64,000 nucleotides of DNA from IMGVR_UViG_3300024503_000015:1-64000; one strand, 5' to 3'. Counted from the stretch's first letter, positions 1 to 64,000 are shown. The notes: a model not told the origin generated them from the letters alone. Program-made: numbers and translations.

Positions 1-22
1 CTTGTCTATACAGGAGCGAACT

Positions 23-154
23 ATGTGGACAGCGAGCGAATATCTACGTCAAACCCCACCAAGACCATTAAAGTACAATGTCTTACAACGTGCCAATTCA
101 TGGCGCTATCATAACATGAAACCCCGCGGACAGATTCTAGATATACTAGCCTAA
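23..154 (+). CDS. small hypothetical protein (43 aa, not in ORF track)
   Basis: AGGAG RBS at 12-16, ATG at 23, open frame MWTASEYLRQ...GQILDILA to TAA at 154. Confidence 0.5.
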   Translation: MWTASEYLRQTPPRPLKYNVLQRANSWRYHNMKPRGQILDILA

Positions 155-182
155 CAGCCCATGCTAGTATAATTACTAGTAT

Positions 183-413
183 ATGCTACACACTTACCTT
201 CCCCGAGCAATTTCCGCAGTTCTCAGCATAGTGCAAAGCACAGGCCTACGCAACCGTGTCTATGCCATGGAGGATCGTTTGGACATATTAGAAGTAGCCA
301 TAGAAGACATAGCTCGTATCAATGCACACAGTCCTGAGCCAAATCCCTTAATCACCAATATAGTTGCTAACGTACAGCGTCATCACGAATCCATCAGAGA
401 ATATATACCCTAA
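183..413 (+). CDS. hypothetical protein
   Basis: ORF in a run of co-directional small genes; start uncertain. Confidence 0.55.
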   Translation: MLHTYLPRAISAVLSIVQSTGLRNRVYAMEDRLDILEVAIEDIARINAHSPEPNPLITNIVANVQRHHESIREYIP

Positions 414-426
414 ACTATATAAGTGT

Positions 427-609
427 ATGGACGATAGAGATATTTTTATACAGACTAAACAGGGCCAGTTCGAATACGATGCAGACTACGACATATATCG
501 TAGACGGCCAGAACCTAGGGATTTGACACACTTTCAGCAGTTTGGTTGGATATATGTCTTAGCCATATTGACTGTGATCGCCTACTATGTTACACTAATT
601 CAAGGATAA
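427..609 (+). CDS. small membrane protein
   Basis: ATG at 427 (MDDRDIF) avoids overlap with upstream gene; C-terminal hydrophobic helix WIYVLAILTVIAYYVTLI. Confidence 0.6.
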   Translation: MDDRDIFIQTKQGQFEYDADYDIYRRRPEPRDLTHFQQFGWIYVLAILTVIAYYVTLIQG

Positions 610-616
610 GTACAGT

Positions 617-685
617 ATGAAAGCACCTTATGTTATAGTTGTAGCACTATTAGTTCTATATTCTTATATACATTGGCTTTGGTAA
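617..685 (+). CDS. 22-aa single-TM micropeptide (not in ORF track)
   Basis: MKAPYVIVVALLVLYSYIHWLW; ATAAGTA late-promoter-like box 4 nt upstream. Confidence 0.4.
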   Translation: MKAPYVIVVALLVLYSYIHWLW

Positions 686-716
686 AAACTGCCAGGGCTG
701 ACTGTTAAGTACCCTA

Positions 717-744
717 GCAAAATTTTTTACGCAGAATTTTTTGC
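717..744. repeat. tandem 14-bp near-palindromic repeat
   Basis: GCAAAATTTTTTAC / GCAGAATTTTTTGC back to back in intergenic DNA. Confidence 0.5.
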
Positions 745-774
745 ATTTCTGCAAATACCCATTAAGGAGCGCAA

Positions 775-1056
775 ATGGCCAAGAAGACCAGCAGTAAAAC
801 AGTTAAGCCAGAATCAGTACTGCCCACAGATGACTTTAGTAAATTGTCAGAAGATCAAACAGCAGAGATCCTAGAAGTAACCTTTGAAACTATCTGCAAT
901 CGTTTGGAACAAAGTGGTGTAGATCCTGATTTGATTACTGGCATACTGTTTAATCACTTTACTCAACGCTTGTGCGATGTTAATGATCGTGAACAGTATG
1001 AAATGATCCTAGAGATGGCCTTAGAAACCGCTTGGGACGAACAGACTATACATTGA
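775..1056 (+). CDS. hypothetical acidic protein
   Basis: TAAGGAG RBS upstream; 93-aa ORF followed by terminator. Confidence 0.8.
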   Translation: MAKKTSSKTVKPESVLPTDDFSKLSEDQTAEILEVTFETICNRLEQSGVDPDLITGILFNHFTQRLCDVNDREQYEMILEMALETAWDEQTIH

Positions 1057-1067
1057 TTCTGTGAATA

Positions 1068-1096
1068 AGGTGCGTATATTATGCACCTATTTTTTT
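1068..1096 (+). terminator. intrinsic terminator
   Basis: AGGTGCGTA-TAT-TATGCACCT stem (one G-U) followed by T7. Confidence 0.7.
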
Positions 1097-1154
1097 GCGC
1101 TGGCGCTTCGCGGCTTCGCCGCTTAGAGACTCTCGCCCTGGTTAAATAAGTGTA

Positions 1155-1802
1155 ATGAAAACTGCCTGTGTGTTCATTGCTGACCCTTACTGCTCTGTTC
1201 AATGCGCTAATGGACTGCTTGGGGTATTGAGTGAGGATTTTCGCATACGCATATTTGGCGCAAGGCCCTTGGAACAGGGCTTTTTTCATGACTGCGATTT
1301 GCTAGTCATTCCTGGGGGCGAAGGAGACAGTGAAAGTTTCCATAGACTCATGCGTAATCATCGAGAGGCCATAAGGGCTTATGTTCAGCAGGGTGGTGCT
1401 TATCTAGGCGTCTGTATGGGTGCTTACTGGGCGGGCAGTCACTACTTGGATATCTTGGACAATCTGGACACCGTACAGTATATCACACAGCCCGGAGCAG
1501 ATACTCGACGCCCTCATGCCAAAAACATTAGGGTAACTTGGCAGGGTGTGGCAACAACAATGTTCTTCTATGATGGCTGTGCCATAGTGGGCCCGGGAGA
1601 GCGAACTGTCTGGGCTACCTATGCCAACGGAGACGCCATGGCAGTGATACAACGTCGCACGGGCCTAATAGGCTGTCATCCTGAAAGTGAACCGTTTTGG
1701 TATGACTACCCTAGTTGGATGCGGGGACATTTCCACCAGGGCAGGGATTGGCTAAGGCTAAGAGAGTTTGTACAGGCTCTGGTTAAAACGGACTATCAGT
1801 AG
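1155..1802 (+). CDS. BPL_N-like class I glutamine amidotransferase-fold protein
   Basis: IPGG, nucleophile elbow GVCMGAY and HPE triad motif. Confidence 0.8.
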   Translation: MKTACVFIADPYCSVQCANGLLGVLSEDFRIRIFGARPLEQGFFHDCDLLVIPGGEGDSESFHRLMRNHREAIRAYVQQGGAYLGVCMGAYWAGSHYLDILDNLDTVQYITQPGADTRRPHAKNIRVTWQGVATTMFFYDGCAIVGPGERTVWATYANGDAMAVIQRRTGLIGCHPESEPFWYDYPSWMRGHFHQGRDWLRLREFVQALVKTDYQ

Positions 1803-3252
1803 GGTCTGAACCACCGCCCATGTTATTCAAAAACTGACGTAGGCGTGTGCTGTCTGTCTGTGCTCGAACCTTGGGTATGGCTATGCCCTGCTGTGGATCT
1901 ATTTCGCCGGTAACTGGGTCTACGGACTGCGGTGCTTCTGCGGTGCTCTTGCGTTTTAAATCATCAATGATACTTGAGCTCTTTGGACGGTATTCACTGT
2001 CGCTCTGTCCTTCCAATCCTGGGTCTGTGATGCGTAGTGTATCAATATCAAAGTCTAGGTCAATCTTCATACCCACGCCGCTACTACTACGAGTTTTCAT
2101 TAACTGTATCTGATACTTGCCACGTTCACGCATAGCACGGCTGGTAAAGATACCAAACACGTTATCCGCTGTTTGAATCTTACTAAGTCCGCCTGAAATG
2201 TGACTGTGATCAAATTCAACTTCTTCCACAGCACCACGGTTCAACTGTGCCGCTGTAACAAACACACATTGTTTTTCCATGGCCAAGTTTCTAAGTTCTT
2301 CTGCCACATACTTGTCCTTGACGAACAGGTTTTCTGCACTAATCTTCTTACTGATTGGCAGTAACAGGTCCATATAGTCTACCAGCAGTACGTCCACCTT
2401 ACGACCCATTTTAATTTCATACTCTTTCAAGTAAGCACGAATGTCGTTAGTTGTTTTACCCGATGGCATATACTTGACTTGGAAAGCACCGGACTTCTTA
2501 CCAATCATCTTGACTTTCATTTCAACATTGTCAAGATCCTTGAAAATCTCCTTGGTACTGATGCCTGTGGTCATTGAATCCACACGCATACTAACCAATG
2601 CTTCACTGAGTTCCAATGTTAGGTATACAACGTTTAAACCTTGTAAGGCCCAGTTTACGCCAAGGTTAGCAAGAAAGAGGGATTTACCAGCACCGCTTCC
2701 ACCGGCAAAAATGTTAAGTTCTCCACGGTTCATGCCTCCAAATAATCTCTTGTCCACTGTGTCCCAGCCAGTCTTGACCTGCCCGTTCTTATCTTTAAGA
2801 CCCAGCAAGCGACCTTTAGGATCACTCCAATAGTCTGTACCCATGTCCTTTTGTAGGCCAATCTGTACAGCCTTTTTGATCAGTTCTTCCACAGGACCAT
2901 AGTCACCCTTTTCCAGCATGTCTGCTGATTCTAGAATAGCTCGCTCAAGGCCTTTGTGTTTGGTAAATGTTTCAAACTCCAACATCAGCCAATCGTAGTG
3001 TTCGTCTTTGAGTACACCTGGATTGTTCAGCTCAGTCTTAGTTGCAGCCTTGACCATTTCAAATGTAGGCAGTGCGTTGTGCTCTGTTACATAGGTGTTC
3101 AAAAACTCTGCACAGTCCTGTAGTTTGCGATCAAATAATGTGGGATCAAAAATGCTTTGACAGCGTACAAATGTACCTGCGTCACTGAGCATCATTTCTA
3201 AATATAGTTTCTGGATATCATATCCATAGTCAGTGTTTTGTCTAGTAGCCAT
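1783..3252 (-). CDS. gp41: DnaB-like replicative helicase (T4 gp41-like)
   Basis: Walker A GGSGAGKS, LELSE, VDYMDL, TAAQLNR, MKTRSS. Confidence 0.93.
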   Translation of the reverse strand: MATRQNTDYGYDIQKLYLEMMLSDAGTFVRCQSIFDPTLFDRKLQDCAEFLNTYVTEHNALPTFEMVKAATKTELNNPGVLKDEHYDWLMLEFETFTKHKGLERAILESADMLEKGDYGPVEELIKKAVQIGLQKDMGTDYWSDPKGRLLGLKDKNGQVKTGWDTVDKRLFGGMNRGELNIFAGGSGAGKSLFLANLGVNWALQGLNVVYLTLELSEALVSMRVDSMTTGISTKEIFKDLDNVEMKVKMIGKKSGAFQVKYMPSGKTTNDIRAYLKEYEIKMGRKVDVLLVDYMDLLLPISKKISAENLFVKDKYVAEELRNLAMEKQCVFVTAAQLNRGAVEEVEFDHSHISGGLSKIQTADNVFGIFTSRAMRERGKYQIQLMKTRSSSGVGMKIDLDFDIDTLRITDPGLEGQSDSEYRPKSSSIIDDLKRKSTAEAPQSVDPVTGEIDPQQGIAIPKVRAQTDSTRLRQFLNNMGGGSDPTDSPF

Positions 3253-3260
3253 AGTTTTTA

Positions 3261-4208
3261 TTATACTTTAATTTTAATGTGTTTGCAATCTTGCCATTGC
3301 CAATTCCAAATACGATTTCGTGTATGATAGGCCACTGCTCCTATACTGCTACTAGGATCGCCTGGATTAGGCAAACTCCAGATATAGTCAAACTTTGGTT
3401 CAACTACACTGGCATTGGCCTTACTGTTCATAGCACAGCCGCCCATATAGACTAGACAGTCTGCACCAGTTAGATCTTTGGCTGTACGCATAACCATATC
3501 AACCTGTTCTGTGAACACTTCCTGTACAGCGGCCGCTATGTCACACTGGTCCTGAAGATTTCTAATTTCGTGCGGCCAATCGTTGATGCCTCTGTGCATA
3601 TTTTTATGAGCATACACCAATGTGCCCATGTATTCTTTTACATCAAAATATACACGATCAGGATCACCTTGGTCACTCATCTGTTGTAGTAGATGTTCCT
3701 GTTTAATTGGTTCTAGTCCGCATAACTTTGTAAACGCACTATAGAATAACCCCAAACTGTGGGGATAAGTGCGACTCCAAACCTTCTTAAGTTCTCCGTG
3801 CTTACCTTCCCAGATAGTTGCACATTCAAATTCGCCTATAGCGTCGAGAACTACCACAGCACAGTGATTAAATGGGCTAGTGTAATAGCCTGAGGCGGCA
3901 TGACTGGCATGATGTGGAGTATAGGTCACTGGAGCATAGTGTACTCTTATTTTATTCAAGTAGCGTCCGGGTAGCACCGACATATCCAATGCTGTTTTAT
4001 ATTGTCCAGCGTAGACCTGTCTTGCTTTTTTAACCCAAGGACGTTCGTACCAAAAAATTCTATCAGGTGCACCGTGATGTAGTGCTTCTGTTATAACGGC
4101 TGTGTCAAACTCATCTTCTTTGCAACTAACCCAAGATTGAAGAGCGCCATTTTTAAACACAGCCAGGCTACTGCCGTGATTAAGAGCGTTAATACCCCAG
4201 TGAATCAT
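3261..4208 (-). CDS. carbamoyltransferase (NodU/CmcH family), N-terminal Kae1-like domain only
   Basis: HHASHAASGYYTSPF, DAIGE, SLGLFYSAFT, GGCAMN, PNPGD motifs; 315 aa with no C-terminal domain. Confidence 0.85.
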   Translation of the reverse strand: MIHWGINALNHGSSLAVFKNGALQSWVSCKEDEFDTAVITEALHHGAPDRIFWYERPWVKKARQVYAGQYKTALDMSVLPGRYLNKIRVHYAPVTYTPHHASHAASGYYTSPFNHCAVVVLDAIGEFECATIWEGKHGELKKVWSRTYPHSLGLFYSAFTKLCGLEPIKQEHLLQQMSDQGDPDRVYFDVKEYMGTLVYAHKNMHRGINDWPHEIRNLQDQCDIAAAVQEVFTEQVDMVMRTAKDLTGADCLVYMGGCAMNSKANASVVEPKFDYIWSLPNPGDPSSSIGAVAYHTRNRIWNWQWQDCKHIKIKV

Positions 4209-4309
4209 TTGTAGATATATGGATCCTTCTTGCGAAGAGCTTCCATCCTTTTCTTGAATTTTCTATCTTCAAAGAACTTTTTAATTCTTGCTATTAATTT
4301 AAGAACCAT
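4205..4309 (-). CDS. 34-aa basic peptide coupled to the carbamoyltransferase (not in ORF track)
   Basis: MVLKLIARIKKFFEDRKFKKRMEALRKKDPYIYK; its TGA overlaps the carbamoyltransferase ATG (ATGA). Confidence 0.65.
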   Translation of the reverse strand: MVLKLIARIKKFFEDRKFKKRMEALRKKDPYIYK

Positions 4310-5289
4310 TGTTTTGCCTTTAGTTTAATTTTTAATTCTGTGTCTTCTGTTTCGGACACAATCTTATATAAGGTCTGTAAGCGACCTAATTTTTTAACTG
4401 CATCATTGACGTCTTTAACACCTTCGGGCCAACTGGGCATACTAACGCTGTATCTGTTAGCAATAGCCTGTTCAACTGTGCGCTTTCCATCTGCGTCCCT
4501 GTCTGGAACAACAATAACCTTGCGGCCAAGTCTATTGATTAGCAGAGCCTGTTTATCCATGATTTCTGCGCCAAGGATTGCAACTGCATCTATACTTAGT
4601 GCGTCTACAGGACCTTCGACTACTATCACGAATTCCCTGTCCTGTGTTTGACAGTCCAAATTAAACACATATCCAGGAGTTTGATCCGATATGTATTTGG
4701 GTTTACCTTCTATAACTTTACGAGCAGTATGCCCAACAATACGTCCGTCTAATCTAAATGGTATAATTAATCTATCAGCAAACCCTGCCACAGGACACCA
4801 ATAAAAATCATCCAATGGATTTAAGTTTCTGGACCATACATATTCAACTACTGTGTCAAATTGTGCTCTAAGATCCGCGGGTAATTTTGTTAAATGTTCC
4901 AGCCATTCTTTAATTTGTAGACTGCCTTCGGGCAATGGTTTATCTTCAAACTTAGGAATAGTAACTGCTTCCAATGCCTGTTCATCGGATTGGATCTTTA
5001 GTGCTTCTAAAGTAATTTTATTAATGACATCGTCAGGTGCGCCCATCCAACTTAATAGATTACGCATCTTACGAGTTAAATGTCTGCCTGGTTGATAACT
5101 GGCTTTGTAGCCGCAGTTGAAGCAATGATAACTAATACCATCGCCATTTTGAATCATACCACCACGCTGTCTAGTATCTGCTGTTGTGCCATTATGGTGA
5201 CAGCAGACCGCGTTAAACTTTACCCAACCACTGGGTGTTTGTTTCCGTTTTGCAGGGAGGTACGAATAGATTATCTCACCAATACTCAT
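4294..5289 (-). CDS. gp61: DNA primase (T4 gp61-like)
   Basis: Zn-binding CC..HCFNC, TOPRIM VEGPVDA and PDRDADG, KDVND. Confidence 0.9.
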   Translation of the reverse strand: MSIGEIIYSYLPAKRKQTPSGWVKFNAVCCHHNGTTADTRQRGGMIQNGDGISYHCFNCGYKASYQPGRHLTRKMRNLLSWMGAPDDVINKITLEALKIQSDEQALEAVTIPKFEDKPLPEGSLQIKEWLEHLTKLPADLRAQFDTVVEYVWSRNLNPLDDFYWCPVAGFADRLIIPFRLDGRIVGHTARKVIEGKPKYISDQTPGYVFNLDCQTQDREFVIVVEGPVDALSIDAVAILGAEIMDKQALLINRLGRKVIVVPDRDADGKRTVEQAIANRYSVSMPSWPEGVKDVNDAVKKLGRLQTLYKIVSETEDTELKIKLKAKQWFLN

Positions 5290-5299
5290 ATAGAGTATT

Positions 5300-6403
5300 T
5301 TAGTTTCTTACTATTACTTTGTCAACTTTTCCGGTAAAACCTGTTCCAGCAACACTGGTATATGTTCTATCCGATGTGGATAAACTTGCTTCACCCAGAA
5401 TAGATGCAGACAGGATACTACGAGTATAACTTGGTAATGAACCGTAAATTGGTCCTTGGATGGCTGTTACTGTTACTATAGCATCATTGGCTGGACTTGT
5501 TCCGCCCAGTGACGTGCCTAATAGTTTAATCTTATCGCCAATATCATATTGTCTGCCACCGTCTGGTATGCCAACAATAGTGTATGTACTACCTAACTTT
5601 TGAATATCAAATGTTGCGGTGCTACTGCTACTAGATTTATTATAACCAAAACGCATAAATCTGTAACCTGTGTTTTCGATAACTTTGGTTACGCTACTTG
5701 CACTGGTAACTTCTACTGTATCAATTAATTTCCAAGTCACGCTAGATGCTGTGCTTTTATCTGAGGTTGCATAAACATTAACAAAACCGTTGAACGGATC
5801 TGTTGTATCTGGTACTACTTCAATTTCTACGCTACCAATTACTGTACTATCTGTGGCGGTACTGTAATCATCATTTAAGTAAGTGCCGAAAGGTACAATT
5901 TCACTTAAGAACTGATTACGGTCAAATTCAAAGTTAAAGACCTTTGCCACATCAATAATGTCACCAAAGCCGAGTTTTTCATTATAACCATCCATTAACT
6001 GTACATTGCCAAATAATTCAAATTGCCCGTCTACATAGATAGGACTGTTAGTTGTACCGTCTGTTAGATAAGCCGCCATGCGTAGCATCTGTGGGTCAAT
6101 GTCTGCTATTGTGCTACTGCTAATAGTCAGCGTCATCTGTCCTAATTGACTAGGAACTGCTATGGCTGTGGCAGTAAACAAGTTCTTCTGATCTGCGTCA
6201 AAGAACTTAACAACTGCGGTTTGACCTACCACTGTCTGCTTGCGTTGCTCTGAATTCCTAACATCTAATTGTATGGTATTATCAATACCTTTATATAATT
6301 TTAATTGGCGTTGGTACACTTGTCTATACTCCGTGTTGAATCCTACTCTATCTGTAGTAACAGTGATTTTATTTGGTACTAAATAAAACTGAATTTTTTG
6401 CAT
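5300..6403 (-). CDS. putative virion structural protein
   Basis: Beta-rich, Thr/Ser-rich; GGRQYDIGDKIKLLGTSLGG module; ATAAATA late box upstream. Confidence 0.55.
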   Translation of the reverse strand: MQKIQFYLVPNKITVTTDRVGFNTEYRQVYQRQLKLYKGIDNTIQLDVRNSEQRKQTVVGQTAVVKFFDADQKNLFTATAIAVPSQLGQMTLTISSSTIADIDPQMLRMAAYLTDGTTNSPIYVDGQFELFGNVQLMDGYNEKLGFGDIIDVAKVFNFEFDRNQFLSEIVPFGTYLNDDYSTATDSTVIGSVEIEVVPDTTDPFNGFVNVYATSDKSTASSVTWKLIDTVEVTSASSVTKVIENTGYRFMRFGYNKSSSSSTATFDIQKLGSTYTIVGIPDGGRQYDIGDKIKLLGTSLGGTSPANDAIVTVTAIQGPIYGSLPSYTRSILSASILGEASLSTSDRTYTSVAGTGFTGKVDKVIVRN

Positions 6404-6436
6404 TGGCTTAATTTCGCTTATTCAAGGTTATAACAG

Positions 6437-6443
6437 TATTTAT
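6437..6443 (-). promoter_or_regulatory. T4-type late promoter box
   Basis: CATAAATACT on the - strand upstream of 5300..6403. Confidence 0.6.
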
Positions 6444-6813
6444 GGTAAAATTAACGGAAGACATCAGAGAAAACTTCCCCTTTATTTCAGTAGTTCATTA
6501 TGGCGGGCTAGAATACGTAGGCATCATTATTAATCAAGATCAATACGTTACTAGCCTTTACAATTACGAAGCACTAAAAACAGAAGAAGATCGCAAGAGT
6601 TTCCTGAGTCTGGGCGAAGCATGGTGGTGGGAAAGTAACCGTACAATTCCTATCAATATCTTCTTAAAATTAGAGATGGAGCAGTTCAAATACTCCGTAA
6701 TGACTATGAATACTAAAGATGTATCCGTAGTATTTGGCCCTACTATAAATCTTCACAACATTTCGATTAAGCGTGTAAAGCGTAAGGTAATACAGTTAGT
6801 TAGAAAACGTTAA
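6442..6813 (+). CDS. hypothetical protein
   Basis: 123-aa ORF filling the gap between - strand genes; WWWESNRTIPINIFL motif. Confidence 0.75.
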   Translation: MVKLTEDIRENFPFISVVHYGGLEYVGIIINQDQYVTSLYNYEALKTEEDRKSFLSLGEAWWWESNRTIPINIFLKLEMEQFKYSVMTMNTKDVSVVFGPTINLHNISIKRVKRKVIQLVRKR

Positions 6814-7388
6814 CTAAATCCGTAACTGATATTTTCACAGATTAAATTCATTTGCACAACTACTGCCTGAGCGTAAGCAATAGCGTGTGCCTTCTTAAAA
6901 TAGTATTCATCGTTCTCCGGTTTCGTCCATACTTCCTTCATCACCGAAGTCCATTCTTTCCCAATCAGATAACGTTTCGCCGGACGTATCATCGCTAGGA
7001 CTGCACCTAATTGCTCTATGCTCCGTGGTTTCATTTCTCTTAGAATAGAACCATAACCGTTGACGTGAAACAGCAGATTGTTGAAATCGTCTTGCTCCAA
7101 AAGATCCCATAAGGGTTCAGTCTCCATAAGTTGAATGAGATGCTGTTCATCTCGTACACCTTCGTAAATACCAACATTCAAGAAATCTATCTTGAAATAA
7201 CCTCTTGCTTCTGCTTCTTTATAATCTATTGTGCTTAGGCCTGTGGCAGGATTGTAAGGGATAGAAGTACAATATATGCCTGTGTTGTGCTTTTTAAAAC
7301 TACCATTATCTTCTATAGTCGCAACGACATGCTCTAATTTTTCTAGAGCTTTATTTCTGTCTGCAAAGTCTATGTCAATATCTGGCAT
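6810..7388 (-). CDS. minimal DNA polymerase III alpha (DnaE)-like catalytic protein
   Basis: PDIDIDF, KHNTGIY, KIDFLN, AMIRP, YYFKKAHAIAYA match DnaE palm/fingers motifs in order. Confidence 0.85.
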   Translation of the reverse strand: MPDIDIDFADRNKALEKLEHVVATIEDNGSFKKHNTGIYCTSIPYNPATGLSTIDYKEAEARGYFKIDFLNVGIYEGVRDEQHLIQLMETEPLWDLLEQDDFNNLLFHVNGYGSILREMKPRSIEQLGAVLAMIRPAKRYLIGKEWTSVMKEVWTKPENDEYYFKKAHAIAYAQAVVVQMNLICENISYGFS

Positions 7389-8122
7389 TATAAATTACCT
7401 TCTTTAACTACTTCGGCTATTAGTTCTTTGTCTGCGGGATATGTTCTGAATCGTCTTGCCCAATATTCTGGATCTAAAACTTCGAATACAATGTTTAATT
7501 GTTCGTCATTGAATTTGCCTAATAATGCCCTTCCGCTGTCACAGTTCAATACTAACCATGGACTAATCTTTCCGTCCTTGATTGCGTACACAGCTCGATT
7601 AACACTTACATACTTAAAGTAATGATTCCACTGGCTACTATTTTCATTTGCCCAGTCCATCATTGTAGTTATACTACGCTGTAAAGCCACTTCGGCAGGT
7701 TCTTTCTTTATTAAGTCTAGAACATATTTATAGTACAATTCTTCTCTACACCAGTGATCTAGTTTAACTCCACTGGTAACAACAAAGTCAATGTATCTAT
7801 CTGGATACAAGGGATTTACGTTGCTGAGAAAACTGCCAAACTTTACAAAGGCATTGTAGTAAGGACTTTTAGCAAACTCGTCATAAGTTTTAACGTGTTT
7901 GGCTTTCTGTGTCAGTTGAAAGAATCTAACATAGGTTTGATAGCCTAGTACAACGTGTTTTTCGTCTTTGGCCAAGTGTCTACGTTTTTGCTCACACATA
8001 TGGACCGTAAGGGTAGACTCTTTAACATAAGCACTACCGCAGTACTGACAAACGTATGGTTTTTCAACTGTGGACAATTTTATTTTAATTCCTTTGTGTT
8101 TCTCAAAAACATCTAAGTTCAT
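7388..8122 (-). CDS. zinc-finger protein of the replication cluster
   Basis: YVCQYCGSAYVKESTLTVHMC C2H2/C2HC-like finger; coupled to both neighbours. Confidence 0.65.
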   Translation of the reverse strand: MNLDVFEKHKGIKIKLSTVEKPYVCQYCGSAYVKESTLTVHMCEQKRRHLAKDEKHVVLGYQTYVRFFQLTQKAKHVKTYDEFAKSPYYNAFVKFGSFLSNVNPLYPDRYIDFVVTSGVKLDHWCREELYYKYVLDLIKKEPAEVALQRSITTMMDWANENSSQWNHYFKYVSVNRAVYAIKDGKISPWLVLNCDSGRALLGKFNDEQLNIVFEVLDPEYWARRFRTYPADKELIAEVVKEGNL

Positions 8123-8586
8123 AATGCCTTTTTAATATCTTTATCTTCCCAACCAAGATCCTTAAGACGTTGCTTAACTTCTTTTTCTGTAGTCATGCTA
8201 GACATAAGTTCGAGTTCGTCTTCTTTCAAGTGTGGATATAGTGTTTCCAATACTTTGATAACTTTACTGTTACCTTCTTTCTTTTTATATCCAATCCATT
8301 CGTGAAAATGAATTTTCTTTTCTTCATTACCAGTCATACAAACAAGATACCACAGTAACTTAGGATGCTTACTAAGACTAAAGTAATGCTTGTTAAAGTA
8401 CTCGTTAGTTTTGAAGATAGCCAACTCTTGCGTTTCTCTGTCGCTGGTTTTAATAGAGCTGGCATACCTAAGCAATAGATAAAGACTGATTTGCTTTCTC
8501 TGTTCTTCTGTGAAATTATCCCATAGATCTCTGGCGCCCATATCAATGGCCGCTGTTTCATCTTTGATAGTTAGTTTATCACTCAT
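8119..8586 (-). CDS. possible clamp loader small subunit (T4 gp62-like)
   Basis: Size and LLRYAS..NEYFN..HEWIGYKKK pattern reminiscent of gp62; replication context; start placed at MSDKL. Confidence 0.45.
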   Translation of the reverse strand: MSDKLTIKDETAAIDMGARDLWDNFTEEQRKQISLYLLLRYASSIKTSDRETQELAIFKTNEYFNKHYFSLSKHPKLLWYLVCMTGNEEKKIHFHEWIGYKKKEGNSKVIKVLETLYPHLKEDELELMSSMTTEKEVKQRLKDLGWEDKDIKKAL

Positions 8587-9205
8587 CTTTAGGAACAATC
8601 CTTACATCAAATGCCATTACAGTTCTATTACCCTTACCCTTCCAAGGATAAACTGTGTGTGGCAGATGGCTTGGAAATACAATAACAGTACCTGGTGTAG
8701 GTTTATATTTCCAATTATCTGTCATAATAAATTTACCAACATCTCTAGTTTGTGGTAATCTAAATGCTACATTGCCGTCTGTTGGAGACAAATTTTCATC
8801 TAAATCTGGAGCAGTGATATAAATGTTTCCGCTGATATTGCCGCCTGGATGTGTATGTAATTCTTGATAGTCTCCCTGCGTCTGACGAATAGTCCAGATG
8901 CTGGTAACAACAGGCTTACACAGTTTTAAATCTTCAGTTCCGCTTTGTGCTGTAATAATTTCCATGTAGCCAGTACAGATGTTTTCAATCCATTTGACTA
9001 ACCAAGAAACATCAATGTTTAGTTGATTAGGATATACTTGTATCTGCTGTCCTCCGCGAATACTAATAAATGGATTATCTGCATCATTCAATTCGGGGTG
9101 TCCGTGTAACATCTCAGACAGACTAAAAATTTGACTAAACTCAACTGGTGGTACTTGGTCAATAGCCAACACAGTTGGTTGAAAATATGCTACCTTTAAA
9201 CTCAT
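8579..9205 (-). CDS. 2OG-Fe(II) oxygenase (TIGR02466-like)
   Basis: HTH..ISGNIYI..FPSHLPHTVYP..R. Confidence 0.85.
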   Translation of the reverse strand: MSLKVAYFQPTVLAIDQVPPVEFSQIFSLSEMLHGHPELNDADNPFISIRGGQQIQVYPNQLNIDVSWLVKWIENICTGYMEIITAQSGTEDLKLCKPVVTSIWTIRQTQGDYQELHTHPGGNISGNIYITAPDLDENLSPTDGNVAFRLPQTRDVGKFIMTDNWKYKPTPGTVIVFPSHLPHTVYPWKGKGNRTVMAFDVRIVPKDE

Positions 9206-9477
9206 TGTTGTTTATCCTTGACAATATTATAGATTAGTATAGCACGATCCAGTGATCGTTGTAAAGACGTATTGGTCTTTGCAGTTTCCCGAACATTCTT
9301 CCAAAGTCTTGCTTCTTTAGATGCTAGGAATGTTTCCCTGCCATTACCAGGACGTTTGGGATCGTAATCCCAACCGATGGCTACTCGTGTACTAGGATCT
9401 GCACCTATTTCTCGAGCATAGGTAACTCCGTCTGCTCTTTCATAGATATAAGTTGCACCAGGTTTAAGTTGTCCCAT
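9202..9477 (-). CDS. hypothetical protein
   Basis: Start at MGQLKPGATYIYER, directly after the stop of 9479..9985. Confidence 0.7.
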   Translation of the reverse strand: MGQLKPGATYIYERADGVTYAREIGADPSTRVAIGWDYDPKRPGNGRETFLASKEARLWKNVRETAKTNTSLQRSLDRAILIYNIVKDKQQ

Positions 9478-9478
9478 A

Positions 9479-9985
9479 TTATAACAATTTGTAGTGGTTA
9501 ATAATTTCGCTTTGACGGCTAATGTCTTTAGTAAAAAATGCACAATGCGGTTTAGTGCCTTCATACAATGGAACTGTCAACAATTGGTTATTTTTCATTT
9601 TAGGAAAAAACCATTTAACATCATTGTAGACATTAACAATTTCAATTTGTGCGTACTCGTGTTTAAATGCACTCAATGGATTAAAAATAAATGCTTCAAA
9701 CCCTCTATCATTAAGACTAGTTAAGGGCAGTACTTCCAATTCATTGCCGCATTCGCTGTCACCTACTGCTATACTCCAGTCAATGGGCATAGTTACTTCA
9801 TGTCCGCCAATGTTAAGGACCATGGCAGGACTGTTAAAACTTTCTAAAAATATCAGTGGTATGAAAAAGAAATCTGGATTGTTAGGATCATTATTGTCTA
9901 ATACACTAAATCTAATATCGTCTTCTAATTCATCTGGCATCTTAGACAAGTCGAAACTTTTGTCATCTAAGGTTAAAATATACAT
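9479..9985 (-). CDS. hypothetical beta-rich protein (possible degenerate Hint fold)
   Basis: GGAG RBS; 168 aa directly downstream of UvsW. Confidence 0.7.
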   Translation of the reverse strand: MYILTLDDKSFDLSKMPDELEDDIRFSVLDNNDPNNPDFFFIPLIFLESFNSPAMVLNIGGHEVTMPIDWSIAVGDSECGNELEVLPLTSLNDRGFEAFIFNPLSAFKHEYAQIEIVNVYNDVKWFFPKMKNNQLLTVPLYEGTKPHCAFFTKDISRQSEIINHYKLL

Positions 9986-10002
9986 TTATTCTCCGTTTAT
10001 TA

Positions 10003-11463
10003 TTATTCCCAATTTACCTTTTCAATGGTGAAAGGGTATTTGGCTTCTTTGTAGAATTTCTTTCGCTCTGTTAAGTGCCTTTTTGCATATTTGCAAGTAG
10101 ATGTTATGTCCCAGATTTGGACGAAGTCTTTATCCTCTGCCTTTCTAATGCCACGCCCAATGCTTTGTATAACTCGGACAAAGCTCTTTCCGGGCTCCAA
10201 AAGAACCAGATTAAAAATCCTAGGAATATTAAGACCCACAGCGGCCACACCATAAGTCGCCACAATAACCTTGTTATCACTGTCTTTAACTTCATCGTAA
10301 TGTTCCTTTCGCTCCGTGAGCTTGACTTCTCCGCTGATGAACACGGATCCTGGTATTGCATCTACAATCTGTCTACCTGCATCGAGCCTATCTACTAGTA
10401 TTAATGTGTTGCCTGAGTCTTTAATTGAATTGCATAGTTTTGCGATATAACCGACCCTGTCAACGTCTGTGACAAGGTACTTTAATTCTTCTTGGTATGT
10501 TCTAAATTCTTTAACGTCCATTAACTGAACAATGTTAACGTGACACTGACTGAGCACACCTTTTTCCTGTAATGTATGTGCGCTGATACGATTAACCACA
10601 GGACCGAGTGTTGCTAAAATACTGTGGAAGTTAATTTCTTCTTTGGGAACTGTACCAGTTAAGCCCCAACGAATAGGAGCATTAGCCATGTTCTGGCTTA
10701 ACAATTTCTTCAACACTTCCGCCTTGGCCATGTGTACTTCGTCGACAATTACACAGACTACGCCTTCTAAGAATTCTGCTAGACTTAATGTATCACTGTC
10801 GTAACTTTTCTTGTCTAAGATGTTTAGACTTTGCCATGTGCAGATAGTATGTGTGCGACCTAGTTCTTTTCTATCGCCAAAATATACTCCAACATCTAAG
10901 CCAACGTTCTTATAATCTTCTTCGGTTTGTACCACTAGGCCTTTGTTAGGAACAATAACCAATGAACGACCGTAAGGTTCGACAAGTGCGCTTAATGTTG
11001 CTGTGATAATTGTCTTGCCAGCGCCTGTGGCTAGTTCTTGTAAACCCTGTGGATTCTCCATAAATCCATTGATAGCATCTAATTGATAGTCACGCAGTAC
11101 AATAGGCTGTCCGGCTATAGGATGTCCTTTAGGCCATACCTTCCCTTGGTCGGCCCAATACTGATCTGTAATCTTTGCAAATTCAAATTTATGTGGATTG
11201 CGTAGGTCTTCAATCTCTTCGATATCAACTCCGCACTCTTCTAATATGCCTAGGATAACATCGAGATGATTAAGATAACCATTCCCGCCAAGACCAAAAA
11301 ACGTAGTAGTTCCATCCCATCTTCCTAATTTATACTGAGGCATATGGCGAGCATATGGTAATTCAAATTTAAGTGCATTAGAGATCTTCCTGCGAATCTC
11401 TACAGGTAATCCGTCTATCTTAATATTAACTTCGTCTCTGATGACAATTTTACAACTGGACAA
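10003..11463 (-). CDS. uvsW: SF2 DNA helicase UvsW
   Basis: LRDYQ, ATGAGKT, DEVH, GLTGT, QSIGRGIR. Confidence 0.92.
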   Translation of the reverse strand: MSSCKIVIRDEVNIKIDGLPVEIRRKISNALKFELPYARHMPQYKLGRWDGTTTFFGLGGNGYLNHLDVILGILEECGVDIEEIEDLRNPHKFEFAKITDQYWADQGKVWPKGHPIAGQPIVLRDYQLDAINGFMENPQGLQELATGAGKTIITATLSALVEPYGRSLVIVPNKGLVVQTEEDYKNVGLDVGVYFGDRKELGRTHTICTWQSLNILDKKSYDSDTLSLAEFLEGVVCVIVDEVHMAKAEVLKKLLSQNMANAPIRWGLTGTVPKEEINFHSILATLGPVVNRISAHTLQEKGVLSQCHVNIVQLMDVKEFRTYQEELKYLVTDVDRVGYIAKLCNSIKDSGNTLILVDRLDAGRQIVDAIPGSVFISGEVKLTERKEHYDEVKDSDNKVIVATYGVAAVGLNIPRIFNLVLLEPGKSFVRVIQSIGRGIRKAEDKDFVQIWDITSTCKYAKRHLTERKKFYKEAKYPFTIEKVNWE

Positions 11464-12697
11464 TTTGTCTTGTTCCTTTTATTCTTCCATGTCTTACGGA
11501 CACTGAGTTATTATAATAGTAAACTGTAGAAAAGTCATTCAGGTACGCTGAAGTTTTTCCATGTTCGTATGTTGATGTTACTAGAGCAGTTCTAGGTTTC
11601 CAGTCTGCGTTAAAAAGTGGTTTAGGTATGCGATTTTTAGACACAAATACCACTTTAGTCTTTGAGTCTATATAATTATTTAAGTGGTTATCCCTGACGA
11701 ATTGGTTAAACTCCTCGTGGTCAGGATTACCATTTTCTAATCTAAAGAACACAGTTATTTCTCCGTCGTTGCATCGTTGCATCAAACACTGACACAACCC
11801 TTTGATCTGAGAAATTGCTTCTTTTGTCTCGTCAACTATTACCAAAAGCGGCCATTGCTTTAATGCGTCTAATATATCAAAGAGACTATCCATAGTATGT
11901 TCTTCGGGATTAAGACGAAATCTTGTCTCCGGAGAAACCAGGATAGTTTTAATTAAATTATTAGGGCTGATCTCGGTGATTTTTTCAATAATTTTGCGAT
12001 TTTTATGGTAAATTCCACAATTTTTCACCCTGTCTAAAAAAACAAGAAAATCTGAGTCTTTACGATCAGGCATCTCTTTATCTAAGTATTCTTGACAACG
12101 AAAATTTATATTTTTCAAAACTGGTTCGTTGTCAACAATATCCACGTAAGGTGCAAAATTGTCAGGATTTAGGTAAATTTCTTCGATTTTTTCATATAGT
12201 GCTTCTACGTCTTCAGTAATGATAAATCCCAATGGGCGTAGTGTGTTGACTATAAGGTAAAGGTCTTGTTCGTTGAATGATAACTTCTTTTCACCTTTGG
12301 TCTCTTGACAACTTGCAGTTAGTTGTTCTTGTAAATTTGACCAAATTCCGGCAAATTTCTTAGAAAATACGAATTTTATTAAAACTTTGATTTTGTTGTC
12401 TGAGTCGGTGACCAAGGATATCGTTTGCGTTCTATCAATTTGTCTTATAGGCAAACGTAGTGTCTTAAGTGCCAGCAAACTTTCCACATCTACCGAATTT
12501 TGTTCTAAGCCAAGCCGATATTTTTCAATTTTTTTGATGGCTAAGTCTAATTGCCTGTCGGTCAGCGCAGTACCGCGGTTAACTTGTCGTGCAAGACTTT
12601 TGACTAGATTAACTTCTCCAAAGTCAATACGAATATTCACGGCACGACTAGTTAGTCCTGCTAAAATTTCTAATGCGTCCTCAACGGTATGTGTCAT
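11450..12697 (-). CDS. hypothetical protein upstream of UvsW
   Basis: 415-aa ORF overlapping the uvsW start. Confidence 0.75.
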   Translation of the reverse strand: MTHTVEDALEILAGLTSRAVNIRIDFGEVNLVKSLARQVNRGTALTDRQLDLAIKKIEKYRLGLEQNSVDVESLLALKTLRLPIRQIDRTQTISLVTDSDNKIKVLIKFVFSKKFAGIWSNLQEQLTASCQETKGEKKLSFNEQDLYLIVNTLRPLGFIITEDVEALYEKIEEIYLNPDNFAPYVDIVDNEPVLKNINFRCQEYLDKEMPDRKDSDFLVFLDRVKNCGIYHKNRKIIEKITEISPNNLIKTILVSPETRFRLNPEEHTMDSLFDILDALKQWPLLVIVDETKEAISQIKGLCQCLMQRCNDGEITVFFRLENGNPDHEEFNQFVRDNHLNNYIDSKTKVVFVSKNRIPKPLFNADWKPRTALVTSTYEHGKTSAYLNDFSTVYYYNNSVSVRHGRIKGTRQIVQL

Positions 12698-12728
12698 ATT
12701 TTATATTATAACACATTTTTTGACGTTG

Positions 12729-13574
12729 TCAACGATTTAGTACATTTAATATACGTTTTTGTGGAATGCCTTGGCTAATCTCATCAACGGTCCATTCGGT
12801 GTGTAGTATTTGATGAAACCAATTTTGTCTGTCAGGCAAGAAAATTTCATTAATTTTTGAAATACTAGAACTAAGTGGATGTGCCAGACTGGTTTTATCA
12901 CAAATTATAGGTATTCCTGCGATTGCCGCTTGGGTGCCAGGGCCACTGTTGTGACTAATCACACAATGATGGTCAAATGCAATGTCAAATTTGTCATAAG
13001 TGCCTGGAATTTTATTAGGTTGTTCAAAAATTATACCAGGTATAGGTGCAGTACCAATCGGATGACGAGGATGGGGTCGAAAAATTATGGGTCTGTCTGT
13101 ATATTTTTGAATTTCGGCAACTTTTTGAGATAACCAGGTTCTAGTAGTGGGCTGATTTTGCCATTGTAGGCTTCTTTCATGTTGGCCAACAATTAATATA
13201 GAATTTTTTCTCGAAGATTTTACATCCTGAAGACCTATACCTAATTTTCTCGCTCTGTCATAGTCGATATTTTCGGTATTTCCGTAAATTCCTTCATTGC
13301 TGATGTGATTAGCAGAAATTTTCCATGTACGACCTCGATCCAGTGCTCCAACTTCAATGATGAATACTGGTTTATTCATACTGCGGTAGTGCGTATAGAC
13401 ATTTTCGTTCATACGCATACGACCATTCCACAAAACACTCCAAATCACAGCACAATCTGCATCTTTGCTGTTTTCTCTCGGCTCAATACCAATTTGTCTA
13501 CAGCCGTCAAGGAATGATCCCCATATAGGTTCCGATTGTAATGCTGTCTGATTAGGAAAGTAGGCTATCTTCAT
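12729..13574 (-). CDS. GT-B glycosyltransferase-like (capsule synthesis KpsS-like)
   Basis: RPHP and HNSGPGTQAAIAGIPII motifs; start at MKIAYF next to promoter box. Confidence 0.65.
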   Translation of the reverse strand: MKIAYFPNQTALQSEPIWGSFLDGCRQIGIEPRENSKDADCAVIWSVLWNGRMRMNENVYTHYRSMNKPVFIIEVGALDRGRTWKISANHISNEGIYGNTENIDYDRARKLGIGLQDVKSSRKNSILIVGQHERSLQWQNQPTTRTWLSQKVAEIQKYTDRPIIFRPHPRHPIGTAPIPGIIFEQPNKIPGTYDKFDIAFDHHCVISHNSGPGTQAAIAGIPIICDKTSLAHPLSSSISKINEIFLPDRQNWFHQILHTEWTVDEISQGIPQKRILNVLNR

Positions 13575-13577
13575 AGA

Positions 13578-13589
13578 GTAAATATTTAC
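13578..13589. promoter_or_regulatory. palindromic bidirectional late promoter
   Basis: GTAAATATTTAC perfect palindrome in a 15-bp divergent intergenic gap. Confidence 0.7.
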
Positions 13590-14384
13590 ATGATTATACC
13601 GCCACTGCAAGGAAAATTAAGCCACACCGATTTTTTCATCTATGGAGCCTGTGATGAGAAATATTTTGATGAATTTGGAAAATCTTTAATTAACAGCATT
13701 CAAAAAAATAGTAATAATAATATTCACATTCATTTGTTTAATCCTAGACAAGATCAATTAGATTTTTGTCAAAATAAAAATGTTTCTTACTCGTATGAGT
13801 ATGCTCCTTTAGATTTATTTTTAAATGCCGCAAACAAGTGGTCGCAAAATTTAATTAATCCTGATGATTTAGAGAGAAAACAACGTATTTTAAAATCTAT
13901 GGAAAAAGGCGGCGACAAATCTATTATTGAACGAGTACAAAAAACTTATTTTGCCTGTGCTAGATTTATACGTTTAAAAGAATTAATACAACCAACACAA
14001 CCATTCTTTTCTATAGATGTTGATGCTGTTGTTAGAAAAAATATTGTTTCATTAGCATCTACTAAACATTTTTATATACACCAAGTTCCAGGAAAGAAAT
14101 CTAGATTTTTAGCAGGAGGACTGATGTCTCCAGGAAATGTTGAAACAAGTCAGTTTCTATCAGAATATGCAAATCTTCTTGAAATTAATTTAAAAGGCGA
14201 TTACATTTATTGGGGATTGGACCAAGATGTACTTTTACCACTAGTGCCAAAGTACAATTATGGAAATTTACCCATGTCATACATCGACTGGGAAATGAAT
14301 GCTCACAGTTGCATCTGGACTGCTAAAGGTGTTAGAAAAAGTTTAAAGATTTTTGTAGAAGAACAATCGCGTTATTTGATATAA
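13590..14384 (+). CDS. GT-A nucleotide-diphospho-sugar transferase-like protein
   Basis: YFACARF, DVD (DxD), WGLDQDVL. Confidence 0.6.
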   Translation: MIIPPLQGKLSHTDFFIYGACDEKYFDEFGKSLINSIQKNSNNNIHIHLFNPRQDQLDFCQNKNVSYSYEYAPLDLFLNAANKWSQNLINPDDLERKQRILKSMEKGGDKSIIERVQKTYFACARFIRLKELIQPTQPFFSIDVDAVVRKNIVSLASTKHFYIHQVPGKKSRFLAGGLMSPGNVETSQFLSEYANLLEINLKGDYIYWGLDQDVLLPLVPKYNYGNLPMSYIDWEMNAHSCIWTAKGVRKSLKIFVEEQSRYLI

Positions 14385-15322
14385 TTTCTCATGTGATTCC
14401 AGCATCTGCCCGATCTGGTATCGTCGAAACTCCAATGACATTGTGCAAGTTTCTTAATCCACTGTTCTCTATCTGCTAGTATAGGATTTTCTAATTTACT
14501 AAAATCTGTATTAGCAACATCGCCTCCTTGACTGTAACTAGGATCGTCTGTAATAAAAGCAGGTATACCTTCTATTGGAGCAACGGCACTAGGCGTACTA
14601 TTATGACAAACTAGTGCCCAACAATTAATTAAATCTTCAGTGATATGTCTTTCTTGAGGACTAATTGTAGCATTATATTTTTTTAATAACGGTGCATAAT
14701 TTGAAAAATTCTTCCAGTCTCCGGGATGCCAACGAATAACAACGGGACGGTCAGAATAAGTTCTTATTTTAGTAAATGTTTCCTCTAACCACTTCATTAG
14801 ATTGTAACCTCGCATACTCCAACCCATGGGGCGTTGTAGTGTAATAAGAATATGATTTCCAGTTGAACGCCACGGTTTTAAATCCATATCATAATCGCGT
14901 TTAATATTGTTCCAGTTTTCTTCTCCAGGATTATCGTTACAATAGATACCTGTTGCCGGAAATACGCCATTGAAACTATATCTTAAATATTTTTTAGGGT
15001 TTTCTTTATTCTTATAGATGAACACGTTACTATCAATACTAAGCCAATATCTTCCATTTTTAATCTGTGTGTCCATTACCATTTTACGAACTTTATAATG
15101 GTCCAACGTAGTTTTACTTGGATTTGCATCGAAGGCATTTCCAATAATTGCACCCACGTCACAAGGTTCATATTGATAAGAAGTTGTAGTAGATGCCAGG
15201 TCTCCACATTTTGCGGCGCCTTCTGCAAAGTATGTTAGTGCATTTACTTTCTCGGTGCCATTGATATGCTTAGGTAGGCTACTAAGATAACTTTTAATAA
15301 TTAATTGTTTCGCGTTGTTCAT
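14372..15322 (-). CDS. GT-B glycosyltransferase-like (KpsS-like paralog)
   Basis: RWHP and HNSTPSAVAPIEGIPAF motifs. Confidence 0.65.
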   Translation of the reverse strand: MNNAKQLIIKSYLSSLPKHINGTEKVNALTYFAEGAAKCGDLASTTTSYQYEPCDVGAIIGNAFDANPSKTTLDHYKVRKMVMDTQIKNGRYWLSIDSNVFIYKNKENPKKYLRYSFNGVFPATGIYCNDNPGEENWNNIKRDYDMDLKPWRSTGNHILITLQRPMGWSMRGYNLMKWLEETFTKIRTYSDRPVVIRWHPGDWKNFSNYAPLLKKYNATISPQERHITEDLINCWALVCHNSTPSAVAPIEGIPAFITDDPSYSQGGDVANTDFSKLENPILADREQWIKKLAQCHWSFDDTRSGRCWNHMRNYIK

Positions 15323-16274
15323 TTTCTAAAACCATTCTCCAAGCATCGCCTGTTATCATTTCTTCTAGATGAAATTGTCCGTAGGCCAGCGAACTACACC
15401 ACTTATAAACAAAACTCTCGTCAGGGTAAAACGGTGTTTCTATCTTTGACAAATCTTTTAAACACACCGGATCCGCCGCAGTAGGTGCTGTAGTAAATGC
15501 AGGTATTCCATAGGCTACTGCTTCTATGGCCGCAATACTATTAAGTGTGACTACAGCAAAAATATCTTCGTCTAGTGCTTGATATATTGTTTTTTTAAAC
15601 GTTCTATCTGGCCTTGACATTTTTTCTCTAATAACAATTTCTCTATCTGTATATTTTTTTAATGTATCAACAGTAGACGCAATCCAAGAATCTTTTGTAT
15701 AACCGTAGTTCCCTGCAGATTTATCAATTGGTGCTATCAGTAAAATTTTGCTGCCGGATTTTTTCCATCCTTTCCATTTTAAATTTTCATCTATGGCACA
15801 AAGTTGTTCCCATCTGTCACCGGGCACATTTAAAATTTTTTCGTGTTGCATGGAATTTTTTACAATTCTATGCCATAATTTTTTAGCATTTGGATTAACA
15901 GTTGTTCTGTAGTTTCCAAAGTATCCAGTTTCTATAAAATAATAATCTAATCCTTTGTCTTTAACTAAGTTAATATAATCGGTAGATGCAATGCCTCTAA
16001 CTAATATTGGTTTAGTGATATTTTTAACAAATTTAAATTCGTTATACAGTTGTATATCTTTATCAGGAAAACTAATCATAGTTAACGCTGTTAAATCTGT
16101 ATCTGCAATTAATCGAAGAAAAAGATTCTGTTTTTGTTCTAAAATAACGTTATTATTTTTCTTTCTAAGTTCTTGTATTTCGTGATAAATTTTATAAACG
16201 ATTTGTGCTTGATCGATTATTCTATCTATATTCGATGTACTGGTAGACTTAGCCAGTGCCGTCGGAATAATCAT
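15294..16274 (-). CDS. GT-B glycosyltransferase-like (KpsS-like paralog)
   Basis: ETGYFG and VVTLNSIAAIEAVAYGIPAF motifs. Confidence 0.65.
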   Translation of the reverse strand: MIIPTALAKSTSTSNIDRIIDQAQIVYKIYHEIQELRKKNNNVILEQKQNLFLRLIADTDLTALTMISFPDKDIQLYNEFKFVKNITKPILVRGIASTDYINLVKDKGLDYYFIETGYFGNYRTTVNPNAKKLWHRIVKNSMQHEKILNVPGDRWEQLCAIDENLKWKGWKKSGSKILLIAPIDKSAGNYGYTKDSWIASTVDTLKKYTDREIVIREKMSRPDRTFKKTIYQALDEDIFAVVTLNSIAAIEAVAYGIPAFTTAPTAADPVCLKDLSKIETPFYPDESFVYKWCSSLAYGQFHLEEMITGDAWRMVLENEQRETINY

Positions 16275-17028
16275 TAAAAATTCCCCACATTAAAGTTTTT
16301 GTCAGCGAGTCTTTGCCGTCTACGTCAATTGCCGCACGACCCATTAATTGATTGTGAAATTCTAAATTTACAACGAATTTATTCATAGCAGTATCTGCGG
16401 GTAATACTTCTTCTCTGTAAGCATCTACTAATTTTTTTGCTCCTGCAGGTGTAATTCCGTAACCCACGGCTCCAGGCATCGATGTGTTTGGTAATTTAAG
16501 TGCTTCTGCTTTTTTTGGCGGATTATATAGATATTCAGCATATTTTGGATTTTCGTAAGCACTCTTTCCAGTACATAACATTAATATATCAGTCCATACT
16601 ACTGGAGTATATCCTCTTTCAAATATTACATCATCTTCAAAAATAAAAATAGGCTCGTCTAATTCTATACATAGTTTCCAAAGTCTATAATGGCTGTAAA
16701 AACAACCAATAACTCCTGGTCTTAAAGTTTTTTCCTGTAATTTCGGATCTGTAGATATATCTATTCTTATATTAATACTTCCTACTTCTTCTGGAAATTC
16801 GGAGTCAGGAAATCTAGATTTATATTCATCTATAGAGATAGTTTCAGTTTTTATTCCATATTTGGCAACCCGTCTCTTATCTTGTTTAAAAAGATAAACA
16901 CCTTCGTCTCCATATGTTCCTTCAAATATTTGTGCATCGAACCCGTATTCGATTAATTTTTCTAAAACTTGTGCAGAACTATTTGCTGAACTAGGTATCT
17001 TAGTTAAAGATATAACAAATGCTTTCAT
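16249..17028 (-). CDS. glycosyltransferase family 25
   Basis: AFVISL, GCFYSHYRLWK, IFEDDV. Confidence 0.85.
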   Translation of the reverse strand: MKAFVISLTKIPSSANSSAQVLEKLIEYGFDAQIFEGTYGDEGVYLFKQDKRRVAKYGIKTETISIDEYKSRFPDSEFPEEVGSINIRIDISTDPKLQEKTLRPGVIGCFYSHYRLWKLCIELDEPIFIFEDDVIFERGYTPVVWTDILMLCTGKSAYENPKYAEYLYNPPKKAEALKLPNTSMPGAVGYGITPAGAKKLVDAYREEVLPADTAMNKFVVNLEFHNQLMGRAAIDVDGKDSLTKTLMWGIFNDYSDGTG

Positions 17029-17702
17029 ACAGAAAAAACTACCTCATGTCTATAACGATCAACAATTTTATAATTATAAAATTTTAATAAATTTTCAATT
17101 TCTGAAAAAGGTTTATTATATCTGTCGCCGTGGCCAACTTCTTCGACTGCTATCACAGGAAGATATTTTTCAATGGTATTTTTTGCACCATTTAGTGCAT
17201 ACCATTCATATCCTTCAATATCAAGGTGTATAAAAGAACATGCGTCTAAATTTAAATCGTCGATTAATAATGTTGGAATTTTATCAGGCCTGATACCGTT
17301 GCGTTGCATTTTTATTAAATTGGTTTTTATATCTATATGGTTTTTACCTCTGTCGTGATCTCTATATGTAACATTAACTAAATTTCTAGAATCGCCGAGA
17401 CATGCCTGATATTTCATAATGTGTCTCTCAGGATTGTTTAACGTAAGACACAGAAAATTAATATTATCAGGCTCGAATACGTAAACCCTTTCAAAACATT
17501 TTGCATACAGTTGTGTAAACCATCCCATATTGCCACCGGCCTGTACTATAACTTCTTTATTTGAAACAAACGACATTAAATGTTCAGGGAGATCAATTTC
17601 TTTTTTAGTAAAATTATAACAGGCAGTTTCATTTTTTGCCCACCAGAGCCCGTCACGATTTTCTAAATATTCATTAATCATTTGATATCTCTTTGTTGAC
17701 AA
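17025..17702 (-). CDS. FkbM-family SAM methyltransferase
   Basis: QAGGNMG, VFEPD, LDIEGYE..LNGA. Confidence 0.85.
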   Translation of the reverse strand: MSTKRYQMINEYLENRDGLWWAKNETACYNFTKKEIDLPEHLMSFVSNKEVIVQAGGNMGWFTQLYAKCFERVYVFEPDNINFLCLTLNNPERHIMKYQACLGDSRNLVNVTYRDHDRGKNHIDIKTNLIKMQRNGIRPDKIPTLLIDDLNLDACSFIHLDIEGYEWYALNGAKNTIEKYLPVIAVEEVGHGDRYNKPFSEIENLLKFYNYKIVDRYRHEVVFSV

Positions 17703-18364
17703 TACTCGGTTAGTATGCGTTCACGATGCCATTCGTTGCCCTGTGGCGTATCGGCAAACTCGTGAAAGCAAGGTGCTCCTAGAGTATAATGTAATAATTT
17801 AGCATCCGGATTAGCACCGTACTCGTCAGGAAGCCAATTCCATTCCTTAGGTAATTCTCCAACGCGACTGTCATCGGTCCATTCAAATCTATGTAAATGT
17901 GCGCCTGTAGATTTTTGAATATATTCTGGTGTTAGTTTTTTAGTTGGGAAATTACTACAATTGAATAACATTACACTACTCCAGTTTTTACGTGGATAGT
18001 CTTCATTCTTTGAACCAAGATACTTAACAGGCATCTTTGTCTTGTAATCGTGTTTTACAACCTGCACATCTTTACTAGTTTCTTTAAGTTCCCACAACTC
18101 TGCAATATCTCCTCGAACAATCATATCGCCGTCCATAAAGATAGCATGACCAGAAAAGCCAGTTAAGTAAGGCACAAGGAATCTACTATAGATGAATTGA
18201 TTACTACCGTCTGTGTGCGTTTCGGTATAATCTTTAAAATTGTTTAATGCTAAAGGTGTGATACTAACAGGTACACTAGAGTTTCTAATGATACTGTTAG
18301 CGCATACATGGTATGCTATTGCTTCTCTGGGATCATACCCAATAAAAATAGGAATAGGTCGCAT
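17678..18364 (-). CDS. GT-A glycosyltransferase (GT8-like)
   Basis: IFIGYDPRE, SRFLVPYL, FMDGDM, YPRKNWSS, LHYTLG. Confidence 0.85.
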   Translation of the reverse strand: MRPIPIFIGYDPREAIAYHVCANSIIRNSSVPVSITPLALNNFKDYTETHTDGSNQFIYSRFLVPYLTGFSGHAIFMDGDMIVRGDIAELWELKETSKDVQVVKHDYKTKMPVKYLGSKNEDYPRKNWSSVMLFNCSNFPTKKLTPEYIQKSTGAHLHRFEWTDDSRVGELPKEWNWLPDEYGANPDAKLLHYTLGAPCFHEFADTPQGNEWHRERILTEYCQQRDIK

Positions 18365-18372
18365 AATAGTAG

Positions 18373-18378
18373 TATTTA
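18373..18378 (-). promoter_or_regulatory. late promoter box at the head of the GT operon
   Basis: TTAAATACT on the - strand, 8 nt before ATG 18364. Confidence 0.55.
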
Positions 18379-18399
18379 ACCATTATGCAACCTGGGAGT

Positions 18400-18855
18400 T
18401 TATAGCGTGGCGTCTTCCATACCAGCAACACGTAATTTAACAATGTTAGTAATCTGCCATTGTTTTTGATCCAGTGCTTTGGTAATGCCTAGCCATTTGT
18501 TTCTTAGCAGAGCAAATTCGTTGATAATCTTTTCCATATCAACAACATCTGCTTCGCCTTCAACATATTTTTCTACATCTCTACTGCTTAATGCACGAGC
18601 ATAATTTTCTAAATATTTTCGGAAATGACTGCTCTTAAGTCTTCGTAATTCAATATTCAAATACTCGAGAACAGCCTCTATTTCCTGTAGTTGGCTAAAA
18701 CGTTGTTCCACAATGCCTGGCATACTGGCCGCTGCCTTTTCTAAATTACCCGTTATACGGCATTCATTCCTTGCGGCCAATAATTCGGCTTCAAAGTATG
18801 TTACAGCATCTGGAATATTACTGATATCATCAGCAATTTTGTTATACCAACCCAT
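18400..18855 (-). CDS. uvsY: recombination mediator UvsY
   Basis: Helical 151 aa; YVEGEADV and WQITNIVKLRVAG; next to UvsX. Confidence 0.8.
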   Translation of the reverse strand: MGWYNKIADDISNIPDAVTYFEAELLAARNECRITGNLEKAAASMPGIVEQRFSQLQEIEAVLEYLNIELRRLKSSHFRKYLENYARALSSRDVEKYVEGEADVVDMEKIINEFALLRNKWLGITKALDQKQWQITNIVKLRVAGMEDATL

Positions 18856-19106
18856 TAGTCCTCGTCATAGTCGTGTGAATCATAATCAATCTCGTCCTCA
18901 GTTTCGCCATCCCAGTCATCGAGATAGTATTCGATAGCGGCATCAAGATCTTCGTCTCCGCCTATTGCGGCTTTGAAAACATGATCCTGAACACCGTTAT
19001 CGGCGAGGATATCAACGTACTTACTTGCGACAGTTTCAATTTGCTTTTTATCAAAAAACTCTTTTAGTCCTGTCCATATATCAATGATATGATCTTCATT
19101 CAACAT
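18855..19106 (-). CDS. hypothetical acidic protein
   Basis: Coupled between uvsX and uvsY. Confidence 0.75.
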   Translation of the reverse strand: MLNEDHIIDIWTGLKEFFDKKQIETVASKYVDILADNGVQDHVFKAAIGGDEDLDAAIEYYLDDWDGETEDEIDYDSHDYDED

Positions 19107-20163
19107 TTTCTAAAATCTCTCCAGTTTCAAGGTCGATGTTAGATTGTACAATAGGATTCTTAGCAAAGTCAACCATGACTTTATCCAGGCATCCGTCTTC
19201 ATTGCGTTCCCACTCTTTACGATAGAACTTCAATTCTTCCGACCCTGCGTATTTAAGTCGATTGCCATCTTTTTGCAAGAAACCCTTGGCTTCAAACAAG
19301 TCTACCAATCCACTGTAGGGATTCATACCTGTCTCGTAAGGGATTTTAACTTGAACACTTTCAAAAGGTTTAGCATAGCGTGTCTTCATAATCTTACAAG
19401 CCGCACGAATACCTTTAACTTCTGAAATTTTGTTGCCGTCTTCGTCTTCTTTAAGTTTGAGCTTTTTCATAGCAACAACAATACTTGATGCGTAGATAAA
19501 GCCCTGTCCACCTGAAATTTTATCATCGGGATCAAACATATCTTGACTAGCGTATGTATGGTTAGTTGCTACCAAACCAACGTTGTTGCTACCAAACATG
19601 TTTACACAGTTACGAACAAGTGCTGTAAGTGCTTTAGGCTTACGGCCCATATCACCTTTCAAATCGCCTGCTTCAAACTGATTAACGTCTGTAGGTGTTA
19701 ACAACATACCCAACGAGTCAATAACAAACAAGACCTTTGGACGGTCTTCCATTACCTTGTACTCTTTCATAAACTCATTGATAGTTTTAGCAACGTCATC
19801 AATCATAGCCATGTTAAGTTTTAGTAATTTGTCTTCGCTGGTGTCTACGCCAAGTGCGTGTAACCATTTCTCGTCCAAGGCGTTTTCGCTGTCAATTAAG
19901 ACAACATAGATACCTTGTTCCTGTGCGTGACGTACAATATTGCCAGAACAAATATATGATTTGCCTGCACCAGATTCGCCAGCGAATACAGTAACCTTGC
20001 CCAAAGGAATACCTCTATGGAAGTCACTGCTAATCAAATAGTTTAGCGCATAGTTACCAGTGCTAACCCAGTCAGTTGGGTCTTGGAAACCTACACTAAG
20101 TCCGTCGATGCTCTTAGTTAGAGTTTTACGGAATTTAGATAAATCAAATGCTTTAGTTGCCAT
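19096..20163 (-). CDS. uvsX: RecA-like recombinase UvsX
   Basis: GESGAGKS, DSENA, VIDSLG, NHTY, SGGQG. Confidence 0.93.
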   Translation of the reverse strand: MATKAFDLSKFRKTLTKSIDGLSVGFQDPTDWVSTGNYALNYLISSDFHRGIPLGKVTVFAGESGAGKSYICSGNIVRHAQEQGIYVVLIDSENALDEKWLHALGVDTSEDKLLKLNMAMIDDVAKTINEFMKEYKVMEDRPKVLFVIDSLGMLLTPTDVNQFEAGDLKGDMGRKPKALTALVRNCVNMFGSNNVGLVATNHTYASQDMFDPDDKISGGQGFIYASSIVVAMKKLKLKEDEDGNKISEVKGIRAACKIMKTRYAKPFESVQVKIPYETGMNPYSGLVDLFEAKGFLQKDGNRLKYAGSEELKFYRKEWERNEDGCLDKVMVDFAKNPIVQSNIDLETGEILENVE

Positions 20164-20164
20164 G

Positions 20165-20356
20165 TTATTGATCCAATTCCATTGAATTTGCTTCTTTGAT
20201 GACAGCGATTAGTTCTTCTTCAGTAGTACACATAATCTTGGCTGTCTTCCAATCTTCTTTTTTATCACGACCGCTGACTTCGATCATGAATCCATTGTCA
20301 TAACGATTTACAGTAAATGACTCAGATACTTTCGCTAATTTAGATAATTTTGCCAT
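20165..20356 (-). CDS. small hypothetical protein
   Basis: AGGAGA RBS; 63 aa between gp32 and uvsX. Confidence 0.75.
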   Translation of the reverse strand: MAKLSKLAKVSESFTVNRYDNGFMIEVSGRDKKEDWKTAKIMCTTEEELIAVIKEANSMELDQ

Positions 20357-20380
20357 TTTATTCTCCTTATAGTGGCGAGA

Positions 20381-20405
20381 AGTATAGAGGCGGAACCTCT
20401 ATACT
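20381..20405 (-). terminator. stem-loop downstream of gp32 (terminator or stabiliser)
   Basis: AGTATAGAGG-CGGAA-CCTCTATACT perfect 10-bp stem. Confidence 0.6.
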
Positions 20406-20417
20406 TTCTCTAATTGC

Positions 20418-21395
20418 TTATTGCTTTTGACGATTGCGAATCATCGCAAGAATGTCTTCTGCACGACCGCTACCACTTGCTGGAGCAGAGGCTGTTTCAG
20501 CCTTTGGTGCAGGAGCACTTACTTTAGGAGCAGGTGCTTCGTCTGGATCAATGTTATGGTCTGCCGCTGGAGCAGATGTACCTGCTGTTGGGTCGCCTGT
20601 TACAGAACCCATACCTGCTGGACGGAAGTATTGTCCCCATGCTTCTTTGTCAAACGGTTCACCGTCAACTGATGCTTGGAACATTTCTTTGATAACTTTG
20701 AGCTCAACATCACCTGGCTTCTTAGGCAAGAAGTCATTTAAGTTGAATAAACCGTGTGCCTTGACTGCGTCAAGTTCTGCATCGGTTAATGGGCGTTCAC
20801 GACGGCTCCACTTTGATGTAGAATAATCAGCATAGCCACCTTTGCTGGTCTTGACCAATTTAAAGTCAACGCCACGTGCGAAGTCTGTTGGCAATTCTTC
20901 CAACTCTGGGTCAACTAATGCTGACTTGATTAATTGGAAAATTTGTGGACCGATAATGAATCGGCGAATTGGATTTTCTGGATGTGAATCTTCTTTCAAT
21001 CCGTCTTCTACTACAAAGCCTTGGAAAATGTATGAACGCTTTTTCCAGTACTTACGACCCAAGTCTTCAAGACTCTTATCCTTAAACCAACCACGCACCT
21101 CACTAAGGATTGGGCAAGTTTCACCATACATTTCCATACATGGTACTTGAACTTGTACTGGTTTAGAATCTGTTTCGCCTTTAATACCAGCGAAAGGTAA
21201 CTTGATCATTAGGCGTTCTGCCCAAAAGAAAGTATTGTCTCCATTACCATCTGGTAGGAAACGTACTGTGGATTCTTTGTTTTGATCTAAGTTCCAGAAC
21301 GGATAGATTGCGTTGTCACCAACGGGGCGGTCACCGCCGCTTGATCTTGTTTCTTGTGCCTGTAGTTTTGCACGAATTTCTGCTAATGTGGCCAT
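20418..21395 (-). CDS. gp32: single-stranded DNA binding protein (T4 gp32-like)
   Basis: VRFLPD, CP..YWKKRSY, GYADYSTSKW; strong AAGGAGA RBS. Confidence 0.88.
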   Translation of the reverse strand: MATLAEIRAKLQAQETRSSGGDRPVGDNAIYPFWNLDQNKESTVRFLPDGNGDNTFFWAERLMIKLPFAGIKGETDSKPVQVQVPCMEMYGETCPILSEVRGWFKDKSLEDLGRKYWKKRSYIFQGFVVEDGLKEDSHPENPIRRFIIGPQIFQLIKSALVDPELEELPTDFARGVDFKLVKTSKGGYADYSTSKWSRRERPLTDAELDAVKAHGLFNLNDFLPKKPGDVELKVIKEMFQASVDGEPFDKEAWGQYFRPAGMGSVTGDPTAGTSAPAADHNIDPDEAPAPKVSAPAPKAETASAPASGSGRAEDILAMIRNRQKQ

Positions 21396-21431
21396 AATGT
21401 TCTCCTTTTAATATGCCTGTTTTGCCTTATA

Positions 21432-21494
21432 TTTGTTTTACACCAACTGTAAAACAAAAAGTGCATACATTGTATTGTACGCACTTTTATTTAT
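21432..21494 (-). promoter_or_regulatory. gp32 leader: ATAAATA box plus two tandem hairpins
   Basis: ATAAATA at 21488-21494; 13-bp stem 21457-21488 with a G-U pair on the - strand; perfect 11-bp stem 21432-21458. Confidence 0.65.
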
Positions 21495-21526
21495 TATCGC
21501 AAGAGAAATCCTGCGCTAAATGTGAT

Positions 21527-22126
21527 TTATTTTGCCAATCCTGCTAGACGTAAGATATCTTCTTTCTTAAACGGTCTATCAATTAAATTAGGATTCTTTG
21601 GTGCTGTTTTTTGTGATGCAGGTGTGGCAGTTGTTGGGCCGGTTGGTGTTGCAGGTTCTGCCGATTTAGTACTTGGAACACTATCAACGCGATTTCTGCG
21701 AGGTTGAGGTTTGTAAATGTCATCAGCCGCATCAGCCGCTTTGTCAGCAGTTTTGGCTCCAGACTTTTCTACTTCCTTTAAGACCTTTTCTTTAACTGCC
21801 TTGCCCATTGCTTCCTTAACAGGTTGAGGAATCGCTTCGATAATTTTTTCTCTTGCCGCTTTGGAAAGACTTTTTAGAGGACCTTTCATTGCGGCAATTT
21901 CAAAAACTAATATTGCCCAGTCTGTTATATCCATTGAGTTGGGATCTTTATAAATTTTTACAGCGTAATCGTATATGTCCCAAACTGTCCATACAGTAAA
22001 AACAGCACCTATAAGTGCGGCGATAGTCATGCCTCCCAGTCCAGGAATTACCGTAGCACCAATGGCTCCGATAATTGGAAGGAATTCATTTAACTGTCTG
22101 TTTTCTGTTATTTCTCTTAAACGCAT
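21527..22126 (-). CDS. putative internal head protein with hydrophobic segment
   Basis: N-terminal MRLREITE..LNE, TM-like segment, C-terminal DILRLAGL. Confidence 0.55.
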   Translation of the reverse strand: MRLREITENRQLNEFLPIIGAIGATVIPGLGGMTIAALIGAVFTVWTVWDIYDYAVKIYKDPNSMDITDWAILVFEIAAMKGPLKSLSKAAREKIIEAIPQPVKEAMGKAVKEKVLKEVEKSGAKTADKAADAADDIYKPQPRRNRVDSVPSTKSAEPATPTGPTTATPASQKTAPKNPNLIDRPFKKEDILRLAGLAK

Positions 22127-22129
22127 ATA

Positions 22130-24115
22130 TTAGAAATCGTTGCCAGCCATACCTTGGCTTACTGGTGCTGGAGGAGTTTTACCTGGATTTTGTTTTTTCC
22201 ATTGTGCTAAATTCTGTGCCTTCCAGTTTGATAGACTCTGCTGTTTAGCGGCATCAATTTGTTGTTGTGGAGTCTGTGCTTGTGCAGGAGCAGGTTGTCC
22301 ACCTTGTGCTGGCGCAAATCCTGCGGCACTTCCTTGAGCGGAAGGTTGTGCAGGTGCTTGTGCAGGAGCAGGTTGAGCCGCTGGTGCAGGTGCTTGTGCA
22401 GGTGCCGCTGGTTGACTATATTGTTGTTGTGCGGCTGCAAACGCTCCTGATTTCTTTGGAGCATATTCATCTGCTGGAGCCGCGGCTGGTGCTTGAGCTG
22501 GAGCAGGTGTTGCTGGTTTTGTTTGTCCTTGTGCAGGAGCCGCGGCTGGTGCCGCTCCGCCTGCTGGTGCTCCGCCTGCTGGTGCTGCCGCACCTTGTGC
22601 TGGTTGTTGTGACTTGGCCGCTTGCATAGCCTTTTGTGTGGCTGGACCCATCTTACCATCAACCGCTATACCAGCCGCTTGTTGAAACTTTTTAATTGCA
22701 GCCTCCAACTCCCCAACTGATGTAGCATCGGCGGCTTCTTGAATAGCGCCTTGCATACTTTCAAAGTCAGGTCCTTCTTGTGCGGGCATCATTTGTTCTT
22801 TAGAGCTTAGTCTTTCAACTACTTGACTAGCAAATTGTCCAGCGTGTTCGCCAAAACGTTTTTCAACAGCAATCTTTACACCCTCTTCGCCTTTAGGAAA
22901 AGTTCCTTGCTCTTGATCGTACATACTCATAATAAATTCTACAACTTCGCGAGCATTTGGTGCTTGTGTAGGAGCAGGCTGTGCCATAGGCGGCTCTTGA
23001 ACATCATATTCGAATGTTGTAATGTCATCTAAATGCTGTTCGTAATCTGCCAAATGATTATGTTCTTCTAAATCGTCATCGTCACATACGCATGGATTCT
23101 TCTCGCAAACATCGCAAACTTTGCCTTTGCCTTCACCAACTAAATCTTCATATCCTAATGCTTTTGGTTGATCTACTAGTCTGTAGATAAATGGGAATAC
23201 AGATTTAAGTTCTTCGTTGAATGTACGGATTGTCAGTGCATCTACCCAACTATTAACTGTTTCTTCTGGGATAGGTAATTCTCTTGCAGGCGCAAAACTT
23301 TCTGCAAACTCTGCATAATAACTTTGACGCTGTAGTTTTGAAATCTGTTCTTTAATATCGGAAATACGTGATAGTACTAATTCGGATACATCGCTTAGTG
23401 CTTCTTGTAAGCCGTTACGCTGAGTGTAATTTTTAAATTGACGTAATTTGCTTAGTTCTTCGCTTAATCCAGATATGTGTGTGCCAATTGCATCATATAC
23501 AGTACCGCCGTTGGCTACGTGAGTGGCCATTGCACGAGCACCATTTAAGTGGCGGTGTGGATAACGGAATCTTTCTCCAGCGGCGTTTTCGATGTAAATG
23601 CTATCAATGTGCATTGTACGTCCTGCTGGAATATTGTAATTAACTGGTTGACTGTGCTTGACGATAATCTTCGCTTCACCCATGTCTTGGAAACTAGTCT
23701 TGCTAGTACCCCATAGTTTTGATTCACTCATTTTTGTATCTCCGTTTTCCTGTGCCAGATATTCATAATCTCTTTTGTCTAGATTTGTTTTTGTAATATC
23801 TCTAGTATCAAAGTTCAGCATGTTCGACTTGGCAAACATACGCAATTCTTTCAAAAAATCGTACCAATGTTTTTTAGCATCTGTGTGCTCGCCTTCCACC
23901 ATGGATTCATTGTAAATCACAGTTAAACTATCGTCGTCTAACTTGATATTAACGTGCCCTAAACTAGCACCCTCGTGAGTAAAATCCAAGTCAAAAAAGC
24001 GAGCAGTTGCTGGGTCTGTAATAACAACACCTGCTTGATCCCCTAGTTTTACATTGGAGAATCTGCTACGAACTTTGTTGAAAAGGTCAGTGGAAATTGT
24101 GGTCAAATCTTTCAT
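22130..24115 (-). CDS. putative virion protein with peptidoglycan-binding domain and Ala/Pro/Gln tail
   Basis: AIKKFQQAAGIAVDGKMGPATQKAM resembles PG_binding_1; low-complexity C-terminus; late box 5 nt upstream. Confidence 0.65.
   Translation of the reverse strand: MKDLTTISTDLFNKVRSRFSNVKLGDQAGVVITDPATARFFDLDFTHEGASLGHVNIKLDDDSLTVIYNESMVEGEHTDAKKHWYDFLKELRMFAKSNMLNFDTRDITKTNLDKRDYEYLAQENGDTKMSESKLWGTSKTSFQDMGEAKIIVKHSQPVNYNIPAGRTMHIDSIYIENAAGERFRYPHRHLNGARAMATHVANGGTVYDAIGTHISGLSEELSKLRQFKNYTQRNGLQEALSDVSELVLSRISDIKEQISKLQRQSYYAEFAESFAPARELPIPEETVNSWVDALTIRTFNEELKSVFPFIYRLVDQPKALGYEDLVGEGKGKVCDVCEKNPCVCDDDDLEEHNHLADYEQHLDDITTFEYDVQEPPMAQPAPTQAPNAREVVEFIMSMYDQEQGTFPKGEEGVKIAVEKRFGEHAGQFASQVVERLSSKEQMMPAQEGPDFESMQGAIQEAADATSVGELEAAIKKFQQAAGIAVDGKMGPATQKAMQAAKSQQPAQGAAAPAGGAPAGGAAPAAAPAQGQTKPATPAPAQAPAAAPADEYAPKKSGAFAAAQQQYSQPAAPAQAPAPAAQPAPAQAPAQPSAQGSAAGFAPAQGGQPAPAQAQTPQQQIDAAKQQSLSNWKAQNLAQWKKQNPGKTPPAPVSQGMAGNDF
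22140..22620 (-). repeat. coding low-complexity Ala/Pro/Gln repeats
   Basis: Repeated PAQAPA/APAGG units. Confidence 0.8.
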
Positions 24116-24120
24116 AGTAG

Positions 24121-24127
24121 TATTTAT
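24121..24127 (-). promoter_or_regulatory. late promoter box
   Basis: ATAAATA 5 nt before ATG 24115. Confidence 0.65.
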
Positions 24128-25722
24128 TAGAATCCTGTTGAAACAAATATAGGCATTGGTGGCTCGTAATCGTTCTCGTCATCCTCAAATCTGCCCGTCA
24201 TAACTTCAAATACACGCTGATCCCAGTCTGCCATTACAGAACTCATACGTACTGCTAGAAGCATTGCCGATACTAAATCGTCAGTTTCGCCCGATTTTGC
24301 TTTAAAACTGATACCTGAAGCAATAAAAGCCTTTAGTTCTGATATCAGTGCTTTACTGTTTACTTTTAACTTGTTAGACTCGATTAAGTGTTTTAGTCTG
24401 CTACAAGCCGATATTTTACTGCGATGTGTAGTATTAAATCCCTTGCGGAACTTGCGAACATGCCCTTTGCGTATTGGTTCTGCTATAAACATTCCGGGTA
24501 TGTTTTCTTCGCCCACGTTCTTAACTACAATTAGTGCCGCCTCGCCTACTGTGTTATTTTCAATACTCCAGTAGATGTTACTGCCCTGTGTTTTTGGACA
24601 GCAGTCTGCAATATACTTGTTGATATCTTTAAGTATTTTTATCTGTCCTTCGATGGCAGTAGTATTGTGTTGCCACTCTGCTACCTGTATCATTGTGGGC
24701 AATTCTAAAACTTGTATGGCCGCATAGTTGCCTCCAGTGCCCAGTGCCGGATCTAAAGCAACGGCATATATCATATCGTCGGTGGGCTGTTTGTACCAAC
24801 GACATTGTCCCATTTTAAGGATTGGTTCTTTGCCTTCCATGCCAGCAAGACAGATACTGTTAATCAGTGTTTCGTCATAGACTAAGAATTCGCAACCGTA
24901 TTCTCGACGGAATCGTTCTTCACCGATGCGTCCTAGTTCTACAGTTTTCCAGGCTTCATCTCTATCTGGATGTTCCCACCATTCGCTTCTAAAACTGTGG
25001 AATCCATTAACACCTACATCAGTGCTGTTGCCGTGCTCGTCAAATTTCTTTTCTGCTTCTTTCCAAATAGTAGCAAATGTGTCTTCGTCACTGTTAGGTG
25101 TGCTAGTAATAATAGCACGACCACCAGTTGCTAGTGTTGGCGAAATAGATGTCCAAAACTCGTCTGCAATGTTTGGTTGTACAAATGCAAACTCATCACA
25201 GTATAGTAAGGATATTGACATACCGCGACCAGTGTTGCCAGTAGTAGTTGCTGATACAATACGTGATCCATTATCAAATTCTATACTCCCTTTGTTATAG
25301 TTTGTTACACCACAGCGTATGTGGTCTGGACAGTCTTCATAGGCATAGCGTATGCGTTGCATAATTTCCTGACTGCCTGTATATTTGTGTGCGGCAACAA
25401 GAATAGTCTGGTCTGGATGGAACATAGCATACCACAACAAATAGCCAGCCGCACAGGTAGTCTTACCACTTTGACGTGGTAACATATTGATATTAAATCT
25501 GTGGTTGTGATAACTATCTAGTAAGTTTACCTGATACTCATATGGTTCAAATAATAACTTACCTTTAACTGGGTGCTGTATGTAAAAGAAATTCTTAGCA
25601 AAGTATAGATAACCAGTTGATGGGTCAGCACACTGGGCTAAGTCGGCAATCTGTTGTTCCGTGAAACGTTCTTGCCTGTGGGCTTTCTTAATTAATACGC
25701 CGTCTAATGTTTTTCCTGCCAT
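24127..25722 (-). CDS. gp17: terminase large subunit (T4 gp17-like)
   Basis: PRQSGKTT, LLYCDEFAF, ITSTPN, ALDPA, DDLVSA. Confidence 0.95.
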   Translation of the reverse strand: MAGKTLDGVLIKKAHRQERFTEQQIADLAQCADPSTGYLYFAKNFFYIQHPVKGKLLFEPYEYQVNLLDSYHNHRFNINMLPRQSGKTTCAAGYLLWYAMFHPDQTILVAAHKYTGSQEIMQRIRYAYEDCPDHIRCGVTNYNKGSIEFDNGSRIVSATTTGNTGRGMSISLLYCDEFAFVQPNIADEFWTSISPTLATGGRAIITSTPNSDEDTFATIWKEAEKKFDEHGNSTDVGVNGFHSFRSEWWEHPDRDEAWKTVELGRIGEERFRREYGCEFLVYDETLINSICLAGMEGKEPILKMGQCRWYKQPTDDMIYAVALDPALGTGGNYAAIQVLELPTMIQVAEWQHNTTAIEGQIKILKDINKYIADCCPKTQGSNIYWSIENNTVGEAALIVVKNVGEENIPGMFIAEPIRKGHVRKFRKGFNTTHRSKISACSRLKHLIESNKLKVNSKALISELKAFIASGISFKAKSGETDDLVSAMLLAVRMSSVMADWDQRVFEVMTGRFEDDENDYEPPMPIFVSTGF

Positions 25723-25726
25723 ACTT

Positions 25727-25732
25727 TATTTA
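25727..25732 (-). promoter_or_regulatory. late promoter box
   Basis: TAAATA 4 nt before the terminase ATG. Confidence 0.6.
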
Positions 25733-25735
25733 ACG

Positions 25736-25763
25736 AAAAAAATGGGCTCCGAAGAGCCCATTT
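25736..25763 (-). terminator. intrinsic terminator with UUCG tetraloop
   Basis: AAATGGGCTC-TTCG-GAGCCCATTT-TTTT on the - strand. Confidence 0.85.
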
Positions 25764-25798
25764 GGCATTGTCTTAATCACAATGCAACCGCCGACGAA

Positions 25799-26539
25799 TT
25801 ACTTGCCTTCTTTGATTTCTCTGTAGCGTTGATCCAATGCTTGACGAATGCTTTCTGCTCTTACGGCCATTGCATTGTCGCCATCTTGCGCTTTAGCATA
25901 CTGTTGTTTTTCTTTATTTAAACCACCTGACAAATCTTTAATCAATGTATTGTGGTCACTGTATTGTTCGTCTGGTTCGTTAGCATAGGCTTCCTCTGCA
26001 TTTTCGTAACCGCTAGGATCTTTAACACGTAGGTCTGCTGGGTCTTTTGGTTCGTTCATGCCGCCGCCGGCGTCTGTAGTTACGCTGTCTACACCTGCGT
26101 ATGCTTCTTCAGGACTGTTAGAATATTCTTTTTCAATACCTGCCTTGCGAACTAAATCTTTAATTTGATCCATGCCACGGTCGCCATCTGCACCTGCTGG
26201 TTTCATTTCAGGCTCATCGCCCATTTCATCACCAGGTTCTTCCCCGCCAATTTTTGTAACTTTAATTGGCATATCTAAGCCTACTGCTGGCATTGGCATG
26301 CCCATTGGTGCTGGCATGTGATCGTGTCCTAGACCAGACTCTGCTGAGCGCATTAAATTTAACAATTCTTTAATATTGTCTACACCTTGTGCGTTTAAAT
26401 TTACACTCATTGTTACTGGAGGTGTGCTTGGAGAACCCATTGGGCCTGGCATGCCACACTCTTCGATATTCTCGTTTAACTGAGTTGTTGTTTCTGCTTT
26501 AGCACCAGTAACGATGCCTAATAATTTTTTCATGTCCAT
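25799..26539 (-). CDS. acidic low-complexity virion or scaffold-like protein
   Basis: QLNENIEE, IKDLVRKAGI, repeated EEAYA; in packaging cluster. Confidence 0.55.
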   Translation of the reverse strand: MDMKKLLGIVTGAKAETTTQLNENIEECGMPGPMGSPSTPPVTMSVNLNAQGVDNIKELLNLMRSAESGLGHDHMPAPMGMPMPAVGLDMPIKVTKIGGEEPGDEMGDEPEMKPAGADGDRGMDQIKDLVRKAGIEKEYSNSPEEAYAGVDSVTTDAGGGMNEPKDPADLRVKDPSGYENAEEAYANEPDEQYSDHNTLIKDLSGGLNKEKQQYAKAQDGDNAMAVRAESIRQALDQRYREIKEGK

Positions 26540-26541
26540 GA

Positions 26542-27108
26542 TTATTTTCCTTTTAGAGTTTTGGAGCCAATTGGACTTATACTAGCCCCAGACTCTGGCA
26601 TTTCAGATGCTTTTTCTTTATGTACTTGTGAATCCTGACGAGACTTTGCATCTGCAACTAAGCCTTTTAAGAAACTTGATACGTGCTTGTCACCAACTTT
26701 GTCCTGAGCACTTTCGCCACCAAGATCTTCTTTGGCGAGAAGTGCTTCGCCTTGTTCTTTATTAAAATTTACTTCTACTTGTTCTGCTTCTTGATTAGCA
26801 GTACGAACTCTTACACGGTTCTTTTCACAACCACATACTTGACAGATATAGTTTTCTAAAACCTGTGTAGTAGTAGGGTAGTTAACTTCAACACTGAATA
26901 CTGTAACATTTGTGTTTTCTAATTCTGGGAAATCTAAATGGCGCTCTGCAATAGGTAAGCGTTTGCCGTTATCCATTTTTACAATGGAAAAACGTTCCAT
27001 AGCACCTTTAAGTTTAGTCTTAGTTTCTTCGTCTAAATCGCCGGCGATTTTAATCTTAAACTCGTATGTTTTTTTGCTTTCTGTTAAGTATTCGTTAAAT
27101 GATTTCAT
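26542..27108 (-). CDS. putative head-associated protein
   Basis: Start MKSFNEYLTES resembles the T4 capsid-targeting sequence; ATAAATA at 27126-27132. Confidence 0.6.
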   Translation of the reverse strand: MKSFNEYLTESKKTYEFKIKIAGDLDEETKTKLKGAMERFSIVKMDNGKRLPIAERHLDFPELENTNVTVFSVEVNYPTTTQVLENYICQVCGCEKNRVRVRTANQEAEQVEVNFNKEQGEALLAKEDLGGESAQDKVGDKHVSSFLKGLVADAKSRQDSQVHKEKASEMPESGASISPIGSKTLKGK

Positions 27109-27128
27109 AGTTTTCCCCACTACTGTAT

Positions 27129-27635
27129 TTATTTCATATTCTTTAATTTTTCCAGCAGACTATTGCGGTCTGTAATCAAGTAGCCTTCGCCTTGAATGTC
27201 GTCCTCGTCTCCTGCTGGTTTAGCCTCTTGATCTAACTTCTGCTTTTTGAGCTGTAGTTCAATCATCTTGAGCTTTTTGTCTATCTTTGCTGATTTAGCA
27301 TCTATAGCATTTTTAAGTGCGGTCTGTGCTACTTCAAAAATTCTGGCACTATAGCGTGGTTCAACGTTCATGCCCAGGTCAACTAAATCGTCATAGGCAT
27401 CTGTGGCCTTTTGTGCTAGTGCATCTAATTCGCTGTCTGCAATATCGCCTAGTCCTTTAACCTGAGGTAATGCGGCAGCAATCTTGTCAATTTCTCCAAT
27501 ATCGCGGAATAGGTTTTCCGCTGGGGCATTATCACGAGCTAGTTGCTTTTCTGCTTTCCTGTGATTCTTTTCTTCGTTTTTAACGATTTCTTGATTTTCA
27601 GGTAAATTGAGTAATTCTTCAAGTTTTTTAGTCAT
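27129..27635 (-). CDS. terminase small subunit (gp16-like)
   Basis: Coiled coil with RYSARIFEVA and terminal DRNSLLEKLK; ATAAGTA 4 nt before MTKKLEE; near gp17. Confidence 0.6.
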   Translation of the reverse strand: MTKKLEELLNLPENQEIVKNEEKNHRKAEKQLARDNAPAENLFRDIGEIDKIAAALPQVKGLGDIADSELDALAQKATDAYDDLVDLGMNVEPRYSARIFEVAQTALKNAIDAKSAKIDKKLKMIELQLKKQKLDQEAKPAGDEDDIQGEGYLITDRNSLLEKLKNMK

Positions 27636-27642
27636 ACAATAC

Positions 27643-28080
27643 TTATCGCTTACCGTTATGGAAAATATCATTTTCCGATACAACTCTGAACATTATACCC
27701 TGCTGTTTACACCAAGCACGACAAGCCGCCCACTTGGCTTGATTTTTAATATATGCGGCCTGGTTAGTTTTACTACGTCCTACTTTTTCTAATACTGCTT
27801 GACTAGCAGGTTTAACTTCCCAGACTTCTGCGTGTTTACGTCCGTTTTTATCATTATAGACTACAAAAAAATCTGGTACATAGATAGTATGCTTGCCAGT
27901 TAAAGGATCTCTATAAGGAACTTTAACTACTTCACTGCCCCACTTTTCGATGGCTTGATTATTATCGAACATCTGCATTACTGCCCATTCCCAACTACTT
28001 CTGTAGGTAGGAGTTCTATTACCCATATACTTTTCTGGATTTTTTAAAGCGAACTTACCTTGTGCAAACTTGCTGGCCAT
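27643..28080 (-). CDS. gp4: head completion nuclease (T4 gp4/TnsA-like)
   Basis: YRSSWE, YVPDF, EVKP, KWAACRAWC. Confidence 0.85.
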   Translation of the reverse strand: MASKFAQGKFALKNPEKYMGNRTPTYRSSWEWAVMQMFDNNQAIEKWGSEVVKVPYRDPLTGKHTIYVPDFFVVYNDKNGRKHAEVWEVKPASQAVLEKVGRSKTNQAAYIKNQAKWAACRAWCKQQGIMFRVVSENDIFHNGKR

Positions 28081-28081
28081 A

Positions 28082-28465
28082 TTATACTACTATGTTTCTG
28101 CTTTCCAGTAAGTCGCCTTGACCTTGTTGACGATATCCTAGGGTAGATATCTTTTGTCTGTTATAGTTAAGGACTTCTGCAACTACGGCACTAAGTTTAA
28201 TATCTTCCAGACCTTTTAGTGTGTCTAACAATGTAAACACATTTACGCCGTCTATTTTAGCCTGTTGTAATAATACAATAGCAGTGGCTTGGCTGGCCAG
28301 ATCGTCAAAGCCTCTTTTTTGAAAGAAGCCAACTGTGGCATCGATTTGATCTGCTGGAAAACTAATAGGCTCAATGAAATAAGCATCAAAAAATGATTTT
28401 ACTTTTTCACCGGAATCTGTTTGCTCTGTTTGCGGTAAGTTACTGCTCTGTGATATGTTTGACAT
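28082..28465 (-). CDS. hypothetical structural-cluster protein
   Basis: 127-aa ORF coupled in a late operon. Confidence 0.7.
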   Translation of the reverse strand: MSNISQSSNLPQTEQTDSGEKVKSFFDAYFIEPISFPADQIDATVGFFQKRGFDDLASQATAIVLLQQAKIDGVNVFTLLDTLKGLEDIKLSAVVAEVLNYNRQKISTLGYRQQGQGDLLESRNIVV

Positions 28466-28467
28466 GA

Positions 28468-29967
28468 TTATCCTAAAAATCCTGGTAGTTTTGCTATAGC
28501 AGCCGACGCAATATTTGATACAGTTGGATCATTATTTTCTAATGCCTTTATTACGGCTGCTTCGGCTTGTGCTTTTGTTGCCGCTGGCAACGAGTCGTAT
28601 GCTTGCGCGGCCTGCTGAGGAGTAATTGCGATTCCGGCAGTTGCTCCGGCTGTGACTGCAACACCTGTAGCGAATCCTGCAACAAACCCATTGGCAAAGG
28701 CTTGTCGTGCTACTGCTGCCTTTGCCGCTGGATTGTTATTTAAAGTTTTGATCATTTGATCATTTGTCTTTCCAGAACTAGCAGCCACCGGTGCAAGTGC
28801 TTTAGTTGGTGCATTAGCCGCACTACTTGCCTTTTTAGGGAACAATACATTAGCCACACCGCTAACGTCAATTCCTGTGCTGGCACCAAGTGCAGATTTA
28901 AAAATACTAAATCCTTCTTCGCGTAGTCCTTCTTTAGTTAGTTTCTTAGCATTGTTATAAACGTTAATGCCTTTAATTAGTGTACCTAGTGTGAATCCAT
29001 TGCCGCCTGGTCCGAGATCACTAAGGATATCACCGATGCCACCAAGTACGCCGCCTTGACCAAACAAACTAGTTACACCGCCGCCTAATAATCCTAATGG
29101 GCTAGGCTGATTATCATAAAACTCTGTAGCAAATCCTTTTGGATTGCCACGACTAACTGCGCCGGCACCATATATAACTGCTTCATAGGCAACCTGCATG
29201 GTGTTACCAGATGCTTCTGTACTGCTGGTAGCAAGACTGTCATGACTCCAACTTGTAATTACTGGATTAATTAATGTATAACTCTGATACTGATGTCTTG
29301 CTAATTGGAATATTTGAATGCTACTAAAGAAAGGAGCACCGCTACCATTATCTAGGCCATAACGATATGTGTTTAGTGCGGAGCCTTTGTAACTATTACG
29401 CTGATAAGCGGCAGGCACACCTGCATCTGAGCTACCTAGGAATCCTTTAACTGCGCCTAGTAGTCCATTGCTTCCAGGTATAAAGCCTGCTATTAAATTT
29501 CCTACACCAGACAATAATGATCCTGCGGCAGATGATCCTGCACTACCGCCATGTTTACTGTCTGCAAAATAATAACCATAATACATAGCCCATAGGTTTG
29601 TTGTTAGGCCAAAGTTGTCATCATGAAATCCAACGCTAATTGGATCATATTCTAACTTAGTATGGATTTGTCTTTTTCTGTTATATTGTATTGGCTTTTC
29701 AACCTGAGCTCTAAACTTAGGAAGATCAATAGACTTAACCAACATATTGATAGCAGTACCGTGTTTCTGAATATCAAATTTTGCTGATCCTAAAGCACGT
29801 GGATTAATGTTGAATACCACGTGATACATCCACTTGCCTTTGGGAGCAAGTCGCATAGCCTGACTATTATAAAGTCTTGCCGCGTGTTGGAAATCGCCTA
29901 GCGTACCTTTAGGGTTACCTAGTCCTTGTCCTACGTTGTTTAAAAATCCGTTGAGTATGTTTGCCAT
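28468..29967 (-). CDS. tail-tube-fold baseplate/tube initiator protein (gp54/gp48-like)
   Basis: VKSIDLPKF..QYNRKR..YDPISVGFHDD tube-like motif; Gly/Ala-rich C-terminus. Confidence 0.6.
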   Translation of the reverse strand: MANILNGFLNNVGQGLGNPKGTLGDFQHAARLYNSQAMRLAPKGKWMYHVVFNINPRALGSAKFDIQKHGTAINMLVKSIDLPKFRAQVEKPIQYNRKRQIHTKLEYDPISVGFHDDNFGLTTNLWAMYYGYYFADSKHGGSAGSSAAGSLLSGVGNLIAGFIPGSNGLLGAVKGFLGSSDAGVPAAYQRNSYKGSALNTYRYGLDNGSGAPFFSSIQIFQLARHQYQSYTLINPVITSWSHDSLATSSTEASGNTMQVAYEAVIYGAGAVSRGNPKGFATEFYDNQPSPLGLLGGGVTSLFGQGGVLGGIGDILSDLGPGGNGFTLGTLIKGINVYNNAKKLTKEGLREEGFSIFKSALGASTGIDVSGVANVLFPKKASSAANAPTKALAPVAASSGKTNDQMIKTLNNNPAAKAAVARQAFANGFVAGFATGVAVTAGATAGIAITPQQAAQAYDSLPAATKAQAEAAVIKALENNDPTVSNIASAAIAKLPGFLG

Positions 29968-29972
29968 ATAAT

Positions 29973-29979
29973 TATTTAT
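29973..29979 (-). promoter_or_regulatory. late promoter box
   Basis: GATAAATA 5 nt before ATG 29967. Confidence 0.65.
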
Positions 29980-30006
29980 CGGCTAAGAAAAAGTGTGCAG
30001 ATAAAG

Positions 30007-30031
30007 AAAAAGGACACCGAAGTGTCCTTTT
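30007..30031 (-). terminator. intrinsic terminator with UUCG loop after the tail tube gene
   Basis: AAAAGGACAC-TTCG-GTGTCCTTTT. Confidence 0.85.
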
Positions 30032-30050
30032 ATATTGCTCCCGGAACTAA

Positions 30051-30671
30051 TTATCCACCTGTAGCGAGAGTTCCTAGAGCTCTTCCTACTGCTGTACCAA
30101 CGCCAGTGCCTTGTGGGCTCTGGATTGCGTTATCGTACTGAATAGTTAAATCAATAGTTACTGCGTCGTTACTACCGTAGTTTACAGTACCATAAGATGC
30201 TGTTGTTAAGAAGCATCCATAAATTTCCCAAGTTTCTAAAACTGTAGGAACGTTAGCACCGTTACCACCGTCCAACATTTCTAATCTAGTAGTAAACTTA
30301 TAGTCAATACCAGATGCTGCCGAACTTTGTTCAAAAAAGTCAAATTGTTTCTGTAGTTGCTCACCGACTAACTTTTGCACTTCACCTGTGGCATCGTCAC
30401 GCAATTTGCATGTGATTGGGTTCCACTTGTGTTTACCAGCCATGTAAACACGGCTGTTGTACACTGGTAATTCTACAGAATCAAATGTTACTTCTGGACG
30501 TTTTGCTTCAACAACTTGCTTGGTTAAGTTTGTTGTTGGTGTTGATACCCCAAAATTCTCAAATGAAATTCTGAATCTGTAAGACAGTTTAGGCATCAAC
30601 AAGCCTTGAGAGCTTGCTGACTGGTCACTGGCTAAGGGCACCGATAATCTGCTTAGTGTTGAAATAGACAT
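30051..30671 (-). CDS. gp19: tail tube protein (gp19-like)
   Basis: YMAGKHKWNPITCKLRDD, WEIYGCF, LTIQYDNA; directly after the sheath gene. Confidence 0.85.
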   Translation of the reverse strand: MSISTLSRLSVPLASDQSASSQGLLMPKLSYRFRISFENFGVSTPTTNLTKQVVEAKRPEVTFDSVELPVYNSRVYMAGKHKWNPITCKLRDDATGEVQKLVGEQLQKQFDFFEQSSAASGIDYKFTTRLEMLDGGNGANVPTVLETWEIYGCFLTTASYGTVNYGSNDAVTIDLTIQYDNAIQSPQGTGVGTAVGRALGTLATGG

Positions 30672-30691
30672 TCTCTATAATCTCCTGTAAT

Positions 30692-30698
30692 TATTTAT
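30692..30698 (-). promoter_or_regulatory. late promoter box
   Basis: GATAAATA followed by AGGAGA RBS upstream of the tube gene. Confidence 0.65.
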
Positions 30699-30705
30699 CT
30701 TAGCC

Positions 30706-33700
30706 TTATAGCCCTGCAATCTCGCCAGTATTCTTCAAGCGTACTGGAATGTAAATGAATTCCACAGCCTTAACTGGTTCAATAGCAATGTCTACATACA
30801 ATTCGTTTCTATCGATTCTGTTAGGTGTATTGTTACTTTCGTCACAAACAACTAAGAAGTCGTATAGAGCACGTTGTCCGACTAACTCTAACAACAGACT
30901 TTCAACCTGTTGCTTGATTTCGTCCCTAGTGATCTTGTCATTAGGTTCGAAGATGTATGGTTTAGCAAGTTTGTTCAACTGGCTACGTAGGTAAATTACC
31001 AAACGTGCTACGTTGATTCTATCTAGGGCAGAAGCGTTTCTTGCACGAGTCTTCTGTCCAAAGTTTACTAAACCTGCTCCAGTGAAGAATGTGATTGGGT
31101 TAACTTTTACGTTATACAATGTATCACGTTGTCCTTCATTTAGAGCAACTGATTGGAACTCGCCTTCTGCTGTTACATAACCAACTGCTGTTGCGTTAGT
31201 AATGCCGCCACGACGTGTTCCTGCTGGTGCAAACCATGGATAACTTACTTGGTCACTTAGTGCAATCATACGGCAAATCATGTGACTTGGAGGAACAGCA
31301 ATATCGCGTCCTGCATTGTCACTTGTAAAGCCCCATGGATAGAACACACCTAAGTATTCATCGTAACTTACAAGTCCGTTATCATCGTCTTGTAGACTTA
31401 GAGCAACGTTGTTACCCCAGTCGTTAATTGTTGTAGCATCTGGAGTTAAGCGTGGAGGAGTATCGCCTACAACAAAAGTTGTTAAACCTCTGTCATAGTT
31501 CAATGAAACCATTTCGCCAATTAGCTCTGGATATCCTGGGCAAGCCATTAAGTTGAATGAACGAACTTCTGTATCGCGGATATCTTCGTTGCTGTTTACC
31601 AATGCTTGTAATGCTTGGATAATAACCTTACGCTGTGCATGACGTCCAAATGAACCGCTACCATCTGCTTGGTTACCAGATTCAGTAACCCAACGATGTG
31701 GATAGTAGGCTTCCATTGATACATCGCCCATACGTCCGTTGTCTGCTTGTAGGTCAACATAATTGCGCTTGAAACGCTTAACGTTGAAGCCACTGCGACG
31801 TAGGTTGAATAGAATCATACCACGTGGATATAGTGCAGGATCTGGAGCATCGAAGTCTAGGAAATCGCTATTCCATAAGTCTGCGATTGTGCTAGGGTTC
31901 ATTTCGCCACCGCTAGTTGCCCAACGTGCATCGGCAAATAATACGCCGTTTTCTGTTGTTTGATCTGATGTGTCTAATGTTACCCACTTCAATGTATCAC
32001 CGTTCCAACGTTTGATTACTGGATAGTTTTCAATGTCGCTGGTGTCGATCCAAAGTTGTCCATCTGCTTCTGCATTGATTTCTGTAGTGCCATCTGCGAA
32101 CATTGTTGGTTCAGAAGCACTTACAATAGGACCTGCTGGGTCTGTGTTTGGATAACCGCCAACGGCCTTTCCATAACCTACCCAAGTACTACCATCGTGT
32201 ACCATAATATCCACTTCATCAACAACTGAACTATACCATAGTTCGCCGTCTGCAACTAGTGTAGTTGGAGCGGCTGTGTCAATGAAATAACTTTGTGTTG
32301 TGCCAGCAAATGTACGTGGAATCCAGTTAGAAGCAACATACTCGTATGTTGCATCAGATTCGCCTAGAATATAAACGTTAGTGTTCTCGCTGATAAATCC
32401 TAGTCTACCAACTGCTGAAGCACCTGTTGCGCTGTCGCCAACGTCAGCAAAACGAATATCGCCACCAACTGTGTTTTCAATCTTAACACGGTTGTCTGAG
32501 GTTACGCTGGCTTCAATAGCACCAATGTTAGCACTATTAATTGCGGCTGCGATGTTTGCGGCTGTTGTTGCGGCCACACCTGATGCAGTAAATGTTACAA
32601 CACCTTGCGCTAGTGTAGCACTACCTGCTTGTCCAGCACCAAGGCTAATAGCATAATCTTGTCCAGAAGTTAATGTTGTTAAACCAATTTGAACTGTATT
32701 AACTACTGTTGAACCGCTACGTGCTCTACGCATTACACGGAATTCTGCTAAAGGCTGTGCAAATTCATCGTAATTGTATTGTACATACACAGAATTAACA
32801 GGAATACCAATACCGCCCTTAGTTGGGTCAATACCGTAGTTTGCCGCTTGGTTAGTAGCATACAACGGAGCACTGGCTTCGTCCCATAACTGTGTAGTAC
32901 CGTTGTAAATCTTAACTCTCCAACGAGCACCTAAGTTAGGTTCAGTTGTCTTCATCCATACAGAACCTGTAGGACGAGCAATGTTTCCGCTCTTATTACG
33001 CTTCCATAATGGAACGTCTGTATGCGGACTAATCTTGAAATCTGGAGCATAATATGTTCCAGCAACAATACCTAGTTGAGAAATGTTTGTACTTGCGCTG
33101 GTAACTTCGATACTGTTAACATCGTTTGTAGTTGCAAATAAATGCACTTGACCATTCACAACACGAGCACCTACTCCTGGAACTTGTCCATCTAATGCTG
33201 TTGCTACTTCTGTGGCTGTTCCGCCCGAGAATGGCACAGATGATCCAGGTGTTACGCCGTTTACTACAATAGTCATAGCGCCTGAAGTATATGGTGCGGC
33301 ACTAACAGTAGCAGTTGGAGTTACCACAGGATGAGCTGTTGCCCATGCGCTAGAACCAATCTGTACCCATGTTGCTGTACCAACTGAACCATCATCTTCA
33401 AATTGGCTCTTGTAATAAACTTTTACCAAGTGGCCAGTTGATGTGTTGTCAGCATTGTATGAAATTGCGTATGTACCAACTGCACCAACGCTGTTTGCTG
33501 GAGTACCAGTTGTAACGATTGTTGGAACTTTGTTAGTAAAACTCTGTCCGCCTGTTGAAGTAGCGGCAGCACCGTTCCATTCAAAAATACCATATGTAGT
33601 TGCATCGCTGTCTAACCAGAATGTACCATCTGCTGGTGCACCGCCTGGAGCGTCTGCGCTTGCCACTAGTTTTTCCAAGTCTAAGTCAGCGCGAACAACG

Positions 33701-34023
33701 AATGCACTATTACTTACACCTAAATAACTGTAAGCGGCTTGTAGGCCGTATTCGTTCAACTCACCCGCATGTATTGGATTGTTGTTAGCGTCAACACGGA
33801 ATGTTGGGTCGCCAAATGTGTCAACTAAATCACGTTGACTTGTAATTAAATAAACCTTGCCGGCGTTAGCGGCTAGTGTACCTGATGCTGTACCTGTACC
33901 AGCACCGTTAGTTTTGTCCTGTGCCGAAGCAACAATAAACAGTGGGCGTGTACCGGGTTCAGCAGGTGTGTAAAAACTTTCGTCAATTACGGAAACCTGT
34001 ACGCCTGGGGAAGTTAAAGCCAT
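30706..34023 (-). CDS. gp18: tail sheath protein (gp18-like), enlarged
   Basis: SPGVQVSVIDES, PWFAPAGTRRG, DRINVARL, FEPND, IEPVKAVEFIYIP. Confidence 0.95.
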   Translation of the reverse strand: MALTSPGVQVSVIDESFYTPAEPGTRPLFIVASAQDKTNGAGTGTASGTLAANAGKVYLITSQRDLVDTFGDPTFRVDANNNPIHAGELNEYGLQAAYSYLGVSNSAFVVRADLDLEKLVASADAPGGAPADGTFWLDSDATTYGIFEWNGAAATSTGGQSFTNKVPTIVTTGTPANSVGAVGTYAISYNADNTSTGHLVKVYYKSQFEDDGSVGTATWVQIGSSAWATAHPVVTPTATVSAAPYTSGAMTIVVNGVTPGSSVPFSGGTATEVATALDGQVPGVGARVVNGQVHLFATTNDVNSIEVTSASTNISQLGIVAGTYYAPDFKISPHTDVPLWKRNKSGNIARPTGSVWMKTTEPNLGARWRVKIYNGTTQLWDEASAPLYATNQAANYGIDPTKGGIGIPVNSVYVQYNYDEFAQPLAEFRVMRRARSGSTVVNTVQIGLTTLTSGQDYAISLGAGQAGSATLAQGVVTFTASGVAATTAANIAAAINSANIGAIEASVTSDNRVKIENTVGGDIRFADVGDSATGASAVGRLGFISENTNVYILGESDATYEYVASNWIPRTFAGTTQSYFIDTAAPTTLVADGELWYSSVVDEVDIMVHDGSTWVGYGKAVGGYPNTDPAGPIVSASEPTMFADGTTEINAEADGQLWIDTSDIENYPVIKRWNGDTLKWVTLDTSDQTTENGVLFADARWATSGGEMNPSTIADLWNSDFLDFDAPDPALYPRGMILFNLRRSGFNVKRFKRNYVDLQADNGRMGDVSMEAYYPHRWVTESGNQADGSGSFGRHAQRKVIIQALQALVNSNEDIRDTEVRSFNLMACPGYPELIGEMVSLNYDRGLTTFVVGDTPPRLTPDATTINDWGNNVALSLQDDDNGLVSYDEYLGVFYPWGFTSDNAGRDIAVPPSHMICRMIALSDQVSYPWFAPAGTRRGGITNATAVGYVTAEGEFQSVALNEGQRDTLYNVKVNPITFFTGAGLVNFGQKTRARNASALDRINVARLVIYLRSQLNKLAKPYIFEPNDKITRDEIKQQVESLLLELVGQRALYDFLVVCDESNNTPNRIDRNELYVDIAIEPVKAVEFIYIPVRLKNTGEIAGL

Positions 34024-34064
34024 ATCCTTATCTCCTAATTAGCTCTTCTTTTAAGCTCTAACAA

Positions 34065-34070
34065 TATTTA
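34065..34070 (-). promoter_or_regulatory. late promoter box for the sheath gene
   Basis: CTAAATA upstream of the AGGAGA RBS of gp18. Confidence 0.55.
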
Positions 34071-34129
34071 GCGGAGATTCGGTAAAATGCTCTGTTATAC
34101 AACCATGAAAAGGGTCCGAAAAGGGGTGG

Positions 34130-34137
34130 TATAAATA
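34130..34137 (+). promoter_or_regulatory. T4 late promoter consensus
   Basis: Perfect TATAAATA 4 nt before ATG 34142. Confidence 0.75.
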
Positions 34138-34141
34138 GTTT

Positions 34142-34477
34142 ATGCGACCTTTATGCAAGATCTGTCAAAAGAAACCCTGTGCTATAAACTATTACAAGGG
34201 TAAACGTGCTTATTATAGAACTAAGTGCGATGGTTGTGCCAGCGGCACTAGTCAAGGTATGCCTGTGTGGTACAGACTAGGTTATAGACAAAAAGATTAT
34301 TGCGAAAAATGCGGGTACAAAAGTAAGTTTAAAGAAGTGTTTAATGTCTTCCACGTAGACGGAGATTTAACTAACTGTAGACCCGCTAACCTTAAAACTG
34401 TGTGTGCAAATTGTCAACGGTCTTTACACCGCGAGGGAGTGAAGTGGCGGCAAGGAGATCTAACACCAGACTTCTAA
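34142..34477 (+). CDS. HNH-like zinc-binding endonuclease-family protein
   Basis: CxxC pairs; HVDGDLTNCRPANLKTVCANC. Confidence 0.75.
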   Translation: MRPLCKICQKKPCAINYYKGKRAYYRTKCDGCASGTSQGMPVWYRLGYRQKDYCEKCGYKSKFKEVFNVFHVDGDLTNCRPANLKTVCANCQRSLHREGVKWRQGDLTPDF

Positions 34478-35072
34478 CTTCAGCGTATAAGTCGTCTATA
34501 CTGCCGTTATTATCCAATACTACATCAAAGTCTGTACCTACCCAACTAGTTTCACTAGCATGGATTTTCTTCATTTTTAACTCGTTGATTGCCACATTAT
34601 TACCCTGATTTGCCTGCACAGCAGTATCATACCATTCAGGTAATTCGCCACGTTTTACCCATACAATAATGCCGCCAGCATCGCGAATTGATTTAATTTC
34701 GTTAGGAAATCTACAGTCCGAAATTACCACATCGTCTGGACTATTGCGTAGTTTGTTTTCTAAACTGGCGATCCAAATATCGTCGTGAAACCCTTTGCGA
34801 CATACTTCTGTACCCCAATATTGCAATATGTATCTTGGAGTAAGATTAGGCATATCTAAGCGTTCTGCCCACCAAGGATCTACCTGCTCACGCCATTCAC
34901 GGGCCGCTTTGGTGCGCCCTTCCAGCATGGTTCTGTCCCAACCAAATACTGCTGACACAGCATCTTTCAGCGTGTTAGCAAAACTTTCTCTTCTAAATTC
35001 GTGGAAATTAACCAGATAATCGGCAATAGTATCTTTGCCCGAACCAATAAACCCGCACACACCTATAATCAT
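34392..35072 (-). CDS. deoxynucleoside monophosphate kinase (T4 gp1-like)
   Basis: GFIGSGKDT, FANTLKD, PRYILQYWGTE, SDCRFPNE, HASE. Confidence 0.92.
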   Translation of the reverse strand: MIIGVCGFIGSGKDTIADYLVNFHEFRRESFANTLKDAVSAVFGWDRTMLEGRTKAAREWREQVDPWWAERLDMPNLTPRYILQYWGTEVCRKGFHDDIWIASLENKLRNSPDDVVISDCRFPNEIKSIRDAGGIIVWVKRGELPEWYDTAVQANQGNNVAINELKMKKIHASETSWVGTDFDVVLDNNGSIDDLYAEVRSLVLDLLAATSLPRGVKTVDNLHTQF

Positions 35073-35125
35073 ATGACCTCCGTTTATAGCCTATAATACA
35101 CTGGGCTAAACTAGTTGTCAAGTTT

Positions 35126-35482
35126 TTATACGCCGTATTTGTTCTTTTTTGGCTTTGCTACTGGACTAGTAGTATTGATAGTTTTGATTTCTGAACTATC
35201 GTTGGATGAGACTGCATTGGATTTGACACCCATAATCTTGTCTGCTTTTTTGATAATCTCACGGTCGGCTTCGGTATAACCCACAGTCAGCAACTTAGAT
35301 CCGTAAGGACCGTCTGTGTACATATCATCTTCCGGAGATGTAGCCAATGCTATACCATACCTGTAAGAATGATAAGGACTGCTGTTATCTAATGTTGGGT
35401 GTATTCTGCCGCCTGGCAAAGACGATTTAACACTTTTACGCAAAGGTTTTGTCGATTCATCTATAAATTCTTTAGCTCGCAT
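35126..35482 (-). CDS. putative internal head protein
   Basis: N-terminal MRAKEFIDES, like a capsid-targeting sequence. Confidence 0.55.
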   Translation of the reverse strand: MRAKEFIDESTKPLRKSVKSSLPGGRIHPTLDNSSPYHSYRYGIALATSPEDDMYTDGPYGSKLLTVGYTEADREIIKKADKIMGVKSNAVSSNDSSEIKTINTTSPVAKPKKNKYGV

Positions 35483-35484
35483 AA

Positions 35485-36261
35485 TTAACCTATGATAAAA
35501 GTATAACCTCTGCCGCCAGCAACCTGTGTGGCTAAATCTTTTTCAAGATTTTCAATTTCAGTTGTGGCTTCTGTTTTTAATGTAGCACCGTTTAGGCTAG
35601 TTCCGCCTTGTGGACCAGCAATCTGTGCGAACTTTTCACGTGCTTGTCCTAGCATTAGTTTACAGTTTGCCAAGGTGTAGTCCTTGACCCATTGTTGTGC
35701 ATAGACATCATTTAAGATACCAATGTCAGGGCGGTAATTATAGCAGTAGAGCAATAGCTCTTCATCCGAGTTTCGTGGACGCTGTAATAGTGTAAGTTTG
35801 TGTGATTGACTATGCCATTTAAATTCAATAAAACTACCAAACATACGACCGATCATTTCCTGGTACTGAGCAAATAGTTCGTAGGTTAATATACCGCCCA
35901 TATTGGAGCTCGAAAGCAGATATGTGTTTGTGTAGGCTAGGTTAAATGGTTCAAATATTGTACCACCCGATCCGCTACCGGTTCGTGAACCAATGCTTCT
36001 GCGGAATATTTGACGTACTTCTATAACCTCTTTAGGCAGAGTGTATGTGTTTTGATCTTGTACAGTAGTTAAGAACATATAACTTTCTTCTACTGAACTA
36101 TCGCCTCTCTGTCTGTATTTTCCTAGAGCACGTTCCAATGCTGTTTCGTAATGCTTAGGATCTAATTCCACATCAACCATGCCGTCGCCCAGCATGTTTT
36201 TGCAGTAGTCATAGACTGCTGTTTTTGCTTGTTGTAGTTCGTTGATTTCTGTAGTTGGCAT
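35485..36261 (-). CDS. gp13: neck protein (T4 gp13-like)
   Basis: LGDGMVDVELD, WVKDYTLANCK, KFAQIAGPQGGTSLNG. Confidence 0.85.
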   Translation of the reverse strand: MPTTEINELQQAKTAVYDYCKNMLGDGMVDVELDPKHYETALERALGKYRQRGDSSVEESYMFLTTVQDQNTYTLPKEVIEVRQIFRRSIGSRTGSGSGGTIFEPFNLAYTNTYLLSSSNMGGILTYELFAQYQEMIGRMFGSFIEFKWHSQSHKLTLLQRPRNSDEELLLYCYNYRPDIGILNDVYAQQWVKDYTLANCKLMLGQAREKFAQIAGPQGGTSLNGATLKTEATTEIENLEKDLATQVAGGRGYTFIIG

Positions 36262-36286
36262 GAGTCGGTTTCCGTGAATGCTCTAA

Positions 36287-36302
36287 TATTTAGCGTTAAA
36301 TA
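36287..36302. promoter_or_regulatory. divergent late promoter pair
   Basis: TATTTA-GCGT-TAAATA between gp13 (-) and the QueC-like operon (+). Confidence 0.6.
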
Positions 36303-36309
36303 CCCTGTG

Positions 36310-36771
36310 ATGCTAGACAATGAAACACACAAAGATTTAGACTTTTGGACTAATTTAAAGTGGCCGGCGGCTCCTAACGAGGACGATTATTGTGTCTTTG
36401 AACAATATTGCACGGGCAAAGTTTTACTGCTAGGAAGCACTAAAATGCTATTGCCTTTGTGTACAGAAGCATGGGATTTAGAACCTAAGTATGCGGATCC
36501 TAAGATTAAGAATCGAGACTGGTTTACACTAAACGAACATTGGGACACAATCATAGTAGACGGCGCATTAGCATTTGGTCAAGATTACTGCGAGAAACTA
36601 TTAAAAGTTGTGTTGCCTAATTGTAACAGATTCATAGCTCGTGCGTTCTTAAATCCCAACTGGCCTACCAAATATGCTGTGTACTTTCCTAGGGCAAACG
36701 AGCTAACTCCACAACCTAAAGAACATCCTATTAACGAAGTTTATACATTTTACATATGGAACAACAAATAA
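36310..36771 (+). CDS. possible degenerate class I SAM methyltransferase-fold protein
   Basis: KVLLLGST..WDLEP..WDTIIVDGAL pattern; start at MLDNET 7 nt after TAAATA. Confidence 0.45.
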   Translation: MLDNETHKDLDFWTNLKWPAAPNEDDYCVFEQYCTGKVLLLGSTKMLLPLCTEAWDLEPKYADPKIKNRDWFTLNEHWDTIIVDGALAFGQDYCEKLLKVVLPNCNRFIARAFLNPNWPTKYAVYFPRANELTPQPKEHPINEVYTFYIWNNK

Positions 36772-37355
36772 AACCTACTATCCTTGCCATGTACTCGGGC
36801 GGCTTAGACAGTCTAGGCATGGTTTACAAACTGCTAACAGAAGATGCGTATAAGGATTATGACATTCATATACATCATGTACACAACAAGAATGTAGAAC
36901 AGCGTTGGCGGGCTGAACAGATTGCTGTAGATCTAGCCACTAAAGAATTAAAACGATTAGGCTTTGAATTTGCCTACAGTGAAAGTGAAATAGGCACACA
37001 ACCGTTTGGTATGAACTTTTTATTTGACACAGATACTATGAATTTCTTTGCTGGCTATGTCTGTAGCGTTAATCCTGACATTAAAAAAGTTGCCATGGGT
37101 ATGCAGGCTAATGATCATAATCAACGCTTAGAGGATCGTCGTATTCGTGCTAACAAAATACTTGAAGCATTTACACCTGCTGAAAAGATATTTCCTGTAA
37201 TGAATATGACCAAGCGTGAGATCTATGACATGCTACCAGAAAGCCTGCGTAACATGTTTTGGAGTTGTCGTGTGCCTGTATACAGTGAAAAAAATATCAC
37301 ACCCTGTGGACGGTGTGATACTTGTCGTAAACTCAAAGAGCAAGGTATTCGTTAG
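36756..37355 (+). CDS. QueC-like PP-loop ATPase
   Basis: SGGLDS PP-loop; WSC..PCGRCDTC Zn site. Confidence 0.8.
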   Translation: MEQQIKPTILAMYSGGLDSLGMVYKLLTEDAYKDYDIHIHHVHNKNVEQRWRAEQIAVDLATKELKRLGFEFAYSESEIGTQPFGMNFLFDTDTMNFFAGYVCSVNPDIKKVAMGMQANDHNQRLEDRRIRANKILEAFTPAEKIFPVMNMTKREIYDMLPESLRNMFWSCRVPVYSEKNITPCGRCDTCRKLKEQGIR

Positions 37356-38044
37356 AATCCATACTTGGCTTTAGTGGCTGTGTATGTTGAACTAGTAATA
37401 CTAGTATCGATTGATAAATCGTTAAATTTTCCTTGATATCTTGCAGAAGTTACCATATATGTAGTATCAACTACACCAATACCAAAATATGTAAAGCCTG
37501 TATCGCTAACGTGTCTAACGCCACTACCGATATTCTGTGTCACTGCTGTTTCATTATTTAGGCTCATACCAATAGTTGTAGTTGAGTTGTCAAAATACAG
37601 GTAGACGTGATTCCAAGCATTTAGGTTTACGCTGCCGGTAGATGTAATTGCCTGCAATGCCGACATACCCCAAAATCTTCCCTTTAACTTGTTAGAACTA
37701 TCAATCTCTAACATAGAATAGTGCCAATTGGTATTTTCCGCTGCCTGTCCTACCTCGTCTAGTACAATTACATTATTAAGAGCAGGATAGAACCACAGAT
37801 TAATGTTAAGTGTTGCGGAATTACCAAATGCGTTAGATATCAAATACTCTGTTCCAGTTAGAGTATGTACCGACCCAGTGGTAGTATCTGGGAAGGTATA
37901 TGCTCCGTAGGTAGTTGTAACAGCATTGGTTGAACCCCAATTCTGTGAAGCACTATTATATAAAAACGAACCTTGAGGTGTTATTGGCCCTGGAGGAGCA
38001 ATAACACCACGCCCTACCACTGACATTATTTGTGTTACTGGCAT
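37352..38044 (-). CDS. LamG/concanavalin-A-like domain virion protein
   Basis: INLWFYP, LNAWNHVYL, terminal YTATKAKYGF. Confidence 0.65.
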   Translation of the reverse strand: MPVTQIMSVVGRGVIAPPGPITPQGSFLYNSASQNWGSTNAVTTTYGAYTFPDTTTGSVHTLTGTEYLISNAFGNSATLNINLWFYPALNNVIVLDEVGQAAENTNWHYSMLEIDSSNKLKGRFWGMSALQAITSTGSVNLNAWNHVYLYFDNSTTTIGMSLNNETAVTQNIGSGVRHVSDTGFTYFGIGVVDTTYMVTSARYQGKFNDLSIDTSITSSTYTATKAKYGF

Positions 38045-38045
38045 C

Positions 38046-41000
38046 TTAGTCCTCGTTTGTGATGTCGTTGCCAGTTAGCAACCAACCGTTACTGCTAATC
38101 TTCATCAGTGTAGCAGTCTGTATGCCTTGGAAACTCCAAGTGCTTGGGTTTTGATTTCCATTAGTACTCCAAATCTGAGGAGCATTAGGATCCCCATAAC
38201 TCTCTGGTTGTACATAAATTTTATATGCGTTTCCTGTGATACTGTTTGTGTTGATCAGTGTAATCACTGTGCCTACTGGGAATGGAACATTGTCATTGCG
38301 AGGGACTGTGATGTACAAGGTTTGAACATAAGTGACATTAGGTATAGTTTGATTAATAATAAATCTACCGCGGTCACTTAACTGTAATGTATAATTCCAA
38401 CTGCTGTTTGGATTAAATCCTGTACTTGGAGGAATGTCGCTAGGGTTATGATCCAGCACATTACCATCAGCAAAGGTAATAGATTCTACACCAACTATAC
38501 CATTTGGTATTTCGTTTAAGTTAACAACTCGTTCTTGGAATCTCCATTGTGATAGTGCGAGTCCAGTAACCTCAATATCTGTTGATGCTGAACTGGTTTT
38601 TGCTTCGATGCCAAGAGCTAATAGGTCATTTGTAGCCCAGTCAGTTTCTGCGTTCCATACCTGATCAGCGTGTGTCTTGATTTCCCAAACATTGTTAACA
38701 GGTGTAAATTCATCTGTGGTATCCATGGTGAACATCACAGCGTTGGTATAGTTGGTGCTAAACAAGTTAGAATAACCAACTAGAGTTGCCTGCCCTTTAC
38801 CTAGTATAAAGTTATCATAAGGTTCACCATTGTATTCAAGGTTTATGCTTTCACCACCGGTGTAGTGCATACTTCTGCCCCAAACTGGCTGTAGGCTTGA
38901 AGTAAACTTGTTTAACATAAAAACACCGTACGGACCAATCCAAATAGCACCGCCTGATCCGCCAACATAGACCTGCTCATTACCGTCAAGGTCTATTTCT
39001 AGTTTTACCTTAGGAGCCAAGCCCCACAAGCCTGTTGCCCCTATACGACTCTGTAGTGCGCCAGTATAATCTAGTTTGGTCAGTGTGCCTTGATTGTAGT
39101 TGGTTGTAACATATATACTGCCGTCTACTGAGCTGACTGCTAGACTGCGAACTCCGTTTCCGTCTGCTAGAATTCCTTTGAGCCAACCAGTTGAACCGTT
39201 GGTGTTTAACTTCCAAATAAAACTATGGTTGGTAGGTGTACCATCTATGTAGCCGCCAACCAATACACCACTAGCAGGAACTTCTGCTACAGTATAGGCT
39301 GTACCGCTTCCATAGTTAATTGCTGGATCTAAGTAGCGTGTCCATCCGCTGGTCCATACCCAAGGGCGAGTAGCCAAGTGTCTTGAAATAGTAAATGTGC
39401 CGCCAGTAAAGTCAACACTACCGTAACCCATAGCAAATCCCATATCAATGCGTATGGTTTTTCTAGAAGCAACTCCAGCCGGCGAACTACCAGGGCCAAC
39501 TAGAGCATCTCCTGACACTTGAGCAAGGAATGTTAAATCATTACCATTGGCAGTATAGAAAGTGGCCACGCTTAGATTAATGTCTGAACTGTCAATGGTA
39601 ACAGCCCAGTTATCACCACTGCTGACAATGCTTATAACGTCGTGTGTGCCTGCGTTGTAGGACACAGTATATGATGCCCAGTTTAGTTGATCGTACAGAT
39701 CAGGATATGTTGCCTTGTCGAAGTATGCTGTAATGTCGGCGCCCGGTGAAACTGAGTTTGGTGTTGCAGTCACAGTTGACATAGCATCAACACCGCCTAG
39801 TAGACTACCTGGTATCTTAAGTTCATCGTTGATAGCGTATCCACTACCTTGAGTAGTAACAGTGAGATCGTATGTTCCACCACCGTTATAACCTACAGTT
39901 ACTCTAGCAACTGCTCCAGCACCGCTACCTGTAACAGTGGTTATAGGTACGTCACGATACATGCCTACTCCAGTGGTTAGGAATTGATCACCAGTAATAC
40001 TAGTACCTGTCATGTACCAGTCACCGTTGGTTTCTGGGTAAATATTCTCTAACTTTGTCTGTGCTGATGGTAATTCAATAATGCCTACACCAGTGTTGCC
40101 TGTGGCTGTAATAGCACTGGAGACCAATGTTTCGCCCCAGGTTTTACCAACTACGACCCAACCAAGTGTTGAGTGGTATATCATGCTATTAGCACGAATA
40201 GTATTGTCTGGATCGTAGATGTCTGTGGTAGATTTAACTTCGCCAGTGGTGCTGTCTTGAACCACTAGTTTAAGATATAGAGTTGTTCTACCATTGTTGG
40301 TTTTTACTACCGAGGCCACTTCACCGTCGTGGTAAGCAATGGCCTGTGGTTCAAACCCTGTTATAACTGAGCCTTCGCTGTAGTTGCTCCAGATTAGATT
40401 GCCATCACGGCCATACTTGCTGATGATAGCATCAGCTCTCCAGCAATGTTCACCACCTACATAGTAGTCACCGTGTTCGTCAACAGCAATACAATCAAAT
40501 GTTAGGTCGCTGGTATTGCCGTCTGAAGTGACGTTGTTTCCATCACCGTAGACTGCGGCCCAGGTACTGCCCTTGCGATTGATGCGTAGGTTACTGCTTT
40601 CAACTGCGACATCGTTTTCACTGTGTAGGCGTACACCTGCTGGTGCTGTGCCTGCTTCTTTAGCAGAAACATAGTTGCTGTCAGTGCCTAAGAACAGTTC
40701 TATTTCACCGGTATGTCCTGACATGTGGATGTGTTTGCTGTCTATTACAGGACTGCCGCCACCGGCATAGATGTCCATATAATGACCCCAATCATTTGCG
40801 GCTGTAAGATCAGGTTTGATTCTTGCTTTCTTCTTCTCAGGTGCTGAATAATCGCTAGATGTTATTGTTACAGGATAACGAGGTAGTGTGTCGCTGCCAG
40901 TTACAGCATCACCGGACCAATCTATAGCGGTGTATAAGCCGTTGACTGTGACATTACTGATAGTTCTTACTTCACCTTGACGGAAAGTAATCGTGTCGCC

Positions 41001-43751
41001 CACTTCTACTCCAGTAACATCAGTGGTATAGAACCAATCTTGATTTCCGTTACCATCTGCTTCACCGCCTTGTCCGTTAAAGTAATCAGTGTAGACTGTG
41101 CGTTTAAAACCAGTGCCTGCACTACTGCCGTCACCTATTAGTTCAGCACCATTAATAAATCCACCGTTAGGTAATTGTAGGGAACCGTCATTCTTAAACA
41201 CCCACTCGTTGTTGTAGTTGCTACCATTACTGCTGGTATAAATGTGTACTTCGCCGTTGTTAACAGAACCTTGACCAGCACGAATGTTTACATCACCACC
41301 ATCCCCTGTTCCGCCGCTACCTTGGTTAGTACTACCTGCGTTAATATCAACAAATCCGCCTGCGCCATACCCCCACTGGACATCACCGCCTTCAATCTTT
41401 ACATATCCGCCTTCGGTGTGGGCGCCGCCTTCTGTACCTGCTTGTCCAACACCGCCACGGATTTTAATGTCACCGCCTGAGCCAACGTTGCCACTGGAGT
41501 TTTCACCGCCAGTACCGGCCCATAGATAAATGTCACCACCTTCACCGACAGCAGAATCTCCCCAACCGCCATAACCACGCTGACCTTGGATAATTAATCG
41601 TCTAGCACTTGGATTGTTACTATTAGGTGCCGGACCTGTAATAATAGTTTCACCTACTGTCGGGTCATTACCCATTTGTAGTGTTGGTCCATCTATAGTA
41701 TAACCTGGCTCGTAAGCAGTCATCTCTATAGCAGGTAATGCAATAGTACCATCGCTGTTTAGAGTGAACGAGTAAGAGCCATTAGTAAGACTACTACCAC
41801 TAGTTGTTGTCACGTATGAATCAATGTCGTTCATATACTCTGGTTCGCCTGGGCTACCAGTAAATGTATCTGTTAATGTCCAAGTGGCACCACCGTCGGT
41901 AGATACAAACATTTCTTCATCGTCGTTGCCAGCATAAAATTTACCGTTCGAATAGTGTAATGCGTCAATGTATTGTCCGTGACTAAATGTTAGTGTACCT
42001 GATACAAATGAGCCAAGCCCAGAAGAATCAAACGCTGTACCCATATTAGCATTCGTATATAAAAAATTGTTATTGTCAACATAGTATGTTCCGTTGTAGT
42101 CCGATGGAGTACAATTAGACAACACAATCTTTTCATTGGTTAAGGCAGTTTTAGTACCAAATGTAATAGTTGCCGTACTTGACTGGGTAATATCAAAATC
42201 TGTTGCTGTATATGGCTTAGGAATGCTTACAAACGGACCGTTTGGAATAGCAGGCCAGTATAGTATCTGACCGTCATTAGTAGACATCATAATTGTTGTG
42301 ATACCGTTGTAATCACCAAACACAACTTCTGATACATCCGGTTCGTAGTTTATTGTACTGACAAACATACTGCCTGTATCTGCAAGCGTAAATTCACTGA
42401 ATACCCCAGATGTTGGGTTTGCGTTGGAATTTTGATACCAAGCGTCTTGAGAACTACTATTAGTCTGCATTATATGCCAGCCAGTAAAGAATCCAGCGGC
42501 AGCATACGCTATTTTTGTAAACGATTGGTCTAATCCAAATCCACTGAAATCAATCCAGTTAGTCTGCCCCATTGATGTTGTAATATCTGTAGTGTAGAAC
42601 GCACCTAGGTTGTTATCGCTGGTAATTAGAAGGAATCCAGTGCCGTTGGTTTCAATGTCATAGAATGCCGCATTGGCTGTATATCCACTGCCACTATTAA
42701 ATGCGGCAAGGAAACCACTATCAAGAGACACAGGTGTCCAACTTGTTCCGTTAGAACTATATAGTATAACTGGTAGGTTATCAGTGTTGCTACCTACTGC
42801 TACAAATTTTTCAATGCTGGCAAAATATTTTACTTGATTAAAACTAAAACTGTCAAAACCAGTAACTTCAGTCACCGTTCCCGGAGTAGATGTTGATGCG
42901 TACCATAATGCTCCATTATTACCATTACTTACATCAACAGCGTTAGCAGTATATACAATCATATCAGGGCCAACAGCAACTCTGCCTACTCCAAGCATAT
43001 TAGTTGTATATTCTGTCCACGATAAGCCGTCGGAGGAAGTAAATGATCTGCCATCAGAGTTAACAGCAACATATAATGTTGAAGTACTACCACCACCACT
43101 TTGTCCAGTGTAGGCTGTTGTTTGTATTGTACCGTCTGGGAATGTTAGGCTACCGTCGTTGTTAAAACGCCAAGTTGAAGTATCTTCACCTGCTTTAATA
43201 GTTACACCATTGCCGCCGCTGACACGTAGAGCGTTACTATCCTCGCCCTCGTCTTGATCAATGTAACCATAACTGAACCAAATTTGGCCGCCGTCTGGCA
43301 TATCTATATTAGGTCCATTTAGTACAAACTCATTATCACCGCTGGTTAATCTGTCTCCGCTTCCACTACCGCCGCCAATTTCACTAGTGGCATCTGAATC
43401 TTCCGGATCTTCTGCTTCGTTTTCTTCTCCTGGATTAATAACTTTTGTGGCGACAAACTTCCCGCCGACGTTAGTAAGTTTAATATTATCAAGATAGATA
43501 CTGCCGCCTGCGGTATAAACGTGACGCCATTGTTTTGTTGGACTACCTAGGTCGTAGGTGTTATCTGCGCTAGGAATAATGTTAGTGGATGGATCATAAA
43601 TGCTTGGTAACAATGACCATATAGTTGAACCATCACCAATTTTTAAAATATTGTTAGTGGTGTCATATCCCGGTTCACCTTGCGCCAGTACTGGATCTTC
43701 TAATGCCCAGTTAGCCGCTGTGTCTCTTCTTAATTTAATCTGCGTTGCCAT
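38046..43751 (-). CDS. long tail fibre / receptor-binding protein (1901 aa)
   Basis: N-terminal QIKLRRDTAANW..GEPGYDT..KIGDG, YDLGSPTKQW, BNR-like SxDGxxW repeats, GGDxxIxxG repeats, second propeller-like region. Confidence 0.85.
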   Translation of the reverse strand: MATQIKLRRDTAANWALEDPVLAQGEPGYDTTNNILKIGDGSTIWSLLPSIYDPSTNIIPSADNTYDLGSPTKQWRHVYTAGGSIYLDNIKLTNVGGKFVATKVINPGEENEAEDPEDSDATSEIGGGSGSGDRLTSGDNEFVLNGPNIDMPDGGQIWFSYGYIDQDEGEDSNALRVSGGNGVTIKAGEDTSTWRFNNDGSLTFPDGTIQTTAYTGQSGGGSTSTLYVAVNSDGRSFTSSDGLSWTEYTTNMLGVGRVAVGPDMIVYTANAVDVSNGNNGALWYASTSTPGTVTEVTGFDSFSFNQVKYFASIEKFVAVGSNTDNLPVILYSSNGTSWTPVSLDSGFLAAFNSGSGYTANAAFYDIETNGTGFLLITSDNNLGAFYTTDITTSMGQTNWIDFSGFGLDQSFTKIAYAAAGFFTGWHIMQTNSSSQDAWYQNSNANPTSGVFSEFTLADTGSMFVSTINYEPDVSEVVFGDYNGITTIMMSTNDGQILYWPAIPNGPFVSIPKPYTATDFDITQSSTATITFGTKTALTNEKIVLSNCTPSDYNGTYYVDNNNFLYTNANMGTAFDSSGLGSFVSGTLTFSHGQYIDALHYSNGKFYAGNDDEEMFVSTDGGATWTLTDTFTGSPGEPEYMNDIDSYVTTTSGSSLTNGSYSFTLNSDGTIALPAIEMTAYEPGYTIDGPTLQMGNDPTVGETIITGPAPNSNNPSARRLIIQGQRGYGGWGDSAVGEGGDIYLWAGTGGENSSGNVGSGGDIKIRGGVGQAGTEGGAHTEGGYVKIEGGDVQWGYGAGGFVDINAGSTNQGSGGTGDGGDVNIRAGQGSVNNGEVHIYTSSNGSNYNNEWVFKNDGSLQLPNGGFINGAELIGDGSSAGTGFKRTVYTDYFNGQGGEADGNGNQDWFYTTDVTGVEVGDTITFRQGEVRTISNVTVNGLYTAIDWSGDAVTGSDTLPRYPVTITSSDYSAPEKKKARIKPDLTAANDWGHYMDIYAGGGSPVIDSKHIHMSGHTGEIELFLGTDSNYVSAKEAGTAPAGVRLHSENDVAVESSNLRINRKGSTWAAVYGDGNNVTSDGNTSDLTFDCIAVDEHGDYYVGGEHCWRADAIISKYGRDGNLIWSNYSEGSVITGFEPQAIAYHDGEVASVVKTNNGRTTLYLKLVVQDSTTGEVKSTTDIYDPDNTIRANSMIYHSTLGWVVVGKTWGETLVSSAITATGNTGVGIIELPSAQTKLENIYPETNGDWYMTGTSITGDQFLTTGVGMYRDVPITTVTGSGAGAVARVTVGYNGGGTYDLTVTTQGSGYAINDELKIPGSLLGGVDAMSTVTATPNSVSPGADITAYFDKATYPDLYDQLNWASYTVSYNAGTHDVISIVSSGDNWAVTIDSSDINLSVATFYTANGNDLTFLAQVSGDALVGPGSSPAGVASRKTIRIDMGFAMGYGSVDFTGGTFTISRHLATRPWVWTSGWTRYLDPAINYGSGTAYTVAEVPASGVLVGGYIDGTPTNHSFIWKLNTNGSTGWLKGILADGNGVRSLAVSSVDGSIYVTTNYNQGTLTKLDYTGALQSRIGATGLWGLAPKVKLEIDLDGNEQVYVGGSGGAIWIGPYGVFMLNKFTSSLQPVWGRSMHYTGGESINLEYNGEPYDNFILGKGQATLVGYSNLFSTNYTNAVMFTMDTTDEFTPVNNVWEIKTHADQVWNAETDWATNDLLALGIEAKTSSASTDIEVTGLALSQWRFQERVVNLNEIPNGIVGVESITFADGNVLDHNPSDIPPSTGFNPNSSWNYTLQLSDRGRFIINQTIPNVTYVQTLYITVPRNDNVPFPVGTVITLINTNSITGNAYKIYVQPESYGDPNAPQIWSTNGNQNPSTWSFQGIQTATLMKISSNGWLLTGNDITNED

Positions 43752-43763
43752 TGTTAATCCTCA

Positions 43764-44042
43764 TTAATATGTTGTTGCGGCATTTCCGCCATCAATCAAA
43801 ACTGTCAAATTTAACTTATTGTCTTCGTCTACGTATGTGGCTGTTATACCGTTGTGTGTACCATTAGTAAACATTGCTGCCGCATAATCTTGGGCTAATT
43901 CTTGTAATTCAGCCGCAGAACCTTGCCCTGCTAGAACATATAATTCTTCAAAATTTTGATTGGTTTTGTTAAAGGCATCGCGTAAAGTATCGCCGTCTTT
44001 GGCGTTTAACGCTGTTCCGATGTTAATTGTTTGTATGGCCAT
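43764..44042 (-). CDS. short baseplate/fibre connector with T4 gp9/gp10-like N-terminus
   Basis: INIGTALNAKDGDTLRDAFNKTNQNFEELY. Confidence 0.7.
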   Translation of the reverse strand: MAIQTINIGTALNAKDGDTLRDAFNKTNQNFEELYVLAGQGSAAELQELAQDYAAAMFTNGTHNGITATYVDEDNKLNLTVLIDGGNAATTY

Positions 44043-44070
44043 AATTTCGTCCCAATAAGCTCGCTTCCAG

Positions 44071-44091
44071 TATTTATCGCTACGATAAATA
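44071..44091. promoter_or_regulatory. inverted-repeat divergent late promoter pair
   Basis: TATTTATCG-CTA-CGATAAATA perfect 9-bp inverted repeat. Confidence 0.7.
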
Positions 44092-44098
44092 TATTACT

Positions 44099-45706
44099 AT
44101 GCCAAGATTAAGCCTTTACAAACCCGAAAAATCGCAGGATTACAAGTTTTTTGACCGCACAGTCTACGAGATGTTTCAAGTAGGCGGTGTAGACGTCTAC
44201 GTACACAAATACATAGGCACAGACGACGGTTCTGTGGTCAAAGATCATACACAAATTCAGGATCTACTGTTCCTAGAAAACAGAGATAGAAAATACAGCG
44301 ACGATATCTACACACTTCGCGGGCACTATCAGGTACAGGACATTGATTTTAACCTCAGTCAATTTGGGCTTTTCTTAAGCAACGATACAATTTTTATGAC
44401 TGTTCACATCAATAATAGTGTGGACTTACTAGGTCGTAAAATCATGGCGGGAGATGTTATAGAACTACCCAACTTAAAAGACGAGCATGCCATGAACGAC
44501 TATGCCACTGCTTTGAAACGCTTTTATGTAGTAGAAGAAGTTAATCGTGCCGCAGAAGGTTTTTCAGCCACTTGGTATCCGCACTTGTATCGTGTAAAAT
44601 TAAAGAGCATAGTAGACAGTCAAGAATACAAAGATCTGCTGGATCGTCCAACAGAGTCTGACAATTATGCTGGGGAGTGGAGCCCTAATATGAACTACTA
44701 TCCTGGGCAGGTGGTAAAATACAAAGGCACGCTCTACGAAGTAACGCAGGAAGTTGTGGGCAATATTCCTGGATTAACTGAAACTACGATCGAACCCACA
44801 GTTACAGATGCCTGGGCAGACTATTATACAGTCAGCACCACCGATACTCTTAGAGATCTAATGAGTACCTATGAAAAAGAAAAGGCAATTAATGATGCAG
44901 TTGTAGCAGAAGCAGAAGCAGATGCTAAGAAAAGTGGCTACGAAACTAGTCATTTTTATACAGTTAAAGTTGATCAAAGTACTGGCACAGTTGATTTAAC
45001 GTTGGTAACATCTGATACTGATATTTCCGTAGATACAAATGTAAGTTCTAGTCCTTTACCTTTAAAAGATGGTTACACTGGATACCTATTAGGCGACGGT
45101 ATTGCTCCTAACGGTCCAATAGTCGACACTACTGATATCACTATTCCAGAAGGACAGGTAGATGCACAGTTTGGATTTGGTATACAGTTCCCGAGTACTG
45201 CCAGCACTGGCGATGTATTTTTAAGAACAGACTTTTTACCTAATCGCATGTTTAGATACGATGGTCGAAGATGGGTCAAACAAGAAGATAATGTACGTAT
45301 GACTATGAGCAACAGTGACGATACACGTCAGACACAGCGTACTGGATTTGTTAATAATACTCAGAAGTCAGGAATTAATCAATTGGCCACCGATGTTGTT
45401 TATATCGACTTGCTTGGAGATCCAATTTGGGAAAGCGGCAGTATCACACAAGATTTACAAATTACAACAACGTCTGTGTTTATTCAGACCAACGTTGCAT
45501 ACAATAAAAACTATCTAGTCGAAGTATGGTTAGATGAACAGAGTAAAGCAACAAAGATTACTACATCCGAAGTCAGCGGTGCATTAGCATTCACTATCGG
45601 ACACCCTGTACAGGATAATTCTGTAATTAGATATACAATCTATGACAAGGTAGTAACACAAAGACAGAGCCTTAGTAAGGCTCTTAGACCACAGGCGGAC
45701 AACTAA
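44099..45706 (+). CDS. neck protein (T4 gp14-like) with insertions
   Basis: DLLFLENRDRKY, LSQFGLFL, GDVIELP; CBM-like insert WSPNMNYYPGQVVKYKGTLYEV. Confidence 0.7.
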   Translation: MPRLSLYKPEKSQDYKFFDRTVYEMFQVGGVDVYVHKYIGTDDGSVVKDHTQIQDLLFLENRDRKYSDDIYTLRGHYQVQDIDFNLSQFGLFLSNDTIFMTVHINNSVDLLGRKIMAGDVIELPNLKDEHAMNDYATALKRFYVVEEVNRAAEGFSATWYPHLYRVKLKSIVDSQEYKDLLDRPTESDNYAGEWSPNMNYYPGQVVKYKGTLYEVTQEVVGNIPGLTETTIEPTVTDAWADYYTVSTTDTLRDLMSTYEKEKAINDAVVAEAEADAKKSGYETSHFYTVKVDQSTGTVDLTLVTSDTDISVDTNVSSSPLPLKDGYTGYLLGDGIAPNGPIVDTTDITIPEGQVDAQFGFGIQFPSTASTGDVFLRTDFLPNRMFRYDGRRWVKQEDNVRMTMSNSDDTRQTQRTGFVNNTQKSGINQLATDVVYIDLLGDPIWESGSITQDLQITTTSVFIQTNVAYNKNYLVEVWLDEQSKATKITTSEVSGALAFTIGHPVQDNSVIRYTIYDKVVTQRQSLSKALRPQADN

Positions 45707-47136
45707 TGCAATGGTTTTATGACGGCCAAATAAGGCGATATATTGGACAGGTAATCCGTATGTTAAGCGGATTTAAGTATCAAACAGGTGACGGAAAACA
45801 AATTACCGTGCCTGTAATCTACGGCGATATGACTCGTCAAGTAGGTCAAGTAATCAAAGACAATTCAGAAAATAAACTGCCCAGCGCACCTCGTATAGCA
45901 GTCTACATTACTGGCTTGGCTATGGATAAAACTCGCTTAGGTGATAGTACTTTTGTTAGCAAAGTGCATATTCGTGAACGAGAATATGACGATGTCACGG
46001 GCGAATATACTGCTAAACAAGGTAATAATTTTACTGTTGAGCGACTAATGCCAACACCATATAAGCTCACTCTTAAAGCAGATATATGGACTACAAACAC
46101 AGATATGAAACTGCAAATTATGGAGCAGATTCTAATGTTGTTTAATCCAAGTTTAGAAATACAAACAACAGATAACTTCCTAGACTGGACTAGTTTAAGT
46201 GTTGTAGAACTAACAGATATCACCTTTAGTTCTAGAAGTATTCCTGTAGGTGCTGAAACAGAAATTGATGTAGGCAGTTTAACGTTTGAAACTCCTATAT
46301 GGATCAGTGCTCCTACTAAAGTTAAGAAATTAGGTGTAGTAACAGATGTATTAATGAATATCTTTGATGCTACAGGTAATTTAACACCAGATTTTGTCAG
46401 CGGCAAGCCAGCGGCAGTAGAATTTAATAACGTTGCGGGCTACGGTATATTAGTTTATAACAATAAATTAAGTTTATTAAAGGGCAGAGAACCTTTATTA
46501 ATCGACGATGCTGCCGATTCGGTGTTTACTAAAATAGGTGCAGATATAAGTTGGAATTTTATATTTGAACAGTACCCTGGTAAATTTAGAACAGGTGTTA
46601 GTCAAGTGTTTTTAATTCAAGACGACGGTAATCAGATAGTGGGCACTCTCAGCGAAGACGCAGACGATAGTACAATATTACACGTTAATTGGGACCAAGA
46701 TACATTCCCAACTAACACACTGATAGCCAATGCTAATAATTCTGTTCTTAGAGGATCTGTAGATGCTATTGTTGACCCAACAAGATTCAATCCACGTCCA
46801 AGATTACCAGGTGGCGCATTAGATTGGCCCGACATGACCAATGGTCCTATTAGATACATTATTTTAGAAAGCATAGGCGACACTATTAATGATGATGGAC
46901 CAGACGGGTGGAAAAATCAAGACGGCACAGACTTCTATGCCGAAGCAAACAGTATTATAGAATGGGCAGGTACACACTGGGAAGTAGTATTAGACCCTGC
47001 GGATCCTGACCTAGTAGGCACACCTGTATATATTACCAATCTTAGAACCGGTATACAATACAAATTCTTAGACGGAGAATGGACAAAATCATTCGAAGGC
47101 GAATATCGAAAAGGGCACTGGCGTTTGATATTCTAA
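45706..47136 (+). CDS. gp15: tail sheath stabiliser/terminator (T4 gp15-like), extended
   Basis: FYDGQIRRY, VPVIYGD, PTPYKL, QIMEQILMLFNPS. Confidence 0.8.
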   Translation: MQWFYDGQIRRYIGQVIRMLSGFKYQTGDGKQITVPVIYGDMTRQVGQVIKDNSENKLPSAPRIAVYITGLAMDKTRLGDSTFVSKVHIREREYDDVTGEYTAKQGNNFTVERLMPTPYKLTLKADIWTTNTDMKLQIMEQILMLFNPSLEIQTTDNFLDWTSLSVVELTDITFSSRSIPVGAETEIDVGSLTFETPIWISAPTKVKKLGVVTDVLMNIFDATGNLTPDFVSGKPAAVEFNNVAGYGILVYNNKLSLLKGREPLLIDDAADSVFTKIGADISWNFIFEQYPGKFRTGVSQVFLIQDDGNQIVGTLSEDADDSTILHVNWDQDTFPTNTLIANANNSVLRGSVDAIVDPTRFNPRPRLPGGALDWPDMTNGPIRYIILESIGDTINDDGPDGWKNQDGTDFYAEANSIIEWAGTHWEVVLDPADPDLVGTPVYITNLRTGIQYKFLDGEWTKSFEGEYRKGHWRLIF

Positions 47137-47149
47137 ACTAAGTAAGTGC

Positions 47150-47584
47150 ATGAAAGAACAGATAGTCTGCTCTGGCGCACTTTTCTATGCCAAAAACACT
47201 AAACGATTCCTACTGCTACAAAAAGCAGAAGGCAAACACGCGGGCACATGGGGGTTAGTTGGCGGCACTAACGTCGAAGGCGAAACTGCATGGCAAGGGC
47301 TTCAACGAGAAATCGAAGAAGAAATTGGTTCTGTTCCAAAAATAATCAAAACAATTCCTATAGAAACGTTTGTTAGTAATGACAGCGTTTTTAATTTCCA
47401 CACCTACCTTTGTGTTATAGAACAAGAATTTATTCCTGTACTAAGCAAAGAGCACAATGGATGGGCATGGTCAACTGTAGATAGTTCTCCTAAACCTTTA
47501 CATCAAGGTTTGCGTAGCAGTTTTAGCAACAAAACTATCAGAACAAAATTACAAACTATTTTTGATATTGTAGAGTTAATTTAA
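47150..47584 (+). CDS. Nudix hydrolase
   Basis: Nudix box GGTNVEGETAWQGLQREIEEEIG. Confidence 0.9.
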   Translation: MKEQIVCSGALFYAKNTKRFLLLQKAEGKHAGTWGLVGGTNVEGETAWQGLQREIEEEIGSVPKIIKTIPIETFVSNDSVFNFHTYLCVIEQEFIPVLSKEHNGWAWSTVDSSPKPLHQGLRSSFSNKTIRTKLQTIFDIVELI

Positions 47585-48168
47585 TGTGGCCCATCCATCA
47601 CCAAAAACCACCAAACGAACCTTATATTTGGATTAAGAACGTTTTTACTGACGAAGAAATTGCACGTATTATTGCTATTGGTAAATCTAAGCCGTCTGTA
47701 GACGGTGGTGTCGAAAATAAAGATCAAGATGCACAATGGGCAAGACGTAGTAAAATCTCGTGGATAGGACCAGATGCTTCCACTGTTTTTATTTTTGAAC
47801 GCTTAACAGATGCTATTACAAAAGTAAACAAGGCATTTTACGACTACGAATTAACCCAGATAGAAGATTTACAATTTTCCGAATACGACGAGTCTTATCA
47901 GGGTATGTATAGAAATCACACAGACGACGGATATGATTCAAATCATTATAGAAAATTAAGTTTTACTCTACAATTATCAGACCCGAGCGATTATGAGGGC
48001 GGTGATTTAAATATCTATCGCTTTAAATTAGACGAACCAATGACAGTGAAAAAAGAAAAGGGTATGTTGGCAGCATTTCCTAGTTGGTCTATTCACGAAG
48101 TAACGCCGGTTACCAAAGGAACACGTTATACACTAGTAGGATGGGTACATGGGCCAAAGTTTCGTTAA
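47584..48168 (+). CDS. 2OG-Fe(II) oxygenase (prolyl-4-hydroxylase/PKHD-like)
   Basis: HTD, RKLS..QLS..YEGG, HEVTPVTKGTRYTLVGW. Confidence 0.9.
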   Translation: MWPIHHQKPPNEPYIWIKNVFTDEEIARIIAIGKSKPSVDGGVENKDQDAQWARRSKISWIGPDASTVFIFERLTDAITKVNKAFYDYELTQIEDLQFSEYDESYQGMYRNHTDDGYDSNHYRKLSFTLQLSDPSDYEGGDLNIYRFKLDEPMTVKKEKGMLAAFPSWSIHEVTPVTKGTRYTLVGWVHGPKFR

Positions 48169-48721
48169 CATTAAACCGGTGAATTTATGGCCTACCACTG
48201 TGTATGTTTCTGAAATACGCATTTTAGATATGCCTAGTATGATTTCTGAAATTTATAGACTACAATCCACGGAGTCTGCTGTTAAAAAATCAAACTATGG
48301 TGGCTGGCAAAGCGAAGTAAATTTATTTGACAATCCTGCGTTTGCTCAATTAACTGATGAAATAGCCAGTACTGTGTTTTGGTTGTTTAATAAAAATATC
48401 TCTATCAAACAAATGTGGGCCTGTGTTAACAAGCACAAAGATTTTAATGTAATTCACGCACATGGTAATGAATATCACCTAAGCGGCGTATTTTATTTGA
48501 AAGTTCCCGTTGACTCGGGTAATATATGCTTCAGAGATCCGAGGCCAGCGGCTATTAATTCCACTACAAATAGAATTTTTAATCAGGGTGATAGCGAAAA
48601 TTTTATTCCCTATGAAACGGAATTAATATTGTTTCCGTCATTTTTAGAACATTTTGTCATGCCCAACGAGTCACAAGAAGATCGCATTTCCGTAAGTTTT
48701 GATCTAGTCTTTGGAGAATAA
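48149..48721 (+). CDS. 2OG-Fe(II) oxygenase (TIGR02466-like)
   Basis: GGWQS, HAH, LSGVFY, DPRP, FPSFLEHFV..RISVSF. Confidence 0.88.
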   Translation: MGQSFVNIKPVNLWPTTVYVSEIRILDMPSMISEIYRLQSTESAVKKSNYGGWQSEVNLFDNPAFAQLTDEIASTVFWLFNKNISIKQMWACVNKHKDFNVIHAHGNEYHLSGVFYLKVPVDSGNICFRDPRPAAINSTTNRIFNQGDSENFIPYETELILFPSFLEHFVMPNESQEDRISVSFDLVFGE

Positions 48722-48723
48722 TC

Positions 48724-49377
48724 ATGTGGATGAATGACAAAATATTAATTATAGATAATTTTTACAAAGATCCTGACAAAATACGAAAGTTTGCTCTTAA
48801 TCAAGAATTTAAAAATTGTAAAGAAGCCAATGCAGGAGGCAACTGGCCTGGGCGAAGAACAAGTTTCTTACACAATCTTAATCAAGAATTGTCCGACGAA
48901 TTTCATAATGCGTTTCTTGGAAATTTATTAGAAAATAATCCTATAAAATACGGCGGATATATTGAAACAAATTTTCAACTGTGCTACGAATCCGATGGAG
49001 ATTCTTGGGTACACTACGACACGCCCACGTGGCATTGTACTCATGTTGGTGTTGTGTATTTGCATCCAAATCCTCCTGATAATTCAGGAACTTTGTTTTA
49101 CAAATTTAACGAAGAACACAGACAAGAGTTTGAAGAATATGCCGCACGTAATAATCATTTGTGGTTTAAATTAAATCGAGATCAGGACAGCAAAGAATTT
49201 CATAAATTTTTTAAACAGACAATGTCTATACCTAACGTATATAATCGTGCTATAATTTATGGACCAAATGCTTGGCACAAATCGGATAGGTATTTTGGTT
49301 CAACGCCTGAGACGGGTAGACTATTTCAACCATTTTTCTGTAACCTTAATTTTATATATGATGAACAAGAAACCTAA
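48724..49377 (+). CDS. 2OG-Fe(II) oxygenase-like (DUF6445-like)
   Basis: IIDNFYKDPD, WPGRR, HYD, YNRAI..WH. Confidence 0.75.
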   Translation: MWMNDKILIIDNFYKDPDKIRKFALNQEFKNCKEANAGGNWPGRRTSFLHNLNQELSDEFHNAFLGNLLENNPIKYGGYIETNFQLCYESDGDSWVHYDTPTWHCTHVGVVYLHPNPPDNSGTLFYKFNEEHRQEFEEYAARNNHLWFKLNRDQDSKEFHKFFKQTMSIPNVYNRAIIYGPNAWHKSDRYFGSTPETGRLFQPFFCNLNFIYDEQET

Positions 49378-50008
49378 ATTAGCCATATACGGGGATAGTT
49401 TTTCAGATCCGTCGTGGGTACAAAACGACTATTTGTCGTGGCCTGAGATGTTAGAACAGAAATACACTGTCAAAAATTATTCTCTTACAGGTTCTAGCAT
49501 GTGGTGGAGTTATGATAAATTTTTAGAAACTCACGCCAGTTACGATTTGGCAATATTTGTGGTAACAGTTCCGGGCAGAATTCATGTAGAATATAACAAT
49601 AAGCATTTGAATTTAAATCCTAGTACATGGCCAGTATGGGATGGCATTAACATTGGAGAAATGTATTTTAGGTACTTTTATTCCAGCAAACGAGAAACTG
49701 CGTTTCATAATTTTATGGTTAATGACATATTACAGTATCAGGATGTGTTAGTTGTCCCTGCATTTTTAGAAAGTTTGCCTAATTTAAATTCTTGGTCATT
49801 GTGCCACTATGCTGATTTAGAATTACAATTCTATGGTCTAGATCATCCAGGTAACAATGAAAACAGAAAATGTCATTTAACCAAAGAAAATAATCTTATG
49901 GTATACAACAAAATTATCAATGCTATTGATAATAAGGATCAAATTTTAAAATTAAATCCTGAAGATTTTGTGCAACCTGCGGATCCTATGGAATGTTATT
50001 GGAAATAA
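49358..50008 (+). CDS. SGNH/GDSL hydrolase-like protein
   Basis: IYGDSFS, SWP, terminal CHLTKENN; start moved to MMNKK. Confidence 0.65.
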   Translation: MMNKKPKLAIYGDSFSDPSWVQNDYLSWPEMLEQKYTVKNYSLTGSSMWWSYDKFLETHASYDLAIFVVTVPGRIHVEYNNKHLNLNPSTWPVWDGINIGEMYFRYFYSSKRETAFHNFMVNDILQYQDVLVVPAFLESLPNLNSWSLCHYADLELQFYGLDHPGNNENRKCHLTKENNLMVYNKIINAIDNKDQILKLNPEDFVQPADPMECYWK

Positions 50009-50009
50009 T

Positions 50010-50591
50010 ATGAAGGAAGATTACAAAGTTATCAAAGGATTTGCAGATGCAGATACTTGCAATCGTATGGTTGAAAAATTAGACGACTTTTATAAAAAAG
50101 GTTATAACTTGCCGCCGGATAATCAGTGTCCGTCTAGTCCTACTTTTTATGGAATTTTTAATGACGAATCAAAATTGTGGTTACCTAAAATAGAAGAACT
50201 AGTGGAAAAGAAGTTATTTCCAACATACACTTACTCAAGGATTTATACAAAAAATGAAGCGTTAAATCCACATATCGATAGGTTTGAGTGCGAATATAGT
50301 TTTACACTTACTTTAAAATACGATAAAAATATATGGCCCATTTATGTTCAGTCTGGCAATAGAGGGCATGAAATTTTATTAGACGTTGGAGATATCTTAA
50401 TTTATAAAGGTGTTAAAAATCTACACTGGCGGCATGCGTTAGAAAATGATTTTCACTATCAGGGGTTTTTCCATTATGTAGATAAGCAGGGTCCTTATTC
50501 TGATAGAAGATTTGACGGACGACATAGTTTTGCGTCCACACAAGAAGTAATAGACGAAGTAATTAGGAGAAGAAATGTATTACAACAGTGA
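50010..50591 (+). CDS. 2OG-Fe(II) oxygenase
   Basis: PTYTYSRIY, HIDR, HWR, FFHYV. Confidence 0.82.
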   Translation: MKEDYKVIKGFADADTCNRMVEKLDDFYKKGYNLPPDNQCPSSPTFYGIFNDESKLWLPKIEELVEKKLFPTYTYSRIYTKNEALNPHIDRFECEYSFTLTLKYDKNIWPIYVQSGNRGHEILLDVGDILIYKGVKNLHWRHALENDFHYQGFFHYVDKQGPYSDRRFDGRHSFASTQEVIDEVIRRRNVLQQ

Positions 50592-51174
50592 ATATCAATA
50601 CATGACATTTGATGTTCCGCATGTTGTTGAAAATATTGCAGACATTCAACGCATGACAGACATAGGTATTGATAAATTTAAAAGAAAATTTAATGCACGT
50701 AATTATGCTGTTGGCACAGACAACATTACCTGGCAGTTTGCTAACTATAATGTGTTTGGTCTTTGTTCTTGTAATCAATGGTTCTATGATATCTATACAA
50801 GTTTAATCGACGGAATTAGACAATATCACGAACTAGCGGGTATCGAAAAGCCAAAACAACTATGGTTGCAGGCTTGGATTAACAGTCATAAAAATGGACA
50901 GGTTCTTAAAACACATAATCATGATTGGCCTTTACACGGATTTATGGCTATAGATCCTAAGAAAAGTCATACTGTGTTTACAGATAAGCCTAACGGCAAA
51001 GAGTTGTACAGAGTTGAAAACAAAGTAGGACAGTTTTACATAGGCCCTGGTAGTAGATTTCATCATGTAGAAATTTTAGAACCGTACGAGGGTGAACGAA
51101 TTACATTTGGATTTGACTTAGAGCATCGAGATAGAATTTTTGATAACATGGGATTTATTCCAATTATTATATGA
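50575..51174 (+). CDS. 2OG-Fe(II)/cupin oxygenase-like protein
   Basis: AWIN..HNH..HHV..RITFGFD. Confidence 0.7.
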   Translation: MYYNSEYQYMTFDVPHVVENIADIQRMTDIGIDKFKRKFNARNYAVGTDNITWQFANYNVFGLCSCNQWFYDIYTSLIDGIRQYHELAGIEKPKQLWLQAWINSHKNGQVLKTHNHDWPLHGFMAIDPKKSHTVFTDKPNGKELYRVENKVGQFYIGPGSRFHHVEILEPYEGERITFGFDLEHRDRIFDNMGFIPIII

Positions 51175-51809
51175 GTTATTATCAAACATTTAATTCGTTT
51201 GGCTATATTATTGAAGACGTTCCTAAAGAAATTATGGACACTTTGTGGAAGGAAGTTAAAGAAATACAAAAAGACTTTGACCATGCTTCTGCTACTAACC
51301 ACACGTTGGCTGGTAATATTCAGAGAGAATATTCATTAAAAGACTCCATTTCGGTAGTAGAGCCATTTGCATTTAATGTAGCCGAAACTTATAACGAGCT
51401 GTTCAAATATAATTCTAATATCAGCGTGTTTAAACCAGGGCGATTAGATTTCGCTGTAGACACACTATGGGTTAATTTTCAGAAAAAATATGAATTCAAT
51501 CCAGCGCATACACATCTAGGTCTATATAGTTTTGTAATATACTTACAAATTCCATATGACCTCAATGAAGAGTTGGCTGCAAGTCCTGGGGTAAACTCTA
51601 ATAAAAATCTAGCATCAGCATTTGAATTTTTCTATGTAAATTCGTTTGGTAAAATAACTAAAAATCCTATATTCATGGATAAGACATGGGAAGGGAAAAT
51701 GTTGTTGTTTCCAGCAGAATGTATGCACGAAGTACACCCATTTTATACGTCCGACGATTACAGGATTTCCGTAGCAGGTAATATTGCTATCCAAGCCGGA
51801 TCTAAGTAA
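51171..51809 (+). CDS. 2OG-Fe(II) oxygenase
   Basis: WVNFQKKYEFNPAHTH, FPA..HEVHPF..RISVAGN. Confidence 0.85.
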   Translation: MSYYQTFNSFGYIIEDVPKEIMDTLWKEVKEIQKDFDHASATNHTLAGNIQREYSLKDSISVVEPFAFNVAETYNELFKYNSNISVFKPGRLDFAVDTLWVNFQKKYEFNPAHTHLGLYSFVIYLQIPYDLNEELAASPGVNSNKNLASAFEFFYVNSFGKITKNPIFMDKTWEGKMLLFPAECMHEVHPFYTSDDYRISVAGNIAIQAGSK

Positions 51810-51827
51810 ATCACAAAAATACCCCAC

Positions 51828-51833
51828 TAAATA
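51828..51833 (+). promoter_or_regulatory. late promoter box inside the oxygenase island
   Basis: CTAAATA then TAAGGAGA RBS before 51860. Confidence 0.5.
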
Positions 51834-51859
51834 TTGTCGAATTAAGGAGAATTACATAT

Positions 51860-52471
51860 ATGTCTAACAAATTACCAGAAATTTTTTATCTCGAAAACGT
51901 TGCAAAGCAAGATGTTTTTGCTAACATTATTGCAGATTTAAACGACGGAGTTTGGAAATACGGTGTTATAAAAATTAATGCCGCTGGCTTTGATATCGAA
52001 GATAACGCAAACTTTTGGTCTGTAGATATGGTTAAAAATCGTTGGACAGAAGTATTATTTCAGGATATTATTGACAAACTCGAAGCACTAGATCCTAGAG
52101 TCAAAGGTTATAACTTTAAAAGTCTTGACGTTGTTGCCGGCGGCAAAACATTTGGCCTAGACGGAAATATACACGTTGACAGAGAGTTTGAATTTAATTC
52201 AAACGGCGACGGTTATATGACAATGTGTTATTTTCCTAATAAAGAATGGAGCCCGGAATGGGGCGGTGAACTGCAATTTTTTGACAATCAAGGAAATATT
52301 ATAGCCAGTTATTATCCAATGCCTAATACTTGTATTGTATTTGACAGTAACATTCCTCACAGAGGCCTTGCTCCTAACAGAAATTGTACAGAATTAAGAA
52401 AATATATTTCTTTTAAGACGTTTGTTAATAAGTTTGATTTTAGTGGCGATATTGAAGCCGAAGTTAAATGA
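51860..52471 (+). CDS. 2OG-Fe(II) oxygenase (prolyl hydroxylase-like)
   Basis: HVD, WSPEWGGEL, FDSNIPHRG..R. Confidence 0.85.
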   Translation: MSNKLPEIFYLENVAKQDVFANIIADLNDGVWKYGVIKINAAGFDIEDNANFWSVDMVKNRWTEVLFQDIIDKLEALDPRVKGYNFKSLDVVAGGKTFGLDGNIHVDREFEFNSNGDGYMTMCYFPNKEWSPEWGGELQFFDNQGNIIASYYPMPNTCIVFDSNIPHRGLAPNRNCTELRKYISFKTFVNKFDFSGDIEAEVK

Positions 52472-53241
52472 TTCAAAATTTATTTGCGTTACCTATCTAC
52501 AAAACTAATATTTTTGACTCTGATATAGACTTTGGAGTCATAAGGTCTACGCTTGAACAACAATACAAGGAAATAAAATTTCATGTTGGGTTGGAAAAAA
52601 ATGGCGGTATAAGTACCTACGGCACTAATAGAAATTTGCATGAAGTACCAGAATTTAAAGCATTGTGCGATTTAATTTTGTATCATGCAAATTTATATTG
52701 GAAAGTCCTGGATATCAACGACGGTCTGCGCCCTGCAATAGACGAGTGCTGGTCTAATAAACACGTTAACGGTAGTTTTACTGACTGGCATTCTCATAGT
52801 ATGCACCCTATTGTTGTAAGTTTTTATCTAAGTGCTCCTGAACGTAGTGGAGGAATAGTGTTTACTAATCCTATGGAATACAGTATTACACACATTCCTT
52901 ACAATCGTCCTGTAGAAGAAAAAATTAATACCACAATTCATATTAAATCAGGCGATGTGTTAATGTTTCCTGGATGGTTGAGACATAAAACTGAAGTAAG
53001 TCACACTGATGATGAACGTATAGTAATCACATTTAATTTAAGATACAGCGGAGTATACTTAGATTCTCAACAACCATATCCGGTCGTTAAAGAAACTACA
53101 ATGCCTGATAATTTTTCAACTCCCGTAATAGTGGAATCGAATAACAGTACCATGGATTATTTGTTTAATAAGTTACATACTCAGGAAATTATTATAAATC
53201 AATTAAAAGCAATGCTCACTGGAGGCGCTGATGGAAGATAA
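52468..53241 (+). CDS. 2OG-Fe(II) oxygenase (TIGR02466-like) with C-terminal extension
   Basis: HSH, FPGWLRHKT..RIVITFN. Confidence 0.85.
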   Translation: MIQNLFALPIYKTNIFDSDIDFGVIRSTLEQQYKEIKFHVGLEKNGGISTYGTNRNLHEVPEFKALCDLILYHANLYWKVLDINDGLRPAIDECWSNKHVNGSFTDWHSHSMHPIVVSFYLSAPERSGGIVFTNPMEYSITHIPYNRPVEEKINTTIHIKSGDVLMFPGWLRHKTEVSHTDDERIVITFNLRYSGVYLDSQQPYPVVKETTMPDNFSTPVIVESNNSTMDYLFNKLHTQEIIINQLKAMLTGGADGR

Positions 53242-53497
53242 AAAAGTACCTCGTGTTATAAGAAACCTTGATACATCGCAACGTAGAGTTCACTTCAACG
53301 AAAAAATTTTACTAGTCCCAAGAGAAGTAGAACAAAAACGTTTAGAAATATGCAATAACTGTAAGTCGTATGAAAATTACGGCTGTACTATTACTGGATA
53401 TTTTATGCCCAAGACCGTAAGAAATAAATCACAAAGTTGTCCTTATGGTAAATGGACTAGTTGGTATAGTTTTAATGATAATTTTAAGGACGAATAA
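53231..53497 (+). CDS. small Cys-rich protein (DUF6171-like)
   Basis: RLEICNNC..GC..CPYGKW. Confidence 0.6.
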   Translation: MEDKKVPRVIRNLDTSQRRVHFNEKILLVPREVEQKRLEICNNCKSYENYGCTITGYFMPKTVRNKSQSCPYGKWTSWYSFNDNFKDE

Positions 53498-54258
53498 TGT
53501 CAGTTGTAAAAGTAGGATATACTCCATGGTTTGAAAAATCTCCAAATACTAGCGGACTGGGTCCGCTAAATTATTACGGCTGGAACGAAATTATTCATTT
53601 TGATTTAGAAAAGTTAGACACATGGAAAGATTCAAAAGTAGGATTTATGAAATGCCCTGCATTTGTAAAGTATAACGAACAAACATGGGTAATACGTTCT
53701 TTAATTGATGTAGAATTGCACTGGGACAAATATAATAAAGTTTTAAGCAGTAATCTTCCAAGTCTTGCACACGATGCTATGGTCAAAGTTCACTGGGGAG
53801 ATTTTAATCCTGAAGTTGATAAACCTATAGTTGCATTAAACAGCGCCATGCTGTTCTATGCAGACGAAGAAGTATGGGTAGACTTTTTACCTCCTTATAA
53901 TCATATCGATTTAAGATGGAGATTGATGCCTGGCAGTTTTAATATTTGTAATTGGCAACGTCCGCTGGTTCCTACTTTTGAAATGCTCAATGACAGAATT
54001 GAATTTAAGAGAGGACAGCCGTTAGCCTATGTAAGATTTAGAGCAAGAGACCCACAGGCAATGTTTCAATTAAACAAACAACCAAGAACAGAAGAACTCG
54101 ATCATATTGTAAATTCTTCTGTGTCTCTTAAATCATATCAAAACAATTTAAGTTGGAAAATTGTGTCGGGGGTCATTCCAAATAGATTACGTCCAAAGAA
54201 ATTAGTAAAATCAGAACCTTGGATTTGTAGATTCTTTAGAAGGATCTTAAAAAAATGA
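53497..54258 (+). CDS. hypothetical protein, possible dUTPase-like beta fold
   Basis: KCPA motif and FKRGQPLAYVRF; resembles 60260..60994. Confidence 0.55.
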   Translation: MSVVKVGYTPWFEKSPNTSGLGPLNYYGWNEIIHFDLEKLDTWKDSKVGFMKCPAFVKYNEQTWVIRSLIDVELHWDKYNKVLSSNLPSLAHDAMVKVHWGDFNPEVDKPIVALNSAMLFYADEEVWVDFLPPYNHIDLRWRLMPGSFNICNWQRPLVPTFEMLNDRIEFKRGQPLAYVRFRARDPQAMFQLNKQPRTEELDHIVNSSVSLKSYQNNLSWKIVSGVIPNRLRPKKLVKSEPWICRFFRRILKK

Positions 54259-55715
54259 TCAAGTCCGTTTGCATATTAGGTGGAGGTACTAGCGGACTAA
54301 TAACGGCACTAGTACTCAATAAGTGGTATCCTACCATGGATATTAAAATTATCGAGTCTCCCACTATAGGTATTGTCGGCGTCGGAGAAGGTAGTACAGA
54401 ACATTGGAAACAGTTTATTAATACTGTAGGGATTACTCTACAAGAATTAATGTTAGAAACTGGTGCTACTTTCAAAGCAGGTATTAGATTTGAAAATTGG
54501 AATGGTGACGGCACATTTTATATGCACGCTCTACATGCCGATTATACGCAACTAATGGGTAACGGGTTGCCAGGAGTAATGGTCAAATTAATTTCTGAAG
54601 ATCAGCCGCACTTATATCCAGATAATGTCATTAATTCCATACATTACTTTCCTATCGATGCCAGTGTAAATCAATATCATTTTGATACGTTTAAACTTAA
54701 TAAATTTTTACACAAGAAATGTATCGAACGCGGAGTAGTTGTTGTTGAAGATGATATAGACGACGTTGAAATTGACAGTCAAGGATACATTAGTTCTTTA
54801 ATTAACAAAGACGGTGTCAAATATACAGCAGATTTCTTTGTAGATTCTTCTGGGTTCAGAAGAGTCATTAGTTCTAAACTTGGCGCAAAGTGGAATGATT
54901 GTAAAGAATATTTACCCATGGACAGAGCGTTTGCTTTTCCTACACCCAGTGACGACGAGTTTCCAAGTTGGACCCTGAGTCGTGCATTATCCAGCGGATG
55001 GTCATGGAGAATACCAACGCAAGAACGCTATGGCAACGGTTACGTTTATTCCAGTGAATTTTTATCCGACGATCAAGCATTGTCTGAAATGCAACAGTAC
55101 TATAAAGATCCTATACAAGTAGGTAAAAGTTTTAAGTTTAGTGCAGGTTATGTTGATAAATTCTGGATTAAAAATTGTGTTGCAGTAGGTCTTGCTGGAA
55201 GTTTTGTTGAACCTCTCGAGGCTACTAGCATAGGAACTAGTATTCAACAGGCGTTTGCACTAGGATCAGCACTGGCATCTTGGACTAAAGGCAACGAAAA
55301 AATAGCGGACAAATATAATCAACAATTTGAAGCAGTTGCTAAAAACATTATTGACTTTGTACAGTTACATTACATCACTCAACGTAACGATACACCATTC
55401 TGGCGTAGTTGCAAAGATTTAAAGTTGACCGAGTTTAATAAAGATACACTGGAACACTTTAAAACAGTTGTGCCAAGTAGAGCATATTTTCCCAGTCACT
55501 GGGTGTTATTTACAGAACAGAACTGGTTACAAGTATTACACGGTTTAAAATTATTTGATATAGAAAAAATAAAACAAATATGGATGTCTCAGGATCCCTC
55601 TGTTATTACTGAAACAGATAAAATATACGACAATATATTATTATACCAACGCGATGCTCTTAAATTTAATCACAGAGGCGCAATTGAATTCTTAGCAAAA
55701 GAAGTGAAACGATGA
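54255..55715 (+). CDS. flavin-dependent (tryptophan) halogenase homologue 1
   Basis: GGGTSG, GVGEGS, ATFK (catalytic Lys), WSWRIP, FVEPLEATS. Confidence 0.92.
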   Translation: MIKSVCILGGGTSGLITALVLNKWYPTMDIKIIESPTIGIVGVGEGSTEHWKQFINTVGITLQELMLETGATFKAGIRFENWNGDGTFYMHALHADYTQLMGNGLPGVMVKLISEDQPHLYPDNVINSIHYFPIDASVNQYHFDTFKLNKFLHKKCIERGVVVVEDDIDDVEIDSQGYISSLINKDGVKYTADFFVDSSGFRRVISSKLGAKWNDCKEYLPMDRAFAFPTPSDDEFPSWTLSRALSSGWSWRIPTQERYGNGYVYSSEFLSDDQALSEMQQYYKDPIQVGKSFKFSAGYVDKFWIKNCVAVGLAGSFVEPLEATSIGTSIQQAFALGSALASWTKGNEKIADKYNQQFEAVAKNIIDFVQLHYITQRNDTPFWRSCKDLKLTEFNKDTLEHFKTVVPSRAYFPSHWVLFTEQNWLQVLHGLKLFDIEKIKQIWMSQDPSVITETDKIYDNILLYQRDALKFNHRGAIEFLAKEVKR

Positions 55716-57211
55716 AAACCATCGCAATATTAGGCGGAGGAAGTGCTGGCTGGTTAACTGCTTTGTTTGTTAAACAAGTGTGGCCTGCCTGCGATGTGAC
55801 AGTAATAGAAGACCCTAATACTCCACCTATTATTGCTGGAGAAAGTGGTTCCGCATCCCTTAATAAACTATTCAACTTTTTAGAAATTCCGTTTGATGAC
55901 TGGATAGTGTCTGTAAATGCCATGCCTAAACTCGGCGGCAAATTTGTAAATTGGAACGGAATAGGAACAGAGTTTGTTCATGGGCTTATACCAGACTGGT
56001 ATAGATTAGACTTTAATGCTAAGTTTCCAGAGTTTGGATTGGGTAATGATTTTTTAGCCTGTTCATTGGCGGAAGGCATACCTACTGAAAAAATATTCTA
56101 CAACGGATCGTTACAGCGTGTGAATAAATTGCCTATCAGTCCTAGTAGTGTAGGTAAATTTAATGTTATTACACTACCTATGTGGCACTTCGACAGCCGC
56201 GCCAATGCCGACTATATGAAACGTCGCGGCATAAGCAAGGGGATTAAACTAATCGAAGGCAAGTATATTAAATCTAATAAAGCACTCAACGGTGACATTG
56301 ATTCTATTACATTAGATACTAGGGATCAAATAAATGCAGATTGGTTTTTTGATTGCTCCGGATTCGCCAGACTACTTCTACAAAAAGAATTAAATGAACC
56401 TTTTAAGGATTTAAGCGAATATTTTCCTGCTAGGGCAGTTGTAGCATGGTGGAACGAGCCTGTACTTAAAAATTATACCGAAATGACAGCATTGAAAAAT
56501 GGATGGTCTTGGAATATTAATTTAAAACATAGGGCAGGTAATGGATACATTTACGACCCCGACAGAATTACTGCGGATCAGGCAATAGACGAAGCAGAAA
56601 AATATTTTAATATAAAGATAGATCCGGTGGCTAATTTAAAATTTACACCTGGGTTGTTTTTAAATTCTTGGAAAAATAATGTAATTGCCGTTGGAATTAG
56701 TTCGGGATTTTTAGAGCCGTTGGAGTCGAACGGACTAGCATCTGTTGCTGAACAATTAAAAATATTGTCAGAATTTTGGTCTCCCGACAGTAATACCGTG
56801 TATGAACAAAAATCATTTAATGACAAATATCAAAAAATAATGTTTGATATCAGCGATTTCCTTTCACTACATTATCGAGGACACAGAAATGATTCCGATT
56901 TTTGGCAGGATCATAACTCTAATCCACAGCGTATATCGGCGTCATTACAGCATAAATTAGATCTATGGAAATCTGGATCATTAGGTATCGACAATACAGA
57001 AGTATATGCTTTAGAAAATTATGCAGTTGTTATCCAAGGACTGGATTTAATCAATAAAGACAAACTTAGACAACGTCTATTATCCAAACGGTCAACTATA
57101 TTTGAAGACTTTCACCAATCATACCAAAAATTATCTAACGATGTTGACAACATAACATCAATCTGCTATACTTTAGAAGAATGGGTAAAATTGGTTTATG
57201 AAAACAATTAA
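55712..57211 (+). CDS. flavin-dependent halogenase homologue 2 (divergent)
   Basis: GGGSAG, AMPK, WSWNIN, FLEPLESNG. Confidence 0.88.
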   Translation: MKTIAILGGGSAGWLTALFVKQVWPACDVTVIEDPNTPPIIAGESGSASLNKLFNFLEIPFDDWIVSVNAMPKLGGKFVNWNGIGTEFVHGLIPDWYRLDFNAKFPEFGLGNDFLACSLAEGIPTEKIFYNGSLQRVNKLPISPSSVGKFNVITLPMWHFDSRANADYMKRRGISKGIKLIEGKYIKSNKALNGDIDSITLDTRDQINADWFFDCSGFARLLLQKELNEPFKDLSEYFPARAVVAWWNEPVLKNYTEMTALKNGWSWNINLKHRAGNGYIYDPDRITADQAIDEAEKYFNIKIDPVANLKFTPGLFLNSWKNNVIAVGISSGFLEPLESNGLASVAEQLKILSEFWSPDSNTVYEQKSFNDKYQKIMFDISDFLSLHYRGHRNDSDFWQDHNSNPQRISASLQHKLDLWKSGSLGIDNTEVYALENYAVVIQGLDLINKDKLRQRLLSKRSTIFEDFHQSYQKLSNDVDNITSICYTLEEWVKLVYENN

Positions 57212-58694
57212 AAGTATAATAGTATTAGGTGGCGGCACCAGCGGATTAATTACTGCCTTGATGTTAAAAAGGCAACATGAACATTTAGATATTAAAGTTA
57301 TCGAAAGTTCTTCCGTTGGAGTTATAGGTGTAGGGGAAGGCGCTACAGAACATTGGAGATACTTCTGCGAAACTATAGGTGTTAGGTTAGAAGATACGCT
57401 GGTTGCCTGCGATGCTACTCTTAAAACAGGAATAAAATTTAGTAATTGGGGTGTGCCTGATTACTGGCATGCTACCTGTGAACCTTATGCAAGACCCGCT
57501 GGAGATTATCTAGCAGTTTACGCTAAATTAATTGCAGAAGGTGCTGGTCCTTTAGACATTATTCAAAAACGTACAATCGATAGCACAGTACCCGAAGATT
57601 GGGTAAATCTTAATGTTCCTTGCCCTGTTAATCAATTTCATTTCAATACATTTTCCACCAACGACTACTTACATAAGTTGTGTAAAGAAAGAAACATTCC
57701 TACAATAGATGATAAAATTGTAGATGTAATCTTAGACGACAACGGATATGTTAAAGAACTAATTGGAGAAAATGCCGTACACTCGGCAGATTTCTTTGTT
57801 GACTGTTCTGGTTTTGCCAAAGTGATAATGAAAAAACTTGGAGCAAAGTGGGAAAGTTATAAAGATAATCTTTGGGTTAATAGTGCTATTGCATTTCCTA
57901 CAGAAGATACAGACGAATATCCAATTTACACCAGCGCAACCGGTATGGATTATGGTTGGATGTGGAATACTCCCGTACATGGTCGATGGGGCAACGGCTA
58001 TGTGTTCAGTGACAAGTACATAGATTTCGACCAGGCGCAGGCAGAAGTCGAAGCAAAGTTAGGTAGAAAAATAAACATAGCAAAGAAAATCAAGTTTGAT
58101 GCAGGTAAACTTGACCGCACTTGGATTAAAAACTGCGCTAGTATCGGCTTATGTTCTAGTTTTGTAGAGCCACTAGAAAGTAGTGCCATTAGTCAAACTA
58201 TTTTGCAGACTTTTTTAATTATGAATTTATTGCCTAGTTGGACCAACAGTCCAGACGAAGTGGCCGGAATATACAATAAACGAGTAGACGACATCTGCGA
58301 AAATATTTTAGATTTTATTGCAGTACATTACTACGTACCCAGAGAAGATACAGCATTCTGGAAGGATCTTAAAAATAACAGAGACACCTGGGTACCTAAA
58401 AGATTAAAAGATAATTTAGAAAAGTGGAGCAAACGACTGCCATTGGTATTAGAATTTGATCAAAAGTATGTACTGTTTACTGCTGATAATTGGATAGTTA
58501 CATTACACGGATTAAATCTCTTAAATCCAGAACGTGTCAAACATGAATATATGATGCTGACTCCGGAAATTAGACAGCATTGTGATAGGATTGTCGACGA
58601 ACAAAAACATTTAGAAAATACATTACCTCATATTCCACATAAAGTAGGTCTTGAAAAATTTATAGGTAATTATAATAAAGCCTTAGGAAAATAA
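57198..58694 (+). CDS. flavin-dependent halogenase homologue 3
   Basis: GGGTSG, GVGEGA, ATLK, WMWNTP, FVEPLESSA. Confidence 0.92.
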   Translation: MKTIKSIIVLGGGTSGLITALMLKRQHEHLDIKVIESSSVGVIGVGEGATEHWRYFCETIGVRLEDTLVACDATLKTGIKFSNWGVPDYWHATCEPYARPAGDYLAVYAKLIAEGAGPLDIIQKRTIDSTVPEDWVNLNVPCPVNQFHFNTFSTNDYLHKLCKERNIPTIDDKIVDVILDDNGYVKELIGENAVHSADFFVDCSGFAKVIMKKLGAKWESYKDNLWVNSAIAFPTEDTDEYPIYTSATGMDYGWMWNTPVHGRWGNGYVFSDKYIDFDQAQAEVEAKLGRKINIAKKIKFDAGKLDRTWIKNCASIGLCSSFVEPLESSAISQTILQTFLIMNLLPSWTNSPDEVAGIYNKRVDDICENILDFIAVHYYVPREDTAFWKDLKNNRDTWVPKRLKDNLEKWSKRLPLVLEFDQKYVLFTADNWIVTLHGLNLLNPERVKHEYMMLTPEIRQHCDRIVDEQKHLENTLPHIPHKVGLEKFIGNYNKALGK

Positions 58695-58695
58695 A

Positions 58696-60267
58696 ATGTC
58701 AAAAATCAATAGCATAGTTGTAGTCGGAGGTGGTAGCGCCGGTTGGATGACTGCCGCAACTCTTATAAAATTCTTTCCAGAAAAAACTATCTCTTTAATT
58801 GAAAGTGCAGATGTTCCTACTGTAGGGGTGGGCGAAAGCACATTAGGTCAAATTAATGAATGGCTACACATACTTGATATTAAAGAAGACGATTTTATGA
58901 AATACACAGATGCTGGTCTTAAGATGAGCATCAAATTCACAGACTGGGCAGGCAAAGGATCTGGTGGATTTCATTATCCTTTCGGAGACTCCTGGAATGT
59001 GGGAACAGTATTCGGTGTAAACGACTGGTTTATTAAAAAGGCCAAGTATCCTGGAACTCCAAATACAGATTTTGCAGAGTGTTTCTTTCCCGCTATGCAG
59101 TTAGTTAATCAAAATAAAATTATTAAAAATGAAAATGATGAGCTACCTGGTTGGCGCTACGACAGCGATGTGGCTTATCACTTTGATGCTACTAAGTTTG
59201 GTATGTGGCTACGTGAAGAATATTGTAAGCCCCGAGGAGTTCAGCATATTGTAGGCACTATCAAAGAAGATATCGAAACTGATAGCGCAGGTGTTAAGTG
59301 TGTTGAGCTAACTACAGGTGAAAAAATCACAGCAGATTTATACATCGACTGCACAGGTTGGAAAAGTCTACTACTAGGAAAAGCACTAGGTGTGCCATTC
59401 GAGAGTTATTCAGACATACTACCCAATAACAGCGCATGGGCAACTAGAATGCCTTATACAGACAAAGAAAGTCAGTTGGAACCTTACACTAACTGTACTG
59501 CTATTGAACACGGCTGGGTGTGGAATATTCCCTTATGGTCTAGAATTGGTACTGGTTATGTATTCAGTGATGCTTATGTATCCAACGAAGATGCGTTAGA
59601 AGAATTTAAACGTTACTTGAAGGAAAATAATCCTGCAGATTTAATCGACACATTAGAATTTAAATTAATTAAAATGCGTGTAGGTATTCACGAAGAACTC
59701 TTCCATAAAAATGTTTGTGCTATTGGACTAAGTGCAGGATTCATAGAACCATTAGAGTCTAATGGCTTGTTCACCGTACACGAATTTTTGCATAGATTAG
59801 TTAAAACTTTATCTCGCGATGATATAAGTTTAATTGATAAAGTTGGATTTAACGAAGCAAATCGAGGAGACTTCAGAGCGTTTGCAGAGTTTGTAAGTAT
59901 GCACTACTTATTAAGCCAACGCAGTGACACTCAATATTGGAGAGATGCTAGAGAGCGTAAATTTAATAATGGAAAAAGAATTCCAGGTGACTTTTTAGGG
60001 TATGGATTTGATAATGCCATCTTTAAAAGAGATGTTCAATCAATGTACGACTCAAGTACAGGTGGCGCACTTTTCATTGCCGCTGGATTAAATTATTTCC
60101 CTATTACAGAATCAGTTATCAAACGATCAGAATTTAAATTTAATAGACGGTTAGATTATGTTAATGATTCATTTGATATTTGGGAGTCAAATAAAACTTA
60201 TTGGAAAAAGATTGCAGATGCCGCTCCTACTTTATATCAGTTCTTAAAAGACAAGTATAATGTTTAA
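58696..60267 (+). CDS. flavin-dependent halogenase homologue 4
   Basis: GGGSAG, GVGEST, AGLK, WVWNIP, FIEPLESNG. Confidence 0.93.
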   Translation: MSKINSIVVVGGGSAGWMTAATLIKFFPEKTISLIESADVPTVGVGESTLGQINEWLHILDIKEDDFMKYTDAGLKMSIKFTDWAGKGSGGFHYPFGDSWNVGTVFGVNDWFIKKAKYPGTPNTDFAECFFPAMQLVNQNKIIKNENDELPGWRYDSDVAYHFDATKFGMWLREEYCKPRGVQHIVGTIKEDIETDSAGVKCVELTTGEKITADLYIDCTGWKSLLLGKALGVPFESYSDILPNNSAWATRMPYTDKESQLEPYTNCTAIEHGWVWNIPLWSRIGTGYVFSDAYVSNEDALEEFKRYLKENNPADLIDTLEFKLIKMRVGIHEELFHKNVCAIGLSAGFIEPLESNGLFTVHEFLHRLVKTLSRDDISLIDKVGFNEANRGDFRAFAEFVSMHYLLSQRSDTQYWRDARERKFNNGKRIPGDFLGYGFDNAIFKRDVQSMYDSSTGGALFIAAGLNYFPITESVIKRSEFKFNRRLDYVNDSFDIWESNKTYWKKIADAAPTLYQFLKDKYNV

Positions 60268-60994
60268 AAAGAAACAAGAACCGATTATTACATTTACTTG
60301 TAGAGAGTGGGCTATAAGGACTCACGCTCCTGTGTTGCCTGCTGGAAACTTTTTGCCTAAAGAATATGAAGAATTGCATCCTGGAAACATTTGTCCGTTT
60401 GATCATTTTAATTCTGCATCGTTGTTAAGTGTAAGATTATGTCCTGCGGTAAACAATTATTTGCAGGCAGGGTATGTTATTCCGGCATGGTGCGATATTG
60501 AAATAAAATTTCAAAACGACCAATATCATGTAAACTACAGTAATTTAAACTATCAACATAGAACACATCCTGAAGAACAGTTTGGTGAGATGTTTAATAG
60601 ATTTAAATTTAGAACAGATATTAAAATTGACAATCCGTGGAGTATCTATACAGCACCTGGGTATAGTTTAATGTGGATGCCTATGTGGTTTCATAATGCA
60701 AATTATCAAGCAGTACCTGCTATTGTAGATTCTGACAGAGTGCCAAATCATAATCCAATTAATATCATGTTGTTCGAACCCAAGGACACATTAATTAAAA
60801 TGGGCGATCCGTTAGTTCAAGTTATTCCATTTAAGAAGGAAACTATTACCGCCGTTAGCAGAGAATATAACGAATCTGATGCTAAAAGAAAAGACTCCTT
60901 GTTGGGACTAGGACAGTTAAGCAGATATGGCTGGAGACAATTTATAAAAAATAAAGTTAATTATCTATTAGATAGGAAAGATTTAGACTTATGA
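60260..60994 (+). CDS. hypothetical protein, possible dUTPase-like beta fold
   Basis: LCPAV..GYVIPAWCD, NPW..TAPGYS, IKMGDPLVQVIPF. Confidence 0.6.
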   Translation: MFKKKQEPIITFTCREWAIRTHAPVLPAGNFLPKEYEELHPGNICPFDHFNSASLLSVRLCPAVNNYLQAGYVIPAWCDIEIKFQNDQYHVNYSNLNYQHRTHPEEQFGEMFNRFKFRTDIKIDNPWSIYTAPGYSLMWMPMWFHNANYQAVPAIVDSDRVPNHNPINIMLFEPKDTLIKMGDPLVQVIPFKKETITAVSREYNESDAKRKDSLLGLGQLSRYGWRQFIKNKVNYLLDRKDLDL

Positions 60995-61629
60995 TTGGTA
61001 GTGCTAAGTCCAAAGAATTTTTTAAATTTCAAGATTCTTTAAAACCTCAGATATCATTCGATGATATTATAGTTATTGACGACGTGATTAATCACATGTA
61101 TCAAGATGATCTTGAAAAAACACTATTAAGCGAAATGAGTATTCCTTGGTTTTTATTGGACGACATTACATACTCTAATACTAGAAAAGTTAAAAAACAA
61201 AATCTTGGACTAGTGCATCCTATAGTGCCAACATTTAATGGCATGAGTCCTGTGTATAATTTATTATTACCGCTGTTATATGAAGCATTGACAAAAATTG
61301 ATTTTAAATTGTCGAATATAATTCAAGCCAGATCTTTTTTACAATTTCCCACAGAACAAACCAGCATTAATAATCCGCACGTTGATGACAACATACCGCA
61401 CATAGTTTGTCTTTATTATGTCAATGACAGCGATGGCGATACAATAATATATGATCAAACCACAGATATTGTGCCCAATGTTCCTGGCATTAATGAAGAA
61501 GTGTTTACTATCAAACAACGAGTAACTCCCAAAAAAGGACGAGTAGTATTGTTTAACGGAAAACATTATCATAGCAGTAGTACTCCTACACAAGGAAGAC
61601 GTTGTATTATAAATTTTGATGTGGAATAA
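60991..61629 (+). CDS. 2OG-Fe(II) oxygenase
   Basis: PHVD, LYYVNDSDGDT, PKKGRVVLFNG..HSSS..R. Confidence 0.87.
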   Translation: MIGSAKSKEFFKFQDSLKPQISFDDIIVIDDVINHMYQDDLEKTLLSEMSIPWFLLDDITYSNTRKVKKQNLGLVHPIVPTFNGMSPVYNLLLPLLYEALTKIDFKLSNIIQARSFLQFPTEQTSINNPHVDDNIPHIVCLYYVNDSDGDTIIYDQTTDIVPNVPGINEEVFTIKQRVTPKKGRVVLFNGKHYHSSSTPTQGRRCIINFDVE

Positions 61630-61630
61630 A

Positions 61631-62305
61631 ATGATAGATATAAATGAAATTTTAGTATTAGATGATGTTATCTGTCCGCAGTATCAGGATATGATAGAAA
61701 ATTGGTTATTATCTCCGTCTAGTACTTGGCAGTTTTCTCGAGATGTTGCATTAGCAGACAACGTGATTGACAAACTAGATTTAAAAACTAAACCTGGTTT
61801 TGCAAAATCGTTTTATAGTGTAAGAACTGGATCTACTAGTGATTTGTATCCTATGATTTTACCTATGGTGTTTGAATCTTTTCATAAGGCAAATCTGCCA
61901 TTTGATAATGTATTGTTTTCAAGAAGTTTTTTAACATTTCCTGTGCCTGGATGCGGTCCTAACGACTTTGATCATATTCATGTAGACACTCCTGAAGATC
62001 ATATGGTGTGTTTATATTATGCCAGCGACAGCGATGGCGGCGATACTGTATTTTTTGATAAAACAGTAAAGGATATTTTAGAAACGCAGGAAATAAAGGC
62101 CCAATTAGAGGGCAAAGATCTAACATTTTATGATCAAACTATTCTGGAATTGATCGATAGTCAAGTTGATAAGACTAATTTTAGTGTTATTAAAAGAGTA
62201 ACTCCAAAAAAGGGAAGGGTAGCAATATTCAACGGTGCAAGGTATCATAGTGCGGCTAGATGCAATAGCGGTCACCGTTTAGTTGTTAATACGTGTGTAA
62301 GATGA
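61631..62305 (+). CDS. 2OG-Fe(II) oxygenase (paralog of the preceding gene)
   Basis: HVD, LYYASDSDGGDT, PKKGRVAIFNG..HSA..R. Confidence 0.87.
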   Translation: MIDINEILVLDDVICPQYQDMIENWLLSPSSTWQFSRDVALADNVIDKLDLKTKPGFAKSFYSVRTGSTSDLYPMILPMVFESFHKANLPFDNVLFSRSFLTFPVPGCGPNDFDHIHVDTPEDHMVCLYYASDSDGGDTVFFDKTVKDILETQEIKAQLEGKDLTFYDQTILELIDSQVDKTNFSVIKRVTPKKGRVAIFNGARYHSAARCNSGHRLVVNTCVR

Positions 62306-62877
62306 TAATATCAGTTGGTGCTATTCCTGTAGGAATATTTGAATGGAAAGAATTTACCGATCACAAAGATGCGATTGTTGATCTATGCCTTAGAGAAGAA
62401 AAACCTAATGTCATAGAATCTAATATTGCACCTAAGGTTAAAACAAACTTATGGGAATCTAATTTTAGTTTCTTACAGCAACATTCAGAGTTAAAAGCTC
62501 TTGATACTTGGTTAAACAGTACTACTAGAGACTTTGTTAATGCTGTAAACAAATCGGATTATCATATAGCAATTACAGAAAGTTGGGCACACGTTACTCG
62601 TCCATTGGGTCAGCATGAACCACATAGACACCCAGACTCTACCTGGAGTGGTATATTTTATATAGATGCCGATGAGCCGCAGAGCGGAAATAATATATGG
62701 TTTAATATGTTTAAGTTGCCCGAACGTCCCGGGCTAGAATTTTTTGATGAAAATTTCTCTGCAGAATTTATTCCTGGACGCTTAATAATATTCCCAAGTA
62801 TAATGTTGCATTATGCAAAACCATACTTGGGAAAAGATAGAAGAATATTAATTGCGTTTAATAGTGTCTGTGTTTAA
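62302..62877 (+). CDS. 2OG-Fe(II) oxygenase (TIGR02466-like)
   Basis: ESW..HRH..WSGIFY..FPS..LH..R. Confidence 0.85.
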   Translation: MIISVGAIPVGIFEWKEFTDHKDAIVDLCLREEKPNVIESNIAPKVKTNLWESNFSFLQQHSELKALDTWLNSTTRDFVNAVNKSDYHIAITESWAHVTRPLGQHEPHRHPDSTWSGIFYIDADEPQSGNNIWFNMFKLPERPGLEFFDENFSAEFIPGRLIIFPSIMLHYAKPYLGKDRRILIAFNSVCV

Positions 62878-63515
62878 TTCACAGATACTGTAACAATGCT
62901 ACCTGTATTATCTACTTCAGATACTGTAACAGCACAATTATAATCATTACCTGACAATGTAATTACATCGTTGGCTTTGTATCCTGTGCCGCCAGTTGTA
63001 GCAATAACCTGATACACATCGCCTGCTTTTCTTACTTTAAACTTAGCACCAGATCCTTTGCCACCTGTTCCGCTAACTTCTGAAAATAACTGAACAAACT
63101 GTCCATCAGATGTATACCATTGTGTAGTTGTAGAAGCAATAGGGTTTGCTGGATCGTAGGCTACAGGCTTAGGAATTGATTCTTTTACGGCTAGTATAGA
63201 TTGGAACCAAGCACCGTCTGCTGAAATACCACCAGTATCTCTAATTTCTTTCCATAACATATCCATTTGATCGCCTGCTGGAGGGTATGCACGTTGACGT
63301 TGCATAGTAAATGGCTCTACAGGATTTCCAAATTCGTCTTTAGATGCCGCATGTGGGTCTTCAAATGTTAACTCTTCTGGATCATACAGGTAGTATGTGT
63401 CAGCATCATCGGGACAATCTACCCAATACAATGCTGAGTGTACTTCAAATTCTTCTCCGATGTTAACAATCTGAATTACTCTAGAGTTGTTGCTATCAAT
63501 TAGTGCTCGTTTCAT
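62874..63515 (-). CDS. tail fibre assembly-associated protein
   Basis: WVDCPD, RQRAYP..DQMDMLW..VKESIPKP; C-terminal GGTGYKANDVITLSG module. Confidence 0.65.
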   Translation of the reverse strand: MKRALIDSNNSRVIQIVNIGEEFEVHSALYWVDCPDDADTYYLYDPEELTFEDPHAASKDEFGNPVEPFTMQRQRAYPPAGDQMDMLWKEIRDTGGISADGAWFQSILAVKESIPKPVAYDPANPIASTTTQWYTSDGQFVQLFSEVSGTGGKGSGAKFKVRKAGDVYQVIATTGGTGYKANDVITLSGNDYNCAVTVSEVDNTGSIVTVSVN

Positions 63516-63523
63516 AATAATCC

Positions 63524-64000
63524 TTATCTATATTCATAAACTATACAAATTCCAGACTGGCCGCTTCTGCCACCTTGTCCGTTATGGTTCGGTGCAATGG
63601 CTACTCCGCCTGTACCTGGTGCTGCCGTACTACTTGAAGTACTCCAGTCAGGTCTATCGCCTTGCAAACAACCACCAAAATATGTTCCGCCACCAATTCC
63701 GCCCGAAGCGTTTGATGTGGAATATTGGTCCATATTATTATGACTGCCTCCCATACCTCCATAGGTATTTATACTACCGCCATAACCTATTCCACCATGT
63801 CCACCGCTGTGCTGTGTATTTCTATTTGCGCCGTAACCGCCGCCTGCTGATAGATAAGCACCAAAACTAGTTGTACCACCATCAGGACTAAATCCAAAAT
63901 ATGCTCCGCCGGACCCGCCACCGCCGATAGTAACTGTTACTGTTGTTATACTCGTAGCGGTAATAATACCTTCGCTAAAGCCACCTCCACCTCCACACTC
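63524..64000 (-). CDS. Gly-rich tail fibre/adhesin C-terminus (5' end outside window)
   Basis: Frame is open from the window edge: GGGGGFSE..VTVTIGGGG..TTSFGAYLSAGGG..GQSGICIVYEYR. Confidence 0.8.
   Translation of the reverse strand, partial: ECGGGGGFSEGIITATSITTVTVTIGGGGSGGAYFGFSPDGGTTSFGAYLSAGGGYGANRNTQHSGGHGGIGYGGSINTYGGMGGSHNNMDQYSTSNASGGIGGGTYFGGCLQGDRPDWSTSSSTAAPGTGGVAIAPNHNGQGGRSGQSGICIVYEYR

What the first reader, a model, noticed from the sequence alone, without database searches (positions are those of the whole stretch)
54255..60267. Four tandem halogenase paralogs with systematically diverged signature motifs
Seen: all four keep GxGxxG and the PrnA K79-equivalent Lys (ATFK, AMPK, ATLK, AGLK). 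They differ at WxWxIP (WSWRIP, WSWNIN, WMWNTP, WVWNIP) and at the FxxPxxSxG loop (FVEPLEATS, FLEPLESNG, FVEPLESSA, FIEPLESNG). Only #4 is fully canonical, and #2 also has IAGESGS in place of GVGE. Known: WxWxIP is associated with separating halogenases from monooxygenases, and the EPLESTG loop contributes to halide binding. Inference: the paralogs have split by halide, substrate or chemistry, and some may hydroxylate rather than halogenate.
Basis: partly seen in the sequence, partly recalled or inferred. Interest (0 to 1): 0.7.

Follow-up and report, generated by a model that had tools for sequence, protein, structure and literature searches.

The report
Four ancient halogenase paralogs, jumbo phage
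A giant virus of river bacteria carries four side-by-side flavin-dependent halogenase genes that are old, separately conserved lineages rather than fresh copies or decaying genes. They sit inside a block of oxygenase genes of a kind already described in marine cyanophages, and what they halogenate is still unknown.

Summary

They are not recent duplicates. They share 26-41% identity, and each belongs to its own well-supported orthogroup. The same H1-H2-H3-H4 array is kept in at least five diverged relatives.

Each paralog's odd motif is fixed across its orthogroup:
- H1: EPLEA[ST]S in 118/118
- H2: IIAGES and WSWNIN
- H3: WMWNTP and EPLES[ST]A
- H4: canonical, VirX1-like

Selection is purifying: 45 synonymous against 9 non-synonymous codon changes in H1, H3 and H4 versus a near-identical strain. 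Fixed differences between the H1 and H3 families concentrate in the two signature loops (p 5e-4).

All four keep the catalytic Lys and Glu and both Trp residues, so hydroxylase chemistry is not indicated. None has the free-tryptophan binding motifs.

The host virus is a riverine jumbo myovirus, not a cyanophage. The genes lie in a roughly 15 kb island of Fe/2OG oxygenases, bracketed by two dUTPase-fold Cys proteins. This matches the Syn9-type island described in 2010.

One new point: H2 alone has been swapped as a precise cassette (64-75% nucleotide identity against 97-100% in the flanks) between near-clonal strains.

The parts
54255..55715 (+). H1: flavin-dependent halogenase, 486 aa. WSWRIP; loop FVEPLEATS. 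Belongs to the P-SSM2 PrnA-like phage superclade.
   Evidence: PF04820 E 2e-104. Orthogroup of 118 sequences, all with GVGEGST and EPLEA[ST]S. Nearest isolates S-SCSM2R 44% and P-SSM2 41%.
55712..57211 (+). H2: flavin-dependent halogenase, 499 aa. IIAGES in place of GVGE; WSWNIN. Member of a clade seen only on viral and metagenomic contigs.
   Evidence: PF04820 E 2e-87. Family of 120 clusters at 43% identity or more keeps IIAGES and WSWNIN. AF2 pLDDT 95.9, TM 0.82-0.88 to RebH/PrnA/Thal/LooH. Best match in 185,579 species genomes is 32%.
57198..58694 (+). H3: flavin-dependent halogenase, 498 aa. WMWNTP; loop FVEPLESSA. Sister lineage of H1.
   Evidence: PF04820 E 1e-90. Orthogroup of 49: GWMWNTP in 44, EPLES[ST]A in 46. 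Sister to the H1 clade, SH-aLRT 92.
58696..60267 (+). H4: VirX1-like flavin-dependent halogenase, 523 aa, fully canonical motifs.
   Evidence: PF04820 E 4e-105. Best solved relative is VirX1 (6qgm), E 9e-104, aligned 1-520 to 1-525. Clade with Sf-CH11 gp94 and Syn9 gp41/gp42, SH-aLRT 100. Motifs conserved in the 7 relatives checked, except that Syn9 gp41 reads WVWNVP.
55704..57190 (+). Segment replaced as a cassette between near-identical strains. It covers the last four codons of H1 and all of H2 up to 8 nt before the H3 start.
   Evidence: Window versus L014: 97-100% nt identity in nearly all 200-nt bins of the flanks, but 64-75% across H2. 421 mismatches in H2 against 19, 13 and 25 in H1, H3 and H4; breakpoints read from the alignment.
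53497..54258 (+). o253: distant member of the dUTPase-fold conserved-Cys family (DUF6065-like), directly upstream of H1.
   Evidence: Profile built from the o244 family hits it at E 5e-23. phrog_7084/phrog_17480. Shares the CPA motif.
60260..60994 (+). o244: dUTPase-fold protein with an invariant Cys, homologue of Syn9 gp43, directly downstream of H4.
   Evidence: BLASTP to Syn9 gp43 E 8e-16. C61 invariant in 81 sequences. AF2 pLDDT 91.6. Foldseek top 50 PDB hits are all dUTPases, prob 1.0, E about 1e-4.
47584..53241 (+). Upstream block of about nine tandem ORFs, mostly Fe(II)/2OG oxygenase-superfamily (PF13640, PF13759, DUF6445, a 'ferrochelatase'-labelled PHROG).
   Evidence: Pfam, PHROGs, HxD motifs.
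60991..62877 (+). Downstream block of three Fe(II)/2OG oxygenase-like ORFs.
   Evidence: Pfam PF13640 (both hits just under the curated cut-off) and PF13759.
53231..53497 (+). o88: small Cys-rich protein (DUF6171-like), conserved in the island of relatives.
   Evidence: PF19668 E 8e-5, below cut-off. phrog_13558. Orthologues in L014-L020.
45706..47584 (+). Anchor genes of the insertion site: T4 gp15-like tail sheath stabiliser, then a NUDIX hydrolase.
   Evidence: PF16724 E 6e-22 and PF00293 E 5e-15. The same gp15-NUDIX pair occurs in PA5oct-like jumbo phages without the island, and with an island in L025.

Best explanation
The four genes are functional flavin-dependent halogenases (FDHs) from four old, separately maintained lineages. 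H4 is VirX1-like. H1 and H3 are sister lineages related to the P-SSM2-type cyanophage 'PrnA'. H2 belongs to a clade seen only on viral and metagenomic contigs. They form the core of a conserved, co-directional island of about 15 kb, inserted after the gp15-NUDIX genes of a riverine jumbo myovirus. The rest of the island is a dozen or so Fe/2OG oxygenase-type genes, two dUTPase-fold proteins with a conserved Cys that bracket the halogenases, and a small Cys-rich protein. Shown here: family membership, retention of the catalytic Lys and Glu and the FAD motif, orthogroup-wide fixation of each paralog's motif variant, purifying selection, conservation of the array across phage species, and presence in RNA libraries. 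Inferred mechanism: during infection each enzyme uses host-made FADH2 (no phage flavin reductase was found), O2 and halide to form hypohalous acid at the flavin. The conserved Lys then delivers it to an electron-rich aromatic substrate. The substrate is not free tryptophan, because the Trp-binding motifs are absent. Because the fixed differences sit in the two loops at the flavin/halide site, the paralogs most likely differ in halide handling or reactivity as well as in target position. They would act as successive tailoring steps alongside the oxygenases on one or a few shared substrates, either a peptide- or amino-acid-derived metabolite or a protein. H2 is additionally an exchangeable module: homologous recombination has replaced it, gene-precisely, between otherwise near-clonal strains.
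For: Family and catalytic residues. H2 fold. Four starred orthogroups; H1+H3 sister; H4 with Syn9 gp41/gp42 and Sf-CH11. Array conserved in L012, L015/16, L017, L018 (contig ends in the third halogenase) and L020; three of the four in L013. Motif fixation. Purifying selection: omega 0.00-0.09; 45 synonymous against 9 non-synonymous codon changes in H1, H3 and H4, p 4e-17 against a neutral 72%. Fixed H1/H3 differences concentrated in the signature loops. No Trp1 or Trp4 motifs: with motif definitions from PMC8269204. No flavin reductase (PF01613) in 270 kb. Island content and dUTPase-fold partners. H2 cassette swap. RNA libraries from four river samples hold all four genes at 100% identity. Prior description of the Syn9 island and its predicted role in peptide or metabolite tailoring: PMC2938197. 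VirX1 activity: PMC8407142.
Against: No activity, substrate or halide has been measured for any of the four or for any member of the H1, H2 or H3 orthogroups. H1 (Ser to Ala, Gly to Ser) and H3 (Gly to Ala) depart from the Fx.Px.Sx.G motif that reviews say is present in all active FDHs, either as written or with G replaced by a charged residue. H2 alters the GVGE flavin-contact motif. The virus record is only about 71% complete, so a flavin reductase or a substrate gene could lie elsewhere. Presence in RNA libraries does not prove transcription, because carry-over DNA was not controlled. The cassette swap rests on one strain pair; the variant arrangement was seen on two contigs. No precursor peptide, NRPS or carrier gene was identified in the island.
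Confidence: 0.72

Rival explanations
1. One reading: the paralogs diverged here by halide, substrate or chemistry, and those with non-canonical WxWxIP (H2, H3) act as flavin monooxygenases (hydroxylases) rather than halogenases.
For: WxWxIP is proposed to keep substrate away from the flavin and so prevent mono-oxygenation (PMC8407142). H2 has N for P and H3 has T for I. These changes are fixed in their families.
Against: Both Trp residues are kept. So are the Lys (PrnA K79) and Glu (PrnA E346) needed for halogenation, which are invariant or nearly so in 104 aligned sequences. Active FDHs without a canonical WxWxIP are known. The island already holds about a dozen dedicated oxygenases. The divergence predates this phage.
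Confidence: 0.1
2. Recent tandem duplication in this phage followed by relaxed selection, leaving several copies redundant or decaying.
For: Tandem, same-strand, abutting genes of one family.
Against: Pairwise identity is only 26-41%. Each copy has orthologues at 60-77% in the same array order in other phages. All are intact and omega is 0.1 or less. Catalytic residues are conserved across hundreds of orthologues.
Confidence: 0.02
3. The island modifies the virion rather than a metabolite. The halogenases and oxygenases would halogenate and hydroxylate aromatic or other residues of tail-fibre, Gly-rich or other structural proteins encoded next to it, and H2 allele swapping would track changes in the structural target or host range.
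For: The island lies between gp15 and Gly_rich_2 structural genes and next to a 1901-aa Mtd_N fibre protein. Phage halogenases in Syn9, Sf-CH11 and HTVC008M also sit beside fibre or neck genes. Iyer et al. proposed hydroxylation of tail-collar and collagen-like proteins by linked dioxygenases in other neighbourhoods. VirX1 has a large open active site that accepts bulky substrates.
Against: These positions are also known hypervariable hot spots of T4-like genomes, so adjacency may be positional. No halogenated phage protein has been reported. The T4 late-promoter motif is not enriched near the island.
Confidence: 0.12
4. The island acts on nucleotides or DNA. The dUTPase-fold proteins and NUDIX enzyme would bind or process (deoxy)nucleotides that the halogenases and oxygenases modify, giving a new base hypermodification.
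For: Two dUTPase-fold proteins bracket the halogenases. A NUDIX gene lies at the island's edge. 2OG oxygenases include nucleic-acid modifiers.
Against: The gp15-NUDIX pair exists in PA5oct-like phages without the island. The dUTPase-fold family has 10-19% identity to real dUTPases and instead has a single invariant Cys. FDHs are known to act on electron-rich arenes, not nucleobases.
Confidence: 0.04

Closest known systems
VirX1, the flavin-dependent halogenase of cyanophage Syn10 (PDB 6qgm), and its Syn9 orthologue gp42
   Same: H4 aligns over its full length (E 9e-104; 38% identity by tblastn to the Syn10 and Syn9 genes) and shares GVGESTLG, WVWNIP and FIEPLES.G. It falls in the same 100%-supported clade. 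As with Syn9 gp42 and gp43, it is followed by a dUTPase-fold Cys protein.
   Different: Only H4 is of this type. The host virus is a riverine jumbo myovirus with PA5oct-like gp15, not a marine Kyanoviridae cyanophage. Iodide preference is untested.
The Syn9-type cyanophage island of tandem dioxygenases plus tryptophan-halogenase-like genes (Iyer, Abhiman, de Souza & Aravind 2010, PMC2938197)
   Same: Many distantly related 2OG dioxygenases in tandem, FDHs with intact Rossmann fold and Lys, and the dUTPase-fold conserved-Cys protein, all on one strand next to structural genes.
   Different: Four FDHs from four orthogroups instead of two closely placed ones. Two dUTPase-fold genes bracket them. 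No JmjC/MINA-type member was detected by Pfam in this window, although one is present in the relative L025. The genomic site (after gp15-NUDIX) and the phage group are different.
BrvH-type ('group C') FDHs that lack the tryptophan-binding module and halogenate indole rather than tryptophan (PDB 6frl; PMC8269204)
   Same: H1-H3 are short (486-499 aa) and lack the Trp1 and Trp4 motifs. H1 shares the Gly-to-Ser change at the end of the EPLES.. loop. BrvH is among the best solved matches of H1 (E 4e-62).
   Different: 24-30% identity only. H1 also has Ala for the loop Ser. H2 and H3 carry motif variants not seen in BrvH.
Proteobacterial Trp-halogenase homologues linked to TonB receptors and SapC (Alteromonadales, Sphingomonadales, Cellvibrionales)
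   Same: These are the nearest cellular relatives of H2, at 26-32% identity over almost the full length, with the GGG.AGW and EPLE[SA]NG patterns. They are also co-located with dioxygenases according to PMC2938197.
   Different: No cellular genome among 185,579 species holds an H2-orthogroup member (43% identity or more). The viral clade has its own IIAGES and WSWNIN signature.

Membership tests
Flavin-dependent halogenase (Pfam PF04820 Trp_halogenase) | Profile match above the curated cut-off over most of the domain | tested here: met
   All four: 294-353 bits against a cut-off of 21. 30 or more solved FDHs matched at E 1e-34 to 1e-104.
Flavin-dependent halogenase (Pfam PF04820 Trp_halogenase) | N-terminal GxGxxG dinucleotide-binding motif | tested here: met
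   GGGTSG, GGGSAG, GGGTSG, GGGSAG. Invariant in the alignments.
Flavin-dependent halogenase (Pfam PF04820 Trp_halogenase) | Catalytic Lys (PrnA K79) and Glu (PrnA E346) | tested here: met
   H1 K74 aligns with PrnA K79, and the EPLE loop with PrnA EPLES. Lys is invariant in the four and in 104 sequences. Glu is at least 90% conserved.
Flavin-dependent halogenase (Pfam PF04820 Trp_halogenase) | WxWxIP motif | tested here: inconclusive
   H1 and H4 are canonical. H2 reads WSWNIN and H3 reads WMWNTP. Both Trp residues are kept in all four. The motif is not obligatory in active FDHs (PMC8407142).
Flavin-dependent halogenase (Pfam PF04820 Trp_halogenase) | Fx.Px.Sx.G motif lining the tunnel | tested here: inconclusive
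   H2 and H4 are canonical. H1 reads F.EP.EATS and H3 reads F.EP.ESSA. The G-to-S change is also in solved BrvH. The variants are fixed in their orthogroups.
Flavin-dependent halogenase (Pfam PF04820 Trp_halogenase) | Two-module FDH fold | tested here: met
   Tested for H2 only: AF2 pLDDT 95.9, Foldseek TM 0.82-0.88 to LooH, RebH, PrnA, Thal and PyrH.
Flavin-dependent halogenase (Pfam PF04820 Trp_halogenase) | FADH2-, O2- and halide-dependent halogenation of a substrate | not testable with these tools
   Needs enzyme assays.
Free-L-tryptophan halogenases (PrnA, RebH, Thal, PyrH type) | Trp1 (AT[IVF][PS]..) and Trp4 (YY..F[ED].EF.NFW / [YH]YHG..) substrate-binding motifs, as defined in PMC8269204 | tested here: not met
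   No match in any of the four. HMMER alignments of H1 to PrnA stop at PrnA residue 433, before Trp4.
VirX1-like viral FDH clade (H4 only) | Full-length similarity to VirX1, including the C-terminal module, and the same clade in a tree | tested here: met
   E 9e-104, residues 1-520 against 1-525. Clade support SH-aLRT 100. H1-H3 match VirX1 far less well (E 1e-42 to 1e-48).
VirX1-like viral FDH clade (H4 only) | Preference for iodide and broad substrate scope | not testable with these tools
   Biochemical property (PMC8407142).
Syn9-type phage dioxygenase-halogenase island (PMC2938197) | Tandem array of several distantly related 2OG-Fe(II) dioxygenases on one strand | tested here: met
   PF13640, PF13759 and DUF6445 hits in at least 11 ORFs between 47584 and 62877, a few below the curated cut-off.
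Syn9-type phage dioxygenase-halogenase island (PMC2938197) | dUTPase-fold protein with a conserved cysteine next to the halogenases | tested here: met
   o244 is homologous to Syn9 gp43, has an invariant Cys and a dUTPase fold. A second copy, o253, is present.
Syn9-type phage dioxygenase-halogenase island (PMC2938197) | A JOR/JmjC (MINA/No66-like) dioxygenase in the array | tested here: inconclusive
   No JmjC or Cupin_8 Pfam hit in the window's island at E 0.01 or better. JmjC_2 is present in the related island L025. Three ORFs have no Pfam hit.
   Lys, Glu and both Trp residues are present in all four.

The most novel reading that the evidence does not exclude
The island is a virus-borne, multi-step halogenation and hydroxylation pathway with no cellular counterpart. 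Four FDHs, whose halide-site loops have been fixed in different states for a long time, would install different halogens or act at different positions on one scaffold made or presented with the help of the dUTPase-fold Cys proteins. One of them (H2, a clade found only on viral and metagenomic contigs) would serve as a swappable specificity cassette, exchanged between co-circulating strains under diversifying, arms-race-type selection, for example to alter a halogenated virion component or an anti-competitor metabolite.
Probability: 0.15. Interest if true: 0.8.

Novelty: new variant of a known kind. Interest (0 to 1): 0.5.

Why it matters
Phage-encoded flavin halogenases are known. VirX1 was the first FDH found to prefer iodide, yet its natural substrate and the purpose of the surrounding oxygenase islands have stayed open since 2010.

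This locus shows three things.
- Such islands are not confined to marine cyanophages. They also occur, enlarged, in freshwater jumbo myoviruses.
- At least three further viral FDH lineages, uncharacterised and carrying fixed changes exactly at the flavin/halide loops, have been kept side by side under purifying selection.
- One of them is exchanged as a unit between strains.

That yields a natural panel of four related enzymes, with hundreds of orthologues, for asking which loop residues set halide preference. It also gives a defined operon to express as a whole in search of the missing substrate. For biocatalysis, the H1, H2 and H3 families are new starting points with open, non-tryptophan active sites.

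Tried and rejected
- **Megablast against phage isolates:** the 6 kb stretch gave no match. The window's own record may be masked.
- **Complex prediction, H4 with o244:** no verdict (score 0.00). This is not evidence for or against binding.
- **Promoter and terminator scans:** the T4 late-promoter motif TATAAATA occurs 3 times in 64 kb against 8.1 expected, so it is not enriched. Sigma-70-like sites number 86 against 75.5 +/- 8.2 expected, again no signal. Terminator-like sites are 18 against 10.3 +/- 3.2, and none is convincing between the four genes.
- **psbA (PF00124):** absent from the 270 kb record, so there is no support for a cyanobacterial host.
- **Flavin reductase (PF01613):** absent. 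The record is about 71% complete.
- **YN00 dN/dS:** failed for several genes with too few or saturated changes. I used NG86 and codon counts instead. dS for H2 (2.7) is saturated, so its omega of 0.07 is only indicative.
- **First attempt to fold o244:** I repeated it without that row.
- **VirX1 primary paper (PMC6875430):** not held. VirX1 properties are taken from the review PMC8407142.
- **RNA libraries:** contigs from four metatranscriptomes cover the genes at word depth 2-8. DNA carry-over was not controlled, so I do not claim transcription.
- **Mosaicism beyond H2:** H3 of the window is nearest to L017 (77%), whereas H1, H2 and H4 are about equally near L015, L017 and L020. This is suggestive only, and I did not test it formally.

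Full report
**1. The observation**

The window has four abutting + strand ORFs at exactly the reported coordinates: H1 54255-55715, H2 55712-57211, H3 57198-58694 and H4 58696-60267. Start and stop codons overlap or are 1 nt apart, so the four are probably co-transcribed and perhaps translationally coupled.

Each is a near full-length match to Pfam PF04820 (Trp_halogenase), with E 1e-87 to 1e-105. Each also matches 30 or more solved flavin-dependent halogenases. They are the only four such genes in the 270 kb virus record that holds the window.

The HMMER alignment of H1 to PrnA places the conserved Lys on PrnA K79 and the EPLE loop on the PrnA loop that holds E346.

**2. What carries the genes**

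The record is an IMG/VR virus contig, linear, with a CheckV completeness of 71%. It comes from riverine metagenomes, and at least 20 DNA runs hold the stretch completely.

The window also encodes:
- a T4-type large terminase,
- a 1105-aa tail sheath,
- UvsX/RecA-like and DnaB-like proteins,
- a 1901-aa fibre protein with an Mtd_N domain.

Its gp15-like sheath stabiliser is nearest to PA5oct-like Pseudomonas jumbo phages and to a 469 kb Sinorhizobium phage (33-34% identity). In several of those records, as here, a MutT/NUDIX hydrolase is annotated at the same place as gp15. There is no psbA. This is therefore a freshwater jumbo myovirus of unknown host, not a cyanophage, although most isolate phages with similar halogenases are cyanophages.

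**3. The four genes are old paralogs, not fresh duplicates**

Pairwise identity is 26-41%.

Searches of a 5.8-billion-protein collection gave each of H1, H2 and H3 its own long series of relatives at 43-77% identity.

Fetching the DNA around H2 relatives showed the same arrangement in several diverged phages: L012, L015/L016, L017, L018 (whose contig ends in the third halogenase) and L020. That arrangement is gp15, NUDIX, oxygenases, o253, H1, H2, H3, H4, o244, oxygenases, then Gly-rich structural genes. Each position is 60-77% identical to its counterpart here. Some relatives have an extra oxygenase gene inserted between halogenases. L013 has H2, H1 and H4 only.

A maximum-likelihood tree of 67 sequences gives four clades with SH-aLRT 100, each holding one window gene and its positional counterparts.
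- H1 and H3 are sisters (support 92) inside a group that also holds the P-SSM2 'PrnA'.
- H4 groups with Sf-CH11 gp94 and with Syn9 gp41 and gp42. Syn9 gp42 gives the same tblastn match as the halogenase gene of Syn10, the source phage of VirX1.
- H2 sits on a long stem of its own.
- The deepest joins are weak and are flagged as long-branch joins, so I make no claim about the order of origin.

Another jumbo-phage contig (L025) has the same gp13-gp15-NUDIX site with three tandem halogenases plus two more, a JmjC gene and many oxygenases. Four is therefore not the upper limit in nature. No isolate in the 50,697-record phage collection showed more than three matching places among the rows listed.

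**4. The motif variants are lineage signatures under purifying selection**

| Orthogroup | Sequences | Fixed features |
|---|---|---|
| H1 | 118 | GVGEGST in all; W.W[RKQ]IP; EPLEA[ST]S in 117, EPLEASA in one |
| H2 | 120 | I[IVL]AGES in about 117; W.WNIN in about 90; EPLE[AS]NG in all but 7 |
| H3 | 49 | GWMWNTP in 44; EPLES[ST]A in 46 |
| H4 | 8 | Canonical in all, except Syn9 gp41 (WVWNVP) |

P-SSM2 and HTVC008M share EPLEATS with H1, so that state is old.

Against a near-identical strain (L014), H1, H3 and H4 differ at 17, 13 and 24 codons. Of these 54 codons, 45 are synonymous. The binomial p is 4e-17 against a neutral 72% non-synonymous expectation, and NG86 omega is 0.09, 0.00 and 0.06.

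The H1 and H3 families have 92 alignment columns that are at least 90% conserved in both. Eleven of these carry different residues, and seven of the eleven lie in the WxWxIP segment or the EPLExxx loop. That is 7 of 17 conserved columns in those segments, against 4 of 75 elsewhere (Fisher p 4.7e-4). The post-duplication, fixed divergence between these sister paralogs is therefore concentrated at the flavin/halide site.

**5. Chemistry**

All four keep the FAD motif, the Lys and Glu, and both Trp residues. The H2 model is confident (pLDDT 95.9) and superposes on RebH, PrnA, Thal, LooH, BrvH and VirX1 at TM 0.8-0.88.

Reviews state that WxWxIP is absent from some active FDHs. They also state that Fx.Px.Sx.G variants exist (PMC8407142). 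BrvH, a solved halogenase, has the same terminal Gly-to-Ser change as H1.

I therefore see no positive evidence for hydroxylase chemistry. I put that reading at about 0.1.

None of the four has the Trp1 or Trp4 tryptophan-binding motifs defined in PMC8269204. In this respect they resemble the 'group C' BrvH-like enzymes and VirX1, which do not take free tryptophan.

No flavin reductase domain was found in the 270 kb record. Reduced flavin presumably comes from the host. This is an inference, because the record is incomplete.

**6. The island**

From 47584 to 62877, every gene is on the + strand with minimal spacing.

Pfam and PHROGs identify at least 11 ORFs as members of the Fe(II)/2OG oxygenase superfamily (PF13640, PF13759, DUF6445, and the cyanophage 'ferrochelatase-domain' PHROG). 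A few of these hits fall below the curated cut-off.

The halogenase array is bracketed by two proteins of one family.
- o244 (60260-60994) is homologous to Syn9 gp43 (E 8e-16).
- Its family has 1479 representatives at E 0.001 or better, and a single invariant Cys.
- It folds confidently (pLDDT 91.6).
- Its 50 best PDB matches are all dUTPases (prob 1.0, E about 1e-4, 10-19% identity).
- A profile of the family hits exactly two ORFs in the whole record, o253 and o244. It also hits the equivalent flanking genes in every related island, and in Syn9 and L025.

[quoted passage not shown] They proposed that this cluster makes amino-acid-derived halogenated, hydroxylated metabolites (PMC2938197).

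The present locus is thus an enlarged relative of a described but functionally unsolved system, found at a different site and in a different phage group.

**7. An unexpected finding: H2 is swapped as a cassette**

L014, a 33.6 kb contig from an NCBI metagenome assembly, is colinear with window 45712-64000. Nucleotide identity is 97-100% in nearly all 200-nt bins.

The exception runs from 55704 to 57190, where identity falls to 64-75%. That span has 421 mismatches, against 19, 13 and 25 in H1, H3 and H4. The amino-acid identity of H2 there is 74%, and dS is saturated.

The breakpoints lie within about 10 nt of the H2 start and stop. The two alleles are the same length, have no indels, and keep every motif. 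In the tree they are each other's nearest relatives. The donor was therefore an unsampled phage lineage whose H2 is closer to the window's than that of any sampled relative.

The variant arrangement was seen on two contigs, but I could not check it at read level.

The simplest reading is homologous replacement of one gene between co-circulating phages. This suggests that H2 specificity is under diversifying pressure at the population level while each allele remains under purifying selection.

No member of the H2 orthogroup turned up in one genome each of 185,579 bacterial and archaeal species. The best match there was 32% identity, from TonB/SapC-type proteobacterial homologues.

**8. Expression**

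Contigs from four riverine metatranscriptome libraries cover all four genes at 100% identity and low depth. DNA carry-over was not controlled, so this is compatible with transcription but does not prove it.

**9. Verdict**

The divergence is systematic, selected and focused on the signature loops, which fits specialisation by halide or reactivity. It is partly wrong as well. The divergence is ancient and orthogroup-wide rather than a split within this phage, and there is no evidence for a switch to hydroxylation.

The system is a new variant of a known kind (VirX1-like and Syn9-type phage halogenase/dioxygenase islands). Three features are worth following:
- three uncharacterised viral FDH lineages with fixed changes in the halide-site loops,
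- their occurrence in freshwater jumbo myoviruses,
- the gene-precise exchange of H2.

The substrate remains unknown. I favour a small aromatic or peptide-derived metabolite tailored stepwise with the oxygenases. Virion-protein modification is the main rival, and nucleotide modification is a long shot.

Noticed in passing
window 38046-43751 (- strand): A 1901-aa protein whose first 43 residues match the Mtd_N domain (major tropism determinant N-terminus, E 6e-17) and tail-fibre PHROGs. It is transcribed divergently from the block that holds the island. I did not look for a diversity-generating retroelement.
   Followed up: no
L025 (ENA contig of 239 kb), 1-21557: Another jumbo-phage contig with the same gp13-gp15-NUDIX site. 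It carries three tandem halogenases plus two more on the other strand, a JmjC_2 gene, two dUTPase-fold Cys proteins and about ten 2OG oxygenases, so it has at least five halogenases in one island.
   Followed up: partly
window 57144-57172 (+): The best sigma-70-like site of the region (TTGACA, 17 nt, TATACT, with an extended -10 TG; 11 of 12). It lies inside the 3' end of H2, 26 nt upstream of the H3 start, within the swapped cassette. Promoter-like sites as a whole are not enriched, so it may be chance.
   Followed up: no
window 49968-50591 (+): This ORF matches the cyanophage PHROG labelled 'ferrochelatase' (E 9e-39). It has an HxD...H pattern like its 2OG-oxygenase neighbours and no Pfam ferrochelatase hit, so the label is probably a legacy misnomer.
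   Followed up: partly
window 49259-50008 (+): The mechanical ORF overlaps the preceding gene by 119 nt. The gene called at the same place in L014 is 216 aa, so the true start is probably an internal ATG. There is no family hit, and the sequence resembles an SGNH/GDSL-type N-terminus (GDSF) by eye only.
   Followed up: no
window 30706-34023 (- strand): An unusually long (1105 aa) tail sheath protein, in which only the C-terminal 100 residues match Phage_sheath_1C. This is consistent with a jumbo myovirus.
   Followed up: no
window 57198-58694 versus L017 11493-12998: H3 of the window is clearly closest to L017 (77%, against 67-72% to L015 and L020). H1, H2 and H4 are about equally distant from L015, L017 and L020. 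This hints at gene-wise mosaicism in the array beyond the H2 swap.
   Followed up: partly
L022 (P-SSM2), L023 (HTVC008M), L024 (Sf-CH11), L021 (Syn9): In isolate phages the halogenase genes also sit beside tail-fibre, neck or terminase genes and next to 2OG oxygenases. The association is recurrent, but it could reflect shared hypervariable insertion sites rather than function.
   Followed up: partly
H2 family alignment: Seven of the 120 H2-family clusters have GWSFDVS in place of GWSWNIN, and seven have EPLGSPG in place of EPLE[SA]NG; I did not check that they are the same clusters. They have lost the second Trp and the catalytic Glu. This subgroup, unlike the window's genes, may really have changed chemistry or lost halogenase activity.
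   Followed up: no
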